A stretch of 64,000 bases of DNA, from the NCBI GenBank assembly GCA_001513145.1, contig LFSP01000037.1, positions 3,163 through 67,162 on the forward strand, given 5' to 3'. The position numbers and the translations under genes were made by a program. The notes under the pieces are model-generated. The model saw only the letters and a program-made list of their open reading frames with translations, did not search any database and had not been told where the DNA came from. Every line of letters starts with the position of its first letter. Position 1 is the first letter of the stretch. Of this stretch, positions 1-64,000 are shown piece after piece. Source of the stretch: Clostridia bacterium DTU025. GTDB lineage: Bacteria; Bacillota; DTU025.

Positions 1-1
1 C

Positions 2-145
2 GTGCTGGGCAGGGGATACTCCATCTGCCGTTTTCCTGACGGACGGATCGTCAGGAGCGCCGAGGATGTCAAACCTGGAGACGAAATACGCGTCACCTTG
101 GGCCGGGGCGAGCTCGGCTGCGACGTAAACGAGGTGGTATTGTGA
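2..145 (+). CDS. xseA: Exodeoxyribonuclease VII large subunit, C-terminal fragment (5' end outside window)
   Basis: Open frame from the window edge to TGA 143-145. Translates ...RGYSICRFPDGRIVRSAEDVKPGDEIRVTLGRGELGCDVNEVVL. The stop abuts the xseB start, the canonical xseA-xseB arrangement. Confidence 0.6.
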   Translation: MLGRGYSICRFPDGRIVRSAEDVKPGDEIRVTLGRGELGCDVNEVVL

Positions 146-408
146 TGAGCGGTATGCAGACTGATTCCAACATGACTTTCGAGACGGCCATGGCCCGGCT
201 GGAACAGATCCTGGCGACCCTGGAGGCAGGCGACCTTCCCCTTGAGGAGGCCCTGAAGCTGTGCGCCGAAGGCAACAAGCTGGTCTCGTTCTGTTCGACC
301 CTTCTGGACCAGGCCGATGCCCGCCTGGAGATGCTTCTCGCTGGTGAAGACGGGACCACTGAGGTGGTGCCGGCAGAGTCCCTCCTCGGGAAAGGGGAGG
401 GAGCATGA
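145..408 (+). CDS. xseB: Exodeoxyribonuclease VII small subunit
   Basis: MTFETAMARLEQILATLEAGDLPLEEALKLCAEGNKLVSFC is typical XseB. GAGGTGG RBS lies 7 nt before ATG 145 (ORF track starts at GTG 142). Confidence 0.85.
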   Translation: MSGMQTDSNMTFETAMARLEQILATLEAGDLPLEEALKLCAEGNKLVSFCSTLLDQADARLEMLLAGEDGTTEVVPAESLLGKGEGA

Positions 409-1406
409 TCCCGAAGCCCAACGGCCGGCGTGCCGACGCTTCCTGGATGGCGGGGGCAAGGGCGCAGATAGACCAGTTCCTCGACTCAGTGATGCCTCCG
501 GAGGATGAGGCTCCGCCGCTGCTGCACGCGGCCATGAGGTACTCGGTGTTCTCCGGCGGCAAGAGGCTGAGGCCACTTCTGTGCATGGCGTCATATGAGG
601 CCGTGGCGCTGCGGGCCGGAGCTCGGCCGGAGAGACCCGACTTGCAGCGAACCCCGCCGTGGCTATGGCCGGCGGCCGCGGTGGAGTTGGTGCATTGCTA
701 CTCCCTGATCCATGACGACCTCCCCTGTATGGACGATGACGACTTCCGCCGGGGACGTCCTTCGTGCCACAGGGCCTTCGACGAGGCCACGGCGCTGCTC
801 GCGGGCGATGCCCTCCTGACCCTGGCCTTCGTCGCGCTGAGCGACGCCCGCTTCGTGGCGGCGATGAACGCCGCGGCTGCCGCGGCCGCCGGCTCAGCAG
901 GCCCCGGCGCCAGCCTGGCCCTGGCCTGCGTGCGGGAGCTTTCTGGCGCTGCCGGCAGCCTCGGCATGGTTGGCGGACAGGCCGCGGAGTTTGCGTCCAC
1001 AACGGGGGCGGATCCGTGGCCGAAGACTGCAGGCCCTCAGGAGGCTGCGGAGCGTATCGTTGCAATCCAGGAGCTCAAGACGGGCAAACTCTTTCAGGCG
1101 GCGGTCAGGATGGGGGCCATCGCGGCAGGCGCCGAACACGACGTTCTGCAGGCGCTCACCAGGTTCGCCCGAAGCTATGGCCGGGCGTTCCAGATCCGTG
1201 ACGACATCGAGGACGCCGACACCCAGGATGCGGCTGCCGGCACCCTCACCTCGGTCACTCTAGGCGGCGCGGAGGCTGCCAGGACCGAGATGGCTCGGCT
1301 GGCGCTTGAGGCCCGGAAGACCGCGCTTGACCTGGGCGCAGCAGGCTGCAAACTGGTGAGTATAGTCGACCTAACCTTCCCGGAAGCGGTGGACGCAGAT
1401 GTTTGA
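405..1406 (+). CDS. ispA: Polyprenyl (farnesyl/geranylgeranyl) diphosphate synthase
   Basis: First Asp-rich motif LIHDDLPCMDDDDFRRGRPSCH and second motif FQIRDDIED. ATGA overlap with the xseB stop. Confidence 0.9.
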   Translation: MIPKPNGRRADASWMAGARAQIDQFLDSVMPPEDEAPPLLHAAMRYSVFSGGKRLRPLLCMASYEAVALRAGARPERPDLQRTPPWLWPAAAVELVHCYSLIHDDLPCMDDDDFRRGRPSCHRAFDEATALLAGDALLTLAFVALSDARFVAAMNAAAAAAAGSAGPGASLALACVRELSGAAGSLGMVGGQAAEFASTTGADPWPKTAGPQEAAERIVAIQELKTGKLFQAAVRMGAIAAGAEHDVLQALTRFARSYGRAFQIRDDIEDADTQDAAAGTLTSVTLGGAEAARTEMARLALEARKTALDLGAAGCKLVSIVDLTFPEAVDADV

Positions 1407-1851
1407 TGCCAAGACTGGCCTCTTTGCCAACCGGATACTGTGGGCGTCGGCGCTGGCTTGGATCATCGCGCAGGTCCTGAAGGTTTTCACCAGCCTCTAC
1501 GCTGACAAGCGGCTGGACTGGTCCAAGCTGGTGGGGGCCGGCGGGATGCCATCCTCCCATACCGCCCTCGTGACGTCGCTCGCGGTTGGGGTGGGCATCA
1601 GGGAGGGCTGGAACTCCACCATGTTTGCCCTGGCCGTAGGGTTCGCCCTGGTGGTTATGTACGACGCCGCCGGCGTCCGCAGGGCCGCCGGCAAACAGGC
1701 GAGAGTGCTCAATCAGATCATGGAGGCCATGGCCCACAGCGGTCACATACCCACCACCAAGCTCCGCGAGCTCTTGGGGCATACCCCCACCGAAGTGGTG
1801 GCCGGGGCCATCCTGGGGGCGGCGATGGCCGCGCTCCTGGTGAAGCCGTAA
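1399..1851 (+). CDS. Divergent PAP2 / DUF212 (YuiD-like) membrane protein
   Basis: NRILWASALAWIIAQVLKVF...GGMPSSHTALVTSLAVGVG...VVMYDAAGVRRAAGKQA matches my recollection of the acid phosphatase/vanadium haloperoxidase-related DUF212 family. Overlaps the ispA stop. Confidence 0.75.
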   Translation: MFDAKTGLFANRILWASALAWIIAQVLKVFTSLYADKRLDWSKLVGAGGMPSSHTALVTSLAVGVGIREGWNSTMFALAVGFALVVMYDAAGVRRAAGKQARVLNQIMEAMAHSGHIPTTKLRELLGHTPTEVVAGAILGAAMAALLVKP

Positions 1852-1866
1852 GGGCCCTGGCGCCGA

Positions 1867-1895
1867 TTGGACGATGCCCAGTTTTGTGGTATAAT
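1867..1895 (+). promoter_or_regulatory. Sigma-A type promoter in front of the OLE-like RNA
   Basis: TTGGAC (1867-1872), 17-nt spacer, extended -10 TGgTATAAT (TATAAT 1890-1895). Confidence 0.5.
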
Positions 1896-1899
1896 CAGG

Positions 1900-2440
1900 G
1901 TTGAGACTGATAGGCGGCGCAGTATTCTAGTTGGCGTCGGCATTCCCGAAGGCGGGGATAAACTCCCGCCAAGGGCACATCGATGAAGTCCCTTGTGCTG
2001 GCTTCCGACGCCCAGTCGGGGGCTGGTGCAGGGGGTTAAGGTTGTAGGGCGATCCGCAATGGCATGCGGGCGTGGACCCTGCTTCCGCGGAGGCCCAAGT
2101 GCGTGGTTTCGACTACGGCTTGGGGGTAACCTGCATGCGGTGCTGAACCACTCAAGTGTGGAACGGCGCTGGGTGCAGCGTAGCCTGCCTTGAGTGGACG
2201 TGTAGGATAGCGGGTACCAAGTCTAGTCTCCCCGGCCAGGGAGTAGGACCTCTTGCCGCTTGAAAACACGCCTGCAAAAGAGGCTAGGGAATGCGCCGCG
2301 CCATCGAGGAAAACTCCTAGACTGGTGCGTCGCACGGCACCGCGAGGATTACAGTGTGATCTCAGTGGCGATCCAGTTTCTCCTTCGGTGACGGGGAGAG
2401 TCTGCCGTAAAGGGAAACCGCCCGCCGGCAACGGCAGGGT
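1900..2440 (+). ncRNA. OLE (ornate, large, extremophilic) RNA candidate; boundaries approximate
   Basis: Gap of about 650 nt with only junk overlapping ORFs inside an otherwise overlapping gene string. Own promoter. Hairpins include GGCGGG/CCCGCC 1951-1970, CAAGGG/CCCTTG 1970-1995, CTCCC/GGGAG 2228-2243 and CTGCCG/CGGCAG 2402-2437. Synteny xseAB-ispA-[RNA]-oapA-dxs-tlyA-nadK-argR-recN matches the published OLE locus. Confidence 0.75.
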
Positions 2441-2503
2441 GTGCAGGCGGGAAAACCTACTGGACCTAAGTCACAATATTTACTCGTGGTGCTGCCGCCT
2501 ATC

Positions 2504-3241
2504 ATGTTGTTTCTACGTACAGACGGGATCGCGCGTCGCGCGCGCATCCCGGTCATTCCATGGGATTTCGAGGTGACGTGTTTGTCCGGCAGGAACGGAC
2601 GAGTCATCGCTGTTGGAATACTTACTTTCGTCCTGTCGGCCGCCGTGAGCTCTGCTTCAGAGGCGGTCGCTTCCTTGTTCCACGTGGGACTATCGATCCT
2701 GACGCTGATCCTGATCATCGCCACAGGCATAGTCTTCGACATAATAGGCACCGCGGCGACGGCGGCCAGCGAGGCGCCGATCAACGCCATGGCGGCCAAG
2801 CGCGTGCGGGGCTCAGCCGAGGCGCTGCACCTGGTGCGTAACGCCCCGGCGGTGGCGAACTTCTGCAACGACGTGGTGGGCGACATCTGCGGCACCGTAA
2901 GCGGCGCCGTTGGCGCCACAATAGTGCTGCTCACAGTGGGCGGCGGCACCGGGCTGCTCGCCAGGGTCATGCCCACGGTTGTGGTGGGCCTGGTGTCCGC
3001 GCTGACCGTGGCCGGCAAGGCTGCCGGCAAGCAGCTGGCCATCGAGAAGGCCAACGACGTGATCCTCACGGCAGGCCGGGTGTTGGCTTCATGGAACAGT
3101 CTGGTGGGGGGGAACACTCAAGGCAGACGGCCATCAGGTGCCAGGCCCGCCCAGAGCCACGATCACGGCCAGAGGCGGAGGGTCTCCGCCCGCCGCGGCG
3201 CCCGCGCCGAAAACGGCCGCGCCAACGATCGAACCGATTGA
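2504..3241 (+). CDS. oapA: OLE-associated membrane protein A candidate (four predicted TM helices); start uncertain
   Basis: Lies immediately 3' of the OLE-like RNA and 5' of dxs. Four hydrophobic segments, with Asp-containing motifs FDIIG and NDVVGDI in predicted helices. ATG 2504 is in frame with ORF 2441-3241. The basic C-terminal tail is atypical. Confidence 0.6.
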   Translation: MLFLRTDGIARRARIPVIPWDFEVTCLSGRNGRVIAVGILTFVLSAAVSSASEAVASLFHVGLSILTLILIIATGIVFDIIGTAATAASEAPINAMAAKRVRGSAEALHLVRNAPAVANFCNDVVGDICGTVSGAVGATIVLLTVGGGTGLLARVMPTVVVGLVSALTVAGKAAGKQLAIEKANDVILTAGRVLASWNSLVGGNTQGRRPSGARPAQSHDHGQRRRVSARRGARAENGRANDRTD

Positions 3242-3303
3242 GCCTAGGCTTTCGCAAGCGCCGGGCCACTTTCGCGCCTGCGAGGACGGGAGGACCCGTA
3301 CAC

Positions 3304-5238
3304 ATGAAGAGCATCCTGGCATCGGTGAAGTCCCCCGCGGACCTCAAGAGCCTCTCCGCAACTGAACTCAAAGAGCTGGCGGACGAGATCCGCCAGACAA
3401 TAGTGGCCACGGTGGCCGCGAATGGGGGGCACCTTGCTCCCAACCTGGGAGTGGTGGAGCTCACCATCGCCCTTCACCTGGCCCTCGACAGCCCCCGAGA
3501 CCAGATAGTCTGGGACGTGGGGCATCAGTGCTATGCCCACAAGCTCCTCACCGGCAGGTGGGAGCGCTTCTCTACGCTTCGAACCGCCGGTGGCATCAGC
3601 GGGTTTCCCGATCCCACCGAGAGCGAACACGATGCGTTCTATACGGGGCATTCCAGCACGTCCATCTCCGCGGCCCTGGGCATGGCCGTGGCTCGCGACC
3701 GCACCGGCGGCCGCGGCACGGTGGTGGCTGTCATAGGCGACGGCGCCCTGGCAGGCGGCATGGCCTTCGAGGCGCTGAACCACGCGGGGCAGGGCGAGAC
3801 CGACTTGATCGTCGTGCTCAACGACAACGAGATGTCCATCTCCCGCAGCGTGGGAGCCCTGGCAAGCCACCTGGGCTCCATCCGGACCCGAGCCCGTCGC
3901 CGCGGCATCAGCAATGCTCTGCGGCGTATGGCGGAGGCGGTGCCGATTTTCGGGCAGCAGTTCCGCGCACTGGGCCACCGCATCAAGCGGGGCATCAAGT
4001 CGGTGCTCATCCGCGGCATGCTCTTCGAGGAGCTGGGCTTCATGTACATAGGCCCCATAGATGGGCACAACATCAGGGCCATAAAGCGCGCCATCGAAGA
4101 CGCGAAGGCTGTGGGCGGGCCCGTGCTGGTCCACGTGGTGACCACCAAGGGCAAGGGATACGCCCCCGCGGAGTCCAACCCGGAGCTCTTCCACGGTACG
4201 GCGCCGTTCGACGTCTCAACAGGCGTCCCCGCGGGCGCCGTAGCCGGCGCCACAGCCGGGGCCGCCGCCCCCGACGGTCCGCCCACGTTCACCTCCGCCT
4301 TCGGGCGGTGCATCACGGCAGCCGCCAGGCGCGATCCAAGGATAATGGCGGTGTGCGCCGCCATGGCCGACGGCACGGGCCTGGCCGGCTTCGCCCGCGC
4401 GTACCCCGAGCGCTTCTTCGACGTGGGCATCGCGGAGGAGCACGCCGTCACCTTCGCCGCCGGGATGGCGTCTCGGGGCCTACGCCCCGTGGTGGCCGTC
4501 TACTCCACGTTCCTGCAGCGAGCTTACGATCAGATAATTCATGACGTGGCGCTGGGGCGTCTACCAGTTATACTTGCCGTCGACCGCGCCGGCATCGTTG
4601 GTGAGGACGGTCGCACGCACCAGGGCGCCTTCGACATATCCTTCCTCCGCGACGCTCCCGGCATGACCGTGATGGCCCCCGCCGACGATCTCGAGCTTGA
4701 GGCCATGTTCGACTGCGCCCTCGCCCACGACGGGCCGTGCGCCATCAGGTATCCCAAGGCAGCCGTCGAACGCGTCGCCGCGCCGCGCGAGGCCGCGCCG
4801 GTGCGGATCGGCCGCGCCCAGCTTCTCCGTGAGGGCAAGCACGCCACCATCGCGGCCCTTGGGCCCATGGTGCAAAGAGCTCTCGAGGCAAGCAGGATTC
4901 TCTCGAGTCATGGCGTAAGCTGTGCAGTGATCAACGCTAGGTTCGCCAAACCTGTAGACGCCGAGCTTATCCTGGAGCACGCGTCGAAAACCGGGGTCCT
5001 CATCACAGTCGAAGACGGCATCGCAAGCGGCGGCTTCGGCTCGGCCCTCGCCCAGGCCATGCACGCTGAGGGCCTGGACGGGATAGCCCTTATCAGCCTT
5101 GGCATCCCCGACCGGTTCATAGAGCACGGCAGGCGAGATGAGATCCTCGCAAGCCTCGGTCTCGACGCCCAGGGGATAGCGGCCGCCGTGCACGCGGCGC
5201 TGAAGGAAAGGCGGGCGCGAGATGCCGGCTCGAGATAA
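3304..5238 (+). CDS. dxs: 1-deoxy-D-xylulose-5-phosphate synthase
   Basis: MKSILASVKSPADLKSLSATELKELADEIR...GHLAPNLGVVELTIALH...GHSSTSISAALGMA...IGDGALAGGMAFEALN. The upstream part of ORF 3091-5238 is Arg/Pro junk, so ATG 3304 is used. Confidence 0.95.
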   Translation: MKSILASVKSPADLKSLSATELKELADEIRQTIVATVAANGGHLAPNLGVVELTIALHLALDSPRDQIVWDVGHQCYAHKLLTGRWERFSTLRTAGGISGFPDPTESEHDAFYTGHSSTSISAALGMAVARDRTGGRGTVVAVIGDGALAGGMAFEALNHAGQGETDLIVVLNDNEMSISRSVGALASHLGSIRTRARRRGISNALRRMAEAVPIFGQQFRALGHRIKRGIKSVLIRGMLFEELGFMYIGPIDGHNIRAIKRAIEDAKAVGGPVLVHVVTTKGKGYAPAESNPELFHGTAPFDVSTGVPAGAVAGATAGAAAPDGPPTFTSAFGRCITAAARRDPRIMAVCAAMADGTGLAGFARAYPERFFDVGIAEEHAVTFAAGMASRGLRPVVAVYSTFLQRAYDQIIHDVALGRLPVILAVDRAGIVGEDGRTHQGAFDISFLRDAPGMTVMAPADDLELEAMFDCALAHDGPCAIRYPKAAVERVAAPREAAPVRIGRAQLLREGKHATIAALGPMVQRALEASRILSSHGVSCAVINARFAKPVDAELILEHASKTGVLITVEDGIASGGFGSALAQAMHAEGLDGIALISLGIPDRFIEHGRRDEILASLGLDAQGIAAAVHAALKERRARDAGSR

Positions 5239-6064
5239 GCTAAGGCTCGATCAGCTGGTGTTCGAGAGGGGCCTCGCCCAAAGCCGCGAGCAGGCAAAGG
5301 CCCTGGTGCTGGCGGGCAAGGTGAAGGTGGGCGGCATCGTCGTCGACAAGCCAGGCTCCGGCCACCCGTCCGACGCCGTCATCGAGGTGGAGCGGGGCGA
5401 CGCCTACGTCAGCCGGGGCGGAGAGAAGCTGGCCCACGCGGTGGACACGTTCAAGCCGCGCATCCGCGGGCTGGTGGCGGTGGACATCGGCGCCTCCACA
5501 GGTGGCTTCACCGACGTGCTCCTCAGGGAAGGCGCGGACATGGTGTACGCCGTAGACGTCGGCCGCGGCCAGCTGGCGTGGAAGCTGCAGCAGGACGTGC
5601 GCGTCAAGGTCATGGACAGGACGAACGCGCGCTATCTCACCGCCGCCGATTTCGACCCTCGCCCCGAGTTCGGCACGGTGGACGTGTCGTTCATCTCGCT
5701 GTCGAGGATCCTTCCTGCCCTGTACGACGTGCTGTTGCCTGGCGGCCACGCCATCTGCCTGGTGAAGCCGCAGTTTGAGGCTGGGCGCGAGAAGGTAGGC
5801 AAGCGCGGCGTGGTCAGGTCGCCCGAGGTGCATCGAGAGGTGCTTGAAGCCTGCATGGGTTACGCGGCGGCCAGCGGCTTTACGGTGCTGGGGGTGACGC
5901 CGTCTCCGATACGGGGCCCCGAGGGGAATGTTGAGTTTCTCATGTACCTTGCCAAGCCGGCGCAAGATGCGGCGCCGCACGCCGGGCGGCCGGAGCAGCC
6001 CGACTTCGCCGCCCTTGCCCGCGAAGCCGTGGAGCTTGCCCACGCGCAGCGGACAGACGAGTAA
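5222..6064 (+). CDS. tlyA: TlyA family rRNA (cytidine-2'-O)-methyltransferase
   Basis: S4-like N-terminus RLDQLVFERGLAQSREQAKALVLAGKVKV, then FtsJ-like region VAVDIGASTGGFTDVLL. Confidence 0.9.
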   Translation: MPARDKLRLDQLVFERGLAQSREQAKALVLAGKVKVGGIVVDKPGSGHPSDAVIEVERGDAYVSRGGEKLAHAVDTFKPRIRGLVAVDIGASTGGFTDVLLREGADMVYAVDVGRGQLAWKLQQDVRVKVMDRTNARYLTAADFDPRPEFGTVDVSFISLSRILPALYDVLLPGGHAICLVKPQFEAGREKVGKRGVVRSPEVHREVLEACMGYAAASGFTVLGVTPSPIRGPEGNVEFLMYLAKPAQDAAPHAGRPEQPDFAALAREAVELAHAQRTDE

Positions 6065-6111
6065 ACCGACGTGGAAGGGAGCTGGCCTCCACGAGAAGAG
6101 CTGCCATCATC

Positions 6112-6912
6112 GTGAAGCGTACCGAACCCCAGGCCATCGACACCGCGCTGGAGATCCAGGCGCGGCTTGCGCAGTACGGCGTCGAAGCCTGCATCGATGA
6201 CTCCTGGGACAATCCCCTTCCAGACGACACCGAGTTCGCCATCGTGCTCGGTGGCGACGGCACCCTCCTCTCGGTGGCCCGCCGCGCCGCTCCCAGAAAT
6301 GTTCCGATCCTCGGCGTCAACATGGGTAACCTCGGCTTCCTCACTGAGATCGAGCCCGGTGGGATCGACGGCGCGCTGCGCGCCCTGGTCTGCGGCGATT
6401 TCGAGATCGACGAGCGCACCATGGTGGAGGCCAGCGTGATCCGGGATTCGTCCGTTGTGACCACCCTCGTCGGCCTGAACGACGTGGTGGTGGCGAAGGG
6501 CGCTTTCGCCAGGCTCATCAGCCTTGACGTGTTCGTGAACGACGAGTACTACGCCAAGTTCGCGGCCGACGGTGCCATAGTTGCCAGTCCCACCGGTTCC
6601 ACAGCCTACTCCCTTTCAGCCGGCGGCCCGCTGGTGAATCCCAACATCGACGTCCTTCTGGTGACTCCCATATGCCCGCACACCCTGTTCAGTCGGTCGT
6701 TGGTGATATCGGGATCCGACACAGTCAGGATAGTGCTGGAAGCTTCCCACGAGCAGGTGGGCATAACTGTGGACGGCCAGGTTGGGGTGGGCCTTCAGTC
6801 GCACGACGAGATAGTCGTGCGCAGGGCGCCTCATGTCACCCGCTTCGTTAGGCTCAGTACGAAGAACTTCTACGGAGTGTTGAGGGAAAGGCTCAAGCAA
6901 GACCGTCTCTAA
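6112..6912 (+). CDS. nadK: NAD kinase
   Basis: VLGGDGTLLSVAR, NMGNLGFLTE and ASPTGSTAYSLSAGGP motifs. Confidence 0.9.
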   Translation: MKRTEPQAIDTALEIQARLAQYGVEACIDDSWDNPLPDDTEFAIVLGGDGTLLSVARRAAPRNVPILGVNMGNLGFLTEIEPGGIDGALRALVCGDFEIDERTMVEASVIRDSSVVTTLVGLNDVVVAKGAFARLISLDVFVNDEYYAKFAADGAIVASPTGSTAYSLSAGGPLVNPNIDVLLVTPICPHTLFSRSLVISGSDTVRIVLEASHEQVGITVDGQVGVGLQSHDEIVVRRAPHVTRFVRLSTKNFYGVLRERLKQDRL

Positions 6913-6948
6913 CCTTCATACGAAAGGCAAGTGTGGGAGGGTTCGACG

Positions 6949-7401
6949 ATGAAAGCAAGGCGCCACCAGAGGATCCTGGATGTCGTCAGGAGAAAGCCCA
7001 TCCAGACCCAGGAGGAGCTCGCAGCTGAGCTTGCCCGAGAGGGCATTGACGTTACCCAGGCCACCATTTCCCGCGACATAAAGGAGCTTCGCCTGGTGAA
7101 GGCGCCCATGGGCGACGGCAGGTACAGGTACACGTTGCCTCCAGAGCGCAGCGTCGAGGACATCAACAGGCGCATCGAGCGCGTGTTCACCGAGACCGTT
7201 GTCAGCATCGAGGATTCCGGCAACATCGTCGTCATCAAGACGGTGAAGGGCGCGGCGCAGGTGGTGGCGGCGATCATTGACGACCTTGACTGGCCTGAGA
7301 TGGTGGGCACCATCGCAGGAGACGACACCATCTTCGCCGTCGTCAAGCCTGAAGACCGCACCCACGACGTCATGGCGCGCCTCAACCGGTTCAGGCGGTG
7401 A
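6949..7401 (+). CDS. argR: Arginine repressor
   Basis: RHQRILDVVRRKPIQTQEELAAELAREGIDVTQATISRDIKELRLVK plus C-terminal GTIAGDDTIF. ATG 6949 follows a GGGAGG RBS. Confidence 0.9.
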   Translation: MKARRHQRILDVVRRKPIQTQEELAAELAREGIDVTQATISRDIKELRLVKAPMGDGRYRYTLPPERSVEDINRRIERVFTETVVSIEDSGNIVVIKTVKGAAQVVAAIIDDLDWPEMVGTIAGDDTIFAVVKPEDRTHDVMARLNRFRR

Positions 7402-7410
7402 TCCTCTCCT

Positions 7411-9144
7411 ATGCTCCTCGAGCTCGATGTCAGGAACTACGCCCTGATAGACTCGCTCTCCATCCCGTTCGGCCCAGGCTTCAACGTTCTCACTGGAGAG
7501 ACCGGCGCCGGCAAGTCGTTGATCATAGACTGCCTGGGCCTGGTGATAGGCGGGCGGGCGTCCGCCGATTCCGTCAGGTCCGGCAGCGACAGCGCGCTGG
7601 TTGAAGCGGTCTTCGATATCTCGGACGTCCCGGAAGCGGCGAGGATCGTGGCTGGGCTGGGCATCGAGCTTGAGCCCGACGGCACGCTGGTTCTGTCAAG
7701 GCAGGTCTGGAGCCATGGCAGAAGCCAGTGCCGGGTGAACGGGCGCATGGTGACGGCGACCGCCCTGGCGCAGCTGGGGTCGGCCCTGGTGGACATCTAC
7801 GGGCAGCACGACTACCAGTCGCTCACAAGGCCCGCAAGGCACATGGCGCTCCTGGATTCCTTCGGAGGGCAGGACCACCTTGAGGCGGTGGAGCGCTACC
7901 ACGCCAGGTACCGGGAGTGGTTGCAGGTCCGCGGGGAGCTTTCGGAGCTCCGCGCCAAAGCCCGCGACCGCGCCCAAAGGATCGACATCTTAAGCTACCA
8001 GGTGGACGAGATCTCCAAGGCCGCGCTCTCGCCGGATGAGGAGAGCTCGCTTCTGCGGGAGCGGCAGATCATCGCCAACGCCGAGCGCCTGCACGAGGCG
8101 GCTGAGCGGGCGTATTCCGCGCTGTACGAGTGTTCTGACGTTCAGGGCCGCTCAGCGTACGACCTTGCAGCGTCGGCCCTGGCGGAGCTGGAGGCCGCGG
8201 CGAGGATCGATCCGGCGCTGGCGGAGACGTGCGCGATCGTATCCCAAGTGTGCGACGAGATGGCTCGCGTTGCCACGGCGCTCAGGTCGTACCGGGATTC
8301 CACTGACTATGATCCTGGGAGACTGGCGGCGGTGGAGGACAGGCTCAGCCTCATTGCGAGGCTGAAGCGGAAGTACGGCGACACCGTTGCCGACGTCCTG
8401 GAACACCTCGAGACGGCCAGGCGGCAGCTGGAGCTGCTAAGCGGCGCAGACGAGCGCGGCCTAGTGCTGGAACGGGCCGAGGCGGAGCTGGCGGCGGAGC
8501 TTCTTGCGCAGGCGCGACGGCTTACCGAGAGGCGCAGGGAGATAGCTGACAGGCTCGGCAAGGCGGTCTGCCGTGAGCTTGAGGGCCTGAACATGCCGCA
8601 GGCAAGGTTCCTGGTGGCCATGGGGCCGGTGGAGTCGGATAACATCGCTTCGAGCGACGGCGCCGAGGTGGCGCTGGGGGCGTCAGGCGCCGACGACGTG
8701 GAGTTCATGTTCTCGGCGAACGTTGGCGAGGAGCCGCGGCCGCTGGTTCGCATAGCCAGCGGTGGCGAGCTGTCACGGGTGATGCTGGCCATCAAGTCGG
8801 TGCTGGCCCTGGCGGATGAGATGCCGACGATGGTCTTCGACGAGGTGGACCAGGGGATAGGGGGTGAGGCGGCGCAGGCGGTGGCGCAGCGTCTGCGCGA
8901 CATAGGCAGAGTGAGGCAGGTCCTGGCGGTCACGCACCTTCCGCAGATCGCTGCCAGCGCCCAGCGGCACCTGGGGGTCTACAAGGAAGTTAAGGATGGA
9001 AGGACGGCTGTGGCAGTGAGACCGCTTGAAGGCCACGAGCGCGTCGGGGAGATCGCCAGGATGCTGGCGGGCGAGAGGCCGTCGCAGGTGACGTTGGAGC
9101 ACGCGCGTGAGATGTTGGGAGACGGGCAGGAAATTCCGCGATAA
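7411..9144 (+). CDS. recN: DNA repair protein RecN
   Basis: N-terminal Walker A LTGETGAGKS, long coiled-coil middle region, C-terminal signature ASGGELSRVMLAIK and FDEVDQGIGG. Confidence 0.95.
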   Translation: MLLELDVRNYALIDSLSIPFGPGFNVLTGETGAGKSLIIDCLGLVIGGRASADSVRSGSDSALVEAVFDISDVPEAARIVAGLGIELEPDGTLVLSRQVWSHGRSQCRVNGRMVTATALAQLGSALVDIYGQHDYQSLTRPARHMALLDSFGGQDHLEAVERYHARYREWLQVRGELSELRAKARDRAQRIDILSYQVDEISKAALSPDEESSLLRERQIIANAERLHEAAERAYSALYECSDVQGRSAYDLAASALAELEAAARIDPALAETCAIVSQVCDEMARVATALRSYRDSTDYDPGRLAAVEDRLSLIARLKRKYGDTVADVLEHLETARRQLELLSGADERGLVLERAEAELAAELLAQARRLTERRREIADRLGKAVCRELEGLNMPQARFLVAMGPVESDNIASSDGAEVALGASGADDVEFMFSANVGEEPRPLVRIASGGELSRVMLAIKSVLALADEMPTMVFDEVDQGIGGEAAQAVAQRLRDIGRVRQVLAVTHLPQIAASAQRHLGVYKEVKDGRTAVAVRPLEGHERVGEIARMLAGERPSQVTLEHAREMLGDGQEIPR

Positions 9145-9199
9145 TGTGTAATTCATAGTAGTGTGTGCCTGGAAACGGCGAGCGAGGAGGGAAGGGATC

Positions 9200-9508
9200 T
9201 TGAGAATTAAGGAGCACCCGATCCTTGAATTTCCTACAGGTAAGGAGGTTAAGTTCACTTTCGACGGTCAAGAGATGACCGGCATCGAGGGCGAGCCCAT
9301 AGCGGCAGCTCTACATGCAGCAGGCGTGAGAGTCCTCCGGCACAGTCCTCGTCTGGGCCGTGCGCGGGGGTTTTTCTGCGCCATAGGCACCTGTTCGTCG
9401 TGTCTGATGACTGTCGACGGAGTTCCCAACGTGCGAGTGTGCATCGAGCCCCTGAAGGAGGGCATGGTGGTGCAAACCCAAAAAGGCCACGGAGTTCTGC
9501 CGGTGTAG
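9200..9508 (+). CDS. 2Fe-2S cluster-binding small subunit (HcnA / sarcosine-oxidase-alpha N-terminal type)
   Basis: FDGQEMTGIEGEPIAAALHAAGVRVLRHS...FCAIGTCSSCLMTVDGVPNVRVC. TTG 9200 follows a GGAGGG RBS (ORF track starts at 9161). Confidence 0.7.
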   Translation: MRIKEHPILEFPTGKEVKFTFDGQEMTGIEGEPIAAALHAAGVRVLRHSPRLGRARGFFCAIGTCSSCLMTVDGVPNVRVCIEPLKEGMVVQTQKGHGVLPV

Positions 9509-9535
9509 CCGGCGATCGAGGCGGCAATAGGGACG

Positions 9536-10636
9536 GTGACTCAGTTGAGAGAGGTTGACATCGTTGTGGTGGGTGCCGGGCCCGCGGGGTTGGCCGCAGC
9601 GCTCGCGTGCGGCCGGGCTGGCGCTGAGACCCTACTGGTTGACTTCATGGACGCCCCAGGCGGGCAGCTCATCAAGCAGACCCACAAGTTCTTCGGATCC
9701 GAACGCCAGTACGCTGGCACTCGCGGGGTCCAGATTCCTGAGATCTTCTTCAAAGAGCTTTCAGAGATGCCCAACGTCAAGATGATGTGGGGCACCAACG
9801 CCGCCGGCTATTACGAGGACGGGACTTTAGCTCTTGAGGACGGCCAGCGCTTCTTCAAGGTCAAGCCCAAGAGGGTTATCCTGGCCACAGGCGCGGCCGA
9901 GAAGTCCCTTGCCTTCGAGAACAACGACCTGCCCGGTGTGTACGGCGCCGGCGCCGTACAGACACTCATGAACGTGCACGGCGTGGAGCCCGGCAAGCGC
10001 GTGCTCATGGTCGGCTCGGGCAACATCGGCCTCATCGTCAGCTACCAGTTGCTTCAGGCAGGCGTTCATGTGCAGTGTGTGGTGGAAGCGGCGCCCAAGA
10101 TCGGCGGCTACCTTGTGCACGCGGCGAAGCTGCGCAGGGCCGGAGTGCCGATACTAACCTCCCACACCATACTCAGGGCTGCGGGCAAGGACTGCGTTGA
10201 GGGCGCCGACATAGCCAAAGTGGATGCGAACTGGCAGCCTGTGCCAGGCACCGAGAGGCGCATCGACTGCGACGTCATATGCCTCGCTGTGGGGCTGACG
10301 CCGCTGGTGGACGTGCTGTGGCAGGCAGGCTGCGAGATGGTATACGTGCCGGCCTTGGGTGGGCACGTCCCGCTGAGAGACCACTCGATGAGGACGTCCA
10401 ACCCGCGGATATACGTGGCAGGCGACGCCGGCGGCGTGGAGGAGGCCAGCTCCGCCATGATCACCGGCGAGATCGCGGGGATCAGCGCTGCCGCGTCCAT
10501 CGGCATGATGCCCGCAGGGGCCCAGGAGAGGCTGAACCAGCTCATCGCCGACCTGGCCGCCATAAGATCCGGCCCCACGGGCGAGAAGATCTGCTACGGC
10601 ATCAGCTGTGCTACAGTCAGGGGAGGTGCATGGTAA
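9536..10636 (+). CDS. NAD(P)/FAD-dependent pyridine nucleotide-disulfide-type oxidoreductase subunit (OoxA/LhpE-like)
   Basis: Dinucleotide fold VVVGAGPAGLAAALACGRAG, a second Rossmann motif MVGSGNIGL, and C-terminal YVAGDAGG. Confidence 0.8.
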   Translation: MTQLREVDIVVVGAGPAGLAAALACGRAGAETLLVDFMDAPGGQLIKQTHKFFGSERQYAGTRGVQIPEIFFKELSEMPNVKMMWGTNAAGYYEDGTLALEDGQRFFKVKPKRVILATGAAEKSLAFENNDLPGVYGAGAVQTLMNVHGVEPGKRVLMVGSGNIGLIVSYQLLQAGVHVQCVVEAAPKIGGYLVHAAKLRRAGVPILTSHTILRAAGKDCVEGADIAKVDANWQPVPGTERRIDCDVICLAVGLTPLVDVLWQAGCEMVYVPALGGHVPLRDHSMRTSNPRIYVAGDAGGVEEASSAMITGEIAGISAAASIGMMPAGAQERLNQLIADLAAIRSGPTGEKICYGISCATVRGGAW

Positions 10637-10929
10637 TGCCGGAGAATCCGCGACCTGACGACAACACCATCATCTGCCGTTGCGAGGATATCACCCTGGG
10701 GGAGATCCGAGCTCTGATCGCCCAGGGTTACACCACTATCGACGAGATCAAGCGCGTGTCAAGGGCGGGCATGGGGCAGTGCCAGGGCAGAACCTGCCGT
10801 CAGCTGATAGCCAGAGAGATCGCGCAGGCACTGGGCATTACCGTGGAACAGGTGGAGCTTCCTCAGTTCAGGCCTCCGACGAGGCCGATTGTCCTGTCCA
10901 CGATAGTGGAGGGCGAAGGCAATGAGTGA
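10630..10929 (+). CDS. BFD-like (2Fe-2S)-binding domain protein
   Basis: IICRCEDITLGEIRALIAQGYTTIDEIKRVSRAGMGQCQGRTC. ATG 10630 overlaps the upstream stop. Confidence 0.75.
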   Translation: MVMPENPRPDDNTIICRCEDITLGEIRALIAQGYTTIDEIKRVSRAGMGQCQGRTCRQLIAREIAQALGITVEQVELPQFRPPTRPIVLSTIVEGEGNE

Positions 10930-12073
10930 GTACAGCGCAGATGTGGTCGTCATCGGAGGCGGAGTAGTCGGATGCGCCGTGGCGTTCGAGCTGGCGCAGC
11001 GCGGCTGCACCAACGTGATCGTGGTTGAGCGTGGCACGCTGGCGTGCGGGTCGACGGGCCGGTGCGGCGCCGGAGTGAGGCAGCAGTTCGGCACCGAGCT
11101 CAACTGCGTGCTGGCCAGGGAATCCGTGCGCATCTTCGAGAAGATGGACGAGTACCTGGACTACGAGCCAGGCGTGGAGTTCAGGCAGAGCGGCTACCTG
11201 ATACTGGCTTTCAGCGACAAGCAGTGGGACCAGTTCAAGAAGAACGTCGCCCTGCAGCGCAGCCTCGGCATCGACGTGAAGATGCTCACGGTGGATGAAG
11301 CCCTGGAGATCGTCCCGTTCCTCAACACCGAGGGCATGGTCGGGGCCACCTTCTGCAACACAGACGGGTTCGCCAACCCGTTCCATACCACCTTCGCGTA
11401 CGGCCAGGCCGCGAAGAGGCTTGGCGTTCGCATCATGACCCACACCACGGTTACAGGCATCGAGGTGGAGAACGACAGGATAAAGGCCGTGGTGACTGAC
11501 AAGGGCAAGATCGCCACCGACACGGTGGTGAACTGCGCAGGAGCTTACTCCGGCGACATCGCCAAGATGGCCGGCATCGACCTGCCGGTGTGGGGCGAGA
11601 GGCACCAGATCCTTGTTACGGAGCCTGTGGAGCCCCTGATGGGACCGATGGTGATATCGTTCCATCACGACTTCTACTTCCAGCAGTCGGTGCACGGAAG
11701 CTTCCTGGGCGGGATCGGCCTGCCGGAACCGAAGGGCTACAACATCATGTCGACGGTGGAGTTCCTGGAGAGGATGGCCGCCACGCTCAAGCAGCTGCTG
11801 CCGCCCTTGACTCAGTTGAGGGTGGTGAGGCAGTGGGCAGGGCTGTACGACAGGTCGCCTGATGCCCAGCCCATCCTCGGCGAGTGCCCGCCTGTGGAGA
11901 AGTTCTACAACGCCAACGGCTTCTCCGGCCACGGATTCATGGTCGCCCCCATCGTGGGTGTGCTCCTGGCGGAGCTTATCACCACTGGCAAGACCTCCAT
12001 CGACATCAGCAAGCTGGACATGGGCAGGTTCGCCCGCGGTGAGCTGGTGTTTGAGCCTTCCGTGGTGGGCTAA
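10922..12073 (+). CDS. FAD-dependent oxidoreductase, sarcosine/proline/opine dehydrogenase beta-subunit type (DAO family)
   Basis: VVVIGGGVVGCAVAFELAQRG N-terminal FAD fold and C-terminal NGFSGHGFMVAPIVG. Overlaps the upstream stop. Confidence 0.85.
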   Translation: MSEYSADVVVIGGGVVGCAVAFELAQRGCTNVIVVERGTLACGSTGRCGAGVRQQFGTELNCVLARESVRIFEKMDEYLDYEPGVEFRQSGYLILAFSDKQWDQFKKNVALQRSLGIDVKMLTVDEALEIVPFLNTEGMVGATFCNTDGFANPFHTTFAYGQAAKRLGVRIMTHTTVTGIEVENDRIKAVVTDKGKIATDTVVNCAGAYSGDIAKMAGIDLPVWGERHQILVTEPVEPLMGPMVISFHHDFYFQQSVHGSFLGGIGLPEPKGYNIMSTVEFLERMAATLKQLLPPLTQLRVVRQWAGLYDRSPDAQPILGECPPVEKFYNANGFSGHGFMVAPIVGVLLAELITTGKTSIDISKLDMGRFARGELVFEPSVVG

Positions 12074-12178
12074 GTAAATCGTGTGAACATAGAGGATTTT
12101 CGGCAGATGGCGTAGAAAGAGGAGGGAGCGCCTATGTAAGGTAACCGGCGCATATGCAGGTCAAGGAGGAAACGCCCG

Positions 12179-12877
12179 ATGCTGGAGTACTTCCGCGCTG
12201 GTGGGCCAGTGATGTACCCGATACTGATCTGTTCAGTAGTGGGTCTGGCCATAGCTCTGCAAAAGTTCGTGCAACTGGTTTTTCTATCCTCGAACACTGA
12301 TCAGCTCATGCGCACGGTTAAGCTCCACCTGGCACACAACCATCATGCAGAAGCGCTGCACGCAGCGCAGTCGGCCCGCGGTCCCATCGCAGGTCTGGCT
12401 GTCGCTGCGTGTTTGGCGTACGGGAAGACCAAGAGCCAGGTACAAGAGGCGGTGGAGCTTGCCGGCAGAGAGCAACTTCACATCCTTGAACGCAGGATGA
12501 CCGTCCTGGACGGCATAGTGACCCTGGCACCCCTGCTCGGGCTGCTCGGCACGGTGACTGGCCTGATCAGGAGCTTCAACGTGATGAGCGCTTTCGGCGG
12601 ACTCACCACCCCGGCCCAGCTGTCCGGCGGGATAGCTGAGGCCATGATCACCACAGCTGCCGGTCTGATCGTGGCGGCTCCGCTCATGCTTGCCTACCTG
12701 TGGCTGTCAAACATGATCGATGAAAAGGTGGCCGAGATGGATGCCTGTGCCGCGGAACTGATCGAGGCAGCCGCCGCGCCAATTGCCCCTGCGGCTCCGG
12801 CGACTCCGACTGCACCGGGACCGGGTATGGGGTCGGCCGACGCGAGGGGGACAGGCAATGTTTTCCCAGTATCGTAG
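12179..12877 (+). CDS. exbB: MotA/TolQ/ExbB family proton channel protein
   Basis: GGPVMYPILICSVVGLAIAL...LAPLLGLLGTVTGLIRSF...GGIAEAMITTAAGLIVAAPLMLAY. AAGGAGG RBS. Confidence 0.85.
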   Translation: MLEYFRAGGPVMYPILICSVVGLAIALQKFVQLVFLSSNTDQLMRTVKLHLAHNHHAEALHAAQSARGPIAGLAVAACLAYGKTKSQVQEAVELAGREQLHILERRMTVLDGIVTLAPLLGLLGTVTGLIRSFNVMSAFGGLTTPAQLSGGIAEAMITTAAGLIVAAPLMLAYLWLSNMIDEKVAEMDACAAELIEAAAAPIAPAAPATPTAPGPGMGSADARGTGNVFPVS

Positions 12878-13283
12878 ACGCCACCGCACGCGGGTAGAAC
12901 TGACCCCGATGATCGACATCATGTTCTACCTGGTGATCTTCTTCATGATCTTCGGCACCTTCAGGACAGAGACCGCGGGAGTGCCGCTGGAGCTGCCACG
13001 GGCCGCCACTGCGCAGGACCTGGCCCGGGACCACCTGGTGATCACCGTGGACGGCCAAGGCAGAATCTTCTACGAGGGCCGCGTGATGACGGATTCCGAT
13101 CTCACCCGGACGCTCTTGCCCATCCTCAGGTCGACGCCTGACAGGGTTGTCATAATCAAGGCTGACCGGTCCATCAGCTACGAGAGGCTGGTTCAGACCA
13201 TCGACGCGATCAGAATGGCTGGTGGTGCAAGACTGGCGCTGGCGGTTGAGAGAGCCACCAGGGCTGGCGGTGTCACACCATGA
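12858..13283 (+). CDS. exbD: ExbD/TolR family biopolymer transport protein
   Basis: [20 protein letters not shown] with the conserved TM Asp. Periplasmic domain [26 protein letters not shown]. Overlaps the exbB end. Confidence 0.85.
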
Positions 13284-14335
13284 TGCGACGGAGGCCGACA
13301 CGGCGTCGGGCGCGGGCACAAGACGAGTGGATCAGTTGGACCATATCCATTGCAGTCCATGTGCTGATCCTCTTGCTGGTGCCCATCAGCATTGAGCCGG
13401 TGTTCGACGTATATCCCCTTGACTTCGCTGGCGTAGTGGAGATCGCGCCGCTCCAGGCTGCGCCTGCGTCACCCTCTCCTGCGCCAGGCGTGCAGATGGC
13501 GCCGCAGGAGACGAGGCCTACCACGGTGGCGCAGCAGCCCGCCCCTAAGCCTGAGCCGCAGCCTGAGCCCAAGCCTGAGCCGGTGGTGACGACGCCTCCG
13601 CAGCCTCAGCCCCAGGTGGTGGAGCTGAAACCAGAGCCGGAGCCAGAACCAGAGCCGGAGCCCGAGCCTGTGCCCGAGCCGGAACCGGAACCGGAGCCCC
13701 AGCGGGAACCTGAGCCCGAGGTGACGCCGGTGGAGCCGGTGGAGGAGGCGGTATCCGAGGACACGTTGCTCACGAGCCCGCAGGGGGAGATCCCCATCGA
13801 GACCCAGCCGGAGCCTGAGGTTGAGCCGGAGCCTGAGCGGATCCCGGCGGAGCCCGACGCGCCTGTGGCCGAGCCGACGGAGCCGGGGCCCGACCTGATG
13901 GCCATGGCCGAGCAGGTTGAGGTGACGGAGGTGTCGGAGGTGGGCGTGGGCTCGCCTGACGGCACCGGAACGCTTCCGAGGCCGGAGTTTCCCGGCACCG
14001 ACCCGACGGGCTGGAGCATGATAAGGACCACCGGAGGTAGCGACCACGGAGTGTGGATCCCCAAATCCGTGCAGAACGTGCGGGGCAGGGGGGAAGCCGT
14101 GGTGCGCGTGGAGGTAAGCGCAGACGGAGTGCTCAAGGACGCGCACCTGGTGCAGGAGCCTCCCGATTCCCCCATGACCTCAGCCATCCTCAACGCGGTC
14201 CGGTCGTCGTGGGCGTTCAACCCTGACATCACGGAGGGCCGTAAGGACTCATACTTCATCGAGTTCGTCGTGGGCTACGACGGCGGAACCGGCGAAGTGT
14301 GGGTGGAAAGCAGACGCACCTATTACGAGCAATAG
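13280..14335 (+). CDS. TonB-like energy transducer
   Basis: N-terminal TM with an SxxxH motif (SIAVH), long Pro-Glu/Pro-Lys spacer, and a C-terminal TonB_C-like region [49 protein letters not shown] overlap with exbD. Confidence 0.7.
13545..13720 (+). repeat. Imperfect tandem hexanucleotide (GAGCCN / CCNGAG) repeats encoding the (PE)n/(PK)n spacer of the TonB-like protein
   Basis: ccagagccggagccagaaccagagccggagcccgagcctgtgcccgagccggaaccggaaccggagccc read directly. Confidence 0.7.
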
Positions 14336-14359
14336 TCCTGGAACGGAGGTGGAGGTGGC

Positions 14360-16387
14360 ATGGGCGCGCACAGGTCCGTTATGACGAAGGCATGGGCGCT
14401 GGTGGTGCTGTGTTTCGCTATGGCGCTGGCGCTGATGCTCGCTGCGCCAGAAGCGGCGGCTCAGACTGCCCCTCTTTCCATAAGTAACGAGTTCATCAGC
14501 ATTTACGTGAATCCAGGGCCGGAGGAGGCAGGCCGCTTCGGTGTTGAGACCACCGGCGGCGACCCGGCCAACCCCGACGATGACAACATGCCTCTGATAT
14601 ACGGGCGTCCTATGCCATGGACGTCCTACACCACGCTACGCATCGACGGAGTCGACTGGGTGTTCGGAGGCAAGACCACGCGCAGGGCAGGAAGGACTGC
14701 CAGGTACGGCGAGGAAGTGTCCGCGCCTGCTGTGGTGGGTAACAAGATAACCACCACGTACGCGTTGGGTGATATCGTGGCCACGCAGGAGCTTTCCTTC
14801 GCCAAGAGCCCCACGACACGGTATCTCGACACCGCCAGGATCCACTACATAGTGGAGAACAGGAGCTCGTCCGTGAGGTACGTGGGCCTGAGGGTGCTCA
14901 TAGATACCATGCTCGGGCAGAACGATGGCGCGCCGCTCAGGTCTGGCGACGTGGCGGTGCTGGGCGACACGGTGTTCTCGGGCGCAGGCATGAGCGACTA
15001 CTGGCAGGCCTTCGACTCGCTGGTGGAGCCCACGCTGACTAGCCAGGGAACGTTGGTGGGGGGCGAGCTGACTCCCCCTGACTCTCTGGTGTTCTCCAAC
15101 TGGGGCACCTTCGCCGATGAGCCGTGGGATGCCACCATCGTACCCGGCAGGGAGTTCGTGCGAACCTTCGAGGCGGAGCTGGACTCCGCTGTGGCCATGT
15201 ACTGGAACCCTGTCGCGTTCGCCCCAGGTGAAGTGCGGCATTATGTTACTTACTACGGACTGGGCGGCATCACGCTGGCGCCTGGCCAGCTCACGTTGGG
15301 CATCACTGCGCCTTCGGAAGTGGCCCTGTCGGCTCAGGGCACGGCGACGTTCACCGCGGTGGCATATGTGGCCAACACCGGCGAGGGGCCGGCGCACGAC
15401 GTCACAGCGCAGGTGAGGCTGCCTGCAGGGTTCCGCCTGGCCGCTGGCCAGCAGGCCGTGAGGGCGCTGGGCGATCTGGAGCCCGGTCAGGTGGGCCAGG
15501 CGTCGTGGAAGATCAGCGTGGATCTGACGGCGTCGGGCGGCGGCGACCTGGTGGTGCAGGTGGACGCCAACAACGCAGAAGGCAACCGCGTGGTGCGAAG
15601 GGTGGATGTTCTGGGCCCGCCAAGGCTGCTGGCTTCCATCAGGCGCATCGAGGCGGTGGAGAACCGCGGCGAGCGGCTGTATCCGTGGCCGTTCAGGGCG
15701 ACGTTACGGGTGGAGAACACCGGAGGATCCGAGGCGTACTGGGTCAAGGCCAGCCTCGACTCGGCAGGTGGGTTCACCCTGGTGGGCGGCGATCACCGCC
15801 AGGTGTTCTTGGGAACGCTGGGGCCCGGCCAGTTCCAGGATGTGGTGTTCACGCTGGGAGGTGAGCCTACCCCAGGCGAGCACAGGCTGGCCATGTCGGC
15901 CCAGGCCCAGAACGTGCCTGCGTCCATCGCCAGCGCCTCTGTGCAGGTGCCCAGGCTGGTGCCGAAGGTGTGGGCGAGGGCTTCGACGGATCTGGTCACA
16001 GTCGGGGAGATCGTGCACTGCGACATCATGGTCACCAACGTGCCTGACGCCCGCAGCATCCGCTTCGACGTGGTCTACGACAACACCCTGGTTTACGCCA
16101 TGACCAGCCGCGGCACCCTCAACGTGTCAGGGGGCACCCTGGGGCGCTGGGTGGATGGAGACGCCGTCACGGTGCCCGGCAGGGTAAGGGGGATAGAGGC
16201 GGAGCTTCTGCCCAGCGACGACGGAGTGCGCTGGGGCAGCGCGGCTTCACTGTATTTCCTCGCCGCTTCCCAGGGAGTGGGAAGGGTGCATATCGAGAAC
16301 GTGGTGCTATTGAACTCCGAGGGGCGCGAGATAACCCTCGAACAGCCTCCGGCGTCGTGCACGATATCGATCGCCGGGAAGAAGTAA
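14360..16387 (+). CDS. Secreted multidomain protein of unknown function
   Basis: Sec signal peptide MTKAWALVVLCFAMALALMLAAPEAAAQ. About 300 aa of unrecognised N-terminal domain, two CARDB/NEW3-like beta-sandwich segments (...VANTGEGPAHDVTAQVRLPAGF... and ...LRVENTGGSEAYWVKASL...), and a cohesin-like C-terminus (VTNVPDARSIRFDVVYDNTLV). GGAGGTGGAGGTGG RBS lies 24 nt after the tonB-like stop. Confidence 0.6.
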   Translation: MGAHRSVMTKAWALVVLCFAMALALMLAAPEAAAQTAPLSISNEFISIYVNPGPEEAGRFGVETTGGDPANPDDDNMPLIYGRPMPWTSYTTLRIDGVDWVFGGKTTRRAGRTARYGEEVSAPAVVGNKITTTYALGDIVATQELSFAKSPTTRYLDTARIHYIVENRSSSVRYVGLRVLIDTMLGQNDGAPLRSGDVAVLGDTVFSGAGMSDYWQAFDSLVEPTLTSQGTLVGGELTPPDSLVFSNWGTFADEPWDATIVPGREFVRTFEAELDSAVAMYWNPVAFAPGEVRHYVTYYGLGGITLAPGQLTLGITAPSEVALSAQGTATFTAVAYVANTGEGPAHDVTAQVRLPAGFRLAAGQQAVRALGDLEPGQVGQASWKISVDLTASGGGDLVVQVDANNAEGNRVVRRVDVLGPPRLLASIRRIEAVENRGERLYPWPFRATLRVENTGGSEAYWVKASLDSAGGFTLVGGDHRQVFLGTLGPGQFQDVVFTLGGEPTPGEHRLAMSAQAQNVPASIASASVQVPRLVPKVWARASTDLVTVGEIVHCDIMVTNVPDARSIRFDVVYDNTLVYAMTSRGTLNVSGGTLGRWVDGDAVTVPGRVRGIEAELLPSDDGVRWGSAASLYFLAASQGVGRVHIENVVLLNSEGREITLEQPPASCTISIAGKK

Positions 16388-16418
16388 GACACACTGCAAG
16401 TCGAGGGAGGGAACCAAG

Positions 16419-18821
16419 GTGATATCTGTGTCTAAGAGGATGAGCGCAGTTCTGGCCGTCTTCCTGGCCTTCGTGATCTCCGCCCCTGCCGTAGTGGCGC
16501 AGTCCGCCGTGGTGGACGTGCCACGCGACCACTGGGCGTACGATGCGGTCAACCTCATGATCAGCAAAGGGTACATGGAAGTATACGAATCAGGCAGGTT
16601 CTCCGGGGACGATCCGGTGAGCCGTTACCTCTTGGCCTTCGTGGTGGCGCGGCTCCTGCAGGACGTGGAGGCGGGCCGCACCGCCCTGAGCGAGGACGAC
16701 ATGCGCGTGCTGCGCGAGATCTCCACGACCCTCCGCGAACAGCTGGCGGTGGTCATCAGCCGCCTGTCAGAGCTGGAACGCATGGCGGCCGATGCGTCGG
16801 CTGAGGCGATCGCCGCCAAGGACAGCGCCGCCAGGGGCGCGCTGGACACGGCTGCGAAGTACGCGGAGCTGAAGGCGGCCATCGAAAGCCAGCGGGCCGA
16901 GCTTGACGCGCAGATCAAGGTGAACGCCGAGGCTGCCGACCAGAAGCTCTCGGTTCTCTTCGGCGACTTGAGGAACCAGCACGCGGACCTTAAGGATTCG
17001 CTGGGCCAGAGCATCGCCGCGCAGCAGGAGAAGCTCGCGGCGGTGGAGGCGTCGGCCCAGTCGGCGCTGGCGGCGGAGCGTTCCGCCCGGGCGGAGCTGG
17101 AGCAGAACCTGACGCTCTCGCTGAGCTCGCTCAAGAACGAACTGTCCGCGAGGATCGATTCGGTCTCCAGGGACCAGTCCACGCTGGGCTCCACGCTGAC
17201 ATCGCAGATCGCCGCGGTTAAGGCCGACCTGGATGCGGCGAAGGTGAAGCACGGCGAGGAGCTGGGCAGTCTCCAGGTGAGAATAGACGAAGTGACGTCG
17301 GCCGTCGTGGCGAACCGCGCCTGGGCGGAAGCCGCGATACAGGACGCGGTAACCAAGGAGGCTGCGGCCAGGGCCGCGCAGGACGAGAGCCTCGACAGGC
17401 GCCTGGCGAACATTGAAGCCGGGTTGGTTAGTGCAGCGCAGGCCACGGAATCGGAGGCCGCGGCGCGCACCGTGGGGCTTGAGGCTCTGAACCAGCGGGT
17501 GTCGGCGCTGGCTGTGGACCTGAGCACCACCAAGGGGCAGACGGCAAGTCAGATGGAGCAGCTGCGGCTGGCGCTGGATGCCGAATCGGCTGAGCGGGTG
17601 GAGTCGTACGCGGCACTGCTGGAAAGGCAGGACAAGATGCAGCAGGAGCTCGACGCCAAGGTTGCAGTGGCCATGGCCGAGGCTATGGCGGCGGCCCAGG
17701 CTGCCATGGGCGCGGTGGAGCTGGAGAAGGCGGCGCGCACGGCCGACGTGGATGATCTGGGGAAGAAGATCGACGCCGTGGCGCAGCAGCAGGCCGATGC
17801 CGAACAGCGGCTACAGGCCCAGGGCCGCGCGCTGAATGACGCCAAGGCGGAGCTCTCGGCGGCGTTGGCGGAGCTTGCGGCCAGGCAGGACCAGTCGCTG
17901 CAGGCTGCGACTTCGTCGGCGGCTCTGTCGGCGGCGGCGCTGAAGGAAGCGATAGAGAAGGGCCTTGCCGACGAGAAGGCTGCCCGCGAGGCGGCGATCG
18001 CGCAGGAGGCTGCACTGAGGCAGCAGCAGATCGAGGCCGAGGCGGCGGCCAGGCAGAAGCAGGCCGGCGAGATACTGGCTCAGCTCGCGGCGACGGCGGG
18101 CAGCGTGGCGGATCTGGATCGCAAGACCGCGGACGCCGATGCGGCGATCCTGGCTGCGATGGAGCTTGAGAAGGAGAGGCTGACGAAGACCAAGGAAGAG
18201 CTCGCGCAGCTTACGGACGTAGTCAACGAGCTGGATGCGCTGCTGGCTCAGACGCAGGCACAGCTGGACGCGCTGTCAAACAAGCATACCACCGATTACA
18301 ACCAGCAGAGGCAGGCCCTGGTTGATATGAGGGTCGCCATGGACCAGCTGTCCAAGCAGTTCGACGAGAAGCTGACGGCCAACGCAGCTCAGGACGCCAG
18401 GACGGCGGCCATGGCCCTCCAGAACTCCATCAACATTGAGGAGCTGGTGGAGGCGCTCAACGAGACCAGGGACGTCCTGAACCAGACCATGGCCGCCCTG
18501 GACAGCACGGACAAGGACGTGGAGGGTCTGGAGGAGAAGTACCGCGGCCTTGAGGAGAGGCTCGCTAGCATGGAGAAGATCCTGGAAGGCAGCCTTGACG
18601 AGCTGGCTGCGAGGTTCTCGGACGAGCTCATCGCCGAGCGCTGGGAGGCTGAGGCCCGCGAGATCAAGCTGCAGCAGAGGATAGAGGACCTCGAGAGGCG
18701 CGTGGAGCAGCTGGAGGCCGGAAGGGCGTCCACCGGTTCGCCGGGAACGCTGTGGGCGCTGCTGGGAGTGGCCGCGGCGGTGGCAGGCGTTGCTCTGCTG
18801 GCGGGAGCAGGTGCTCCGTGA
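16419..18821 (+). CDS. SLH-domain protein with a very long coiled coil and a C-terminal TM anchor
   Basis: Signal peptide, then SLH motif VPRDHWAYDAVNLMISKGYMEVYESGRFSGDDPVSRYLLAFVVARLL. About 650 aa of Ala/Glu/Gln/Leu-rich heptad-like sequence. Ends with LWALLGVAAAVAGVALLAGAGAP. Confidence 0.75.
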   Translation: MISVSKRMSAVLAVFLAFVISAPAVVAQSAVVDVPRDHWAYDAVNLMISKGYMEVYESGRFSGDDPVSRYLLAFVVARLLQDVEAGRTALSEDDMRVLREISTTLREQLAVVISRLSELERMAADASAEAIAAKDSAARGALDTAAKYAELKAAIESQRAELDAQIKVNAEAADQKLSVLFGDLRNQHADLKDSLGQSIAAQQEKLAAVEASAQSALAAERSARAELEQNLTLSLSSLKNELSARIDSVSRDQSTLGSTLTSQIAAVKADLDAAKVKHGEELGSLQVRIDEVTSAVVANRAWAEAAIQDAVTKEAAARAAQDESLDRRLANIEAGLVSAAQATESEAAARTVGLEALNQRVSALAVDLSTTKGQTASQMEQLRLALDAESAERVESYAALLERQDKMQQELDAKVAVAMAEAMAAAQAAMGAVELEKAARTADVDDLGKKIDAVAQQQADAEQRLQAQGRALNDAKAELSAALAELAARQDQSLQAATSSAALSAAALKEAIEKGLADEKAAREAAIAQEAALRQQQIEAEAAARQKQAGEILAQLAATAGSVADLDRKTADADAAILAAMELEKERLTKTKEELAQLTDVVNELDALLAQTQAQLDALSNKHTTDYNQQRQALVDMRVAMDQLSKQFDEKLTANAAQDARTAAMALQNSINIEELVEALNETRDVLNQTMAALDSTDKDVEGLEEKYRGLEERLASMEKILEGSLDELAARFSDELIAERWEAEAREIKLQQRIEDLERRVEQLEAGRASTGSPGTLWALLGVAAAVAGVALLAGAGAP

Positions 18822-19094
18822 TGCCCGTGACGCCCGTGATGGGCAAGGGTTGATGGGCCGGCTCGGTGGCGGCGAGGCGGCCCGGTGGCGCGTGACCGCG
18901 CCGTCCGTGGCCGGTTGCCGGTTGCCGGTGGCACGTCGCCCTAGTCCTGGTCCTAGCCGTCGCCCGCAGCCCGTAGGGGCGAGCTGACGCGAACTGGAGT
19001 ATGACGATATGGCGAGAGGATGAGCCGGAGCTCGGCCCTTTGCAGGGCGCGGAGCTCCGGCTCCCGACGTACCCGATCCGACTCGGTATCTGCT

Positions 19095-19487
19095 TTACTT
19101 GCCCTTCACGCCTATGGCTCCGCTGGCCAGGTCGACGCTGTGGCAGTGGGTGCAGTAGCCGTTGTAGCGGGTGATGAAGTGGTTGTCCTCTCCAGCGTAG
19201 TGAGCCGCATGCATGAGCTCGGCCATGTCGCCGCGCCTCTCATGGCAGGTGTAACAGCCCGCCAGGTCCGCCAGTCTCGACGCCGAGAACCTGCCGTGAG
19301 TCTCCTGGAGCATGGTGGCCATGGTGTGATCGCGGCCGTCCTCAGTTACCCTGTGGCACGACAGGCAGCCGTCAGGGCTGACATCCTCACCGACCAGACC
19401 AGGCAGTGTGGCCTGCGCCAGCGCGATCACCGACGCCGCGACCACCACAGCGGCAATGATTCCGATGACAATCGCCAGCTTCTTCAT
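19095..19487 (-). CDS. Membrane-anchored triheme c-type cytochrome
   Basis: Three CXXCH motifs (CLSCH, CYTCH, CTHCH). N-terminal anchor MKKLAIVIGIIAAVVVAASVIALA. AGGAGG RBS before ATG 19487; the upstream part of ORF 19095-19661 is not coding-like. Confidence 0.75.
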   Translation of the reverse strand: MKKLAIVIGIIAAVVVAASVIALAQATLPGLVGEDVSPDGCLSCHRVTEDGRDHTMATMLQETHGRFSASRLADLAGCYTCHERRGDMAELMHAAHYAGEDNHFITRYNGYCTHCHSVDLASGAIGVKGK

Positions 19488-19640
19488 GATCTGACCTCCT
19501 TCAACTGCGCAGTGCATAGCGTCGTGCGCCCGTCGCATACCTTTCGACCAGGCCCCCGCCAAGTCCTGCGAACCAGTCCAGCGAGCGAATGCCGAAAGTG
19601 TCACAGCAACGTCTTCGAATACCAATTCCTGCCGCAGCCC

Positions 19641-19671
19641 TGGCTGCTCAAGCCGACCCATGGGTAGGTCG
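19641..19671. repeat. Dispersed 31-nt repeat, copy A (TGGCTGCTCAAGCCGACC-ca-TGGGT-a-GGTCG)
   Basis: 28 of 31 nt identical to 35101-35131. Contains a CGACC/GGTCG hairpin. A related unit CCGACCTAGCGGTGGGTCA follows at 19685-19703. Confidence 0.8.
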
Positions 19672-19869
19672 TTGTCACGCGAAACCGACCTAGCGGTGGG
19701 TCACCCCCCGCAAGCTCCCTCCGCAAGGAGTCACGCGCTGTGCGGACCTCCCGATCACACACCGCATGTAGCTTGAGAAAGGTAAGGTGGGCGCAGCGGC
19801 GCCCGCCACCTCCCTCGACTTCCGCACCGGAGCCAAGGCGGAGACGGAGCACTTCCTGTGTAAACGGCC

Positions 19870-19909
19870 CATAGGTGGGTCGGTAGCGCTGAGAACCGAC
19901 CCACCCATG
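19870..19909. repeat. REP-like palindromic unit sharing the GGTGGGTCGG word
   Basis: CATAGGTGGGTCGG (19870-19883) and CCGACCCACCCATG (19896-19909) form a 14-bp inverted repeat with one mismatch and a 12-nt loop. Confidence 0.75.
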
Positions 19910-20097
19910 GACCGCCGCCACCGTCACCGCAACCACGACTGCAATTGTCACGCCCCTCGCTTCGCCACGCCTCGCCCTCGCTCTCCGCCGCCGGCGCCCA
20001 CACTCAGGCCCCGGGGTTTGCACCAACAGCGCTCCGAAGTCATAACCTATAGCGCTTCAAGCTTCAGGCGCGGCAACGCCGCAGGGAGGTAACGCTG

Positions 20098-20292
20098 ATG
20101 TCAGAGGAGTCCAACAACGGCTTCGTCGCCGACGTCCTGGTGGTTGCCGCCCTCATGGCAAATCTCTGGCTCACTGGCCGCAGGGACCACGAGGAAGCCT
20201 CAGATGGGGTCGTCTTCGGCACCGGGGGCAGCGGGGCCGTCAGCCCCGGCATGCGCCGGGCTCCGGACCAAGAGGGAGGTGGACTTACATGA
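20098..20292 (+). CDS. Small hypothetical protein (64 aa, one hydrophobic segment), first gene of the S8 protease operon
   Basis: GGGAGG RBS 8 nt before the ATG. Stop overlaps the protease start (ATGA). Hydrophobic stretch FVADVLVVAALMANLWL. Confidence 0.4.
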   Translation: MSEESNNGFVADVLVVAALMANLWLTGRRDHEEASDGVVFGTGGSGAVSPGMRRAPDQEGGGLT

Positions 20293-21476
20293 GCTCACGG
20301 AAGCGAGGCGTGATGTTCTCGGCGTCCGGCCGGCCAAGGCGTCAGCGCATAGTGGTGTTCGACGAGAGCGTGCCTCGCGAGAGATGGGTAGAGACCTTGG
20401 CCGGCTGCAGAGGGCATATTCTACGCGAGCTGCCCTTGCTCAACGCAGTTGTCGTACTGGTTGACGAAGACGAGGAGATGGACGTCCAGCATCTGATGAA
20501 TACCCGCGCCGGCGTGGCCAGGGTCGACGACGACATCGACATCCACCTGGTTGCAGAGCGCCCTCGCCCGCGCGGCCTCCTGATGCGCCTCGCCGCCCGC
20601 GGCGGTGACGAGGTTCCATGGGGCGTCGCCCGGCTTGGCCTCGACGGGCTGCCGTACACCGGCAAAGGCGTCCGCATCGCCGTCCTCGATACCGGGATCG
20701 ACGTGAACCATCCCGACCTGCGAACAGTGTCCAGGCAGGGGTTCAGCGTGATCGATGGGAAACGGCCCACCGCCGACGACAACGGCCATGGCACCCACGT
20801 GGCTGGAACCATCGCGGCCCAGCGCAACGGCATAGGCATAGTGGGGGTGGCGCCAGGCGCTACGGTCTACTCGGTGAAGGTTCTAGACGAGAAGGGTTCC
20901 GGCAAGCTATCAGGCCTTATCGAGGGCCTCAGCTGGTGCATCGACCACCGCATACGCGTGGCGAACCTCAGCCTCAGCTCGTCCACGGAGAACCAGACGT
21001 TCCGCGACGCCATAGCCGCAGCTCGTAAGGCAGGCATAACCCTGGTCTGCGCCGCCGGCAACAACGGCCCCGGCCCCAACACGGTGGGCTACCCGGCCAA
21101 GTTCCCGGAAGCAGTGGCCGTCGCAGCCACCGACGAGAACGATGAGATCGCCACTTTCTCCGCGCGCGGCAAGGAGATCACGGTGGCCGCTCCAGGGGTG
21201 AACATCAAGTCCACCTGGCCGAAACGCCGCTACAAGACCACCTCCGGCACTTCCATGGCCTCTCCCCACGTCACCGGCGTGGTGGCCCTCATGCTGGAGG
21301 CCGACCCGTCGCTCACGCCGTCGGAGATCAAGGCCGTCCTGCAGTCGACAGCCGCCAGGCTTCCCGACCTCAAGCCCGAGGAGCAGGGCGCAGGGATGAT
21401 CAACGCGGCCTCGGCCATCGAAAGAGTGGCGCGCAAGAGGTCAACTCCGTTGAGAAAGGAAGTGGTGGGCGCATGA
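20289..21476 (+). CDS. Subtilisin-family (S8) serine protease with an I9-like propeptide and no signal peptide
   Basis: Catalytic triad contexts VAVLDTGID, HGTHVAGTIAA and SGTSMASPHVTGVVAL. N-terminal region IVVFDESV...LPLLNAVVVLV...VARVDDD resembles an inhibitor propeptide. No N-terminal hydrophobic segment. Confidence 0.9.
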   Translation: MSSRKRGVMFSASGRPRRQRIVVFDESVPRERWVETLAGCRGHILRELPLLNAVVVLVDEDEEMDVQHLMNTRAGVARVDDDIDIHLVAERPRPRGLLMRLAARGGDEVPWGVARLGLDGLPYTGKGVRIAVLDTGIDVNHPDLRTVSRQGFSVIDGKRPTADDNGHGTHVAGTIAAQRNGIGIVGVAPGATVYSVKVLDEKGSGKLSGLIEGLSWCIDHRIRVANLSLSSSTENQTFRDAIAAARKAGITLVCAAGNNGPGPNTVGYPAKFPEAVAVAATDENDEIATFSARGKEITVAAPGVNIKSTWPKRRYKTTSGTSMASPHVTGVVALMLEADPSLTPSEIKAVLQSTAARLPDLKPEEQGAGMINAASAIERVARKRSTPLRKEVVGA

Positions 21477-22051
21477 GGCTGCCGACAGACCCGGAAAGCG
21501 TCGCGCTGATCAAGGCACTGCGGCCGTTCCTGAGCGAGAAGGGCCAGAGCGCCTGCGACGACCTGCTCGGCGCTGTGAACCTCATGAGCATCTTCGAGTC
21601 GTTGGGCGAAGTTGTCCGTGGGCAGCGGGGAAGGTCAGGGGAGCGACCGTTGGCGTTCCTCTCCAACCTCGCCCACATGGAGATCGATCCCAAGATCATT
21701 GCGAAGGCGGTGGATACCATGTTGAACGTGCCCCGTGGGCCTATCGAACCTGAACCCAACACCTTTGCCGGGATCCAGGCGACTCCGATGCCGTCGCCGC
21801 CCCCTGCCGGCTCGAACTCCGACGCGGCGCCGCAGATCCCGCCGGCCCCCATGCCGCCTGGGTTCAAACCGGAGGACATCGCCAGGATGGTGCAGGGGCT
21901 GATGGCCAGAGCTGCTCAGGACCCCGCGTTCGCCGCGATGATCGGATCCATTGCGCAGGACGGAATCCGCGGCAACATGTTGCCAAAGCTCATGGAGATG
22001 CTGGGGCCAGACTTCATGCAGGGAGGAAGCAACGATGACAGGTCTCGATAG
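21473..22051 (+). CDS. Hypothetical protein (192 aa, Pro-rich centre)
   Basis: ATGA overlap with the protease stop. Coding-like composition. No family recognised. Confidence 0.5.
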   Translation: MRLPTDPESVALIKALRPFLSEKGQSACDDLLGAVNLMSIFESLGEVVRGQRGRSGERPLAFLSNLAHMEIDPKIIAKAVDTMLNVPRGPIEPEPNTFAGIQATPMPSPPPAGSNSDAAPQIPPAPMPPGFKPEDIARMVQGLMARAAQDPAFAAMIGSIAQDGIRGNMLPKLMEMLGPDFMQGGSNDDRSR

Positions 22052-22139
22052 CATCTTCGGAGGCAACTCCACCTTCTCCAGGCTGCTTCCGTTGTTCATC
22101 CTGCTGATCGTATTCCTCTTTATAGAGTGGTGGTTTTGA
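22035..22139 (+). CDS. Tiny hydrophobic peptide (34 aa), possibly YjcZ / tiny-TM like
   Basis: MTGLDSIFGGNSTFSRLLPLFILLIVFLFIEWWF. GGGAGG RBS 8 nt before ATG 22035. Below the ORF-track size cutoff as an independent start. Confidence 0.4.
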   Translation: MTGLDSIFGGNSTFSRLLPLFILLIVFLFIEWWF

Positions 22140-22234
22140 TGGCGAACCTTCAGCGCGTTCTCGGGTTCCCCTGGTGGTGGTGGCTGGTAGCCGCAGTGAC
22201 AATAGCAGCGCTCGTATTCCTCTTTTTCTTGTAG
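22139..22234 (+). CDS. Tiny Trp-rich hydrophobic peptide (31 aa)
   Basis: MANLQRVLGFPWWWWLVAAVTIAALVFLFFL. Its ATG overlaps the preceding TGA (TGATG). Read by hand; not in the ORF track. Confidence 0.35.
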   Translation: MANLQRVLGFPWWWWLVAAVTIAALVFLFFL

Positions 22235-22418
22235 ACTGCACCTGCAGCATGCGTCCACGCATTCGCAGACGAGGGCAGGCCTCCCCGCAGACTTACAGCG
22301 GGCTGGCCTGTCTCGCGCCGTACGTACCGTAATGCTATAATGTCGATGTACGCTCGGGATAAGCGAGCCTCTTGGACAGAATAACCAGTGCCATCGATAC
22401 ACGGTTGGAGGACGTTTG

Positions 22419-23783
22419 ATGCAGAGGACGTGCAAGAAGGCCAGGGTGGTAGCCTTTGGCTGCCAGATGAACGAGAGGGACGCGGAGACCATAGCAGGCC
22501 TGCTCGCCGCCTGCGGCTACGAGGTCACGCCACTTGAGAGCCAGGAGGGCGACGAAAGGACCGTGCCCGACCTGGTGGTGTTCATAACGTGCTGCGTGCG
22601 GGAGAATGCCGAGAACCGCGCCCTGGGCAACGTGGCAGAGATGAAGCGGCTGAAGGAACGCAACCCCGGCATGATAATAGGCATCGCAGGCTGCATGGTT
22701 CAGCAGGAGGGCATCAGGGAGCACATCGTCAAGCGCATGCCCTGGGTGGACCTGGTCTTCGGAACACACAACATACATAACCTGCCGGCCCTCCTCTCCC
22801 GCGTGGAGATGGGGGAGAGGGTCATCGAGGTGCTGGAGGCTCCCGACGAGATGGTCGAGGACCTGCCGGCCATCAGGGCCTACCGGCACAAGGCCTTCGT
22901 CAACATCACCTTCGGGTGTGACAACTACTGTACCTACTGCATCGTGCCGTACGTGCGCGGCAGGGAGCGCTCCCGCGCAGTCGACGATATCCTCTCCGAG
23001 ATACGCCAGCTCGTGGCCGACGGCTGCCGCGAGGTCACCCTGCTGGGGCAGAACGTGAACGCCTACGGCAAGGGCCTTCCGCCGCTTCCCGACGGGACGC
23101 AGCCCAACTTCGCCACGCTGCTACGGGCAGTCAACGAGATTGACGGCCTGCACCGTATAAGGTTCACCACGTCCCATCCGCGCGACTTCACGTCGGAGAT
23201 GATAGAGGCCATCGCCGGTAGCCAGCGGGTCTGCCGCCACCTGCACCTTCCGCTTCAGGCCGGAAGCGACCGCGTTCTCGCCCGCATGGGCCGAGGCTAC
23301 ACCCTCCACCGCTACCTGGAGCTTCTGCGCGAGGTGCGCGAGAGCATGCCCGACGTGGCCATCACCACCGACCTGATGGTGGGCTTCCCCGGTGAGACGG
23401 AAGAGGACTTCCAGTGCACCCTCAAGGCCGTCGAGGCGGCCAGGTTCGATGCTGCATTTACCTTTGTATACTCGCCTCGACGGGGCACCCGCGCCGCCGA
23501 CATGCCGGATCAGGTGGACGAGGACGTCAAGGGCGACAGGATCAGGCGTCTGATCGAGGTTGTGAACAACGTGGCGGGCAGCGTCAACCAGGAGCTTGTG
23601 GGAACGGTTCAGGAAGTGATGGTGGACGGCCTTTCGGAGCGCGACCCGTCCATGATGGCCGGCAAGACCAGGCAGAACAAGACCGTCCACTGGCCTGCCC
23701 GACCCGGCCTGGAGCCGGGGCAGCTGGTGAACGTCATGATCCAGCAGGCCGGAGCCTTCACCCTCAGAGGAGTGGAAAGCTGA
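22419..23783 (+). CDS. miaB: tRNA (N6-isopentenyl adenosine(37)-C2)-methylthiotransferase
   Basis: UPF0004 N-terminal domain (VVAFGCQMNERDAE), radical SAM CDNYCTYC motif, C-terminal TRAM domain. Confidence 0.95.
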   Translation: MQRTCKKARVVAFGCQMNERDAETIAGLLAACGYEVTPLESQEGDERTVPDLVVFITCCVRENAENRALGNVAEMKRLKERNPGMIIGIAGCMVQQEGIREHIVKRMPWVDLVFGTHNIHNLPALLSRVEMGERVIEVLEAPDEMVEDLPAIRAYRHKAFVNITFGCDNYCTYCIVPYVRGRERSRAVDDILSEIRQLVADGCREVTLLGQNVNAYGKGLPPLPDGTQPNFATLLRAVNEIDGLHRIRFTTSHPRDFTSEMIEAIAGSQRVCRHLHLPLQAGSDRVLARMGRGYTLHRYLELLREVRESMPDVAITTDLMVGFPGETEEDFQCTLKAVEAARFDAAFTFVYSPRRGTRAADMPDQVDEDVKGDRIRRLIEVVNNVAGSVNQELVGTVQEVMVDGLSERDPSMMAGKTRQNKTVHWPARPGLEPGQLVNVMIQQAGAFTLRGVES

Positions 23784-26419
23784 TGTCGAAGCTCACTCCC
23801 ATGATGCGGCAGTACTTCGGCATACGGGACAAGTACCCCGGGTCCGTAGTGCTGTTCCGTCTGGGCGACTTCTACGAAGTGTTCGGCGACGACGCCAAGA
23901 CGGTGGCGGCGGAGCTCGGCATAGTGCTCACAGGCCGCGACGCCGGCGCAGAGCGGATTCCCATGTGCGGCGTTCCGCATCACTCCGTGGACGGCTACAT
24001 CGCCACGCTGGTGGGCAAGGGCTACAAGGTGGTCCTCGTTGACCAGGTGGAGGATCCGCGCTTCGCCAAGGGTCTGGTGAAACGGGAGGTCACAAGGGTC
24101 ATCACCCCTGGCACGTTTGTGGACAGGCTTGACCCCGGCAAGAACAACTACCTGATGTCGGTGGTTCCCACCGCCGCCGGCTGGGGGCTGGCTTTCTGTG
24201 ACGTGTCCACTGGCGAGCTCATGGCCACCGTGGTCCACGGAAACGACATCTCCCTCGTGCAGGAGGAAGTGGACAGGATCCAGCCCTCCGAGTGCATATT
24301 CCCGGGCGAAGAAGGTGACCCGTGCCCAATCTCAGGCGTGTCTACGTGGTATGTCAGGCCGGCCAGGGACTTCGACCTGCGAGCCGCCACCGAAACGCTC
24401 ATGGTGCAGTTTGGGGTTGCCAGTCTCGAGGGGTTTGGAGCCGCTGACATGGACCTGGCCGTGCGCGCCGCAGGCGGCCTGGTCTCCTATGTGAAGGAAA
24501 CACAGATGGGGGACGTGCCGCAGGTTTCCGGCATGCGCATCTACCATGTGAACGACTTCATGCGGGTCGACGCCGCCACCCGCCGCGCCCTCGACGTCGA
24601 AGGCCGGGAGCATAGCCTGATCAAGCTCATCGACGCAACGTGCACCGCCATGGGTAATCGGCAGCTCAGGGCCTGGCTGGAACGCCCCCTCCTGAGCCTT
24701 GACGAGATACGGCGCAGGCACGATGCCGTGGAGGAGCTCAGGGCCGACGTGTTCCTTCTTTCCGACGTGCGCGCGTGCATGAGCGACATGCACGACCTGC
24801 AGCGCACCTCCGCCCGCCTTGCCACCAGGCGCGCCGGCCCCCGCGACCTTCTGGCCATGGCCTCGTCGCTGGAGCGCTGCGCGGAGCTGCACGCGAGGCT
24901 CGACGGCGCCGGGCTTGAAAGCGCCCTGTTGCGCCAGCTGGCGTCGGAGGTGGACGGCTGCCCGGAGGCGGTCTCGCTGATACAGAGGGCCATCTCCGAC
25001 GACGCTCCCGCCTCCGCCTCCGAAGGCAATGTGGTGAGGCCGGGCTACAGCCAGGAAGTGGACGAGCTGAGGCTCGCCAAGAAGCAGGGTCACCAGTGGC
25101 TGTTGGGGCTGGAGTCGCGCGAGCGAGAGCGTACCGGCATCAAGTCGCTGAAGGTCGGGTTCAACCAGGTGTTCGGCTACTACATAGAGGTGACCAAGGC
25201 CAACATCCACCTGGTCCCCGACGACTACGTGCGCAAGCAGACCCTGGTCAACGCCGAGCGCTACATCACCGACGAGCTGAAGCAGCTTGAGACGAAGATC
25301 CTCGGCGCCGAGGAGAGGCTGTCGCAGCTGGAATCGGCAATATTCGGGCAAGTCGTCGAAGAAGTGGCGAAACACCTCCCGTCCCTGCTCAGGACGGCGT
25401 CCGCCGTCGCCGCTCTGGACGTTCTGGCCTCCTTCGCCGACACCGCCCGCGCCCACAACTACGTGCGCCCCGAGATCACCGCCGACCGAGTGACCATGAT
25501 CTCCGAGGCGCGCCATCCCATGCTTGAGCAGCTCTTGGGGCCGGGCAGGTACGTTCCCAGCGACATCTCGTGCGACGCTGGCGACGGCCGCGTCCTGATC
25601 ATTACGGGCCCCAACATGGCGGGCAAGTCAACGGTGCTGGCCACCGTGGGCCTCCTGACGCTGCTTGCGCAGGCCGGCTCGTTCGTGCCGGCGAAAAGCG
25701 CCAAGCTGGGCATATGCGACGCCATCTACTACCGCACCGGCTCTTACGATGACCTCGGGATGGGAAAGAGCAGTTTCATGGTGGAGACCCTAGAGATGGC
25801 AAGCATCCTCAACACCGCCACCGAGCGCAGCCTCATCCTCGTGGACGAGCTGGGCCGCGGCACCAGCACCTACGACGGCATGGCTCTGGCGTGGGCGGTG
25901 GTGGAGTACATCCACGACCAGGTGGGCGCCCGCACGTTCTTCACCACGCACTACCACGAGCTTGCGGCGCTGGAGGAGCGCCTGCCGTATGTGCGCAACT
26001 ACCACGTGGGCGCCGCCGAGCGCGGCGGGGAGCTCACCTTCCTGTACAGGCTCACCCGCGGCAGCGTCGACAGGAGCTACGGTCTGAACGTGGCCAGGAT
26101 GGCCGGGATGCCCCGAAGCGTGCTGCGGCGTGCAGGCCAGATCCTCAAGGAGCTGCAGAGGCAGTCGGGGTCGCAGGGGAGCCAGATGACGCTCTTCGGA
26201 TGGGACGACGTTGCCGCATCCGATGCCGCCCCTGGAGACACCGAGCCTGAGCCGGCTGGCGGGGCGCCGGAGCACGGGAACTTCCAGGGAAGCGACGGCG
26301 AGGGCATCGCCATAGGCCGCAGACTGCGCCAGGCCCTCTCGGAGGTGAACCCTGACCGGCTGACGCCTCTTGAGGCGCTCAAGGTGCTGTACGAGCTGAA
26401 GGGCATGGTGAACCAGTAA
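23783..26419 (+). CDS. mutS: DNA mismatch repair protein MutS
   Basis: MSKLTPMMRQYFGIRDKYPG...FYEVFGDDA, Walker A GPNMAGKST, and DELGRGTSTYDG. The start overlaps the miaB stop; the upstream part of ORF 23414-26419 is junk. Confidence 0.95.
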   Translation: MSKLTPMMRQYFGIRDKYPGSVVLFRLGDFYEVFGDDAKTVAAELGIVLTGRDAGAERIPMCGVPHHSVDGYIATLVGKGYKVVLVDQVEDPRFAKGLVKREVTRVITPGTFVDRLDPGKNNYLMSVVPTAAGWGLAFCDVSTGELMATVVHGNDISLVQEEVDRIQPSECIFPGEEGDPCPISGVSTWYVRPARDFDLRAATETLMVQFGVASLEGFGAADMDLAVRAAGGLVSYVKETQMGDVPQVSGMRIYHVNDFMRVDAATRRALDVEGREHSLIKLIDATCTAMGNRQLRAWLERPLLSLDEIRRRHDAVEELRADVFLLSDVRACMSDMHDLQRTSARLATRRAGPRDLLAMASSLERCAELHARLDGAGLESALLRQLASEVDGCPEAVSLIQRAISDDAPASASEGNVVRPGYSQEVDELRLAKKQGHQWLLGLESRERERTGIKSLKVGFNQVFGYYIEVTKANIHLVPDDYVRKQTLVNAERYITDELKQLETKILGAEERLSQLESAIFGQVVEEVAKHLPSLLRTASAVAALDVLASFADTARAHNYVRPEITADRVTMISEARHPMLEQLLGPGRYVPSDISCDAGDGRVLIITGPNMAGKSTVLATVGLLTLLAQAGSFVPAKSAKLGICDAIYYRTGSYDDLGMGKSSFMVETLEMASILNTATERSLILVDELGRGTSTYDGMALAWAVVEYIHDQVGARTFFTTHYHELAALEERLPYVRNYHVGAAERGGELTFLYRLTRGSVDRSYGLNVARMAGMPRSVLRRAGQILKELQRQSGSQGSQMTLFGWDDVAASDAAPGDTEPEPAGGAPEHGNFQGSDGEGIAIGRRLRQALSEVNPDRLTPLEALKVLYELKGMVNQ

Positions 26420-26444
26420 GAGGAGCGCGAGGGGAGCGTAGGCA

Positions 26445-28220
26445 GTGACCAGCAGGATACACCGTCTTTCGCCTGAAGTTGCCAACAGGATAGCCGCCGG
26501 CGAGGTGGTGGAACGCCCCGCCTCGGTGGTCAAAGAGCTCGTGGAGAACGCCGTCGATGCCGGAGCCTCGCAGGTTGCCATCGAGGTGGAGAGCGGGGGC
26601 CTGAGCCTCATACGCGTCATCGACGACGGCTGCGGCATGAGCCCCGAAGATGCCCTCCTGGCGTTCGAACGCCACGCCACCAGCAAGATAACCAGCGCCG
26701 ACCAGCTTGAGAGCATATGCACCATGGGCTTCCGCGGCGAGGCCCTGCCCAGCGTGGCCTCGGTGAGCCGGGTGCGCCTGGTAACCAGGGAGCGGGGTGC
26801 CGAGCACGCGGTGGAAGTGACAGGCGAGGGCACGGACCTCAAGGGGCCAGTGCCCCTGCAGGCAGGCTTCGGCACCACCGTCGAGGTGAGGGACCTCTTC
26901 TTCAACACGCCGGCGCGCCTGAAGTACCTGCGCACACCTTCCACGGAGAACCGTCGCATCATTGAGACGGTCTCCAGGCTGGTGCTGGCCCACCCCGGCG
27001 TGGGCTTCTCCCTCTGGGTGGACCGGCGAAAGGTGCTCTCGACGCCGGCGGGCGGAAGCCTCCAGGACGCCATGGCCGAAGTTCTGGGCGTCGACACCGC
27101 CCGGGGCATGATCCCCGTGAGCTACGAGGCAGACGGCATCACGGTCGCCGGCTACATCGGCGCCCCAGAGGTGGCCCGTTCGGGGCGCGACGGCCAGTAC
27201 ACAGCGGTGAACGGCAGGCCCGTCACGTCCAAGACCGTCTGGTCCGCCGTGGACAAGGCCTATGACCGTTCGGTGGCCGCGGGCCGGAAGGCCCTGGTGG
27301 TGCTCTCGATAACCCTTCCCCCAGAGCGCGTGGACGTTAACGTGCACCCCGCCAAGACCGAGGTGCGCTTCGCCTCCGACGGGCAGGTGTACTCCGCCGT
27401 GCACCGGGCGGTCGTCGCCGGGCTCCGCACCATGGAGGCGGCCCCAAGGATGATGCCCGTGCCGCAGCAGGCGTCCGGTCCGCAGCCGCACGCAACGCCG
27501 CCCGCCCGCGAGAGGCAGGTGCGGCTGTTCGACGGGGCCGGCGAGATCGCCCACGCCGGGGCCGGGGCAGTCTGCGAGCGGCCTGACAGCCCCTACGGCG
27601 CACAGATGCCCGCCGAGATCCCCAGGGTCATCGGTCAGCTCGCCAGGTCTTACATCCTTCTTGAGGGCGACGAAGGCCTCATCATCGTGGACCAGCACGT
27701 GGCCCATGAGCGGGTGCTGGTGGAGAAGTACAGGCGCCAGTGGCTGGAGCGCAAGCCCGAGATGCAGCTCCTTCTGGAGCCGCAGATCATCAGCGTATCC
27801 GCCTCCGAGATGCAGGCCGTCATCGACGGCGCCCCGGCCCTCCGCCGCATGGGCTTTGAGGTGGAGCCCTTCGGCTCCACTGCCGTGGCGGTGCGGGGCA
27901 TACCTTCCACCGCCGTGCGCATCGGCGCCGCCAGGGCGCTGGCTGCTGCAGTGGACGGTCTCACCGGCGCGGCGCCCTCCGCCGAAGAGCTGCGCCTTCC
28001 GGGCGCGCCGCCTGGTCTTCCAGAAGAAGTGGACCGAGTTGCCGTGTCGCTGGCCTGTCACACCGCCATCAGGGCCGGCGAGGCGCTTGACCGCACGGAG
28101 ATGGAAGCCCTGGTGAGGGCGCTGTTGTCTGCCGAGGACCCGTTTAGGTGCCCGCACGGTCGCCCTGTGGTGACCGTCGTGCCGCTGGCCCAGATCGAAA
28201 AGGGGTTTGGCCGCCGATGA
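26445..28220 (+). CDS. mutL: DNA mismatch repair endonuclease MutL
   Basis: IAAGEVVERPASVVKELVENAVDAGA, GFRGEALPS, and C-terminal CPHGRP. Confidence 0.95.
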   Translation: MTSRIHRLSPEVANRIAAGEVVERPASVVKELVENAVDAGASQVAIEVESGGLSLIRVIDDGCGMSPEDALLAFERHATSKITSADQLESICTMGFRGEALPSVASVSRVRLVTRERGAEHAVEVTGEGTDLKGPVPLQAGFGTTVEVRDLFFNTPARLKYLRTPSTENRRIIETVSRLVLAHPGVGFSLWVDRRKVLSTPAGGSLQDAMAEVLGVDTARGMIPVSYEADGITVAGYIGAPEVARSGRDGQYTAVNGRPVTSKTVWSAVDKAYDRSVAAGRKALVVLSITLPPERVDVNVHPAKTEVRFASDGQVYSAVHRAVVAGLRTMEAAPRMMPVPQQASGPQPHATPPARERQVRLFDGAGEIAHAGAGAVCERPDSPYGAQMPAEIPRVIGQLARSYILLEGDEGLIIVDQHVAHERVLVEKYRRQWLERKPEMQLLLEPQIISVSASEMQAVIDGAPALRRMGFEVEPFGSTAVAVRGIPSTAVRIGAARALAAAVDGLTGAAPSAEELRLPGAPPGLPEEVDRVAVSLACHTAIRAGEALDRTEMEALVRALLSAEDPFRCPHGRPVVTVVPLAQIEKGFGRR

Positions 28221-29086
28221 GCGGCATCGTGGTGACCACCGGCGTCAAGAGCGGCGCCCGCGAGCGCGAGCTCGCCAAGGCGGTCGCAACTGAGCTGGGC
28301 GCGCCCTTCGTGCCCCGCGGCGGAAGGTCGCTTGCGAAGGTGGCCCAGCTCGCCTCCTTATCCTGGAGACGCCCAGCTGAGCCAGGGGAAGGGGAGGGCG
28401 ACGACGGGCCCAGGATCCGCGGAGCGCTGGTTGCCACCACGCAGGGCCTGAACCTTGTGGACCTGGACGACCCAGACTCGCCTCCGCTGTTCTTTCATCC
28501 AGGCATGGCCCTGAACCGCATAAGGAGGCTCCTTGCCGGCGGGCAGGACCACATGGTGGACGCCATGGGCCTGGCCGGCGGCATGAAGGTGCTGGACTGC
28601 ACCTTGGGCATGGCTGCCGACGCCATAGTGGCGTCGCACGTGGTGGGCCCGGAGGGGCAGGTGGTTGGCCTCGAGGTGAGCCCGCTGGTGGCCGCCGTGG
28701 TCAGGCACGGCCTGGCAGAATACAAGGTGGGGGGAGCTGAGGTCAACGCAGCCATGAGACGAATCTCCGTGGTGAACTGCGACTGCCGCCAGTACCTGGC
28801 CGCGGCCGCACCTGGCAGCTTCGATGTTGTCTACTTCGACCCGATGTTCCGCAGGCCAGTCGAGGCGTCGCCAGGCATCGCGGGGCTGCGGCGGTGGGCG
28901 TGTCATGCGCCCATCGATGAGGAGACCTTCAACATGGCGCTGCGCGCGGCCTCGTCTGCTGTGGTGTTAAAGACCCGCCGGTACGCCCGGCCGCCTGCGT
29001 GGAGGGAGCCTGATCGGGTGGCTGGAGGGGCATCAAGCACCGTGAAGTATCTGGTGTGGAGGACTGGTCCGCAGGATGCCCAGTGA
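28217..29086 (+). CDS. Class I SAM-dependent methyltransferase, RsmJ-like (DUF548-type)
   Basis: VLDCTLGMAADAIVAS...GLEVSPLVAAVVRHGL...FDVVYFDPMF. ATG 28217 overlaps the mutL stop. Confidence 0.65.
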   Translation: MSGIVVTTGVKSGARERELAKAVATELGAPFVPRGGRSLAKVAQLASLSWRRPAEPGEGEGDDGPRIRGALVATTQGLNLVDLDDPDSPPLFFHPGMALNRIRRLLAGGQDHMVDAMGLAGGMKVLDCTLGMAADAIVASHVVGPEGQVVGLEVSPLVAAVVRHGLAEYKVGGAEVNAAMRRISVVNCDCRQYLAAAAPGSFDVVYFDPMFRRPVEASPGIAGLRRWACHAPIDEETFNMALRAASSAVVLKTRRYARPPAWREPDRVAGGASSTVKYLVWRTGPQDAQ

Positions 29087-30047
29087 GCCGAAGGTCATTG
29101 CCATAGTTGGGCCCACAGCAAGCGGCAAGTCCGCGGTTGGGCTGGAGCTGGCCCTGGCGCTAGACGGCGAGATCGTGTCAGCCGACTCCATGCAGGTGTA
29201 CGTGGGCATGGACATAGGCACGGCGAAGGCCACACCCGAGGAACGCGCGCTTGTTCCACACCACCTGATAGATGTGGCGCAGCCGGACGAGATCTTCTCG
29301 GTGGCCAGATACCAGGAGCTGGCTGGCGCTGCCGTGGAGGATATCTGGGCAAGGGGCAGGCTTCCGGTGCTGGTGGGCGGCACCGGCCTGTACGTGGACG
29401 CCCTGATCTATGGCTTCCTCTTTCCCGATGAGGGAAGGAACCCCGCCATTCGCGCGGAGCTGGAGCGCAAGGCGCAAGAGGTGGGCGTGGCCGCCCTTCA
29501 CGACAGGCTTCGTTCGGTGGATCCGAAGGCGGCGGCCCGCATACACCACAACGACCTCAGGCGCATCGTGCGGGCCCTTGAGGTGTACCAGGTCACCGGC
29601 GTTCCCATCTCCGAGATGCAGCGTCGCCACAGGGGCGGAAAGCGCTACGACGCGCGGCTGTTCGGCCTCACCATGAGCAGGCAGCAACTGGTGAAGCGGA
29701 TCAACGATAGGGTGGACCAAATGGTGGAGCAGGGCTTGCTGGACGAGGTCAGGCGCCTGTTGGGGGCGGGATACGGGCCGGAGCTCACGTCGATGCAGGC
29801 CATAGGCTACAAGGAGTTCGCCGAATACGTGCGGGGAGAGGCCACCCTGGAGGAGGCCCTGGAGAGGATCAAGGTGGGAACCCGCAGGTATGCCAAGCGT
29901 CAAATGACTTGGTTCAAGCGCAATACTGACATCGAATGGATCAACATGGACGACTACGCCACGCCTGCGGAGGCGGCAGCATACATCGGCCAGGCCACCG
30001 CCGAGTGGCTTGATGAGGCAGGATACTCAGTTGAACGAGAGAGATAG
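29076..30047 (+). CDS. miaA: tRNA dimethylallyltransferase
   Basis: P-loop IVGPTASGKS, SADSMQVYVGMDIGTAK, HHLID, and YAKRQMTWF. Confidence 0.95.
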   Translation: MPSEPKVIAIVGPTASGKSAVGLELALALDGEIVSADSMQVYVGMDIGTAKATPEERALVPHHLIDVAQPDEIFSVARYQELAGAAVEDIWARGRLPVLVGGTGLYVDALIYGFLFPDEGRNPAIRAELERKAQEVGVAALHDRLRSVDPKAAARIHHNDLRRIVRALEVYQVTGVPISEMQRRHRGGKRYDARLFGLTMSRQQLVKRINDRVDQMVEQGLLDEVRRLLGAGYGPELTSMQAIGYKEFAEYVRGEATLEEALERIKVGTRRYAKRQMTWFKRNTDIEWINMDDYATPAEAAAYIGQATAEWLDEAGYSVERER

Positions 30048-31311
30048 GCGAATAGCAAGGATCCTGGACGTGCCTGAGGAGCTCATGGGGCTTGCCGCCG
30101 AAGCCAGGGCGGAAGTGGCTATGGACGTGGATAGAATTGAGGCCATATGCAGGGAGAACACCGCCAGGGTGCTGACTGCCATGGCCGCGGCCGACCTCAG
30201 GGACTACCACTTCGGCGGCACTGAGGGCTACGGCTACGACGACACCGGCCGCGACGCGCTGGAGCGCGCCTTCGCGCTGGCCTTCGGGGCTGAGGCCGCC
30301 CTTGTGAGGATCCAGATGGTGTCGGGTACCCACGCCCTGGCGTGCGTGCTGCTGGGGATACTGCGCCCCGGTGACCTTTTGGTTTGTGCGTACGGCGAGC
30401 CCTACGACACGCTGCGCACGGTGATAGGCATCTCGGGTGCAGCTGCCGGGTCGCTCCTGAGTATGGGCGTGAGTTACCTCCAGGTGCCGCCGGCGGCACA
30501 CGGCGAGCCAGATCTGGACGGCATCGCTGAGGCAGCGGCCGGAGCCCGCATGGTGCTGGTGCAGCGTTCCAGGGGCTATTCATGGAGGCCGCCGCTCTCC
30601 ATCGAGGACATAGGGCGCATAAGCCAACGCGTGGCCCAGGCCAACCCTGAGGCTATAGTGTTCGTTGACAACTGTTACGGGGAGTTCACCGAGGTGGCGG
30701 AGCCCACCATGGTAGGGGCTCACGTTGCCGCCGGGTCCCTGATAAAGAACCCCGGAGGCGGCATAGCTCCGTCCGGCGGATACGTTGTGGGCAAGAGCGA
30801 CCTGGTGGAGCTGGCGGCGACGCGCCTCACTGCCCCTGGACTCGGGTCGCACCTCGGTCCGACGCTGGGGCACACCCGGCTTCTGGCGCAGGGGCTGTTC
30901 CTGGCGCCCAGGGTCACGGCAGAGGCGCTGGCCGGCTCGGCCTTCGCCGCAGCCTTCCTGAGGCGGCTGGGCCATGAGGTGTCGCCGCTTCCAGGGGAGG
31001 CCAGAAGCGACACGGTGCTGTGCGTGCGCCTGGGCTCGCCGGAGAGGGTGAAGGCCTTCTGCGCGGCGGTGCAGGCCTCGTCGCCTGTGGACGCCGCCAT
31101 CACCCCGGTGCCCGACGACATGCCAGGCTATTCCGACAAAGTGATAATGGCAGCCGGGGCCTTCGTCCAGGGCTCGTCGATAGAGCTGTCGGCGGACGCG
31201 CCCATGCGCGAGCCGTACGACGTGTTCCTTCAGGGAGGTCTCATCAGGCACCAGGTGGAGTTCGCCATGCTGAGATACGCAGCGTGGCTCTACAGGAACG
31301 AGGGTCTGTGA
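30010..31311 (+). CDS. Methionine gamma-lyase family / aluminium-resistance (YnbB-like) PLP protein
   Basis: FGGTEGYGYDDTGRDALERAFALAFGAEAALVR.Q.VSGTHAL and GSLIKNPGGGIAPSGGY are characteristic of the family as I recall it. Confidence 0.75.
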   Translation: MMRQDTQLNERDRRIARILDVPEELMGLAAEARAEVAMDVDRIEAICRENTARVLTAMAAADLRDYHFGGTEGYGYDDTGRDALERAFALAFGAEAALVRIQMVSGTHALACVLLGILRPGDLLVCAYGEPYDTLRTVIGISGAAAGSLLSMGVSYLQVPPAAHGEPDLDGIAEAAAGARMVLVQRSRGYSWRPPLSIEDIGRISQRVAQANPEAIVFVDNCYGEFTEVAEPTMVGAHVAAGSLIKNPGGGIAPSGGYVVGKSDLVELAATRLTAPGLGSHLGPTLGHTRLLAQGLFLAPRVTAEALAGSAFAAAFLRRLGHEVSPLPGEARSDTVLCVRLGSPERVKAFCAAVQASSPVDAAITPVPDDMPGYSDKVIMAAGAFVQGSSIELSADAPMREPYDVFLQGGLIRHQVEFAMLRYAAWLYRNEGL

Positions 31312-32561
31312 TGCCGAACAGTGCATCGGGAGGGAGAGTTCGTATGCAGCGGACGCCGAGTCGCGTCGCCCATATGATGCTGTTGGTTTGCACCGCGGTC
31401 GCCCTGGCGATATGGCTTGGGCTGGGGCTGGCTCCTCCGGCTGCAGGGGCGGCACGCGCGTTTGATGGCCTGCCGGCAGACGGGCCGCGGCTTGCCTGGC
31501 AGCTGGAGAGCGTGTCAGTGTACCAGCAGGCTCCGGCGGTGGCGGTGTGGCGGATCCGCGGCTACCTGCCCTCGGGTTTGAATAGACTGACTCTCTCGCC
31601 GGTGCCAAACGGGATAGAGCCGGGATCCATCGTCGCCACGGTGGAGGCCGGACACGGCGAGATCACGGCCGTGACTCATTCCGTCGCAGATCGTCAGGTA
31701 CAGGTGCAGATCGTGATGCCCGAATGGGGGGAGGCCGCGGTCAGGCTGATCTACACCTTCCCCGGCCTCACCTGGAGCGCATCGTACAGCGCCCGTGTCG
31801 ACGGCGCCGGGGAACAGGTAGCCTTCCACGGCTGGCGGAGGCTCACCAACACCAGCGGCGTGGACCTGCCTCCCACGATGGTGCAGATGGTTGCCGGGCC
31901 CTCCAATCACCTGGGCCAGATGGCCCAGTACAGGGGCGGGGCAGAGCTGAAGCATACGTCCATCCAGGTGCCTCTGCGTCAGGGGCTGCCTGACGGCGCC
32001 GAGATCCTCACGCCCATCGCCAGCCTGTCCCAGGTGCCTGCGAGGCTCCTGCACGTTCTGGATCGCATCCCGCTGACCGCGCAGGAGACCGGCGCCCCTC
32101 GGGAACAGGTGCAGGCTGCGCTGGGTTTGGAAATCATGCTGCCCGCAGATGGGCAGGATGTGAGCTATCCCTTGCCGGCCGGGGAGCTCCGGGTGTACTC
32201 GTGCCTGCCGGACGGGTCCACTTTCCTTCTGGGCAAGGACGTGCTCCAGGCCGCCGCCGGCGCCGGGCCGGTCATCGCGGTGTTGGATCCCACCCCTGCG
32301 CTGCGGGCGGAGAAGTGGCGCACGGACCAGAGGAGGATAGGCACCGGCTCAGTGGAGGAGGCCTACCAGATCAAGCTGCTGAACTACGGAGCTTACGATG
32401 CGCAGGTGCTGTTGATCGAGGCCTTCCCCGGCGACTGGACCATCCTGCAGAGCACCCCGGTGGTGCCGACGAGGAACGCCGAGGGGATGGCGCAGTTCAC
32501 CCTGACTGTGAGGGCAGGCGAGAGGGTAGAGCTGCTGTACCGCGTCAGGTACACGCAGTAG
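31311..32561 (+). CDS. Secreted DUF4140/DUF4139-like protein
   Basis: Signal/anchor MMLLVCTAVALAIWLGLGLA. N-terminal VSVYQQAPAVAVWRIRGYLPSGLNRLTL and C-terminal YQIKLLNYGAYDAQVLLIEAFPGDW...ERVELLYRVRY resemble that family. Confidence 0.5.
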   Translation: MPNSASGGRVRMQRTPSRVAHMMLLVCTAVALAIWLGLGLAPPAAGAARAFDGLPADGPRLAWQLESVSVYQQAPAVAVWRIRGYLPSGLNRLTLSPVPNGIEPGSIVATVEAGHGEITAVTHSVADRQVQVQIVMPEWGEAAVRLIYTFPGLTWSASYSARVDGAGEQVAFHGWRRLTNTSGVDLPPTMVQMVAGPSNHLGQMAQYRGGAELKHTSIQVPLRQGLPDGAEILTPIASLSQVPARLLHVLDRIPLTAQETGAPREQVQAALGLEIMLPADGQDVSYPLPAGELRVYSCLPDGSTFLLGKDVLQAAAGAGPVIAVLDPTPALRAEKWRTDQRRIGTGSVEEAYQIKLLNYGAYDAQVLLIEAFPGDWTILQSTPVVPTRNAEGMAQFTLTVRAGERVELLYRVRYTQ

Positions 32562-32579
32562 GAAGGCGGTGCCGGAGGG

Positions 32580-33443
32580 TTGTCATTTCCCCGCGGAGAG
32601 GTACGCTCCAACTCGTGGGGCCAGTGCGTGGTGATAGAGGAGCCCCTGGAGGCGCCGGGCAGGCCTGCGCCGCCGCTTCCGGGGTGGATCGGGCACCCGG
32701 GCGCACTGGAGTCCATCGCGTGCAATCTGAAGCTGGTGCGCGGCATCGGTCCCGTGACCGAGCGACGCCTCAGGGACGAGGGCTATAGCGACGTATACAG
32801 TCTTCAGGAACATCCAAGATGGGGCAGTGGCGCGCAGACGGTGATCCGCTGGATAGAGGAGCGGGACTGGGCGTCGCTCCTGTCAAGAAAGGCTTCTGAC
32901 CTCGGCCTTCTGGGCCTGTGCGATCCGGAGCACACGGTATTTCTTGATATTGAGACTACGGGCCTCTCGGCATCGGCTCCGCTGTTCATGGTCGGCATGC
33001 TTCTTCCGGCCAGCTCTGGCCTGCGACTGTGCCAGATCTTCGCCAGGGACTACGACGAGGAGCCGGCGGTGCTGGAGGAGGCGGTGGCGCGGCTGTCGTC
33101 GGCTCACGCTGTGGTGACGTATAACGGGCGATGCTTCGACGTGCCCTTCATCCATCGGAGGCTGGCGTACCACGGCCGCGATGAGGCCTTCACCGGCCTC
33201 GTGGTGGACCTTCTGACCCACACCAGGCGGGCATACCGTTCCTACCTTCCGAACTGCCGTCTTGCCACGGTTCAGACCTCCATCTTGGGAACTCCCCGCG
33301 AGGGGGACATCCCCAGCGAGCTCATCCCTGAGCTATATCAGACCTTCGTGCGCACCGGCGATGCCGACGTCATCCTGCCTGTCATCGACCACAACGAGCT
33401 TGATCTCCTGGCCATGGCCGACCTGCTTCCTAGGCTCGCGTAG
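32580..33443 (+). CDS. RNase H-like (YprB-type) 3'-5' exonuclease domain protein with an N-terminal helix-hairpin-helix
   Basis: LVRGIGPVTERRLRDEGY, then VFLDIETTGLS...VVTYNGRCFDVPFIHRRL...HNELDLLAMA. Start uncertain. Confidence 0.65.
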   Translation: MSFPRGEVRSNSWGQCVVIEEPLEAPGRPAPPLPGWIGHPGALESIACNLKLVRGIGPVTERRLRDEGYSDVYSLQEHPRWGSGAQTVIRWIEERDWASLLSRKASDLGLLGLCDPEHTVFLDIETTGLSASAPLFMVGMLLPASSGLRLCQIFARDYDEEPAVLEEAVARLSSAHAVVTYNGRCFDVPFIHRRLAYHGRDEAFTGLVVDLLTHTRRAYRSYLPNCRLATVQTSILGTPREGDIPSELIPELYQTFVRTGDADVILPVIDHNELDLLAMADLLPRLA

Positions 33444-33582
33444 TGGCCCGTCAAAGCCCCCCAGAAAATAGCGCGCGCAGATCCCGCCCGGCATAACATG
33501 GCCCCCGCATCATATAGATGTAACGTCAGAGCGCAGGTACAACCCGCGTCCGTTCTGCGCACGATGCGAGGGGGGCAAGCGG

Positions 33583-35061
33583 ATGGAGAGATTCGATATC
33601 TTCAAGCATATCGCTGAGCGCACCGGGGGCGATGTGTACATAGGCGTGGTCGGTCCGGTGCGTACCGGCAAGTCCACCTTCATCTCGCGGTTCATGGACA
33701 TGGTGGTGCTGCCCAACATCGCAGATGCGAACGAGCGCGAACGCACCAGGGATGAGCTGCCGCAGAGCGGAGCAGGCAGAACCATCATGACCACCGAGCC
33801 GAAGTTCGTCCCGGGGGAGGCCGTGGAGATCGCCATGGCCAACAACATCAGGGCGTCGGTCAGGCTCGTGGACTGTGTGGGATACGCGGTGCCAGGGGCC
33901 CTTGGGTACGAGGAGTCAGACCTGCCCAGGATGGTGCGCACCCCGTGGTTCGAAGAGGAGATATCCTTCCAGCAGGCTGCCGAGGTGGGCACGGAGAAGG
34001 TCATCAAGGAGCACTCCACCATAGGCCTGGTGGTCACCACCGACGGCAGTATCACGGACATACCCAGGAAAGACTACGTGGAGGCGGAGCGCCGGGTCAT
34101 CTCGGAGCTGAAGGAGCTGGGCAAGCCCTTTATCGTGGTGCTGAACTCCCGGACTCCGCAGTCGGAGACCGCCACCGCGCTGGCGCAGGAGCTCACCGAC
34201 GCCTACGACGTGCCGGTGATCGCAGTGGACGTACTGAGGATGCAGGTGGACGACGTAGGCCGGGTGCTGTCGGGGGTCCTGAAGGAGTTCCCCGTGAGCG
34301 AGATAGTCGTGCGCCTGCCTGAATGGGTGATAGAGCTGCCGAAGGATCACCCTGTGAGGGAACAGTTCGTTGCGTCGGTGAAGAGCGCCGTGGCTGCTAT
34401 GAACAAGGTAAGGGACGTGCAGGACGTGCTGGCCGCTCTGGCGGCGTCGCCGAACGCCGAGAGCGCAGTCTTGCGGCTGTTGGATCTTGGCACCGGCAAG
34501 GTATCTCTGGAGGTGACGGCGCCCAGGTCGCTGTTTTACGCGGTGGTGTCGCAGCTGTCTTCGATGGAAGTGAAGGGCGACGCAGACGTCATGAAGATGG
34601 TGGCGGAGTTCGCAGCCGCCAAGCGGGAATACGAGCGGCTGGCGCCGGCGCTGGCGGCGGTGAAGGCGGTGGGCTACGGAGTGGTGATGCCCTCCCAGGA
34701 CGAGGTCACCTTCGAGGAGCCCCAGATCATCAGGCATGGCAGCAGGTGCGGAGTTCGCCTGAGGGCGACGGCCCCGTCAATCCACATGATCAGGGCCGAC
34801 ATAAAGACGGAGGTCACGCCGCTGGTGGGCACCGAGAAGCAGAGCGAGGAGTTCGCCAGGCGGATTGCGGAGGAGTTCGCGGAGGACCCCTCGAAGATCT
34901 GGCAGACGGAGTTCCTGGGCACGCCCATGCAGCAGCTCATCACCGACGGCATCAAGTCGAAGCTGGCGCGGATGCCGCACCACGCGCAGCAGCGGCTGCA
35001 GGACACCCTGCAGAAGATCGTGAACGAGGGAAGCGGCGGGCTGATCTGCATCATACTGTAA
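33583..35061 (+). CDS. spoIVA: Stage IV sporulation protein A
   Basis: MERFDIFKHIAERTGGDVYIGVVGPVRTGKSTFI (Walker A), highly conserved throughout, C-terminal ...GSGGLICIIL. Confidence 0.95.
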   Translation: MERFDIFKHIAERTGGDVYIGVVGPVRTGKSTFISRFMDMVVLPNIADANERERTRDELPQSGAGRTIMTTEPKFVPGEAVEIAMANNIRASVRLVDCVGYAVPGALGYEESDLPRMVRTPWFEEEISFQQAAEVGTEKVIKEHSTIGLVVTTDGSITDIPRKDYVEAERRVISELKELGKPFIVVLNSRTPQSETATALAQELTDAYDVPVIAVDVLRMQVDDVGRVLSGVLKEFPVSEIVVRLPEWVIELPKDHPVREQFVASVKSAVAAMNKVRDVQDVLAALAASPNAESAVLRLLDLGTGKVSLEVTAPRSLFYAVVSQLSSMEVKGDADVMKMVAEFAAAKREYERLAPALAAVKAVGYGVVMPSQDEVTFEEPQIIRHGSRCGVRLRATAPSIHMIRADIKTEVTPLVGTEKQSEEFARRIAEEFAEDPSKIWQTEFLGTPMQQLITDGIKSKLARMPHHAQQRLQDTLQKIVNEGSGGLICIIL

Positions 35062-35100
35062 GCTAGCGTGAACCCGACGCGATAGAGCCGCCGTCCGCCG

Positions 35101-35131
35101 TGGCTGCTCAAGCCGACCTGTGGGTGGGTCG
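35101..35131. repeat. Dispersed 31-nt repeat, copy B
   Basis: TGGCTGCTCAAGCCGACCTGTGGGTGGGTCG lies between spoIVA and hup; 28 of 31 nt match 19641-19671. Confidence 0.8.
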
Positions 35132-35257
35132 CCGCGATGGCTCTTTGCCGCTCACTCCCGCAGAAAGAAGGCCGGCTGAGCCCTTCGGGCCCTTCGCGTG
35201 CAGTAATAATCCGCCCCTGGAGTGGAAAGCATACTGCACGGAAGGGGGCGACGAGGG

Positions 35258-35530
35258 ATGATCAAGTCCGACCTGGTGGACCAGGTGGCCCAGAGAACAG
35301 GTTTGACGAAGAAGGATTCTGCCCGAGCCGTGGACGCCCTGTTCGAAGCCATCCGCGAGGAGCTGCAGAACGGCGGGAAGGTGCAGCTTGTGGGCTTCGG
35401 TACCTTCGAGGTGAAGCAGCGAGAGGCCAGGATAGGCAGGAACCCCAAGACCATGGAGGAGATAAGGATACCCGCCAGGCGCGTCCCTGTGTTCAGGCCC
35501 GGAAAGGAGCTCAGGGACTCCGTGACCTGA
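35258..35530 (+). CDS. hup: HU family DNA-binding protein
   Basis: MIKSDLVDQVAQRTGLTKKDSARAVDALFEAI...VQLVGFGTFEVKQREARIGRNPKT.EEI.IPARRVPVFRPGKELR. Confidence 0.95.
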   Translation: MIKSDLVDQVAQRTGLTKKDSARAVDALFEAIREELQNGGKVQLVGFGTFEVKQREARIGRNPKTMEEIRIPARRVPVFRPGKELRDSVT

Positions 35531-35570
35531 TGGAACCTGGCCTGACAGGACCTTGCGTGTAGAGGCGCAT

Positions 35571-35600
35571 GAAGCGTAGCGCGCAATGCGGCTACGCTTC
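35571..35600. terminator. Hairpin between the convergent genes hup and oppF-like
   Basis: GAAGCGTAGC (35571-35580) pairs with GCTACGCTTC (35591-35600), a 10-bp stem. No clear U-tract. Confidence 0.45.
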
Positions 35601-35608
35601 TCATGCTG

Positions 35609-36736
35609 CTACTGGCCGGGGAAATGGCACCGTACCAGGTGGATGCCGATGGAGGCGCCGGTTGAGGCGGCGGCGGGAGCGACGCCTGTGGCTGGTTTCA
35701 GCTCCGGCTCTTGCTCGAGGCATACCCGCTGCCTCCTGGGACACCTTGGATAGTAACGGCACCCGGCGGGCGTCGCGGCCGCGGTCGGCTCGTCGGAGTC
35801 AGGGTCAGCGCTGCCCAGGGACTGGCCGGGGCCCCCGGGGCCGGCTCCGACGCGTGCCAGCGACCAGCGCCTGCTGGACTGGGGCGAGATGGAGAGTTTC
35901 GACCGGCGACGCCGTCCAGGGACGGCAGCCAGCAGGCTGAGGGTGTATGGGTGACCCGGGGAGCCGTACACCTGGTCGGTTGGCGCGAGCTCCACGATCT
36001 GCCCTGCGTACATCACCGCAACCCTGTTGCACATGTGATAGACCACGCCCAGATCGTGGGCGATCAGCAGGTAGGCAAGGCCCAGCTCCGCCTGGAGGTC
36101 CTGAAGCAAGGCGATGATCTGCGCCTGCACCGAGACGTCAAGCGAAGAGAGGGGCTCGTCGGCCACTATGTAGTCAGGATGCATGGCCAGGGCGCGGGCG
36201 ATGCCGACGCGCTGACGCTGGCCTCCGCTGAGCTGGTGCGGATATCTGTCGAGATGCTGCCGGGACAGACCCACCCTCTCTATGAGCTCCACCGCCTCCT
36301 GCCTGCGCCGTTGACGGGGCACTCCGCGGGCTGACAGAGCCACGCCGATGGTGTGGGCCACCGTGTAGCGGGGGTTGAGGGAGCTGTACGGGTTCTGGAA
36401 CACGATCTGCGCCCTCTGCCTCAGAGCCCGGTGTGACAGGCGCCCTCCAGGGCCCCATATGGGCTCGCCGTCGAACAGCACCTGTCCGGCGGTGGGGGGC
36501 AGGAGGCCCACCGTGGTGCGGCCGAAAGTGCTCTTTCCGCAGCCGGATTCGCCCACCAGCCCTACGGTTTCACCTGGGTATACGTCGAGGCTGAGGCCGT
36601 CCACAGCGCGGATCGTCACGCTGGTGGCTCCAGCGAGCCTCTGGGCAAGGAATGACTCGGCTATCTTGAAGTGTACTTTCACATCAACGGCGCTGACCAG
36701 CGGCGCAGTCGGATTCGTATCGTTCATTCGAGTCAC
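35609..36736 (-). CDS. Oligopeptide/dipeptide ABC transporter ATP-binding protein (OppF/DppF type) with an insertion in the C-terminal domain
   Basis: Walker A GESGCGKST, signature LSGGQRQRV, Walker B IVADEP, C-terminal PGHPYT...CRYYPRCP. Carries an unusual low-complexity insert of roughly 50 aa. Confidence 0.9.
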   Translation of the reverse strand: MTRMNDTNPTAPLVSAVDVKVHFKIAESFLAQRLAGATSVTIRAVDGLSLDVYPGETVGLVGESGCGKSTFGRTTVGLLPPTAGQVLFDGEPIWGPGGRLSHRALRQRAQIVFQNPYSSLNPRYTVAHTIGVALSARGVPRQRRRQEAVELIERVGLSRQHLDRYPHQLSGGQRQRVGIARALAMHPDYIVADEPLSSLDVSVQAQIIALLQDLQAELGLAYLLIAHDLGVVYHMCNRVAVMYAGQIVELAPTDQVYGSPGHPYTLSLLAAVPGRRRRSKLSISPQSSRRWSLARVGAGPGGPGQSLGSADPDSDEPTAAATPAGCRYYPRCPRRQRVCLEQEPELKPATGVAPAAASTGASIGIHLVRCHFPGQ

Positions 36737-36828
36737 CTCTCCATGGCATTATAACATGTCACGGATATGCCATGTTCGGGCGTGGTGCCCTGTAGGTGGC
36801 CGTTATGGAAGCTAGTGGATTTTAGCTG

Positions 36829-36858
36829 TTGACACTCGCTCCTGCCGAGTGCTAACAT
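36829..36858 (+). promoter_or_regulatory. Candidate sigma-A promoter for the riboswitch-controlled ABC operon
   Basis: TTGACA (36829-36834), 18-nt spacer, TAACAT (36853-36858). Confidence 0.4.
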
Positions 36859-36908
36859 TAGAACAGTCGAATACGCGCGTTTGAAGATGCACTCTTCTGT
36901 TGTGCATC

Positions 36909-37024
36909 CGCTGAATCTCCCCGCCAGGGGGGAACGGGGGACCCACTTTTTCGGGGCGAATCTCTGCGTCAAGCAGGTAGGGCTCTATCCTTCAGCCCGA
37001 GCCCGGCAGCTAACCTCGTAAGCG
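36909..37024 (+). promoter_or_regulatory. ydaO/yuaA-type cyclic-di-AMP riboswitch aptamer
   Basis: CGCTGAATC...ACGGGGGACCCA...GGGGCGAATC...GGTAGGG...CCCGAGCCCGGCAGCTAACCTCGTAAGCG matches the pseudo-twofold ydaO consensus elements I recall (ACGGGGGACCCA; CCCGA.CCCG.CAGCUAACCUCGUAAGCG). A 7-bp hairpin lies at 36886-36908. Confidence 0.8.
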
Positions 37025-37045
37025 AAAGGAAGGGACGCCCATCAC

Positions 37046-37075
37046 GCCCAGGGCCGTCCCTGGGCTTCATTTTGT
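37046..37075 (+). terminator. Intrinsic terminator (expression platform of the riboswitch)
   Basis: GCCCAGGG-CCGT-CCCTGGGC followed by TTCATTTTGT. Upstream GGGACG (37032-37037) can alternatively pair with CGTCCC (37055-37060). Confidence 0.7.
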
Positions 37076-37154
37076 CAAGAAGCCTTCCTTTCCTTTCCTT
37101 TTCACGCCGAGCGTATAGCGTATCTTGAATTCCTATATGATGGAGGGCATTACC

Positions 37155-38708
37155 ATGAGGACTAGGCACTTCTTGGTACTGGCCACGATTGTGGCGTTGG
37201 CGCTTGGCACAACTGCAGGCGTTCCAACGCTGGCGGCTACGAAGCTTTCTGTCATCATCGACACCGAAGCCAACAGGGCCGACGAGGCCCAGGCTATCGC
37301 AGGTTACCTTCAACAGGTAGGCATCCAGGCAGACGTGAGGATCTGGGAGTGGAACGCTCTGAAGGAGAAGCTGCTCGCCGGCGAGCGGCAGCTGTACCTC
37401 ACCGACTGGGGCAGCGCCTACTTCGATCCCTTCGATATAGTGGTGCCCAAGCTCCGCACCGGGGACAGGGGCAACTACTCCTTCTATTCCAACCCGGAGT
37501 TCGACGCCGCGCTCGACAGGGCGCTGGCAGCCAGGACAGATGAGGAGCGCGCCAGAGCCTACCGGGAGGCCCAGGCCATCGTGATGCAGGACCTGCCGTG
37601 GGCCTTTGGGTACACTCTGCTGACGATTGAGGCGGCCAGGTCTGAAGTGCAGAACTGGCAGCCGGCCATGGACGGCAGACTGAACATGCACGATGTGTCA
37701 CTGTCCAGGGGCGATACCATCATCATAGGTATGGGCACTGACAGGATCGTCACGCTTGACCCCGCCGCCTATAGGGATCGCCACACGGAGACCATTATCC
37801 GCAACATCTTCGACGGCCTGGTGACCAGGACTTGGGACGGCAATGTGGTTCCGGAGATTGCCGAATCGTGGGAGCGGGTGTCAGATACCGAGTGGGTGTT
37901 CAGGCTGAGGAAGGGCATAAAGTTCCACGACGGGTCGACGCTCACCGCCGACGATGTGGTGTTCAGCATCAACAGAGTGGTGCTGGAGGGCGGCATGGGC
38001 GATGGCATGACGTCGCCTCGCAAAGGCCTGCTTGGCACCGTGCAGCGGGCCGAGAAGATTGACGACAGCACCGTTAGGGTTGTGCTCTCGGAGCCGTTCC
38101 CTGTGCTGCTTCAGGCGATGGTGCACGTGCAGATCGTCCCCATGGCGTACGTGCAGAGCGTCGGAGACGACGGCTTCGCCAGGCAGCCAGTGGGGTGCGG
38201 CCCGTTCCGCTTCGTCGAAGGGCGCCTGGACGACAGGGTCGTGATGGAGCGGTTCGATGACTACTGGGGTGGCGCCCCCGACATACCGCCCGTGGGGCCC
38301 GCCAAGGTCAGGCGCGTGATATTCCGCATGATGCCTGATCCCACCGTGAGGGTGGCTGCGCTGATGTCTGGCGAAGTCCACATCATCCAGAGCGTACCAC
38401 CACACATGGTTGCGGCTTTGGAGGCCGATTCGCGGATTCAGGTGAAGACCGTCGAGGGGACCACTGCCTACAACCTGGAGATGAACGTCGCCAAGCCGCC
38501 GTTCGATGACATACGGGTGAGGCAGGCCATCAACTACGCCATAGACTGGGACGCCATAATCGCCACCATATACGAGAACAACGCAAGCCGTCTCGCCTCG
38601 CCATTCCTGCCCAGCGGGTTCGGATATGATCCGACGGTGAGGCCATGGCCGTATGATCCGGCGAAGGCCAGAGCCCTGCTGGAGGAGGCGGGCTTCTCCA
38701 CCAGATGA
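37155..38708 (+). CDS. ABC transporter substrate-binding protein, family 5 (peptide/nickel), apparently circularly permuted; no lipobox
   Basis: Signal peptide MRTRHFLVLATIVALALGTTAGVPTLAA without Cys. Family-5 C-terminal-type sequence comes first (IAGYLQQVGIQADVRIWEWNALKEKLL...YSNPEFDAALDRA...AYREAQAIVMQDLPW). The N-terminal-type sequence follows (IIIGMGTDRIVTLDPA...IFDGLV...VPEIAESWE...WVFRLRKGIKFHDGSTLTADDVVFS). Ends at YDPAKARALLEEAGF. Confidence 0.85.
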   Translation: MRTRHFLVLATIVALALGTTAGVPTLAATKLSVIIDTEANRADEAQAIAGYLQQVGIQADVRIWEWNALKEKLLAGERQLYLTDWGSAYFDPFDIVVPKLRTGDRGNYSFYSNPEFDAALDRALAARTDEERARAYREAQAIVMQDLPWAFGYTLLTIEAARSEVQNWQPAMDGRLNMHDVSLSRGDTIIIGMGTDRIVTLDPAAYRDRHTETIIRNIFDGLVTRTWDGNVVPEIAESWERVSDTEWVFRLRKGIKFHDGSTLTADDVVFSINRVVLEGGMGDGMTSPRKGLLGTVQRAEKIDDSTVRVVLSEPFPVLLQAMVHVQIVPMAYVQSVGDDGFARQPVGCGPFRFVEGRLDDRVVMERFDDYWGGAPDIPPVGPAKVRRVIFRMMPDPTVRVAALMSGEVHIIQSVPPHMVAALEADSRIQVKTVEGTTAYNLEMNVAKPPFDDIRVRQAINYAIDWDAIIATIYENNASRLASPFLPSGFGYDPTVRPWPYDPAKARALLEEAGFSTR

Positions 38709-39730
38709 TACGCCTTACGAAGCTGCAGGTCAGGGTGGTGGAGCGGATCATCGCCACCATCCCCCTGGCCCTGGCAGTGGCGGTCGCGGCGTTCGTCTTC
38801 ATGAGGATGCTGCCTGGTGACCCGGTGGACATCATGATGGGCGAGGCAGCCGGCGTAGCTCAGGGCGAGATCGAGGCGCTCCGTCGCCAGCTGGGCCTGG
38901 ACCAGCCCATCCTGGTGCAGCTGAGCAACTACCTTAAGGGGGTCTTCCGCGGGGATCTTGGCTACTCCATCATCAGGGGCAGACCGGTGGCGGAGGTGAT
39001 AGGCGAGGCGATCCCCGCCACGGTGGAACTGGCGGTGTGCGCCATGGTCATCTCCGTGCTCGTAGGGGTGCCGCTGGGCACGGCCTCAGCGCTGAAGCAG
39101 AACACCGCCCTTGACAGGGCCACCAGCGCCGCGTCGTTCCTGGGCATCTCCATGCCTCCGTTCTGGCTAGGCATAGTTGCCATACTGGTGCTGGCGATGA
39201 ACCTGGGGTGGCTTCCCACATCGGGGAGGGCGCCATACGGATACGAGCCTAGACATATAACTGGCCTGTTCATCCTGGATTCGATACTCACCTGGGATCC
39301 GGAAGCGCTGGCGGCTTCCCTGAGGCACCTGGTGCTTCCTTCGCTGACACTGGCCACCGGGGTTACCGCGGTGGTGGTCAGGATCACCAGGTCAAGCATG
39401 CTTGATGTGATGCGCGCCGATTACATCACGTTCGCCAGGGCAAAAGGAGTGCCCGAAAGGGCGGTAACGGTGAAGCACGCTCTGAGAAACGCCATGATAC
39501 CCACTGCGACCCTGGTGGGCCTCGAGTTCGGATCGCTATTGGGCGGAAACATGATCGTGGAGACGATATTCAGCTGGCCGGGGCTGGGCAGGGTGGTGGT
39601 GGACGCCATCTTCGCCCAAGACTACCCTGTGGTTCAGGCAGCGGTGATGGTATACGCCCTGACGTACGTGGGCATGAACCTCATCACCGATATCGTGTAT
39701 ACGGTGCTGAACCCTAGGATGAGCATCTAG
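38705..39730 (+). CDS. ABC transporter permease (DppB/OppB type)
   Basis: N-terminal RMLPGDPV motif, six hydrophobic segments, EAA-like ITFARAKGVPERAV. Confidence 0.9.
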   Translation: MIRLTKLQVRVVERIIATIPLALAVAVAAFVFMRMLPGDPVDIMMGEAAGVAQGEIEALRRQLGLDQPILVQLSNYLKGVFRGDLGYSIIRGRPVAEVIGEAIPATVELAVCAMVISVLVGVPLGTASALKQNTALDRATSAASFLGISMPPFWLGIVAILVLAMNLGWLPTSGRAPYGYEPRHITGLFILDSILTWDPEALAASLRHLVLPSLTLATGVTAVVVRITRSSMLDVMRADYITFARAKGVPERAVTVKHALRNAMIPTATLVGLEFGSLLGGNMIVETIFSWPGLGRVVVDAIFAQDYPVVQAAVMVYALTYVGMNLITDIVYTVLNPRMSI

Positions 39731-39773
39731 AGGCAAACGGAGCATCGCTATCAACAACGAAAGGGGGACCCGC

Positions 39774-40703
39774 ATGAGCCATGCAACAGTTCAAACTGAA
39801 GAGCTGACCTACTGTCCGCATGTGGCAGACTCCCATCCGTCCTATGAACCGGTGGTCTTGTTGCCCAGCGCCTGGCAGCGGCTGTGGGCCCATAGCGGGG
39901 CCCGAGTCGGACTGGTGTTGCTGGCTCTGTATATGGTGTGCGCGGCCTTGGCGCCGGTGTTGTCGCCACACGATCCCACAGCGGTGAACCTCATGTCGAG
40001 GCTGGCCGCGCCTTCCCTTTCCGGCCCGTACATCCTCGGCGCAGACCAGCTAGGCAGGGACATCCTCTCCAGGGTACTCTATGGCGCTGGGGTGTCCATC
40101 CTGGTTGGGCTGGCCACGATTGCCGTGTCGGCAGGAGTGGGGATCACCCTCGGTATGATCGCGGGCTACGTCGGGGGCAAGTTCGACGCCCTGGTATCCA
40201 GGTTCACTGAGCTGCTCCTGGCTTTCCCTTACATGATCTTCGTCATAGGTGCGATGGCCGTCATGGGCCCGGGCTTCTGGAACCTGATCTGGGCTCTGAG
40301 CTTCAAGGGCTGGGTCGAGTTCTTCAGGTTAGCCAGGGCGCTGACCATGGCCGAGAAGTCAAAGGAGTACGTTGAAGCAGCGCGGGCCCTGGGCCGTCCC
40401 ACGCCGGTGATCATCGCGGCTGAGATCCTTCCCAACATCCTCAGCTCGCTGATGGTGCTGGCCACCATGAGGATGGGCAAGATGATCGTGATGGAGTCCT
40501 CCCTGAGCTTCCTGGGCCTGGGCATACCGCCGAGCATACCCGCATGGGGCTCAATGATCAATGACGGAAGGCGCTTCCTACTGACCTCATGGTGGGTGGC
40601 CACCATCCCCGGCATCGCCTTGGCAGGGCTGGTGCTGGCCATGAACCTGGTGGGGGAGGGTATGCGCGACGTGCTCGATCCGAAGCTGGTGAGCGGGTCA
40701 TGA
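39774..40703 (+). CDS. ABC transporter permease (DppC/OppC type)
   Basis: ILGADQLGRDILSRVLYGA, and YVEAARALG in the EAA loop. Confidence 0.9.
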   Translation: MSHATVQTEELTYCPHVADSHPSYEPVVLLPSAWQRLWAHSGARVGLVLLALYMVCAALAPVLSPHDPTAVNLMSRLAAPSLSGPYILGADQLGRDILSRVLYGAGVSILVGLATIAVSAGVGITLGMIAGYVGGKFDALVSRFTELLLAFPYMIFVIGAMAVMGPGFWNLIWALSFKGWVEFFRLARALTMAEKSKEYVEAARALGRPTPVIIAAEILPNILSSLMVLATMRMGKMIVMESSLSFLGLGIPPSIPAWGSMINDGRRFLLTSWWVATIPGIALAGLVLAMNLVGEGMRDVLDPKLVSGS

Positions 40704-41746
40704 CGATGAGGCAGGCAGACGCCACTCCCATCCTGGATGTGAGGAACCTCACCACCCACTATCCTTCGCCTGTGGGCCCCGTGAAGGCGGTGAACGATGT
40801 CAGCCTATCCCTGCGCGAGGGAGAGATCCTTGGTATAGTGGGGGAGTCCGGATGCGGAAAGAGCGCGCTGCTGCTCTCCGTGATGAGGCTGGTGCCCTTC
40901 CCGGGCAGGATAGTCGGCGGATCGGCGTTCCTGGAAGGGCAGGACCTCATGGCACTGGACGAGGCCGCCATGCGGAACGTCAGGGGCCGGAAGATAGCCA
41001 TGGTGTTCCAGGACCCGATGACCAGTCTCAACCCCGCACACCGCGTAGGGCAGCAGATCGTGGAGGCCATGGCCGTTCACGGAATAGGGGAGAGCGGTGC
41101 ATCGGGCGGGGAAGGCGCCGGTAACAACGGGGCATCGGCCTCGCGATGGCGACGCCAGAGGGCCATCGAGCTCATGGCGCAGGTGGGTATACCGCACCCC
41201 GAGACCCGCTTCAACCAATACCCGCACGAGTTCAGCGGCGGCCAGCAGCAGAGGATCATGATCGCCGTGGCGTTGGCCTGCGGCCCCAGGGTGCTCCTGG
41301 CTGATGAGCCCACCACCAGTCTGGATGTGACCATCCAGGCGCAGGTGCTTGAGCTCATGAGGAAGATCAACGAGGAGACAGGGACGGCCATCATGATGGT
41401 GACCCATGACCTGCCCCTTGCCGGTGACTTCTGCCACAACATCGCCGTGATGTACGCCGGAAGGATCGTGGAGTACGGGTCGGCGGATGCCGTGATGGAA
41501 TCACCTGCGCACCCGTATACCAGGGCTTTGCTAGCATCGATGCCCGAATTCGGGCGTCGAGAGAGGCTGGTTCCTGTGCCCGGGGAGGTGCCTGATCTCA
41601 GCCGTCTTCCGTCGGGCTGCGCGTTCTGGCCCAGGTGTGCCCTGCGAGTGGACGTGTGCATGGAAACCCGACCGGAGCTCGGTGAGGTGGAGCCCGGCCA
41701 TCTGGCGGCGTGCCATCTGGTGGCGTCGTGCACGGCCTGCGCGTGA
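40700..41746 (+). CDS. Oligopeptide/dipeptide ABC transporter ATP-binding protein (OppD/DppD type)
   Basis: Walker A GESGCGKS, signature FSGGQQQRI, Walker B LLADEPTT, C-terminal PAHPYT...CAFWPRC. ATG 40700 overlaps the permease stop. Confidence 0.9.
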   Translation: MTMRQADATPILDVRNLTTHYPSPVGPVKAVNDVSLSLREGEILGIVGESGCGKSALLLSVMRLVPFPGRIVGGSAFLEGQDLMALDEAAMRNVRGRKIAMVFQDPMTSLNPAHRVGQQIVEAMAVHGIGESGASGGEGAGNNGASASRWRRQRAIELMAQVGIPHPETRFNQYPHEFSGGQQQRIMIAVALACGPRVLLADEPTTSLDVTIQAQVLELMRKINEETGTAIMMVTHDLPLAGDFCHNIAVMYAGRIVEYGSADAVMESPAHPYTRALLASMPEFGRRERLVPVPGEVPDLSRLPSGCAFWPRCALRVDVCMETRPELGEVEPGHLAACHLVASCTACA

Positions 41747-41790
41747 TCCGGAGCCTCGTAAGGGCTGCTGGAAATCGCCGAAAAGCAGGC

Positions 41791-41819
41791 TTGCTTCTCC
41801 GGCGCAAGCGTGCTAGAAT
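41791..41819 (+). promoter_or_regulatory. Candidate promoter of tRNA-Pro(GGG)
   Basis: TTGCTT, 17-nt spacer, TAGAAT, 16 nt upstream of the tRNA 5' end. Confidence 0.5.
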
Positions 41820-41835
41820 AAGCAATGTCAGCAGT

Positions 41836-41913
41836 CGGGGCGTGGCGCAGGTTGGCTAGCGCGCTTGCTTGGGGTGCAAGAGGTCGGGAGTTCAAGTCTC
41901 CCCGCTCCGACCA
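41836..41913 (+). tRNA. tRNA-Pro (anticodon GGG), CCA encoded
   Basis: Hand-folded. Acceptor CGGGGCG/CGCTCCG, D arm GCGC..GCGC, anticodon stem CTTGC/GCAAG with loop TTGGGGT, T arm GGGAG-TTCAAGT-CTCCC, then A-CCA. Confidence 0.9.
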
Positions 41914-41993
41914 CTTTTTTGTGGTAGACGCCTCCGAAACTCAGTTTCGGGGGCTTTCGCATATGTTAGTGCAGTTGACGTGGGGGATACGGC

Positions 41994-42896
41994 ATGCCAT
42001 CTTCCGTGATTAGAACCGGGCCTGAGGTGGCAGCGAAGCTATCTGACACCGCGCAGATGCTGCGTGCCAGGATGGAGGGGCTTGATCGTCCCAGCGTCGG
42101 ACTGGCACTGGGCAGCGGGGCGGCCCGGGGCCTTGCTCACATAGGCGTGCTGAAGGCCCTGTTGGCAAACGCCATCGCCATCGATGTTATGGTGGGCTGC
42201 AGCATAGGTGCAGTGGTGGGAGGCTGCTACGCTGCCGGAGTGGAGCCGGACCAGATGGAGGACATCGCACGCTCCATCGACAAGAGGATAGTCTTCCGGC
42301 ATCTCGACTTCGCCGTGCCAAACAGAGGCGGCCTGATCGCCGGCGCCAGGGTGTCGGATCTGCTCAAGGAGCTGACCATGAACAAGACCTTTGGACAGCT
42401 CAGGATAGGGTTTGCGTGCACTGCGGCTGATATCCACACAGGCGAAGAGGTGGTCCTGGAGACAGGAGTGCTGCATGAGGCCATCCGAGCGTCCCTGTCG
42501 ATACCGGGAGTCTTTCAGCCTGTGGTGATGGGTTCCAGGGTGCTGGTGGACGGGGGTATCGTCAACCCGATCCCCGCCAACTACCTTGTGGCCATGGGGG
42601 TTGACGTGGTCATCGGCGTGGACGTCACGCCGGAATTGATACCGTCAGAACGTGACATCGGCAAGCCTCCATCCATCGTGTTCACGCTGATAAATGCATT
42701 CGACATCATGGCACGGGTGGTATCAGAGCCCACGGCTGACATTGTGGACGTGATGATCAGGCCGGACGTAGGCCGGGTATTTGGAGGCGACTTCTGGCTT
42801 GCAGACGAGCTCATCGAGCGAGGGTGGGAGGCGACGCAGGAACAGATCCCAAGGATCAAGGAGGCCATCCGCGAGGCGAGCCGGCGGCCGCGCTAG
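41994..42896 (+). CDS. Patatin-like phospholipase (RssA/NTE family)
   Basis: Oxyanion GSGAARG, nucleophile elbow GCSIGAV (GxSxG), catalytic Asp context VDGGIVNPIP. Confidence 0.85.
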   Translation: MPSSVIRTGPEVAAKLSDTAQMLRARMEGLDRPSVGLALGSGAARGLAHIGVLKALLANAIAIDVMVGCSIGAVVGGCYAAGVEPDQMEDIARSIDKRIVFRHLDFAVPNRGGLIAGARVSDLLKELTMNKTFGQLRIGFACTAADIHTGEEVVLETGVLHEAIRASLSIPGVFQPVVMGSRVLVDGGIVNPIPANYLVAMGVDVVIGVDVTPELIPSERDIGKPPSIVFTLINAFDIMARVVSEPTADIVDVMIRPDVGRVFGGDFWLADELIERGWEATQEQIPRIKEAIREASRRPR

Positions 42897-42968
42897 GGTG
42901 ATCTTCCAGGGAGCTGAGCAGGGGCCAGGGGCCGCGCGCCCAGCCCCTGGCCGAGAGGCTCATCGAGG

Positions 42969-43082
42969 TCAGCATATAATGAACAGCCTGCGGAATATCA
43001 GGAAGACGATGATGTCTATGATCACCACCCAGAACCACAGCCACCAGGGGAACAGAAACCACTGTGCCTTCACGTCTGCCAT
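42969..43082 (-). CDS. Small Trp-rich membrane protein (37 aa), PLDc_N-like
   Basis: Hand-translated MADVKAQWFLFPWWLWFWVVIIDIIVFLIFRRLFIIC. GGAGGTG RBS 7 nt before the ATG. Not in the ORF track (under 60 aa). A GC hairpin at 42923-42952 lies downstream. Confidence 0.45.
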   Translation of the reverse strand: MADVKAQWFLFPWWLWFWVVIIDIIVFLIFRRLFIIC

Positions 43083-43258
43083 CAGGTTTCACCTCCATTT
43101 CGGCCTGACCTATCTTATTGAGAAACCTTCTGACTTGCTATTGTGACCTAGTGACGGTATTATCGAGAAGGGACCCGGAAGGGGCAACCGTTTCCGGGAA
43201 CTCCCACGGCGCTTGGCTCGTTAGGACGCTAAGAGATAGGCGCTGATTCGCAAGGTAG

Positions 43259-44107
43259 GTGTCGCGCGGAATGATAGATAACAGCAAGGCTTGCGAGGAC
43301 AGCCGGCTGGATCCTGCTGCTGAGCCCGCATCTGACGGAAGCGCGTGCGCTGAGTCTGAGCAAGCCGCCGGCCTCGATGTGAATGCAGGCACCGCGGGGC
43401 AGCTTGATATGGAGCCGACCGAAGGCATGCCGCTGGAGCAGGATCCGGCTGAACAGGATGGAGCCGAGCGGGAGGAAGCTGAACGCCTGGAGGCGGCGAG
43501 GCGCAGAAGAAAGGCCGTGTGGCGGGAGGCCATGGAGTACGTTCAGAGCATCGCACTGGCCATGGTGCTGGCCTTCGTGATCATGACATTCATAGGCAGA
43601 TCCTTTGTGGTGGAAGGGGCGTCTATGGAGCCGACGCTCCACAACCGGGAGCGCATCATCGTCGAGAAGGTTTCCTACCGGTTTCGCGAGCCGAGACGCG
43701 GCGAGATAGTGGTGCTGAAGAACCCATGGCGTCCGGATTACACGGGGTGGCAGGCAGCCGCCGAGGCAGTGCGTGAGATAGTGGACCTGTCCGGCTCGAT
43801 GAGGCCCTACATTAAGCGCGTCATTGGGGTACCCGGCGACACGATACAGATCAGGGGCGGCACAGTATATCTCAACGGTGAACCACTCAAGGAAGACTAC
43901 ATACTGGAGCGGCCGCGGTTCGATTTTCCGCCGGTCACCGTGCCAGAAGGTCACGTCTTCGTTCTGGGGGATAACCGGAACAATTCGGACGATAGCCGCG
44001 GGAATGTAGGCTTCCTGAAGATAAGCCGGATCATGGGCCGGGCAGTATTCAGGTATTACCCGTTCAACCGTATGGGTGTGCTTCCGCGCCCGGACGTATT
44101 CAAGTAG
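43259..44107 (+). CDS. lepB: Signal peptidase I with a roughly 90-aa acidic N-terminal extension; start uncertain (43259 or ATG 43271)
   Basis: GASMEPTL (catalytic Ser), IKRVIGVPGDTI (Lys box), VLGDNRNNSDDSR. Confidence 0.9.
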   Translation: MSRGMIDNSKACEDSRLDPAAEPASDGSACAESEQAAGLDVNAGTAGQLDMEPTEGMPLEQDPAEQDGAEREEAERLEAARRRRKAVWREAMEYVQSIALAMVLAFVIMTFIGRSFVVEGASMEPTLHNRERIIVEKVSYRFREPRRGEIVVLKNPWRPDYTGWQAAAEAVREIVDLSGSMRPYIKRVIGVPGDTIQIRGGTVYLNGEPLKEDYILERPRFDFPPVTVPEGHVFVLGDNRNNSDDSRGNVGFLKISRIMGRAVFRYYPFNRMGVLPRPDVFK

Positions 44108-44150
44108 TCGGGAAGCGCGACTAACAACGAACAACATGGCCATACGCTGA

Positions 44151-44181
44151 AGGGGCCAGCCACGAATTCGTGGTGGCCCCT
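44151..44181. terminator. Bidirectional hairpin between lepB and mscL
   Basis: AGGGGCCAGCCACGAATTCGTGGTGGCCCCT is a near-perfect palindrome centred on GAATTC. Confidence 0.55.
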
Positions 44182-44207
44182 TCGGCTAAGTCGCGCGAAC
44201 ATTTGGG

Positions 44208-44678
44208 TCAGTTGTCGGTCAGATGTGACGTGCAATGAGGGCAACGCACGGCCTTGATGGGCACCAAAGACAGGCAGTAAGGGCACTCCTTGGTGGTGGG
44301 TTCAGCCGGAACCTCCGGCACAGGCTTTGCGGTCCTTTCAGCCATATCCCTCGCCTTGTTGATCCACTTGACCAGTACGAACAGTGCAAAGGCTACGATC
44401 AGGAAATCCACGAGGGTGTTGAGAAACATCCCGTAATTCACCGTGGCAGCTCCAGCCGCTTTGGCATCTGCCAGGGACGCGAACCCCTTTCCTGACAGGT
44501 CGAGGAACAGGTTGGAGAAATCCACTTTGCCTAGGAGCATGCCCAGGGGGGGCATGAGCACGTCGTTGACAAGCGAGGTCACGATCTTGCCGAACGCCGC
44601 GCCCATCACGACGCCCACGGCCATGTCGACGACGTTACCCTTCATGGCGAAGTCGCGAAACTCTTTCAGCACAGGCAT
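44208..44678 (-). CDS. mscL: Large-conductance mechanosensitive channel with a C-terminal zinc-ribbon tail
   Basis: [33 protein letters not shown] is the canonical N-terminus. Tail is [20 protein letters not shown]. Confidence 0.9.
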
Positions 44679-44806
44679 CAACCCTTCCGCAGTCGCAGTC
44701 ATTCTCCGCAGGCGCGAATACCCTGCGATATGTGTGAAATTCGCTGATACTGTACGGATTCCTGTGAGGCCCGGCAACCGGTAGCAGAGAAAAGAGGAAA
44801 AGAGAA

Positions 44807-44836
44807 GAGCCCGTGCTACGCACCGGGCACGGGCTC
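44807..44836 (-). terminator. Intrinsic terminator of the tRNA-Pro/tRNA-Leu transcription unit
   Basis: GAGCCCGTGC/GCACGGGCTC stem. The plus-strand A/G-rich tract 44785-44806 gives a T-rich tail on the minus strand. Confidence 0.6.
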
Positions 44837-44864
44837 CAGATGGTTAAGCATCGGTGGCGTCGAC

Positions 44865-44951
44865 TGGTGCGAGAGGAGGGATTTGAACCCTCACGGGGGT
44901 TGCCCCGTCAGATCCTAAGTCTGATGCGTCTGCCGTTCCGCCACTCTCGCA
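44865..44951 (-). tRNA. tRNA-Leu (anticodon TAG), long variable arm, CCA encoded
   Basis: The reverse complement folds as GCGAGAG...anticodon stem TCAGA/TCTGA with loop CTTAGGA...variable arm CGGGGCAACCCCCG...T arm...CTCTCGC-A-CCA. Confidence 0.9.
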
Positions 44952-44960
44952 AACATAAGA

Positions 44961-45037
44961 TGGTCGAGGTGCCGGGACTTGAACCCGGGGCCTCTTGGTC
45001 CCGAACCAAGCGCGCTACCAAACTGCGCTACACCTCG
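44961..45037 (-). tRNA. tRNA-Pro (anticodon CGG), CCA encoded
   Basis: Reverse complement has acceptor CGAGGTG/CACCTCG, anticodon stem CTTGG/CCAAG with loop TTCGGGA, T arm CCGGG-TTCAAGT-CCCGG. Confidence 0.9.
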
Positions 45038-45063
45038 ACTTCATTGCCTCACGGCACATAACC

Positions 45064-45092
45064 AGTATATAGCCTCTGCTTGCAGGTGTCAA
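45064..45092 (-). promoter_or_regulatory. Promoter of the tRNA-Pro/Leu unit
   Basis: On the minus strand: TTGACA (45087-45092), 17-nt spacer, TATACT (45064-45069). Confidence 0.55.
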
Positions 45093-45244
45093 TCGGATTC
45101 GAGCTCTGTGTGTTGGCGGACTGTGATATTGTCACCCCGTAACGCGACGGAGATAATGTCACTCGGTCAGGACGGATCTTTGTTCACGACTCTGTTGACA
45201 GCGGTGCACCATCTTCGCCAGAATGTGCATGGGGGTGACCTCTT

Positions 45245-45868
45245 GTGCAGGAGATGAGACAGCTGAGCCTGTTCGACCCGGTGCCGGATGAGCATGACGT
45301 GGCAGGGGTTGAGCAAGAGCCGGACAGCCTGGAGGCCGTAGCCGCCGAGGTGGCCCAGTGCACCAGGTGCAGGCTGTGCGCCGGCAGAACCAACACCGTG
45401 CCCGGTGAAGGCTCACCCCACGCCAGGATCATGTGGATCGGCGAGGGGCCCGGGGCAGATGAGGACAGGCTGGGCCGGCCCTTCGTGGGCAGAGCCGGGC
45501 AGTTGCTCACCAGGATAATTCGAAGCATGGGCCTGACCAGGGAAGAGGTGTTCATCGGCAACGTCGTGAAATGCAGGCCTCCGGGAAACCGTACGCCGCT
45601 TCCGGATGAGGTGGGAACATGCCTGCCTTATCTTGAGAGGCAGATAGCCCTGATACAGCCGAAGATCATAGTCCTCTTGGGCGCGTCGGCGCTGCACGCT
45701 CTCATCGACCCGTCAGCGTCCATAACCCGCATGCGCGGAACCTGGCTCACTCGGAACGGGATCATGGTCATGCCCACCTTCCACCCTGCAGCGCTCCTGC
45801 GGGATCCCGGCAAGAACAGGCTTGTATGGGAAGACATGAAAAAGGTAATGCTTGAGATGGAGTCTTGA
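45245..45868 (+). CDS. Uracil-DNA glycosylase, family 4
   Basis: CTRCRLC...VPGEGSP.ARIMWIGEGPGADED..GRPFVGRAGQLL...HPAALLR. Confidence 0.9.
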   Translation: MQEMRQLSLFDPVPDEHDVAGVEQEPDSLEAVAAEVAQCTRCRLCAGRTNTVPGEGSPHARIMWIGEGPGADEDRLGRPFVGRAGQLLTRIIRSMGLTREEVFIGNVVKCRPPGNRTPLPDEVGTCLPYLERQIALIQPKIIVLLGASALHALIDPSASITRMRGTWLTRNGIMVMPTFHPAALLRDPGKNRLVWEDMKKVMLEMES

Positions 45869-45946
45869 GAGCGGATAAGGCATACCGGTGGCGGCGGCAT
45901 AATACTCTTGCTGTAAAGGCAAGGTATACGAGGAGGTGCCGCCACC

Positions 45947-46348
45947 ATGCGATCGATGTCGCCCTCTCAGGCGAGTGCCAGGGCGCACATTCCCACGTGG
46001 CGAACGGTCTTGGCGGGCTTCGGCGTCAGTTTGGCAACGACGTTGGTCCTTTCAGCAATAGGAGGTATCGTCATGACCGTCGTCACGGTGGACGCCGCGA
46101 CGGTGGACGCCGCAGTGCCTGTCATAGCGTATCTCAGCGCAGGTATGGGGGGACTGTACGCGAGCCGACTTGCAGGTGAGAAGGGAGGGCGAAACGGTCT
46201 GCTGGTGGGGATAGTCTATCTCGCGGCGGTGCTTGCGGTATCGGCTGCGGTGATCAGGGAACCCATCAGCATGGAGGTGCTGGGCACCAAGGGCGGTGCG
46301 ATCCTGTTGGTGGCACTGGTGGGAGGCATCATCGGGGTCAACGTGTGA
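45947..46348 (+). CDS. TIGR04086 (YrzE-like) family membrane protein
   Basis: Three to four hydrophobic segments, with the central motif LAGEKGGRNGLLVGIVY typical of this family as I recall it. Confidence 0.55.
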   Translation: MRSMSPSQASARAHIPTWRTVLAGFGVSLATTLVLSAIGGIVMTVVTVDAATVDAAVPVIAYLSAGMGGLYASRLAGEKGGRNGLLVGIVYLAAVLAVSAAVIREPISMEVLGTKGGAILLVALVGGIIGVNV

Positions 46349-46427
46349 GGTCTATCGGAGGGATCGGCTATTGTTGCCTTTCGCGATTTCCTGGTTTGCT
46401 GTCGCGACGCATGCCTCCAGAGAGAAT

Positions 46428-46461
46428 CGGGCATCCGGCAGGGCCGGTGTGCCCGCTTTTT
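46428..46461 (+). terminator. Intrinsic terminator
   Basis: CGGGCATCCGG...CCGGTGTGCCCG followed by CTTTTT. Confidence 0.65.
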
Positions 46462-46574
46462 CGTACTGTAGCTAAGATAGTATCGGCGGAAGGATTTCCT
46501 CCTGAAGTGACGAACAAGTACGCAACTGGCAGTTGCCAGCGAGTATATGAAAAACCGAATAGGGGGGATAAGAA

Positions 46575-46937
46575 ATGATACATCTCGCGCGCGAGGATGT
46601 CCTGCGGGGCCTCGAGAGGTTCCGAAGCATAGCCAAGCAGGACTTCCTTGCGAGCAACCTGACGGACAATCCCGAGTTTTGGGCAACTCAGGCCGCCACC
46701 AGGCGCGAGCAGTACGACAAGCTGATCGAACTGGTTAAGAGCGCGGGTGTGCCCGCAGCGATCGAGAAGGCAGTCGAGTGGTACAGCGCGATACCTCCTC
46801 TACACGATGAGCCGGAGTTCAGTCACGCTGAGTTGCGCGGTACGAAGCAAGCTCTTGAGGTGTTCTTCAAGGCTGTTGGCATAGATCGGAAGACGATAAG
46901 AGAGGCCAGAGGCCAGAACAGGACGACGCGCGTCTAG
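46575..46937 (+). CDS. Hypothetical protein (120 aa)
   Basis: AGGGGGG RBS, ATG start, coding-like helical sequence. No family recognised. Confidence 0.5.
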   Translation: MIHLAREDVLRGLERFRSIAKQDFLASNLTDNPEFWATQAATRREQYDKLIELVKSAGVPAAIEKAVEWYSAIPPLHDEPEFSHAELRGTKQALEVFFKAVGIDRKTIREARGQNRTTRV

Positions 46938-47028
46938 GCGCGTTGTTTTGCTATCATGGCCTGGTGAGGCCACACTCCCGAGCTGAGCCCGAAGGGAAGG
47001 CGTTCGCCCTTGCGGGCTCAGTCCGTTG

Positions 47029-47652
47029 TCAGTGTATCTTTCGGATAAGGCCCGTCACCTTTCCCAAGACCGCGGCGTTTGACGAGATTATCGGCGAGTA
47101 CGCCGGGTTCGCAGGCTCGAGCCGGATGTGCCCGTTCTCGCGGTAGAAGCGCTTCACGGTGGCCTCGTCATCGATCATCGCGACAACGATGTCTCCGTTG
47201 TTCGCTGTGGGCTGCTTGCGCACGATCACCAGGTCACCATCGAGGATTCCCGCCTCGATCATGCTATCTCCAACGACCCGAAGAAGGAAGCAGTCCTCCT
47301 GGTCGGCCAGGGAGCGGGGAAGAGGGAGGTAGTCGTCGATGTTCTCCACGGCGAGAATGGGGTTACCTGCAGTGACCCTGCCCACCAGCGGGATGCTGGC
47401 CACCTCGCGCGGGGCAAAAGGAAGATCGTCTGGGCCGAGAAGCACCTCGATGGCTCGGGGCTTGGTGGGATCCCGGCGGATGTAGCCCTTTTCCTCCAGG
47501 CTGGCTAGGTACCCATGCACCGTGGAACTAGATTTCAGGTTCACCGCCAGGCCGATCTCCCTCACAGACGGAGGATAGCCCCTGGACTCCAGTACCTTGC
47601 AGATATACTCGAGGATCTGCTTTTCCCTGTGACTCAGGTGCGCCACGATCAC
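47029..47652 (-). CDS. lexA: LexA repressor
   Basis: Winged [32 protein letters not shown], cleavage-site region, and S24 peptidase [19 protein letters not shown]...NGDIVVA. Confidence 0.95.
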
Positions 47653-47699
47653 CGACCCCCTTCACTGAGACCCAGTATAGCATAGAGTTCCAGGGCGCG

Positions 47700-47772
47700 C
47701 AAACAAGTGTTCGATTCAGGCTTGACCGAGAACATATGTTCTGGTATCATGGGGTTACCGAACATATGTTTG
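47700..47772. promoter_or_regulatory. Three LexA (Cheo/SOS) boxes overlapping the divergent lexA / yneA-like promoters
   Basis: Perfect GAACATATGTTC at 47730-47741 inside the promoter TTGACC-17-TATCAT. CGAACATATGTTTG at 47759-47772. AAACAAGTGTTCG at about 47701-47713. Confidence 0.8.
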
Positions 47773-47784
47773 GAGGGTCTGGAA

Positions 47785-48126
47785 GTGCAGAGGAAGGCTG
47801 GCATCGAAGGGGCGGCTGAAGGTCACCGGAGGTATTCGCGTCTGAACAGGGTTCTCCGCGTTGTGACTCCCGTGTGCGCCATGATCGTGGCGTGCCTCAC
47901 CGTATGGGCGGTGGCGCAGGCGCTACCGGCCGGCGGCGCCACGGAGGGCGCGGAATACGTCACCGTGGTGGTGAAGCCAGGGGACACCCTATGGAGCATC
48001 GCGAAGCGGATCGGCGGCAACAGAGTGGATCCCAGAGTGGTGTGCGAGCAGATAAGGTCCGCCAACGGGATCGCCAACGCCATGATATGGCCTGGCCAAG
48101 TTCTGAGGGTGCCGCCGTGGATCTGA
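47785..48126 (+). CDS. LysM-domain membrane protein, YneA-like SOS cell-division inhibitor candidate
   Basis: Divergent from lexA and downstream of the SOS boxes. One TM segment (VVTPVCAMIVACLTVWAVA) plus LysM (VVVKPGDTLWSIAKRIG...ANGIANAMIWPGQVLRVP). GTG 47785 follows a GGAGGG RBS. Confidence 0.7.
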   Translation: MQRKAGIEGAAEGHRRYSRLNRVLRVVTPVCAMIVACLTVWAVAQALPAGGATEGAEYVTVVVKPGDTLWSIAKRIGGNRVDPRVVCEQIRSANGIANAMIWPGQVLRVPPWI

Positions 48127-48148
48127 GCCGCGTTCCATGATACAAGAT

Positions 48149-48204
48149 GGCGCCCCGCAGGGAGGTCCTCCCGGCCATGAGGGGCGCCTGCTTTTTTCTT
48201 TTCC
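48149..48204 (+). terminator. Intrinsic terminator after the yneA-like gene
   Basis: GGCGCCCC (48149-48156) pairs with GGGGCGCC (48181-48188), with an inner GGGAGG/CCTCCC hairpin, followed by TGCTTTTTTCTTTT. Confidence 0.75.
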
Positions 48205-48229
48205 AGAACGTCGCATAATACACATTATG

Positions 48230-49063
48230 TTAACTAGTGTGTGGGTTCAGCGGTTGGCATGTCGGACAGATAAAGGAACTGGTGGATCCCGTCTTGATCT
48301 TCACGATGGACGTCCCGCACTTCGGGCACGGCTCTCCTTCCCGGTATCCCACGGCCCACTGGTCTTCCGTGTAGCCTCCAGGACGCCCGTAGAAGTCCTT
48401 TTCATAGTAGGCAGCACCCGAATGTATGGCCGCCTCCAGAACGCGCCTTACAGAGGCGTACAGCGCGTCGATTTCCGCCGCGCTCAACGACTGAATGGGC
48501 CTTTGTGGATGGATCCCGGCGCCGAAGAGGATGTCGTGGACGTAGGCGTTGCCGATGCCCGCAAGGTTCCTCTGGTTCAGAAGGAACGCCTTGATCATGC
48601 CACGGCGGCCCTCAAGAAGCTTCCGGAATGCCTCCAAGGTGAAGTCAGGATCCAGCGCCGATGGGCCCAGAGTGGACGTCATGGCGTGCGAGCGCAGCTC
48701 GTCGGTGCGAACTAGGTGCACGTATCCGAACCACCAGAACCGTATGGTGAAGCCGGTCCCGTCGTCAAGATCGACGCGGAACTGGTAGACGTCGGGCCCA
48801 TCGCTGGGACTCGCACAATACAGAAGATCCGCGCCCATGCCGAGGTTGATGAGGAGCGTGTGGCCGGGCTCCACCGAAACGAACAGCCACTTGCCCTTGC
48901 TGGTGATCTCCCCTACCCTCTTACCAGATAATGTATTGATCATCTGCTCGGGGGGCATGTTCAGACACTTCGGCTGGCGGACATCAACACCCGCGATCGG
49001 CTTACCCCGCAGCTCACGGGCCATTTGACGAGCGAGCACGGCAAGTTCCGGGAGTTCAGGCAT
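48230..49063 (-). CDS. Fpg/Nei family DNA glycosylase / AP lyase
   Basis: N-terminal MPELPE, H2TH region, C-terminal zinc finger CPKCGTSIVKIKTGSTSSFICPTCQ. Confidence 0.85.
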   Translation of the reverse strand: MPELPELAVLARQMARELRGKPIAGVDVRQPKCLNMPPEQMINTLSGKRVGEITSKGKWLFVSVEPGHTLLINLGMGADLLYCASPSDGPDVYQFRVDLDDGTGFTIRFWWFGYVHLVRTDELRSHAMTSTLGPSALDPDFTLEAFRKLLEGRRGMIKAFLLNQRNLAGIGNAYVHDILFGAGIHPQRPIQSLSAAEIDALYASVRRVLEAAIHSGAAYYEKDFYGRPGGYTEDQWAVGYREGEPCPKCGTSIVKIKTGSTSSFICPTCQPLNPHTS

Positions 49064-49134
49064 GGGAACACGTCTCCTTCGTCAGCTGGAGTACACCTGG
49101 CCTGCGAAAACGGCTGTGCACGCCATCGATGCAG

Positions 49135-49353
49135 CTAGTGGCCGCAGCTGCTGCAGGAGCCTCCGCTGCACGATCCGCAGGCGCTTCCCGCCGATGAGCT
49201 GAATGCCGATCCGGACTTGAAGCCGAACTTGGAGACAAGCTTTGTCACGTCGGTGGATCCGCAGTCCGGGCATTCAACGGTTTCCGAAGACGATCTGACC
49301 AGCGTGTCGAAGGTCCGGCCACAGCCGTTGCACTTGTAGTCGAATATAGGCAT
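49135..49353 (-). CDS. FmdB family zinc-ribbon protein
   Basis: MPIFDYKCNGCGRTFDTLVRSSSETVECPDCGS plus a Cys/Ser/Gly-rich tail. Confidence 0.8.
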   Translation of the reverse strand: MPIFDYKCNGCGRTFDTLVRSSSETVECPDCGSTDVTKLVSKFGFKSGSAFSSSAGSACGSCSGGSCSSCGH

Positions 49354-49417
49354 GAAACGTTACCTCCATTGTCTTACGTGGACGAGTGTGCGCCACCAGT
49401 GCGGGCCGCCGCGGGCT

Positions 49418-50200
49418 TTACGCATCAAGCAGCTGGCGCATCATCTCCGCGTTGGTGGCTGCTTGGCCCGCGTGGCAGTTGTTGAAGAGCACCAGCGTCC
49501 TGTCGGTCTCCGAGGCCAGCTTGCGAACGCGTGGCACCCACTCACTTAGCTCTTCCACTGTATATAGGTAGTCGTACCGTTCCCAGGCCTGCTCATGCTT
49601 CCACCACTTGGCGGCGTTCCTCCCGTGGAACCGAACGTATGCCAGGCGAGACGTGGCCACCGCAAGTGGCGGGAACAGCCCCCTCAGACGCGGCTCGTCG
49701 ACGCAGCAGAAACCGAGCCCTTCCTCGCGCAGCAGGGCGAACGTTCGCTCATGAACCCACTGGATGTTTCTGAACTCCACAGTCACCTCAACCTCGGGAA
49801 GCAACTCTCTCAGGCGCGCCACGTACGCGGCGTTCTCGCCGGTGGGCTTGAAGCTCCACGGGAACTGCACCAGGACGCAGCCGAGCTTGCCGGCCTGCAC
49901 CATCGGCTCCAGAGCCTCCATGAACGTAGAGAACGCTTTACGCACCTCTTCCTGGTCGGTGCTGATCTCGTGCGTCATGCTCCTGTGCGCCTTGACGCAG
50001 AAGGTAAACCCGTCAGGCGTACGGCTGCACAGGCTCTCGATGGTCCTGCGCACCGGCATGGTGTAATAGGTGTAGTCCAGCTCCACAAGGTCGAACCGGG
50101 TGGCATAGTACTCGAGCATGGCCCGCTGCTGCGTGCCTGGAGGGTAGAAGGGCCCTATCCAGTCCTTGTAGCTGAAACCCGAGGTGCCCACCTGAATCAT
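49418..50200 (-). CDS. DUF72 domain protein
   Basis: [19 protein letters not shown]...[15 protein letters not shown]...VEFRN..W...YVRFHGRN. Confidence 0.85.
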
Positions 50201-50676
50201 GGTCCTGCCTCCAGGTGCATCCTGAACATCAGCTCGACGAACCCATCGCTGAACGAAACGTCCCTGGGGGCGGCGGGAAACAGCGCCACGTCTCCTATGA
50301 CTCCGGTGTCAGTCCGCTGCCCCCAGTCGGTGACGGCTCCGGTGTACACCATGCCATGAGACAGCCTGCCGTCCTTCTCCACGACATACGTGCACACCAC
50401 GTCCAGCTCTCCCAGGGATGCCCCTGACTCCTCCATAACCTCGCGCCTGGCGGCGGCCTCAGGCGTCTCCCCCGGAAGAAGCTTGCCTCCAGGGAACTCC
50501 CATCCTCCGCGTCCCTTGTTCCTGACCATGAGAAGCTGCTGCCCAAGCCTGGGCACTACTATGACGCTGTCCGGCGCCGGGCCACATCCGCAGCCGGGCA
50601 CCTCGAAGCGAAGAGTGGTGTTTACTCCAGGGCCCCGCAGAGTGATGCATGAACCCTTGGTCAGGCCGTCATTCAA
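50197..50676 (-). CDS. NUDIX hydrolase
   Basis: Nudix box [29 protein letters not shown]. Confidence 0.8.
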
Positions 50677-51833
50677 TGCTCCAGCTCCCTGCCTCTTACC
50701 ACTAGTCTGGATCCGTGCTTGCTGGTGATGGCGTCCAGCACCTGGTCGGCCTTACGGCGTTCCGGTGCAGCCTCAGAAGCCGACTCGAACAGGCTCAGCT
50801 GTCGCTGGTCGGTAAGGCCCGATAGGCACCCCCCGATCAGTCGCACCGGTGGCATGTCCCCCAGGTCGTCCAGGATCGAGCACGCCGTGGAGTACACGGT
50901 GTCGTCGTCGTCGAAGGGCTCAGGCAGGCTACGCCCCCTGGTTATCTGCTTGAAGTCTGCGAACTTCACTTTCAGGGTGACTGTTCTGGCCAAGAGCCCA
51001 GCGCTGCGCAGCCGCCGTCCAACTCTGGCCGAGTGGCGCGCGATGGCCCTGCGAAGCACGTTCAGGTCGGCAACGTCTGAATCGAAGGTGTGCTCCGATG
51101 CGTACGATTGTCTCTCCCAATCGGGGCAGACGGGGCTGTCGTCTATGCCTCGGGCAAGCCTGTAGAGCTGCGCGCCCCACTTGCCGAACCGCTCCACCAG
51201 CCACTCCTGCGGCCAGGCCCTCAGGTCCTTCACAGTCGCGATACCGAAACGCGCCAGCGCTTGGCTCCCCTTCTCCCCCACGCCCCACAGGTCCCCCACC
51301 GCCAGGGGCTCCAGGAACGAGTCCACCTGGTCTTCAGTCAGAACTAGCAGGCCGTCGGGCTTCGATCGAGATGACGCCAACTTGGCCAGGAACTTGTTGG
51401 GCGCGATCCCCACCGAGGCGGTGAGCCCCGAGGAGTCGAGGATCGCCCTCTTGATGCCCTCCCCCATCGCATGCAGACCCTGGTACAGGCGCTCACAGCC
51501 GCTCATGTCCAGGAACGCCTCGTCAATGGACACTTGCTCCATAACAGGCGCCAGCTTCGCCAGAGTGTTCATTATCACTTCTGACACCTCGGCGTAGCGC
51601 TTCATGTTCCCGCGGACGAACACCGCGTGAGGGCACAGACGTTCCGCGGTGGCAAGAGGCATCGCCGAGCGCACACCGTACTTGCGCGCCTCGTATGAGC
51701 AGGTGCTCACCACCGACCTGGCTCCTCCCCTGGGCCCCCCCACGATGATGGGACGGCCCCGGTACTCCGGGTGGTCGTATGCCTCCACCGCAGCGAAGAA
51801 GCAGTCCATGTCCACATGGGCGATGGTGCGCAA
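50673..51833 (-). CDS. dinB: DNA polymerase IV (Y family)
   Basis: [22 protein letters not shown], and the little-finger domain. Overlaps the Nudix gene start. Confidence 0.95.
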
Positions 51834-51843
51834 GGCACATCAC

Positions 51844-52425
51844 TCAGTTCTTCAGTAATATGGAGACGGTGTCGCCGTTGTTCAGACAGGCGGCATTGGC
51901 CTCGTCGGTGTCGATATGCATCTCCAAGGAGAAGGTGGGATCGACGCGGACCAGCACCTCGTCGAAGATGAGCGCACGGTCGCCGTCCACCTTGACCATG
52001 ACTACGTCGCGGTCCTTCAGTCCCAGCTGCTGGGCGTCCTCAGGGGTCATGTGTATGTGGCGCTTCGCCAGGATCGCTCCGGCCTCCAGCTCAACGCTGC
52101 CGGCGGGCCCCTGAATCTTCAGGGAAGCGGAACCCTCCAGGTCGCCTGAATCTCTCACAGGCGGGTTGATGCCCAGCGCGAAGCAGTCGGTGCGGGACAC
52201 CTCCACCTGGGTGCGCTTGCGGCAGGGGCCGAGGATTCGAACGTTTGCGATGGAACCTTTCGGGCCGATGAGCGTGACGGTCTCCTCCGCCGCGTACTGG
52301 CCTTTCTGGCTCAAGTCCTTCTTGACGGTGAGCTGAGCGCCTTTTCCGAACAGCGTCTCGAGATCGGCTTGTGATACGTGCAGGTGCCTGTTGGATACAC
52401 CCACTGGAACAGTGAAGGTCGTCAT
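51844..52425 (-). CDS. pduL: Phosphate propanoyltransferase / PduL-type phosphotransacylase
   Basis: Duplicated motif VPVGVSNRHLHVS and AKRHIHMTPEDA. Confidence 0.85.
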   Translation of the reverse strand: MTTFTVPVGVSNRHLHVSQADLETLFGKGAQLTVKKDLSQKGQYAAEETVTLIGPKGSIANVRILGPCRKRTQVEVSRTDCFALGINPPVRDSGDLEGSASLKIQGPAGSVELEAGAILAKRHIHMTPEDAQQLGLKDRDVVMVKVDGDRALIFDEVLVRVDPTFSLEMHIDTDEANAACLNNGDTVSILLKN

Positions 52426-52557
52426 GCAGTTGCCTCCTTGTGAATTACATCATCCCCATGATAGACCAGCCCGGGATCAAAAGCAAACGTGCTCCTCAGC
52501 AACGTTACGCCGCCCCTGCAGGCCACCTCTGGACAGTCCCTGGGCGGCGATCTGGTG

Positions 52558-52587
52558 TTGACAATCACAGCGCCGGGGCTGTAGAAT
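52558..52587 (+). promoter_or_regulatory. Promoter of tRNA-Trp
   Basis: TTGACA (52558-52563), 18-nt spacer, TAGAAT (52582-52587). Confidence 0.55.
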
Positions 52588-52612
52588 CAATGTAGCGCCG
52601 ACCGGCGCATGC

Positions 52613-52688
52613 AGGGGAGTAGCTCAACTGGTAGAGCATCGGTCTCCAAAACCGAGGGCTGCGGGTTCGAGTCCTGTCTCCCCTGCCA
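52613..52688 (+). tRNA. tRNA-Trp (anticodon CCA), CCA encoded
   Basis: Acceptor AGGGGAG/CTCCCCT, anticodon stem CGGTC with loop TCCAAAA, T arm GCGGG-TTCGAGT-CCTGT. Confidence 0.9.
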
Positions 52689-52708
52689 CTTTTTTGTGGG
52701 TCATACGG

Positions 52709-52742
52709 GCCGCCTGGCGTTCCAGGCGGCTTCTTTTTTTTT
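52709..52742. terminator. Intrinsic terminator after tRNA-Trp, also facing the convergent sigma-54 activator gene
   Basis: GCCGCCTGG-CGTT-CCAGGCGGC followed by TTCTTTTTTTTT. Confidence 0.8.
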
Positions 52743-52756
52743 CGCCGCGCCCGGGG

Positions 52757-54259
52757 CTACTCGCGGATCCCCAGGCGCTTCATCCGATTCTGCAAGGTCT
52801 GCCTCGGCAGTCCAAGTTCACGCGCGGCTGCCGAGATGTTGTTCTCATGCTTCGCCAGTGCCAGGCAGATCATGTTCATCTCCACCTGGCGGAGCGTCCC
52901 GTTCAGGTCCATTCCTCCCGTGGCCTCCTCATCGGCTACCCGCTGCGGCAAGCCCGAGCGTCGCGGCGCTTCATCCGCGGAGGAACCCGCCGTCGGCGCC
53001 TTCTCGTGATCCCGTCTACACATGTATGCAGGAAGGTGCTCCATGCCGATAAGATCCCCCTGCATCACTTGCACCGCTGACTCGATCACCCGTTGCAGCT
53101 CCGCAACGTTCCCAGGCCAGCTGTGGCTCCTGAGAAGGGCCATCACGTCATCGGCGACACCCCGCACCGTCGATCGGAACTCCTGGGCGTAGTGGCGGAT
53201 GAAGTGCTCCACCAGGGGGCCGATGTCGTCCCGACGTTCCCGAAGCGGAGGAACCTCGATCACCGCTACGTCCGCGCCACCGAAGAGCTCCTCCACCAGG
53301 TCGTCCAGGTTTGCTCTGGACTCGGCAGGCAGGGCAGCCGTGGCCACCAAGCGCACGTCCACGCTCCGGTCCGTCTGCTCCCCCACCCTCGCGACGGCGC
53401 CGTCGCGGATGGCCTTTCCAAGCCGCGCCCGAAGATCCGCGGGGATCGCCTGCACCTGCTGAAGGCAGAGCGTGCCTCCGTCGGCCACCTCGAACAGACC
53501 TGGCATGTTCGACACGCCTGTCCAAGGGCACCTGGCGGTTCCGAAGATGATGTTCGCGAGGAGGCTCCCGGGAAGCGCCGCGCAGTCCTGGGATATGAAC
53601 GGCTGCCATGCCCGAACGCTGTAGCTATGTATGCATTGTGCCAGGAGCTCCTTGCCGGTGCCGGCCTCTCCCCACAGCAGAACAGGCAGCGAGCGCGAAG
53701 AGGCTTCCCGCGCAGCTGCCACAACTGAACGCATTTTCTGACCACTTGCCACCACGTCGGAGAAGGCATGTGACGCTGCGCCCGCCCTTCGATTGGGCAT
53801 CAGCTGGGGACGGCCGTACGCTTCGGCAACCAGCTGGGCCTGAAGCGTTTGAAGGGCTTCCGCCAGGCGCCTGAGCAGGCTGACGTCACGGCATACCTCC
53901 ACGGCGCCGATGAGCCTTGCGCCTGCATACACAGGAAGCGTGGAGTTTATGGTGGTGATGGGTTGCCCGTCGCGGCCTATCAGCGTTCGGGTGCCTCCGG
54001 CGGCGCGGCCAGTCCTGAGCGCCCACAGAAGGGCGTTGGTGTCGTCGGACAACGACGGGAACACCGCCAGGATGTGTCTGCCCTCAACTTCGGCAGGCTC
54101 CAGGTCGTGCAGGGTAGCCGCCGCACTGTTGTAGAACACCGTGACTCCGGACATGTCGACGATGTGGACCCCTTCGTCCACGGAGTGAAGCGCCGCTTTC
54201 AGGCTCGCGTTGAGATGCCCTAGGTCGACACTGCTTCCAGCCATTGACGACATCTGCAT
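52757..54259 (-). CDS. Sigma-54-dependent transcriptional activator (PAS sensor, AAA+, Fis-type HTH); start 54253-54259
   Basis: Walker A GEAGTGKE, PAS-like N-terminus, C-terminal HTH NISAAARELGLPRQTLQNRMKRLGI. The upstream part of ORF 52757-54586 is junk. The GAFTGA loop is degenerate (RCPWTGV). Confidence 0.85.
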   Translation of the reverse strand: MQMSSMAGSSVDLGHLNASLKAALHSVDEGVHIVDMSGVTVFYNSAAATLHDLEPAEVEGRHILAVFPSLSDDTNALLWALRTGRAAGGTRTLIGRDGQPITTINSTLPVYAGARLIGAVEVCRDVSLLRRLAEALQTLQAQLVAEAYGRPQLMPNRRAGAASHAFSDVVASGQKMRSVVAAAREASSRSLPVLLWGEAGTGKELLAQCIHSYSVRAWQPFISQDCAALPGSLLANIIFGTARCPWTGVSNMPGLFEVADGGTLCLQQVQAIPADLRARLGKAIRDGAVARVGEQTDRSVDVRLVATAALPAESRANLDDLVEELFGGADVAVIEVPPLRERRDDIGPLVEHFIRHYAQEFRSTVRGVADDVMALLRSHSWPGNVAELQRVIESAVQVMQGDLIGMEHLPAYMCRRDHEKAPTAGSSADEAPRRSGLPQRVADEEATGGMDLNGTLRQVEMNMICLALAKHENNISAAARELGLPRQTLQNRMKRLGIRE

Positions 54260-54369
54260 GCACCCCCAGCCAGCTGTACGCCCAAATATGGGCGCCCAGT
54301 AGTATTCTACCGTACGCGGTAGGAACTTGCCAGCATACGGCAGGGCGCATACAGGTTCCAGAACTGCCC

Positions 54370-55308
54370 TCAGTTGAGGGCCGCGGAGATGATGGCAGTG
54401 AGCAGTTGCCCGAAGCTCAGTCCGACGGCTTTGGCCGCATCCGGAAGAAGGCTGACCTCGGTGAGGCCTGGAAGGGTGTTGACCTCCAGCACCCAGGGCG
54501 TTCCGTCTGCATCCACCATCAGGTCGGTCCGCGAGTAACCCCTGCAGCCCAGAGCGGTGTGGGCCGCCAGGGCCAGGCGCCTGCACTCATCGTCGGAAGC
54601 CGGGCTGATGCGGGCGGGGATAATGTGATCGGACTTTCCCGGGGTGTACTTGGCATCGTAATCGTAGAACTCATTTGCAGGCACTATCTCAAGCACCGGG
54701 AGGGCCTGGGGCCTGCCTGGTTCGGGATACTCCAGAACCCCTACGGTTACCTCAGTGCCGGCAATGAAACGCTCCACCACGATCCTGGGATCGTAACGGA
54801 AGGCGGTCTCGAGGGCCTCGACAAGCTTCCCAGTCTCCCTGACTATGCTTATGCCGACTGTGGATCCCTGGCATGCGGGCTTGACCACGCAGGGCACGCC
54901 GATCTCGCGGACGCACCGCGAGGTGGCGGCGCCGATCCCGCCAGAGCGCTCCACGGTGATGAACTCAGGAGTCCGGACGTCTGAAGCGACGAACAGCTGT
55001 TTCGACATGATCTTATCCATGGCGAGGGCGCTGGCGAGAACGCCCGACCCCGTGTATGGCAGCCCCAGCAGTTCGAGGGCGCCCTGCACGCATCCGTTCT
55101 CCCCGGTTCCGCCGTGCAGGGCTATGAAGACGACGTCCGGCCTCATGGCGGCCAGCCTGAACAGGTCCTCTTCGGCTGGGTCCACGCAGATCACCTCGTG
55201 CCCCAGCTCCACCAGAGCCTTCTCCACTTGCCTGCCGGAACGGAGCGACACCTCGCGTTCGCTGCTGTTCCCACCGAGGAGTACTGCTATTCTCAACGGC
55301 TTGACCAT
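54370..55308 (-). CDS. ddl: D-alanine--D-alanine ligase
   Basis: IAVLLGGNSSEREVSLRSG, FIALHGGTGENG.VQG.LE, VEVNTLPGLT. ATG 55308 follows GAGGTGAGGG (ORF track starts at 55320). Confidence 0.95.
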   Translation of the reverse strand: MVKPLRIAVLLGGNSSEREVSLRSGRQVEKALVELGHEVICVDPAEEDLFRLAAMRPDVVFIALHGGTGENGCVQGALELLGLPYTGSGVLASALAMDKIMSKQLFVASDVRTPEFITVERSGGIGAATSRCVREIGVPCVVKPACQGSTVGISIVRETGKLVEALETAFRYDPRIVVERFIAGTEVTVGVLEYPEPGRPQALPVLEIVPANEFYDYDAKYTPGKSDHIIPARISPASDDECRRLALAAHTALGCRGYSRTDLMVDADGTPWVLEVNTLPGLTEVSLLPDAAKAVGLSFGQLLTAIISAALN

Positions 55309-55339
55309 GCCAGCCCTCACCTCATAGTCATAGGAGTAG

Positions 55340-55552
55340 TCACAGCGGCCAGGCGCTGAGCACCGCGCTGAACACCGCCAGCGTTGCCCTTCCGGCCAGA
55401 AGCACGTAGACGGCGCCTGCCAGCGCCAGCAGGCCCCGCAGGGCCGCTGCAGCGCGGCCTCTTGCTGCGGCGTAGCCTCGCATCCTCACCCACATCACCG
55501 CCACCAGCACGTAAAGCGCCACGGCTGAAGCTTGGAGAAGGTCCATAGCCAA
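55340..55552 (-). CDS. Small hypothetical membrane protein (70 aa, two hydrophobic segments)
   Basis: Fits the surE-ddl gap on the same strand. Ala/Leu-rich, so it could be a GC artefact. Confidence 0.3.
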   Translation of the reverse strand: MAMDLLQASAVALYVLVAVMWVRMRGYAAARGRAAAALRGLLALAGAVYVLLAGRATLAVFSAVLSAWPL

Positions 55553-55578
55553 CGGGCATCACCAGTGCAGTGTATGCC

Positions 55579-56355
55579 CTATTCTAGCCCATCGTCCCAC
55601 TCCCTGAGCACAGCCATGGCAGCCACGTCGGTGAAGTCAGCACGAAGCGGTGTGACGGAGATCTCACCGCGCCGGATCGCTGCGGTGTCGAAGTCTCCCT
55701 CATCGGGCCCATCCAAGACCGGCACGCCGCATAACCAGTAGTATACCTTGCCACGGGGATCGGTCCGCCTGTCGAATACGTTGCAGTAGCGCTGCACCCC
55801 CAGGCGCGTTACGGTGAAGCGCGAGAGATCGGCGCCGTCGGGCACGTTCACGTTCAGGAGCACGCCTTGGGGAAGCCCGTTTCGCAGCACCGCTTTGGCG
55901 ATGGCCACGGCTGCCGAGGCCGCGTGGGAGTAGCCGGCAGGTTCATAGTCGGCCGTGGACACCGCCAAGGACGGTATCCCAGCGGAGGCCCCCTCCATCG
56001 CCGCCGCAACGGTGCCTGAGTACAGCACGTCGGTGCCTAGGTTGGGGCCGCGGTTAACGCCTGTCACGACGAGGTCTGGCCGCTCCGACAGCAGCACTTC
56101 CAGGGCCATCTTCATGGAATCGGCGGGAGTTCCCGTGGTGCTCCAGGCCTGAACGGCTCCGGGCAATCCCAGCTCTTCGCAGCGGATTGGAACGCCCATG
56201 GTGAGACCGTGGCTCACCGCGCTGCGCTCCCTGTCGGGGGCGCAGACGTACACCTCAAACCCGGCATCGGCCATGGCGACGCAAAGCGCCCGTATCCCAG
56301 GCGCCCAGATCCCGTCGTCGTTACCGATAAGCACTCGATGCATCCGCGGCCTCAC
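55579..56355 (-). CDS. surE: 5'/3'-nucleotidase SurE
   Basis: VLIGNDDGIWAPGIRAL, GVNRGPNLG.DVLYSGTV.AA.EG. Confidence 0.9.
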   Translation of the reverse strand: MRPRMHRVLIGNDDGIWAPGIRALCVAMADAGFEVYVCAPDRERSAVSHGLTMGVPIRCEELGLPGAVQAWSTTGTPADSMKMALEVLLSERPDLVVTGVNRGPNLGTDVLYSGTVAAAMEGASAGIPSLAVSTADYEPAGYSHAASAAVAIAKAVLRNGLPQGVLLNVNVPDGADLSRFTVTRLGVQRYCNVFDRRTDPRGKVYYWLCGVPVLDGPDEGDFDTAAIRRGEISVTPLRADFTDVAAMAVLREWDDGLE

Positions 56356-57044
56356 CAGTTATCCATTTCAGCCTGAAGCACTCCAGGCAGGGCCAGCACG
56401 TGTTGGAGGATCTCGGCGTAGGGAGACCTGCCCACGTACTTGGCGTTCTCGTGGCTGATGTTTATCTCTATGGTCACCGTGGCGTCCTCGCGGTCCACGT
56501 TGACGTCTGTGGCGACGATGTTAAGCCCGAACCTTCCGATTTCTGTTGCCACTTCGCCCAGAAGCCCCGGACGGTCAATGGCCTTCAGGCGCAGCACCGT
56601 TGCCTCGTGCGGGAAGTAGCGCCGCTCCAGTCGGGCCATGAGGGCAAGCACCAGGTGCACCAACACTGTGCCTGCCATCGCCACGGCCACCATTCCCGAT
56701 CCAGCCGCCATGCCGATGCCAGCCGTGGTCCAGAGGCTGGCCGCGGTGGTGAGGCCCCTGATGGTGATGCCCTCGTGCATTATGGTTCCCGCTCCGAGGA
56801 AGCCTACTCCGGTAACGATCTGCGCGGCCACCCTTGCAGGGTCGCGCCCTCCCATGGCTGCCACGCCGCCGAACCCCCTGATGCTGATCAGCGTGAACAG
56901 TGCAGACCCCAGGGAGACCAGCGCGTGCGTGCGCAGGCCGGCCGATTTGCCTTGCCGTTCTCGCTCGAGCCCGATCACGGCTCCCAGCAGCACCGACAAG
57001 GCCAGCAATCCCATGCTCTCCGCTACGTCTATCAAGTGCTCCAT
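56352..57044 (-). CDS. MgtC/SapB family membrane protein with a C-terminal ACT-like domain
   Basis: LGAVIGLERERQGKSAGLRTHALVSLGSALF. ATG 57044 follows a GGAGTG RBS. Confidence 0.8.
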   Translation of the reverse strand: MEHLIDVAESMGLLALSVLLGAVIGLERERQGKSAGLRTHALVSLGSALFTLISIRGFGGVAAMGGRDPARVAAQIVTGVGFLGAGTIMHEGITIRGLTTAASLWTTAGIGMAAGSGMVAVAMAGTVLVHLVLALMARLERRYFPHEATVLRLKAIDRPGLLGEVATEIGRFGLNIVATDVNVDREDATVTIEINISHENAKYVGRSPYAEILQHVLALPGVLQAEMDNW

Positions 57045-57076
57045 TTGCGTTCTCACTCCAGTGGCTACCGTCGAAT

Positions 57077-57967
57077 TCAACTGCTTCCTTTCGAGAGCCT
57101 CAGCACCTCGCATGCTGTGGCCTTAACCAGCTCGCGCGTCTGGTGCATTGCCTGGATCACCGGCCCGATGCACTCGTCGCCGGCGATCTCGCGAACAGCC
57201 TGCACTGCCAAGAGACGAAGGTCCTGGTTCTCAAGGCAGATCAGCACCAAGGGTTCCACCGCTCGGAGGTCGCCCATCCACCTGAGGGCCTGAATCGCGG
57301 CACACCGTACGTCGTGCGATTCGTCGCCCAGGCATTCGATTAGAGCGTCCACGGAGCGCCTATCACCTATCTTGCGAAGTGCCTCAACCGCTTCGTATCT
57401 TACACCTGCGTCAGAGCTTCTCAACAGCTCCATCAGGGCGTCGATGGCCTGTCGTTCCGCGCGATCTCCCAGGAGCTTGATGAGGCGCTTCTTCATGTAC
57501 GGGGGGGCCGCCTCCAGTTCGTCCACGACAAGCCGCCACACCAGGTCCCCTCTGGCGTTCCGAAGGGCGCTGAGGGCGCTGTAGTACACGTATACGCTAT
57601 CGTCTCCAAGGGCTTGAACCAAGGCGGCCACTGCCGACGGATGATCCAGCGAAGCGAGGCCTTCAACTGCCCAGAGCCTCACGGTCTCATCTGGATCGTT
57701 CAGCGCCTCACCTAAGGCCGGCAGGCACCTGGGATCGCGCATCTTGGACAGCCCATAGGCGGCAGCGCGGCGCATGTTGACGTCTCCAGTGGCAAGCACA
57801 TCGATGAGCAGCTCAAGCAGCTGCACGCTGACCTGAGCCACCTGTTCGGAGGCGGGAGAACGACGTTGAACGTCTATGCGCGCGATCTCCCGTTCCAGGT
57901 TCTCAAGCTGTTCGATTATGGACTTGACCTTCTCGCACTCAGGCGCCGGAGCCTTCAACAAATGCAC
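57077..57967 (-). CDS. HEAT-repeat (PBS lyase-like) protein
   Basis: Repeated ...R..AA.ALG..GD.RAV..L...L.D modules (e.g. VRLWAVEGLASLDHPSAVAALVQALGDD and VRCAAIQALRWMGDLRAVEPL). Confidence 0.7.
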   Translation of the reverse strand: MHLLKAPAPECEKVKSIIEQLENLEREIARIDVQRRSPASEQVAQVSVQLLELLIDVLATGDVNMRRAAAYGLSKMRDPRCLPALGEALNDPDETVRLWAVEGLASLDHPSAVAALVQALGDDSVYVYYSALSALRNARGDLVWRLVVDELEAAPPYMKKRLIKLLGDRAERQAIDALMELLRSSDAGVRYEAVEALRKIGDRRSVDALIECLGDESHDVRCAAIQALRWMGDLRAVEPLVLICLENQDLRLLAVQAVREIAGDECIGPVIQAMHQTRELVKATACEVLRLSKGSS

Positions 57968-58036
57968 CCCGCATCATGCCGCAACTAGGGGAAAACTGAA
58001 AGAACATTCGACGCTCCGGCGCCCGCTCCCTGCCTG

Positions 58037-58648
58037 CTAACTCTTCTTCAGGCGGAATCTGTTCTCTGTGCCGCTCCGCAGCCTCTGGATGTTGGACTTG
58101 TGCCGAACCACCGCGAAGACCGCCACCGCGGAGCTGGCCACAACGTACGCCCCAGGAGCGCCCACCAACAAGCACACGATGGGAACAGCCACGGCGCCGA
58201 CCATGGATCCCAGAGACACATAGCGAGTGAGCGCCACCACGGCCATCCAGATCAGCGCGAAGGCGATACCCGCCTGAGGCACGGCGGACATCATGAATCC
58301 CCAGGAGGTGGCTATGCCCTTGCCCCCGCGAAACTGCAGGAACACCGGCCAGTTGTGGCCGACCACTGCCGCAAGGCCTGCAACGGCCGCAACGGAGGGG
58401 CCGGCACCCAGCGCCTTCGCCAGAAGCGTGGGAAGAGCGCCTTTTCCGGCGTCCAGCACGAAGGTGGCCAAGGCGAAGCGCAAGCCCAACGTCCTGAGCA
58501 CGTTGGTGGCGCCTATGTTGCCGCTGCCGTACCTGCGCACGTCTACGCCAGTCCACACCCGCCCGAGGATCAGGCCGAATGGAACGGAACCTAGCAGATA
58601 TGAAGCTGCGATAAGTAGTATGTAGAGTGCTGTCAAACGCGACTGCAC
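58037..58648 (-). CDS. plsY: Glycerol-3-phosphate acyltransferase PlsY
   Basis: YLLGSVPFGLILG...GSGNIGATNVLRTLG...KGIATS.G. Confidence 0.95.
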   Translation of the reverse strand: MQSRLTALYILLIAASYLLGSVPFGLILGRVWTGVDVRRYGSGNIGATNVLRTLGLRFALATFVLDAGKGALPTLLAKALGAGPSVAAVAGLAAVVGHNWPVFLQFRGGKGIATSWGFMMSAVPQAGIAFALIWMAVVALTRYVSLGSMVGAVAVPIVCLLVGAPGAYVVASSAVAVFAVVRHKSNIQRLRSGTENRFRLKKS

Positions 58649-58671
58649 CTCCTGGACTAGGCGTTCGGTGT

Positions 58672-59982
58672 TCAGCTCCGCTTCTTGAAGGCAACCTGGA
58701 TCGGCGTGCCCTCAAAGCCGAAGGCGTTACGGATTGTATTCTCCAGGTATCTTCGATATGAGAAGTGCACGTATTCCGGGTGATTGGCCCAGAACACGAA
58801 CTGAGGGGGCCTGGTGTCAACCTGGGCTCCGTAGTAGATCTTGACCTCCCTGCCCTTCTCCGGCGGAACGGGGTTACGCAGCAGCGCGTCCTGAAGGAGC
58901 GTGTTAACGTCCGTGGTGGAGACGCGCCTTCGGTGCTGCATGGCGCATTCCCGCACCACCTGTATGAGGCGGCTCACCCTGCGCCCCGTAAGGGCCGAAA
59001 CGAAGACCACCGGCGCATAGAGCATGAAGCTCGTCAAGGTCCTGAGCTTTCTTTCGTACTCCTTGGCGGTGTCCTCATCCCTTTCCACGGCGTCCCATTT
59101 GTTCACCACGAGGACGGATGCCTTGCCCCTGTCGTGGGCATAACCAGCGATCTTCACGTCCTGCGCAGCAGGCTCCTCGGTGCCGTCTACGAGGGCGAGC
59201 ACGACGTCGGACCGTTCGACGGCTCTGTATGCCCTTATCACGCTGTACTTTTCCACGCCGGATTCGATGCGCCCACGCCTGCGGATGCCGGCGGTGTCGA
59301 TGATGACGTACTTCTGTCCGCCGTGCTCGAAGGACGCGTCGATACTGTCACGGGTGGTGCCAGGGACATCGCTGACTACGGAACGGTTCTCGCCGAGAAT
59401 CCTGTTGACCAGGGACGATTTCCCCACGTTCGGGCGGCCCACCACTGCCACCCGTATGACGTCCTCTTCTGGCTCTTCCGCAGGATCGGCTTGGGGAAGG
59501 TGCTTCACCACTGCATCCAGGAGCTCCGCGATGCCGCTGCCGTGCAGCGCCGAGGTGGGTATCACCTCATCGAAACCCAGGCCGTATAGCTCGTAGTCCA
59601 TGTGCCGCGGATCGTCCACCTTGCTGGCAGCCAGGATCACCGGCTTGCCTGACCTGCGAAGCAGCGACGCCACCTCGTCGTCCTCGGCTGTCAGCCCCGT
59701 CCGCGAGTCCACCACGTAGATCAGCGCGTCCGCCTGTTCTATCGCCAGCTCAGCCTGGCGGCGAGTTTGGGAGGCGATGGTGTCGCGAGGATCCTCCTCG
59801 ATACCTCCCGTGTCCACCACGTTGAACCTCTGGCCAGCCCATTCCGCGGAGGCGTAGATCCTGTCCCTGGTGACACCGGGAGTGTCGTCGACTATGGCTA
59901 GCCTCGAGCCGATTATCCTGTTGAAGAGGGCCGACTTGCCCACATTGGGCCGTCCCACGATGGCTACAAGACGTTCAGGCAT
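58672..59982 (-). CDS. der: Ribosome biogenesis GTPase Der (EngA)
   Basis: Two G domains (GRPNVGKSALFN and GRPNVGKSSLVN) and a KH-like C-terminus. Confidence 0.95.
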   Translation of the reverse strand: MPERLVAIVGRPNVGKSALFNRIIGSRLAIVDDTPGVTRDRIYASAEWAGQRFNVVDTGGIEEDPRDTIASQTRRQAELAIEQADALIYVVDSRTGLTAEDDEVASLLRRSGKPVILAASKVDDPRHMDYELYGLGFDEVIPTSALHGSGIAELLDAVVKHLPQADPAEEPEEDVIRVAVVGRPNVGKSSLVNRILGENRSVVSDVPGTTRDSIDASFEHGGQKYVIIDTAGIRRRGRIESGVEKYSVIRAYRAVERSDVVLALVDGTEEPAAQDVKIAGYAHDRGKASVLVVNKWDAVERDEDTAKEYERKLRTLTSFMLYAPVVFVSALTGRRVSRLIQVVRECAMQHRRRVSTTDVNTLLQDALLRNPVPPEKGREVKIYYGAQVDTRPPQFVFWANHPEYVHFSYRRYLENTIRNAFGFEGTPIQVAFKKRS

Positions 59983-59983
59983 G

Positions 59984-61294
59984 TCACCAACTCACCCCAC
60001 CCGCTAGATCAGTCACGGCGTCCACCATCCCCTGGGCGGTCGCCTCAGTGACCATGAGAGGCAGGCCGATGATGGATTCCAGCTGCTCTGGCCGCATATC
60101 GTCAAGGAAGACGTCGCCCCCTCGCCTTAGCATCACATCGGGCACGAGCACCACGTCGCTCTCGGTAGCGCGCGTCTCCCTCAACGTGCGCACTTCCTCG
60201 GCAATATCCTGCCCAACTACTAGACCGGTAACGGTGATATTGGGGCCGAAGAACCGGTTCACCACGGGCAGCACGTCCACCCTGAGGCCGCGGATGGAGT
60301 TGAGCCTCTCGCAGGCGTCGCCGATCACCTTCGCTCCCAGCACCCCGGTGACAACTATCAGCCTCACAGGCCGCTTGAAGGCCTCTGGGAGAGCCGGCTC
60401 CAGGGCGCCGAAATCGTCGAGGAAGGTCCGGGCCAGGCCTATCCCGTTTTCCAGCTGCGGATAGTCATCGTACGCGTCTGCAGGGGGCACCGGCAGGCCG
60501 GCCAGGAAGTAGAACTCGTCGGCGGCGTACGCGTGCCTGTACCGTACCACGACGTCGATGACGCGCTTTGCGTCGTCGGCGGTGACCGGAGAGAGGTCAG
60601 GCAGCCCCAGCCTGTGCCGGGTGAGCCCAACGGGAACCACGCCCACCGACGCCACAGCCGGCCACAGCGCTGTGAGCTGCTCCAGTGTGGCCTCCAGCAC
60701 CGCACCGTCGTTGTGCCCGGGGACCAGCACCACCTGGGCGTGGATCTCAATCCCAGCCGACGCCAGTCTCTTGAGGGTAGGCATGATGGGCCTGGCGCGT
60801 TTCCTCCCCAGGAGCTTGCGCCTGACCTCCTCGTCCGCGGCGTGCACCGACACGTATAGCGGAGACAGCTTCATGGCCTCGATTCGCTGAAGGTCCATCT
60901 CAGATACGTTGGTGAGGGTCACGAAGTTGCCCTCGAGGAGCGAGAGCCTGTAGTCGTCATCCTTGAAATAAAGGCTGCTCCGCAGGCCCTTGGGCAGCTG
61001 GTCGATGAAGCAGAACACGCACTTGTTGGCGCAGCGCCGCTCACAGTCGAACACCAGCTCATGAAAGCGCAGCCCCATCGGTGCGTAGCCGTAGTCCTCC
61101 AGGCGAACCTCGGCCTCGAGAACAGAGCCGTCAAGTTTCTCCACTTCCACGCGGAAAGCGTCCTCCGCGCACATGTACTGGTAGTCTATCACATCTGACA
61201 CCGGCTTGCCGTCGATGGCCAGCAGCCTATCCCCGGCCTCGATCCCCAGCGCCTCAGCGATGCTGCCCGGGTCTACGCCTGCGATTACCCCCAT
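59984..61294 (-). CDS. PDZ / radical-SAM-like / DUF512 protein
   Basis: N-terminal PDZ (GSIAEALGIEAGDRLLAIDGKPV), Cys cluster CANKCVFCF. Position upstream of der is common in Clostridia-type genomes. Confidence 0.8.
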   Translation of the reverse strand: MGVIAGVDPGSIAEALGIEAGDRLLAIDGKPVSDVIDYQYMCAEDAFRVEVEKLDGSVLEAEVRLEDYGYAPMGLRFHELVFDCERRCANKCVFCFIDQLPKGLRSSLYFKDDDYRLSLLEGNFVTLTNVSEMDLQRIEAMKLSPLYVSVHAADEEVRRKLLGRKRARPIMPTLKRLASAGIEIHAQVVLVPGHNDGAVLEATLEQLTALWPAVASVGVVPVGLTRHRLGLPDLSPVTADDAKRVIDVVVRYRHAYAADEFYFLAGLPVPPADAYDDYPQLENGIGLARTFLDDFGALEPALPEAFKRPVRLIVVTGVLGAKVIGDACERLNSIRGLRVDVLPVVNRFFGPNITVTGLVVGQDIAEEVRTLRETRATESDVVLVPDVMLRRGGDVFLDDMRPEQLESIIGLPLMVTEATAQGMVDAVTDLAGGVSW

Positions 61295-61318
61295 GGAAAT
61301 GCCCTCCTGAAAACAAAA

Positions 61319-61357
61319 ACGGAGAGGAGAGCGGCGCTCTCCTCTCCGACGGCTCGG
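61319..61357 (-). terminator. Intrinsic terminator after the prsA-like gene
   Basis: GGAGAGGAGAGC-GGC-GCTCTCCTCTCC, a 12-bp stem. The minus strand continues GTTTTTGTTTTC. Confidence 0.85.
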
Positions 61358-61361
61358 TCGG

Positions 61362-62273
61362 CTACTGAACGCCGAAAGGCGTTGTGGTGCCGAGGTCCTT
61401 GTACCTCTCGTTGATGATGGTGATGTCGCTGTCGGATCTGAGCTCCGCCGCCAGCTGCGTAACGCTCTTCGCCTGAGAGGCCTTGTATGCGCTCTCCACG
61501 TTGTCCCTGACTTCCTCGAAGACGGCCTCGTACGCGTCTTTCCTCTCTTCCACCTTGATGATGTGGTAGCCGAAGTCGCTCTTCACCGGGTCGCTGATCT
61601 GGCCGGGCTGCATCGCGAAGGCTGCCTTCTCGAACGGCTCCACCATCTGCCCGCGCCCGAACCAGTCAAGGTCGCCGCCGTGTATCGCCGACATGGTGTC
61701 GATGGACCTCTCCTGCGCCAGCTGGGCGAAGTCTGCGCCCTGCCCGAGCTGGGTGACGATCTCCTTGGCCTCTTCCTCGGTCTCTACCAGGATGTGCCTG
61801 GCCCTGACCATCTCAGGGGTATTGTACTGGTCTTTGTGCTCTTCAAAATACTTCCTCAGATCCTCATCGGTGATGGTCAGATCCTTGGTGGAGTACTCCA
61901 TGACCAGCAGGTTCATCTCAATGTTCTTCCTGAGGTCGTCCTCGGTCATCCCGTACTGCCAGAGGACGCTGTCGAAGCTGGAACCGAACTGCTGGCGGAT
62001 GGAGTTGAGCTCCTCTTCGACTCTATCCTTTGAAACCGTGATGCCGGCCTTCGCGGCTGCCTGCCTGATCAGGGCCTCCGTGATCATCTGGTCCAGAACG
62101 TTGTAGCCGGCCGCATCTTCCATCCTGGCGATGAAGTCCCTCTTAGAAATGCGCTCACCGTTGACTATGGCCACCGCTGAAGCCCTCGTCACGAGAACCC
62201 ACACCACTGCCACCACGGCCAACGCGACCACTGCAGCGATAACAGCATACAGACCGCGCCTGCGCTTGTCCAT
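61362..62273 (-). CDS. Peptidyl-prolyl isomerase, PrsA/SurA-like (parvulin)
   Basis: N-terminal anchor LYAVIAAVVALAVVAVVWVLV. Rotamase domain VRARHILV...GGDLDWFGRGQMVEPFEKAAF...SDFGYHIIKV. ATG 62273 follows an AAAGGGG RBS. Confidence 0.85.
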   Translation of the reverse strand: MDKRRRGLYAVIAAVVALAVVAVVWVLVTRASAVAIVNGERISKRDFIARMEDAAGYNVLDQMITEALIRQAAAKAGITVSKDRVEEELNSIRQQFGSSFDSVLWQYGMTEDDLRKNIEMNLLVMEYSTKDLTITDEDLRKYFEEHKDQYNTPEMVRARHILVETEEEAKEIVTQLGQGADFAQLAQERSIDTMSAIHGGDLDWFGRGQMVEPFEKAAFAMQPGQISDPVKSDFGYHIIKVEERKDAYEAVFEEVRDNVESAYKASQAKSVTQLAAELRSDSDITIINERYKDLGTTTPFGVQ

Positions 62274-62442
62274 ATATCGGTTTCCCCTTTCTCGAACACC
62301 GTCTACCATGATCCCAATGCCCCAGCTACACTAAACGAACAGCTGAAGAGGGCAGTTCCCTGCCTCAGTACGTTAGCTAGTGTAGCACAGGGCATATGGG
62401 GTGTCAATTTGCGCCCGCGCGCACCGAGACGCATTCTGCCTG

Positions 62443-64000
62443 CTAGTTACCTTGTTCGTCGTCCGAGTCGTACTGCACCTGCTTCCGCAGATCATAGCCC
62501 AGACGGTCGCCGATGGTCACGGTCTCGTCGGCCTTCTGGTCCTTCATGTACTTGCGGTACTCGTTGCGCTCGCCTTCCTCCAGCACTTGCCGCGCCGACA
62601 GGCTGATGCGGTGCTCTTGGGGCTTGATGCCTATGACCTTGACGGTGATCTCGTCGCCCACCTGTACAACTTCATCCGGGCGGCTGATCCGCCTATCGGA
62701 CAGCTGCGATATGTGGACCAGGCCTTCAACACCATCTGCGATGCTGACGAAGGCCCCGAAGTCCATCAGCTTGGTAACCACGCCCTTGGTGATGGTGCCC
62801 TCGGGGAAGCGCTGCGCGATGTTATCCCACGGATCAGGCTGAAGCTGCTTGTATCCAAGGGATATGCGCTCGCGCTCGGTGTCGACGTTGAGCACGACCA
62901 CCTTGATCTCCTGACCCTCGCTCAGCACCTCGCTGGGATGCTTGATCCTGCTCCAGGAGATGTCGGAGATGTGCAACAGGCCCTCGACGCCCTTGCCGAT
63001 GTCCACGAAAGCGCCGAAGGTAACTAGCCTGGTGACCTTACCGTCGAGCACCTGTCCCTTCTGTAGAGTCGCGAACGCTTCAGCCCTGGCCTTCTTTTCT
63101 TCTTCCTCCAGAACCGCCCGGTGAGAAAGGACTACGTTGGAGCGGGCAGGTTCCACTTCCCGCACCTTGAGCCTGAGGGTCTGGCCGACGAACTGGCCAA
63201 GATCCTCAACGAACCTGCGGCCGACCTGCGATGCCGGGACGAAGCCGCGCGCCTTCTCGTCGAGGCCCGGCATTCTGACGTCGACCACCAGCCCTCCCTT
63301 GACGACCTGCGTAACGGTGCTTTCGATGATCTCGCCAGTCTCCTGAGCCTCCGCGAGCTTCCGCCACAGAAGGAGGGTGTCCGCCTGAATCTTCGAGGCC
63401 ACGAGTTCGTCAGCGCCAGCCACTTTCCTCCTGCGGTCTGGAACCACGAAGATCTCATCCCCCACCGACACCACCTCGGACGCGGCAGTGACTGCTTCCC
63501 TGGTCAGCTCCTTCAGGAAGACCGTGGCAGTCTCCTCAGTCTCGAGGTGTACGATGATCCTGTCGTCGTAGACCTCTTCCACGCGCGCCTTCAAGATCTC
63601 TGGCTCCGGCGGCGCCTCGTGTGCAGGTGGCGTGACACTGACAACCTCCTGAACGTTCTCCTGATTACCCTCGATGATCTCACTCATAGCGTCCATTACC
63701 TCCTCCATAACCCAACTGGGCGTGCTCGCGCCTGCAGTCACCCCGATCAACCTAGCCCCACGCAGCGCCGATGCGTCGAGTTCGGATGAACGCTCTACTT
63801 TGAGAACGGGCACGCCTTTATCGCGGCATACTTCCGCGAGTCGCATGGTGTTGGCGCTGGCCTTTCCGCCAATTACCACCATGAGATCGACCTTTGTTGC
63901 GAGATCAGCGGCTGCGCGCTGCCTCTCAGCGGTGGCCGGGCATACGGTGTTCACGTGCTCCACATCTACGCCCATGTGCCGGGCCTTCTCCACCACGGCT
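62443..64000 (-). CDS. ispH: Bifunctional IspH (HMBPP reductase) / ribosomal protein S1 fusion; 5' end outside window
   Basis: IspH C-terminal half (VVIGGKASANTMRLAEVC...GVTAGASTP) followed by four S1 repeats (e.g. GKVTRLVTFGAFVDIG.GVEGLLHIS). Confidence 0.9.
   Translation of the reverse strand, partial: AVVEKARHMGVDVEHVNTVCPATAERQRAAADLATKVDLMVVIGGKASANTMRLAEVCRDKGVPVLKVERSSELDASALRGARLIGVTAGASTPSWVMEEVMDAMSEIIEGNQENVQEVVSVTPPAHEAPPEPEILKARVEEVYDDRIIVHLETEETATVFLKELTREAVTAASEVVSVGDEIFVVPDRRRKVAGADELVASKIQADTLLLWRKLAEAQETGEIIESTVTQVVKGGLVVDVRMPGLDEKARGFVPASQVGRRFVEDLGQFVGQTLRLKVREVEPARSNVVLSHRAVLEEEEKKARAEAFATLQKGQVLDGKVTRLVTFGAFVDIGKGVEGLLHISDISWSRIKHPSEVLSEGQEIKVVVLNVDTERERISLGYKQLQPDPWDNIAQRFPEGTITKGVVTKLMDFGAFVSIADGVEGLVHISQLSDRRISRPDEVVQVGDEITVKVIGIKPQEHRISLSARQVLEEGERNEYRKYMKDQKADETVTIGDRLGYDLRKQVQYDSDDEQGN

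Follow-up and report, generated by a model that had tools for sequence, protein, structure and literature searches.

Evidence for a complete OLE RNA gene directly upstream of oapA in a deep-branching, uncultured bacterium of the Bacillota

Introduction

OLE (ornate, large, extremophilic) RNA is a well-studied, large noncoding RNA of the Bacillota that is bound to the membrane. The family is curated, and more than 2,800 genomic representatives have already been catalogued (PMC11332333). Members of the full-length type (RF01071; H. halodurans; Puerta-Fernandez 2006, Wallace 2012, Fernando & Breaker 2024) are ~600 nt long and have characteristic conserved blocks and helices, with a proximal promoter just upstream of the terminal helix and with oapA directly downstream. 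They carry k-turn residues, a P13 hairpin with a GUGA loop and a bulged U, and a GGCC sequence at P9.3, and they lie in an isoprenoid/DNA-repair/NAD/arginine neighbourhood. Clustering of ole with genes for isoprenoid synthesis, DNA repair, NAD kinase and ArgR has been described (PMC12265935). In OLE variants 1 and 2, P7 and P8 are strongly shortened or absent, and there is often no OapB site. The protein partner OapA is compared below with the CNNM-domain Mg2+ transporters MpfA, CorB and CorC, and a DxxxD motif sets it apart from CNNM domains (PMC11332333). Genomes that carry OLE would be expected to be without mpfA.

Here we describe a locus of DTU025 that resembles the full-length type in all of the RNA and neighbourhood features named above. 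It lies in a 64-kb stretch of DNA, which was analysed as a whole and is referred to as the window.

Results

The gene for a DUF212 protein (Pfam PF02681, E=8.7e-52) stops at position 1851 of the window and is followed by a gap. Pfam analysis gave the order xseA′-xseB-ispA-DUF212-[gap]-membrane protein-dxs-tlyA-nadK-argR-recN, which agrees with the order from xseA to recN reported in the initial annotation of this DNA. The flanking genes overlap, as had also been stated, by 4 nt (xseB/ispA), 8 nt (ispA/DUF212) and 17 nt (dxs/tlyA). The gap had been given as ~650 nt, ending at 2504; the gap is real, but its end is likely to be a TTG codon at 2582, which makes it ~730 nt long.

The initial annotation had placed an OLE RNA candidate in this gap, to be checked with the covariance model and by a search for compensatory changes, and both checks bore it out. 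When the Rfam OLE model, RF01071, was compared with the window by cmscan, it matched positions 1898–2514 on the plus strand with 466.4 bits (E=1e-133), against a gathering score of 50 bits. The match is 617 nt long and untruncated, covering the model end to end (1–616 of 616). The window copy forms 140 of the 155 model base pairs canonically, and 228 of the 249 highly conserved (upper-case) consensus positions are identical in it (91.6%); four of the mismatches among conserved positions are compensated pairs of the terminal helix. The fold has a minimum free energy (MFE) of −295.7 kcal/mol (z=−6.4), with the main helices recovered independently of the model. Because of the E value and this z score, the signal stands far above chance. 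Thus, the gap 3′ of the DUF212 gene almost certainly holds a complete, full-length ole gene, followed directly by oapA. The mature RNA probably extends from ~1902 to ~2503–2510.

We then compared 14 related loci, picked through OapA homologs of 38–64% identity. OLE was found directly upstream of oapA in all 14, with 408–494 bits, a range in the middle of which the score of the window copy falls, and the relatives have the synteny xseB-ispA-DUF212-OLE-oapA-dxs-tlyA-nadK-argR in common. The Rfam structure was projected onto a MAFFT alignment of 15 related sequences. The results revealed that 86.6% of the cells were paired, compared to 42–46% with slid partners, and that 98 of 165 pairs were altered on both sides; none of 500 shuffles reached the observed values, a count that, given the MAFFT alignment and the relatedness of the sequences, is not to be read as a probability. 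The OLE helices are therefore both shared and covarying across the 15 sequences. One relative, a Limnochordia metagenome-assembled genome (MAG; L016), has OLE without distal P9.

Upstream of the RNA, a promoter scan predicted a sigma-70-type proximal ole promoter at 1867–1895 on the plus strand, composed of a −35 element TTGGAC (1867–1872), a 17-nt spacer and an extended −10 element TGgTATAAT (1887–1895). The predicted transcription start is at ~1902, and ~14 nt separate the end of the promoter from the terminal helix. The sequence TGNTATAAT occurs three times in the 64-kb window, where 0.17 occurrences are expected. Among the 13 relatives with upstream sequence, eight (L006–L012 and L014) have a TTGA-type −35-like hexamer, a 17–18-nt spacer and TATAAT at an equal distance from OLE, and the sequence around these elements is unconserved. 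The full TGnTATAAT was present in six of those eight (all but L006 and L010) and in L019. The dedicated promoter proposed in the initial annotation is hence present and conserved in position, suggesting that the extended −10 promoter drives ole. As a novelty it did not stand, since a proximal ole promoter has been shown experimentally in B. halodurans, with RNA 5′ ends at P1 (PMC3413148). By analogy, this promoter would give an RNA of ~600 nt, to which transcription running on from xseB-ispA would probably contribute as well.

Apart from this promoter, no strong promoter-like site precedes oapA, and we found no intrinsic terminator on the plus strand between the OLE RNA and oapA. Together with the polycistronic transcription of the cluster that also occurs in B. 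halodurans (PMC12265935), this could suggest that the element serves mainly in cis, as a very long structured untranslated region that leads the oapA-dxs mRNA at its 5′ end and controls downstream expression, and not as a stable RNA of its own. However, the terminal helix (1909–1918/2494–2503) makes the RNA a closed unit that stops ~80 nt before the oapA start. Moreover, OLE of B. halodurans is a single, very stable and abundant species of ~600 nt that works with OapA even from a distal expression site (PMC3413148), and a stable processed RNA is compatible with co-transcription. We consider a mainly leader-like role very unlikely.

The helices of the window OLE were located one by one on the plus strand. 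The terminal helix (P1 region) pairs GAUAGGCGGC at 1909–1918 with GCCGCCUAUC at 2494–2503 in 10 perfect pairs. It is missing from the Rfam structure line but present in the MFE fold, and across the 15 sequences 94.7% of its cells are paired, with changes on both sides in nine of the 10 pairs. The consensus GGUGG(U/C)/(A/G)CCACC is replaced by GGCGGC/GCCGCC in the window copy, where A-to-G changes at 2497 and 2494 make up for the U-to-C changes at 1915 and 1918, respectively. The segment 1920–1930 (CAGU, a bulge AUU and CUAG) is the putative 5′ strand of P3/P3.1, and its partner CUAG-ACUG at 2317–2324 would enclose domain 1. This complementarity was read from the sequence, none of the bases varies among the 15 aligned sequences, and covariation speaks neither for nor against it; the name P3 would fit the text of PMC12265935. 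The hairpin at 1951–1970, GGCGGG-GAUAAACU-CCCGCC, is an Rfam helix with 92.2% of cells paired in the relatives and is probably P4/L4, which the cryo-EM structures show as a dimer contact. Its UAAA is invariant or nearly so, and its A-rich loop (1957–1964) has AAAC instead of the consensus AAAAA.

The next block, CAUCGAUGAAG at 1978–1988, is the same as the Rfam consensus and invariant in the relatives. Within it, the 8-nt palindrome CAUCGAUG, near P4a, is a candidate OapA site. The block also supplies the predicted 5′ half of the OapC k-turn, with U1980 and C1981 in the C-helix, G1982–U1984 as the bulge and G1985 and A1986 in sheared pairs. It is followed by the long P5/P5.1 hairpin of Rfam (1989–2035; 5+15 bp; conserved loop GCCCA), in which 98.0% of cells are paired and seven pairs have changed on both sides. 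The region 2036–2086 comprises the junction UUAAGG (2036–2041), which equals the consensus and would form the k-turn's 3′ half, together with the Rfam helices of the P6/P6.1 arm with its conserved loop AAUGGCA. The k-turn residues allow the pairs C1981–G2040, U1980–G2041, G1985–A2039 and A1986–A2038 around the bulge GAU; following PMC9723947, they would map to nt 83–96 and 136–147 of the B. halodurans RNA, with its C85–G144 pair.

The P7 arm (2094–2124) falls 13 nt short of the Rfam consensus, with cmscan deletions at model positions ~213–228; its helix is 84.4% paired, and 10 pairs have changes on both sides. The P8 arm (2131–2178) is 89.1% paired and has an 18-nt loop insertion at ~2146–2163. 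The P9 arm (P9 to P9.3; 2187–2284) consists of Rfam helices and folds alone. Seven model pairs of its distal stem are non-canonical, and a shifted register still folds. The tip loop of P9.3, CGGCCA, contains the palindrome GGCC at 2234–2237; a symmetric kissing-loop dimer contact is formed by GGCC, GAUC or AGCU at this loop (PMC12286853).

The 3′ domain (P11–P15 region; 2336–2493) is closed by an 11-bp helix, 2336–2346/2483–2493, with 98.2% of cells paired and changes on both sides in 10 of the 11 pairs. [quoted passage not shown] A P14.1-like hairpin at 2420–2440, with the GNRA tetraloop GCAA at 2428–2431, is 88.9% paired with five pairs changed on both sides; the P14.1 hairpin is a secondary OapB site in B. 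halodurans.

Four GC-rich hairpins had been listed in the initial annotation. Those at 1951–1970 and 2228–2243 are consensus helices, but those at 1970–1995 and 2402–2437 were fortuitous and were rejected as consensus structure, their partners clashing with the covarying helices. The pairings supported by covariation are 1989–1993/2031–2035, 2400–2407/2441–2448 and 2420–2427/2432–2440, with 2436 unpaired. Another GC-rich hairpin, at ~2522–2552 between OLE and oapA, was rejected as a terminator: no U-tract follows, the site was not called, and the regional fold is insignificant (z=−0.8).

The departures from the consensus in P7, P8, distal P9 and the A-rich loop could be taken as marks of a decaying relic, that is, a non-functional OLE pseudogene. 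The P7/P8 architecture is nevertheless common to relatives at only 56–64% OapA identity, indicating a trait that is old in this lineage and did not arise by recent decay. In addition, the conserved positions are intact to the extent given above, the score is ordinary among the relatives, oapA is intact, its motif residues being invariant, and identical copies were found in many independent metagenomes. We regard decay as scarcely credible.

Three open reading frames of 66–131 aa exist in the gap, at 1993–2193 (plus), 2036–2431 (minus) and 2253–2576 (plus), as the initial annotation had listed when it called the gap non-coding. In 13 divergent relatives, the corresponding segments show length shifts that are not multiples of three and one to six in-frame stops. 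The two plus-strand frames are broken in every divergent relative; the minus-strand frame is a partial exception, being stop-free in L006, where its length is frame-shifted, and in L011. That the gap codes for small proteins and matches the RNA model incidentally is effectively refuted, since the frames are not kept in relatives, the substitutions are compensatory pairs within helices and the covariance-model E value is 1e-133. Long stop-free stretches arise easily in GC-rich DNA (97–208 aa in every OLE homolog).

The gene downstream of the RNA, oapA, occupies 2582–3241 on the plus strand and encodes 219 aa with an Arg-rich C-terminal tail. It has a TTG start, preceded by a ribosome-binding site GAGGTG at 2570–2575. 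This TTG, and not the ATG at 2504, is most likely the start, because the N-termini of the homologs align there. The start then lies ~80 nt past the terminal helix, and the ATG comes directly after the 3′ strand of that helix. The public call (ATG 2504, 245 aa) shares 11 nt with the 3′ end of the Rfam match, and it probably has ~26 codons too many.

We found 525 homologs of the protein at E≤0.001, and at each homolog locus examined the gene is directly preceded by OLE. The AlphaFold2 model (mean pLDDT 76.4) has helices at residues 4–32, 35–64, 88–120 and 125–155, and hydrophobic segments are centred near residues 14–21, 34–54, 107–121 and 132–139. The DxxxD motif is N96-D97-V-V-G-D101, and both aspartates are invariant across 42 homologs. 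Among the basic residues, K146 and K150 do not vary and R86 hardly does; a basic loop KRVRG is found at 73–77, and 11 of the 49 residues of the C-terminal tail are K or R. A conserved basic cluster in OapA has been proposed as an RNA contact. Comparison with Pfam and NCBIfam gave no significant family (CNNM, E=0.96), and a sequence search of the PDB gave nothing relevant; some homologs have a precomputed match to PF01595. The top five Foldseek matches of the model in the PDB were MtCorB (7M1T/7M1U) and the transmembrane domain of CorC (7CFG), all weak and below significance (E 0.19–0.7, probability 0.51–0.97, TM-score ≤0.42), in agreement with PMC11332333. Unlike the CNNM transporters, the protein has four predicted transmembrane helices instead of three, carries DxxxD and is without CBS or CorC domains. 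The assignment to OapA, made from sequence and model, relies on DxxxD, on the number of helices, on a linkage to OLE that never varies and on the weak CNNM resemblance. The four long helices and the motif bear out the earlier reading of a four-transmembrane protein as OapA.

The function of the window OLE can be carried over from Halalkalibacterium halodurans by analogy. As in that organism and in the Clostridium cryo-EM structures, the RNA would be stable, abundant and dimerising. OapA, presumably a dimer and a CNNM-like putative divalent-cation transporter, would keep it at the membrane, and the RNA may recruit OapB, OapC and bS21. The resulting ribonucleoprotein (RNP) would aid tolerance of short-chain alcohols, cold, excess Mg2+ and poor carbon sources. 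The published partner-binding and dimerisation features are all found in the window OLE, namely CAUCGAUG, the k-turn residues, the P13 GUGA loop with its bulged U, and the P9.3 GGCC. Among the ~55 open reading frames scanned in the 64-kb window, there was no KOW/OapB-like or L7Ae-family protein to represent oapB or oapC. These genes (oapB, ybzG; oapC, ybxF) are usually unlinked to ole, so their absence from the window is uninformative.

Discussion

The window copy is of the full-length OLE type and not variant 1 or variant 2. It has P7, P8, a long P9 and the GUGA site at the tip of P13; with the variants it has the conserved core nucleotides in common, and its P7 is somewhat shortened, as in variant 1. 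It differs from the full-length type in its base composition (60% G+C, in a host window of ~66% G+C), in the P7 arm shorter by 13 nt, the P8 loop longer by 18 nt and the shifted register of distal P9, and in the bases of the A-rich loop and the terminal helix.

The host is a deep-branching, uncultured, GC-rich member of the Bacillota from anaerobic digesters. The window encodes SpoIVA, and the close homologs of the proteins searched all come from Bacillota MAGs; those of SpoIVA are first 'Firmicutes/Clostridia bacterium' MAGs at 70–73% identity and then mixed classes at ~57%. Identical contigs come from anaerobic-digester metagenomes (ERZ941585 and SRR16013979 are examples), and among the GTDB r232 species representatives none exceeded 64% OapA identity.

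An ExbB-ExbD-TonB-like trio and a protein with an SLH domain are also encoded in the 64-kb window. Because of these genes, it is conceivable, if rather unlikely, that the Bacillota lineage in which OLE and OapA work here possesses an outer membrane or lost one recently. OLE is absent from the diderm Negativicutes, which has been read as hinting at a link between the RNP and the biology of the Gram-positive wall (Fernando & Breaker 2024), and OLE domain 2 has been proposed to reach the cell wall (Lyon & Breaker 2025). If true, a diderm that carries OLE would lend itself to testing both ideas.

As a further member of the OLE class, the RNA is a clear but ordinary one, found in an uncultured anaerobic-digester bacterium; thousands of members have already been catalogued, and the new example has no bearing on the biochemical role of OLE. 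For annotation, the gain is that a 730-nt stretch left 'empty' can be assigned to ole. Conservation of the proximal extended −10 promoter reaches well past B. halodurans. Finally, OLE research gains a high-G+C, deep-branching lineage with compensatory changes in the terminal helix and in the helix 2336–2346/2483–2493.

An OLE RNA gene between DUF212 and oapA

The stretch downstream of the DUF212 gene had been proposed in the initial annotation to carry an OLE RNA. When it was searched with the Rfam OLE covariance model (RF01071), we found an untruncated match at 1898-2514 (+) spanning model positions 1-616, which scored 466.4 bits (E=1e-133; gathering score 50). Projecting the Rfam structure on the window gave canonical pairing in 140 of the 155 pairs with both partners present, and 228 of 249 highly conserved consensus positions were identical. 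The minimum free energy of 1902-2510 was −295.7 kcal/mol versus −250.4 ± 7.1 for shuffles (z=−6.4), and this fold recovered the terminal helix and the main arms independently of the Rfam model. Two of four hairpins listed previously, 1951-1970 and 2228-2243, were genuine, whereas 1970-1995 and 2402-2437 clash with covarying consensus helices and were rejected as chance complementarities.

Relatives were collected by scanning the downstream protein against one genome per GTDB species. The scan revealed 14 loci (38-64% identity to the downstream protein), every one in an uncultured member of the Bacillota; MAGs of Symbiobacterium, Limnochordia and Syntrophomonadaceae are among them. An OLE match lay directly upstream of the homolog in every one (408-494 bits), and the order xseB-ispA-DUF212-OLE-oapA-dxs-tlyA-nadK-argR was kept in most. 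Covariation was counted in 15 aligned sequences on the Rfam structure plus one added terminal helix. Compensatory changes were evident: 86.6% of cells were paired, a share that fell to 42-46% once partners were slid by 1-3 columns; both sides had changed in 98 of 165 pairs, and none of 500 shuffles reached the observed values. The region holds an RNA gene that is conserved and structured and comes with a promoter, next to its conserved membrane-protein partner. Among GTDB r232 species representatives OapA identity did not exceed 64%; the best named SpoIVA relatives were 'Firmicutes/Clostridia' MAGs at 70-73% identity.

Promoter, RNA ends and co-transcription

A predicted promoter is present upstream of the RNA, with TTGGAC at 1867-1872, a 17-nt spacer and TGgTATAAT at 1887-1895. 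TGNTATAAT occurs three times in the 64-kb window compared with 0.17 expected. The other perfect TGnTATAAT copies in the window are only those at 22333-22341 (+) and 36748-36756 (−), the latter just upstream of a minus-strand ABC ATPase gene (35609-36736). Among the 13 relatives for which upstream sequence was available, eight (L006-L012, L014) have a −35-like TTGA-type hexamer, a 17-18-nt spacer and TATAAT at an equal distance from the RNA, in surrounding sequence that is unrelated. The full TGnTATAAT was found in six of these eight and in L019, and in those six it was the sole copy within the 5-9 kb examined per locus. In B. halodurans, OLE is transcribed at a high level from its own proximal promoter, with 5′ ends at the P1 start (Wallace et al. 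2012, PMC3413148). The position kept in relatives and the agreement with that study support the predicted dedicated promoter, a property that was already known.

The + strand has no intrinsic terminator separating the RNA from oapA or dxs, so that co-transcription of OLE with oapA, as in B. halodurans, is likely; the RNA 3′ end would presumably be set by processing near 2503-2510. The interval from the OLE 3′ end to the oapA ribosome-binding site contains a GC-rich hairpin at 2522-2552 (GGGAUCGCGCG...CGCGCGCAUCCC), with no U-tract after it and no terminator call, and this region folds no better than shuffles (z=−0.8). That the element acts purely as a cis-leader is unlikely given existing knowledge of OLE and the closed terminal helix, even though co-transcription with oapA is probable. 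This helix pairs 1909-1918 with 2494-2503 (GAUAGGCGGC/GCCGCCUAUC) and is not annotated in the Rfam structure line; in the 15 sequences its pairing reached 94.7%, with covariation at 9 of the 10 pairs. In the window copy, U>C at 1915 and 1918 is compensated by A>G at 2497 and 2494.

Anatomy of the RNA

Helix names follow the Breaker-laboratory texts, and we inferred their coordinates in the present analysis. In the putative P3/P3.1 (1920-1930/2317-2324) every base is invariant, which puts this pairing beyond the reach of covariation. It is followed by the A-rich-loop hairpin (1951-1970; loop AAAC versus consensus AAAAA) and by the invariant CAUCGAUGAAG block (1978-1988), which contains an 8-nt palindrome and the 5′ half of a candidate OapC k-turn. 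P5/P5.1 (1989-2035) is 98% paired, and UUAAGG with P6/P6.1 (2036-2086) supplies the k-turn 3′ half. P7 (2094-2124) is 13 nt shorter than the consensus, and P8 (2131-2178) has an 18-nt insert in its loop. The P9 arm (2187-2284) carries GGCC in its tip loop (2234-2237), which forms a symmetric kissing-loop contact in cryo-EM (PMC12286853); its distal stem contains seven non-canonical model pairs, and the arm folds nonetheless with a shifted register. An 11-bp helix, 10 of whose pairs covary, closes the 3′ domain (2336-2493), which includes a second GNRA loop, GCAA (2428-2431), as well as the P13 hairpin (2379-2399) with the GUGA tetraloop and single bulged U that OapB requires (PMC7936274).

The window copy retains P7, P8, P9 and the OapB site and is therefore of the full-length type, neither variant 1 nor variant 2 of Fernando & Breaker (PMC11332333). 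The short P7 and long P8 loop are common to relatives with 56-64% OapA identity, indicating lineage traits rather than decay. In the Limnochordia MAG locus L016 (OLE at 3395-3975, 408 bits) the distal P9 arm is absent, including the GGCC kissing loop (alignment A1 columns ~423-474), a shortened-P9 style similar to that of variant 1 but outside the TANB77 clade.

Function was considered on the basis of H. halodurans genetics and Clostridium cryo-EM (PMC3413148, PMC9723947, PMC12054373, PMC10898510, PMC12265935, PMC12286853). By this analogy the RNA would dimerise, would be bound and anchored in the membrane by OapA, and would bind OapB, OapC and bS21, and the RNP would help cells to withstand cold, short-chain alcohols, too much Mg2+ and growth on poor carbon sources. 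The predicted sequence elements needed for those interactions are all present.

The partner gene oapA

The downstream gene had been given a start at ATG 2504, a position within the Rfam match and immediately past the terminal helix's 3′ strand. Homolog N-termini instead align at TTG 2582, the most likely start, behind GAGGTG (2570-2575). The public gene call (P0001) has 245 aa from ATG 2504 versus 219 aa from TTG 2582; on the homolog N-termini and the GAGGTG ribosome-binding site, the database protein is probably ~26 residues too long. The 219-aa product (2582-3241) had 525 homologs at E<=0.001, mostly of ~200 aa and some with a precomputed CNNM (PF01595) match. It has four long hydrophobic helices and the DxxxD motif said to set OapA apart from CNNM domains (PMC11332333), N96-D97-VVG-D101, with D97 and D101 invariant in 42 sequences. 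The five best PDB matches of its AlphaFold model (mean pLDDT 76.4) were archaeal CorB (7M1T/7M1U) and the CorC transmembrane domain (7CFG), all weak (E 0.19-0.69, TM-score <=0.42), and Pfam CNNM stayed below significance (E=0.96). A distant CNNM resemblance of this kind has been reported for H. halodurans OapA; in the present protein it is not significant when taken alone. An Arg-rich tail of 49 residues follows the last helix (residues 171-219; window 3092-3241; 11 K/R; low-confidence in the model). The tail shows no sequence conservation, yet homologs repeatedly have similar basic tails of different lengths; it could contribute to RNA binding.

That the locus is a decaying relic is unlikely, since oapA and the conserved RNA positions are intact, the score is mid-range among relatives and the deviations are common to the lineage.

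Flanking genes and open reading frames

The DUF212 gene (1399-1851; PF02681, E=8.7e-52) encodes a divergent PAP2 phosphatase-like membrane protein and, in the window as in 8 of the 14 related loci, separates ispA from ole. It is more tightly conserved than ispA (62-69% versus 36-51% identity). The exact DUF212 protein was found on contigs of many metagenomes, including anaerobic-digester assemblies, always with an identical layout. Neighbouring genes overlap by 4, 8 and 17 nt, in line with the initial annotation, and the stretch up to the next gene is non-coding, as also described there. The three ORFs named in it exist (1993-2193 (+), 2036-2431 (−) and 2253-2576 (+)), but in 13 divergent relatives the aligned segments contain in-frame stops and have length differences that are not divisible by three, with one partial exception, the minus-strand ORF, which has no stops in L006 and L011. 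These ORFs are therefore not conserved reading frames, and the explanation that the gap encodes proteins is excluded.

Other features of the window

A c-di-AMP (ydaO-type) riboswitch (36899-37038 (+), 85.8 bits) immediately precedes an oligopeptide-type ABC transporter operon in the region to 41746 (SBP_bac_5 37125-38708, permease 38705-39730, ATPase 40589-41746). Another isoprenoid-pathway gene at 62443-63996 (−), reaching the window edge region, joins a C-terminal IspH/LytB part to four S1 domains (ispH-rpsA-type fusion). A fusion of an MgtC-family protein with an ACT domain (56352-57113 (−)) adjoins surE and is noted only since OLE/OapA is linked to Mg2+ tolerance. Four tRNA genes gave Rfam matches of 57-69 bits (41836-41910 (+), 44868-44950 (−), 44964-45037 (−) and 52613-52685 (+)).

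The window also encodes ExbB (12179-12877), ExbD (12858-13283; PF02472, E=1.4e-27), a TonB_C-like protein with a long Glu-Pro (EP) repeat linker (13280-14335) and an 800-aa SLH-domain protein (16419-18821). From these proteins one might read an outer membrane in the host, which we consider improbable. The occurrence of a TonB system in a spore-forming member of the Bacillota, one with spoIVA, gives a hint of an outer membrane or its relic in a lineage that has OLE; if true, such a diderm would be relevant to speculation in the literature that connects OLE with the wall biology of Gram-positive bacteria.

OLE is a curated Rfam family, discovered in 2006 and still intensively studied, with 2,822 catalogued matches across Bacillota in GTDB R214 (PMC11332333). 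Our findings change nothing on the biochemical activity of this RNA class. The window copy is an additional OLE from a deep-branching, uncultured, G+C-rich lineage, and makes an incremental contribution through annotation, correction of the oapA start, further covariation and evidence that the promoter is conserved.

Follow-up and report, generated by a model that had tools for sequence, protein, structure and literature searches.

In the 64,000-nucleotide stretch of DNA analyzed here (the window), five genes located on the + strand at positions 12179-18821 encode what we regard, with about even confidence, as a single conserved machine of the cell envelope that belongs to the Ton/Tol class. 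Its output would not be a β-barrel, and it would probably act on a tether between the outer membrane and the cell wall, by a mechanism that we infer below. As judged from the sequences, the motor of this operon is served by dedicated non-barrel partners, the products of genes 4 and 5 (G4 and G5). No description of such a system was found in the literature searched, in line with the novelty claimed in the original prediction. The open reading frames, all co-oriented and tightly packed, and the region that follows them are as follows:

12179..12877, + strand, gene 1, ExbB/TolQ-like proton-channel subunit (232 aa; PF01618, MotA_ExbB)
12858..13283, + strand, gene 2, ExbD/TolR-like subunit (141 aa; PF02472)
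13280..14335, + strand, gene 3, TonB-family force transducer (351 aa; SxxxH helix, Pro/Glu linker, TonB_C)
14360-16387, + strand, gene 4, G4 (675 aa; four domains after a signal peptide)
16419-18821, + strand, gene 5, G5 (GTG start, 800 aa)
18822..19094, + strand, GC-rich structured spacer of 273 nt, 3′ of gene 5, at the end of the unit
19095-19661, − strand, convergent gene 3′ of the spacer

Genes 1 and 2 (exbB and exbD) overlap by 20 nt and genes 2 and 3 (exbD and tonB) by 4 nt (ATGA), while gaps of 24 nt and 31 nt lie 5′ of genes 4 and 5, respectively. This compact layout agrees with the single five-gene unit that had been proposed. An AAGGAGG ribosome-binding site is located 5′ of gene 1, and GGAGG-type sites precede genes 4 and 5; for gene 2, the ATG at 12858 is the likely start, the longest ORF running from 12783. 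None of the junctions of the unit contained a promoter-like or terminator-like site, and 4 terminator-like sites were observed versus 2.8 expected. The spacer downstream of gene 5 is strongly structured (MFE −148.7 kcal/mol, z −2.6) and includes a long hairpin near 19020-19067. The PADLOC defense models, e.g., the Zorya motor systems, gave no match to genes 1-4, and the sole match of gene 5 was a 16-bit coiled-coil one.

The product of gene 1 matched PF01618 with 98.4 bits (E 3e-28) and that of gene 2 matched PF02472 (ExbD) with 96 bits; the single transmembrane helix of the latter carries Asp in LTPMIDIMF (TPMIDIM). The ExbB–ExbD motor with its diagnostic residues was thus recovered as predicted, and both proteins are, on the strength of these matches, the subunits of a proton-driven inner-membrane motor. 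The best NCBIfam matches were TolQ for gene 1 (76 bits, equivalog cut-off 221) and TolR for gene 2 (62 bits, equivalog cut-off 127). Among the PDB entries, gene 1 best matched TolQ (41.5 bits) and then ExbB (34.9 bits), whereas gene 2 scored 46.7 bits with ExbD versus 25.5 bits with TolR. With gene 1 nearer to TolQ and gene 2 nearer to ExbD, the motor is not clearly Tol-like.

The N-terminal helix of the gene 3 product contains SIAVH, which conforms to the SxxxH motif, the S and H being invariant in the 67 homologues. Pro and Glu constitute 48% of residues 61-240, and the C-terminal part matched TonB_C (25.4 bits, cut-off 24.6), as it did in 61/67 homologues. The family profile compared with PDB retrieved TonB C-terminal-domain structures (E 4e-12). 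Hence, every part ascribed earlier to this protein (SIAVH, the (PE)n spacer, and the TonB_C-like end) is present, and gene 3 encodes a true TonB with a motor-docking SxxxH helix, a periplasm-crossing Pro/Glu linker, and the C-terminal domain.

The gene order was then compared among about 140 distinct related loci/genomes. In 106 of the 109 testable loci, ExbB>ExbD>TonB immediately precedes the gene for G4, and in 121/129 the gene for a tail-anchored coiled-coil protein immediately follows it (SLH-bearing in 120). The complete five-gene set was found in 91 of the 100 fully testable loci, and in many of the loci the neighboring operon genes abut or overlap according to the longest-ORF coordinates. 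The named carriers are Halanaerobiales, Limnochordia and their relatives, Armatimonadota, and Ca. Hebobacteria; across these groups G4 retains 35-45% identity and the gene order is kept. No classical single-membrane Firmicute isolate was found among the carriers of the about 140 loci. Its recurrence in about 140 distinct genomes places this gene order far outside what chance would produce, and the linkage conserved across classes and phyla supports G4 and G5 as dedicated motor partners. The suggested linkage of G4 and G5 to exbBD-tonB therefore held in the neighborhood check, and the absent linkage that would have spoken against it was not what the loci showed.

All three inner-membrane parts carry the signatures of the Ton system, including the ExbD Asp, the TonB SxxxH, the Pro-rich linker, and TonB_C. 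As ExbB, ExbD, and TonB are all canonical and tonB is often unlinked to the receptor genes (PMC12204202), the operon might represent an ordinary Ton system for TonB-dependent receptors encoded elsewhere, with genes 4 and 5 being unrelated neighbors. We consider this the least probable of the alternatives, as different phyla preserve the five-gene order, the genes overlapping or being separated by small gaps. Moreover, phmmer with E. coli FhuA and BtuB (E<=0.01), a single-sequence search of low sensitivity that covered the window and 3.16 Mb of sequence flanking the loci, detected no relative of either protein. A linked 22-strand barrel receptor was seen at none of the 140 loci, in accordance with the earlier claim that none lies nearby, and G4 and G5 are strictly linked instead. 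For Halothermothrix orenii, the genome paper describes the ExbB/ExbD/TonB cluster but no TonB-dependent receptor (PMC2626281).

The linkage of such a motor to wall-anchored fibrous proteins in an endospore former had been put forward as undescribed. The window encodes SpoIVA, hence it comes from a spore-former as stated, but the single membrane thereby implied is probably wrong, Halanaerobiales, Limnochordia, and Armatimonadota being reported as diderm. Diderm spore-formers exist. An outer membrane has been seen by electron microscopy in Limnochordia (PMC11456536), is attributed to Armatimonadota (Witwinowski preprint), in which OmpM has also been reported, and, with LPS, to Halanaerobiales (PMC5007114). 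Because these carriers are reported to be two-membraned, the paradox of the motor in a Gram-positive bacterium probably dissolves, and the host of the window may be two-membraned as well. The BamA, Lpx, and Skp genes were found neither in the 64 kb nor in any flank.

Some of the neighborhoods raised the idea of a sporulation or germination device, taking part in envelope remodeling during engulfment or at the stage when a germinating cell takes over the outer spore membrane as its own outer membrane. The dacF-spoIIAA-spoIIAB-sigF and spoVAC/D/E genes flank the operon in about 25 of the 114 unique loci. In H. jeridensis, the operon is bordered on one side by two Gate-domain genes (possible spmA/spmB) and on the other by the gene for a Hydrolase_2-family wall hydrolase (SleB family), and SpoIVA in the window would fit too. 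We find this explanation very unlikely: the dacF/sigF-spoVA context is confined to one sub-clade, with neither the window nor the relatives nearest to it showing it, and the operon is kept in Armatimonadota and Ca. Hebobacteria, which are not known to sporulate.

The secreted protein G4 consists of the following parts:

14360..14464, + strand, signal peptide (approximately residues 1-35; Ala-x-Ala type cleavage site AAAQ)
14465..15277, + strand, N-terminal β-supersandwich (residues 36-306; AF2 model, Foldseek)
15290..15949, + strand, two Ig-like (NEW3/CARDB-type) domains (residues 311-418 and 423-530; Pfam, AF2)
15965..16375, + strand, C-terminal cohesin domain (residues 536-672; PDB profile matches)

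In the AF2 model, the signal region formed a helix at residues 4-27 followed by a segment of low confidence. The N-terminal domain, which is the most conserved part of G4 with ~50 invariant residues, was modeled with pLDDT 88.4 and pTM 0.90, and Foldseek matched it to the N-domains of GH94, GH116, and GH65, to cyclic glucan synthase, and to YidC P1 (E 2e-8 to 1e-5, TMq 0.44-0.64). Left unrecognized in the original prediction, it is, according to the model, a galactose-mutarotase-like β-supersandwich and looks like a glycan-binding module. The two CARDB/Ig-like domains and the cohesin were correctly assigned: Pfam returned NPCBM_assoc (27.4 bits) and a weak CARDB match, with the NEW3/CARDB region at residues 323-405, and both Ig-like domains were all-β in the AF2 model (pLDDT ~90). 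The family profile of G4 retrieved the type II cohesins ScaB and SdbA from PDB (E 6e-15 to 1e-4), and PF00963 is precomputed for many G4 homologues. Relatives of the N-terminal domain were also noticed at the head of PKD, PA14, and RHS surface proteins. A cellulosome anchoring scaffoldin was considered and rejected, the cohesin (G4) and the SLH domain (G5) being on separate proteins and no dockerin match being present in the five proteins.

G4 could also be viewed as part of a glycan-capture or surface-layer machine. It would then be surface-exported or polysaccharide-binding via its supersandwich and Ig domains and docked by its cohesin, and the motor would supply the power for uptake, for release, or for assembling a sheath or S-layer that G5 holds. 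The fold shared with the N-domains of the carbohydrate enzymes GH94, GH116, and GH65, the NEW3/CARDB and cohesin domains typical of surface and cellulosome proteins, the relatives heading surface proteins, and the S-layers reported in Limnochordia (PMC11456536) are consistent with such a role. We nevertheless regard it as rather improbable, since annotation of the ten most frequent neighbor clusters revealed no conserved dockerin partner, glycoside hydrolase, or sugar transporter near the operon, and no outer-membrane-crossing channel is encoded. Each locus contains one operon among mostly housekeeping or sporulation neighbors, unlike a polysaccharide-utilization locus, and the supersandwich also occurs in non-catalytic periplasmic domains, e.g., YidC P1.

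The fifth protein, G5, is divided into three parts:

16419..16658, + strand, signal peptide and single SLH domain (residues 1-80; PF00395)
16659..18749, + strand, α-helical coiled-coil rod (approximately residues 81-777; composition, coiled-coil family matches)
18750..18821, + strand, C-terminal hydrophobic tail anchor (LWALLGVAAAVAGVALLAGAGAP) and stop codon (sequence)

The SLH domain matched PF00395 with 27.4 bits at residues 33-69, an SLH match was obtained in 70/73 homologues, and H38, Y41, G51, R69, and A73 are invariant. The rod is proline-free over ~680 residues (Ala 22%, Leu 12%, Glu 11%, Gln 8%) and its database matches were coiled-coil families only. Together with the hydrophobic C-terminus, these features correspond to the SLH domain, long coiled coil, and C-terminal helix described originally. 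In 60 homologues, the hydrophobic C-terminal run has a median length of 18 aa, the tail beyond it is 0-4 residues long (median 1 aa), and the mean number of K/R residues is 3.4 ahead of the helix versus 0.4 behind it.

With its signal peptide and its C-terminal hydrophobic helix, G5 shows the classic layout of a protein anchored by Sec stop-transfer. If the helix of G5 were inserted this way into the cytoplasmic membrane, the module would be a membrane-to-wall spacer, ruler, or mechanical coupler, with the motor acting on G4 and G5 wholly below the wall, whether or not the cell had an outer membrane. The fifth gene of Armatimonadota, with a coiled coil of only about 60-70 residues before the helix, would suit a short inner-membrane stalk, and some deep-branching Bacillota stain Gram-negative yet have no outer membrane (PMC11448272). 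This location of G5 seems unlikely to us, however. The charge pattern, as read from the sequences, is the reverse of that of a stop-transfer inner-membrane anchor, and positive charges before the helix with almost no tail after it should retain the protein poorly in the inner membrane. A 200-residue TonB linker would be needless for a partner on the same membrane, the named carriers all come from diderm lineages, and the toga fraction of Thermotoga contains Omp-α, a protein of the same architecture (PMC10160955).

It is with this Omp-α (OmpA1), rather than with an S-layer protein, that G5 is best compared. Both consist of a single N-terminal SLH domain, a long coiled coil, and a hydrophobic C-terminus (~20 aa in Omp-α; PMC3387000, PMC10160955), without a barrel; the likeness is one of architecture, the sequences having been compared at the SLH domain only. 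Omp-α is reported in an operon with the porin Omp-β and no motor is mentioned (PMC3387000, PMC10160955), whereas G5 always follows ExbB-ExbD-TonB-G4. The OmpM/SlpA tethers of diderm Terrabacteria share the single-SLH-plus-coil design as well, and in these tethers and Omp-α it is reported to give trimers. The Armatimonadota form of the fifth gene differs from Omp-α in lacking the SLH domain, and no wall-binding domain was found in it; the fifth genes of both phyla are homologous, SLH-less forms included (hhalign probability 96%, E 2e-9). A tether is therefore not the whole story, or else the wall is contacted via G4.

The operon has the same logic and gene order as tolQ-tolR-tolA-tolB-pal of Gracilicutes, with non-homologous output parts. 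In both, the five genes specify in turn the channel, the stator, a TonB/TolA-type transducer, a secreted periplasmic protein, and a wall-binding protein; the motor families PF01618 and PF02472 are common to both, as are the SxxxH helix and the TonB/TolA-fold C-domain of the transducer. The operon differs in its ExbD-like gene 2, and neither ybgC and cpoB nor any cell-division genes are linked to it. G4 was rejected as a TolB, having no β-propeller, no TolB_N, and no TolB match in Pfam or NCBIfam. G5 was rejected as a Pal, having no lipobox or OmpA-like domain but SLH, coiled coil, and a helical tail anchor. The operon occurs where Tol-Pal is lacking, TolB and Pal being reported absent from Terrabacteria (PMC12204202, PMC8871954).

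Of tethering, surface-layer, and uptake functions, tethering is the best supported. G5 would be a trimer, as reported for other single-SLH coiled-coil tethers, with its SLH domains on the cell wall and its tail in the outer membrane, which would make it an outer-membrane-to-wall tether; the reversed charge pattern around the helix speaks indirectly for this location. G4 might bind G5, perhaps by its cohesin to a conserved stalk segment, and/or the wall glycan; with the motor turning, the TonB domain would grip and pull G4 so that the tether is engaged, released, or relocated. The TonB–G4 and G4–G5 pairings are deduced from synteny. We tentatively propose, as a possibility that falls short of probable, that the operon is the long-missing functional counterpart of Tol-Pal in two-membraned Terrabacteria (Halanaerobiales, Limnochordia, Armatimonadota, and relatives), in which the proton-driven TonB pulls G4 to control the G5 tether, so that the outer membrane is stabilized and constricted. 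Active tethering of this membrane would then have evolved on two occasions, with one ancestral motor being fitted with unrelated output parts, and losing the module may have been among the events by which Firmicutes repeatedly lost their outer membrane.

Motors of this class are known to drive other envelope proteins. The Agl-Glt gliding machinery of Myxococcus couples a TolQR-like motor through the TonB-like GltG/J to non-receptor envelope proteins and is similar to the operon in the use of a Tol/Exb-type motor via TonB-like proteins, but it has many more components, including outer-membrane barrels and cytoplasmic parts, which are not linked here. Force transducers with a vWA domain adjoin TolQR-like motors (Williams-Jones et al. 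2025, PMC12204202) and likewise combine 5:2-type motors with non-canonical periplasmic outputs, illustrating that the class drives more than Ton and Tol. In those systems, found in other taxa (the PVC group, Proteobacteria, and Bacteroidetes), vWA replaces the C-domain of the transducer, whereas here TonB is normal and the novelty lies in its partners.

Finally, two points on length count against the tether reading. The length of G5 varies in the family from about 200 to 1447 aa, and the rod of the window clade, if straight, would measure roughly 100 nm, far exceeding a normal periplasm. The length of the TonB linker showed a weak, non-monotonic correlation with that of G5 (rho 0.32, uncorrected for phylogeny).

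The five genes of the operon are arranged in the window as follows.

Genes of the operon, with matches from Pfam
12179-12877, + strand: gene 1 (exbB), MotA_ExbB, 98 bits
12858-13283 (longest ORF from 12783), + strand: gene 2 (exbD), ExbD, 96 bits
13280-14335, + strand: gene 3 (tonB), TonB_C, 25.4 bits (cut-off 24.6)
14360-16387, + strand: gene 4, encoding the secreted protein G4, NEW3/CARDB at residues 323-405
16419-18821, + strand: gene 5, encoding the SLH/coiled-coil protein G5, SLH, 27 bits

The ExbD of the window carries TPMIDIM, and its TonB has the SIAVH motif, a linker with 48% Pro+Glu and a C-domain at about residues 255-351. Genes 1 and 2 overlap by 20 nt and genes 2 and 3 by 4 nt, while gene 4 and gene 5 are preceded by spaces of 24 nt and 31 nt, respectively, each with a GGAGG-type ribosome-binding site. 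The original prediction was thus borne out in all details of its genes, motifs, overlaps and spacings by the ORF coordinates, the Pfam matches and the junctions. Promoter and terminator scans detected none of either at any operon junction, and no sporulation-sigma promoter was callable by eye upstream of exbB. The 273-nt spacer between the gene 5 stop and the convergent gene (18822-19094) is GC-rich and structured (MFE -148.7 kcal/mol, z -2.6) and probably acts as a bidirectional terminator or stabiliser. It includes a perfect-looking 18-bp hairpin at about 19020-19067 without a T-run.

For G4 (675 aa), full-length relatives of 650-700 aa number in the hundreds. When contigs from one genome per species were scanned three times with alignments as seeds, a G4 relative was found in 419-427 species, and the best 80 of each scan were fetched; a single G4 sequence used as the query of the same contigs gave no match, so that an alignment was needed as the seed. 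With HMMs built from the first matches, the genes were counted across 140 distinct loci. ExbB, ExbD and a TonB-like gene, in this order, lay directly upstream of G4 in 106 of the 109 loci whose upstream DNA was long enough. A tail-anchored protein was encoded directly downstream in 121/129 loci, with an SLH domain in 120; the eight loci without such a call mostly contain masked sequence or fell to an over-strict pattern. Of the 100 loci in which all five genes could be tested, 91 had the full set. The S and H of SxxxH were invariant among the gene 3 homologues (n=67), 61 of which matched TonB_C, and SLH was matched by 70 of 73 gene 5 homologues. These data showed that a complete ExbB-ExbD-TonB set and the genes of G4 and G5 are passed on together as one block. 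The predicted linkage of genes 4 and 5 to exbBD-tonB therefore holds, its lack of conservation being rejected by the counts across the 140 loci.

The operon displays all inner-membrane features of a Ton system, but the defining receptor partner left no trace nearby: with E. coli FhuA and BtuB as queries, no relative was found in the window or any locus flank, in agreement with the absence of a TonB-dependent receptor noted earlier. An ordinary Ton system with genes 4 and 5 as unrelated neighbours, for which the inner-membrane features speak and against which the conserved linkage stands, is most improbable. Among diderm Firmicutes, a 2025 survey detected Ton systems in Negativicutes only (PMC12204202). 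The gene order follows the logic of tolQ-tolR-tolA-tolB-pal, i.e., motor, transducer, secreted periplasmic protein and wall-binding protein; however, the features of TolB and Pal were looked for and not found, and hence the operon is not a member of the Tol-Pal family. Profile and structure comparisons gave mixed signals on the assignment of the motor to Tol or Ton. Tol-Pal is central to the stability and constriction of the outer membrane in Gracilicutes, to which curated systems are confined (PMC12204202). According to recent surveys, TolB and Pal are absent from all diderm Terrabacteria (PMC12204202; PMC8871954), and diderm Firmicutes keep only TolQR-like genes without tolB and pal (PMC8871954).

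In the AF2 model of G4 (pLDDT 88), the signal peptide is followed by an all-beta N-domain of 270 residues, by two Ig-like domains and by a C-terminal domain whose family profile matches type II cohesins (E 6e-15). The CARDB-like domains and cohesin-like C-terminus ascribed to gene 4 were thus recovered by Pfam (NEW3/CARDB), by AF2 and by the profile. Foldseek with full-length G4 returned mostly Ig-repeat proteins (integrin legs) at a TM of about 0.2, which was uninformative, and the N-domain alone was used instead. Modelled separately (pLDDT 88, pTM 0.90), it adopts a galactose-mutarotase-like beta-supersandwich, with the N-domains of GH94 phosphorylases, cyclic glucan synthase, GH116 and GH65 and the periplasmic P1 of YidC as best matches (E 2e-8 to 1e-5, TMq 0.44-0.64). 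The N-domain is the most conserved part of G4. Its invariant residues, about 50 in number, are rich in Trp, Asp, Asn, Gln and Arg, a make-up that could serve to bind glycans or proteins, and G4 has an invariant N-terminal strand, N-x-[FY]-I-x-I-x-V-N. A machine for glycan capture or for a surface layer is rather improbable. The cellulosome-anchor reading, taken from the NCBI name of some homologues, was rejected, as the operon proteins have no dockerins and no hydrolases occur among the annotated frequent neighbours; a defence-system reading was likewise rejected after PADLOC.

The N-domain HMM matched 3279 cluster representatives among 1.84 billion proteins. Distant relatives head PKD, PA14 or RHS/YD-repeat proteins with no motor nearby (L164 7001-9508, L242 6001-7983, L243 6001-10575). 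The N-domain therefore looks like a widespread, general extracytoplasmic module without a Pfam model, its tie to the motor being limited to the G4 subfamily. FrhB, ATP-dependent DNA ligase and pyruvate:ferredoxin oxidoreductase are encoded next to some of the relatives, which suggests that some of the distant ones come from archaeal genomes.

The plan predicted for gene 5 (SLH domain, coiled coil and C-terminal helix) was upheld by Pfam and by the comparison of homologues. G5 (800 aa in the window) ranges from 200 to 1447 aa across homologues. They begin with a signal peptide and a single SLH domain, continue with a coiled coil that differs greatly in length and end in a hydrophobic helix at the very C-terminus. 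In 60 sequences, the C-terminal hydrophobic run had a median of 18 residues and was followed by 0-4 residues (median 1); K/R averaged 3.4 in the 15 residues preceding the run and 0.4 after it. This charge pattern, the reverse of that of a stop-transfer inner-membrane anchor, would indirectly favour insertion into the outer membrane. Anchoring of G5 in the inner membrane, which would make it a spacer from the cytoplasmic membrane to the wall, is unlikely. The architecture of G5 is exactly that described for Thermotoga Omp-alpha/OmpA1, the likeness being one of architectural class: there, the SLH domain precedes a coiled coil of about 316 aa, and the last 20 or so residues are hydrophobic and presumed to be the anchor in the toga (PMC3387000). 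Toga fractions are enriched in Omp-alpha, which was seen as 50-nm fibres running from wall to toga (PMC10160955).

The fifth gene of Armatimonadota and Ca. Hebobacteria encodes only 127-149 aa, which form a signal peptide, a short coiled coil and a tail anchor like that of Firmicute G5, with no SLH domain (L003 12079-12528; also downstream of G4 in L166, L168, L169, L171 and L174). It is homologous to Firmicute G5 (hhalign probability 96%, E 2e-9), the match running through a V-x-x-E-D-[LI] stalk motif found in 36/73 Firmicute G5 proteins and absent from the G5 of the window.

Among the best 80 matches per scan, the carriers included Halanaerobiales (Halanaerobacter jeridensis, Halanaerobium congolense, Halonatronum saccharophilum, Ca. 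Frackibacter), Limnochordia and Limnochordales MAGs, Hydrogenispora, Capillibacterium and Ca. Darwinibacter, many unclassified 'Bacillota' MAGs, and Armatimonadota, Ca. Hebobacteria and UBP13. Isolates of Negativicutes, Clostridia and Bacilli, though abundant in the collections, were not among the best matches of the ranked lists. The third of the scans, aimed at cultured Limnochordia, gave Limnochordales MAGs; L. pilosa, Geochorda and Carboxydochorda were not among its best 80. Three MAGs of PRJNA950955 labelled Betaproteobacteria, Chitinophagales and Bacteroidota (L013, L042 and L070) have loci similar to the Bacillota ones with the same organisation; these bins are probably mislabelled or contaminated.

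The window itself has its nearest relatives in unclassified loci (L004-L011) with a G4 identity of only 59-62%. The closest relatives, UBA genera, may belong to the Limnochordia-related Bacillota_G. The Der GTPase of the window is 50-56% identical to those of all kinds of Firmicutes and thus uninformative as a marker, and the GC content is 59-69% in 2-kb windows. SpoIVA is encoded in full length (33583-35061; three Pfam domains, 385+205+102 bits), which places the window in an endospore-forming lineage. Halanaerobiales and Limnochordia are diderm Firmicutes: the Limnochordia outer membrane is visible by electron microscopy (PMC11456536), and an LPS outer membrane has been described for Halanaerobiales (PMC5007114). 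OmpM, an outer-membrane tether, has been reported in Armatimonadetes. There are deep Bacillota that stain Gram-negative and yet lack an outer membrane (PMC11448272). No relative of E. coli BamA, Skp, LpxA, LpxB, LpxC or LpxD was found in the 64-kb window or any locus flank. Altogether, the original interpretation was supported in part: it stood as to one unit with non-barrel partners in an endospore former; the single-membrane cell that it implied was probably mistaken in view of the carriers' diderm lineages. Judged by these named carriers, the operon is unlikely to be a peculiarity of a spore-former with one membrane.

The operon very probably encodes a Ton/Tol-class transducer that is dedicated to a non-barrel output; by analogy, its best reading is an envelope machine of diderm Terrabacteria that resembles Tol-Pal. 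On the basis of the Tol-like gene order and logic, we propose that the motor would energise TonB, which would grip G4; that G4 would bind the G5 stalk, wall glycan or both; and that the force may engage, release or relocate a trimeric tether linking the outer membrane and the wall. Such motor-driven tether control has, in our estimate, at most an even chance of being correct. Against it, no wall-binding domain is encoded by the Armatimonadota fifth gene, the rod would reach about 100 nm in the clade of the window, the motor is not clearly Tol-like and division genes are not linked to the operon. The length of the TonB linker correlated only weakly and not monotonically with that of the G5 rod (rho 0.32) and hence was not used as support.

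The system is real and conserved. It is apparently undescribed, as had been supposed: no account was found in the openly accessible full-text literature, which comes closest to one in a remark of 2009 on Halothermothrix orenii and in the 2025 survey of Ton systems. The novelty lies in the output module, motor and transducer being already known. In H. orenii, ExbB, ExbD and TonB occur together with no detectable TonB-dependent receptor; the authors suggested 'a different function', and this orphan set has been unexplained since 2009 (PMC2626281). Assuming that the H. orenii cluster is the same, the operon offers a concrete five-protein candidate for both the Terrabacterial Tol-Pal gap and the Halothermothrix orphan motor. 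It would widen the range of outputs driven by 5:2 proton motors, with G5 as a motor-linked relative of the Omp-alpha type of tether, and the G4 family is a possible marker gene of envelope type in uncultured Bacillota. The operon also bears on outer-membrane loss in Firmicutes, the model of which has SLH-based tethers at its centre.

In about 25 of 114 unique loci (e.g., L044, L038, L083, L057, L080), dacF-spoIIAA-spoIIAB-sigF is followed by GNAT and PHP genes, the operon and spoVAC/spoVAD. This position between sporulation genes would fit a sporulation or germination device, but it is absent from the clade of the window, and Armatimonadota and Ca. Hebobacteria, which are not known to sporulate, have retained the operon, which leaves this reading very improbable. 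In H. jeridensis, the operon is flanked by two Gate-domain genes (possible spmA/spmB) on one side and by the gene of a Hydrolase_2-family (SleB-family) hydrolase on the other. In 31 loci, the gene immediately upstream of the operon codes for a PHP-domain protein; it is 16 nt away from exbB in L001 (7623-13291) and may be a sixth operon member. None of the sporulation-gene, Gate/Hydrolase_2 or PHP neighbours occurs at the operon of the window.

There, the product of the convergent gene (19095-19661, - strand) is small and membrane-anchored; it has several CxxCH-like motifs and matches cytochrome c3/c7 weakly (E about 1e-3). At 20289-22051, the stop of a gene for a subtilase (Peptidase_S8, 229 bits) with an N-terminal extension of roughly 120 residues overlaps the start of the next gene, which encodes a 192-aa protein without a Pfam match. 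Directly upstream of the operon lies a compact gene set (9161-12073), the last stop of which is 105 nt from exbB.

Genes of the upstream set
9161-9508: small ORF
9536-10636: pyridine-nucleotide-disulphide oxidoreductase
overlapping the 9536-10636 gene: small Cys-rich ORF
10922-12073: DAO-type FAD oxidoreductase

This set resembles an opine or sarcosine/proline oxidase cluster.
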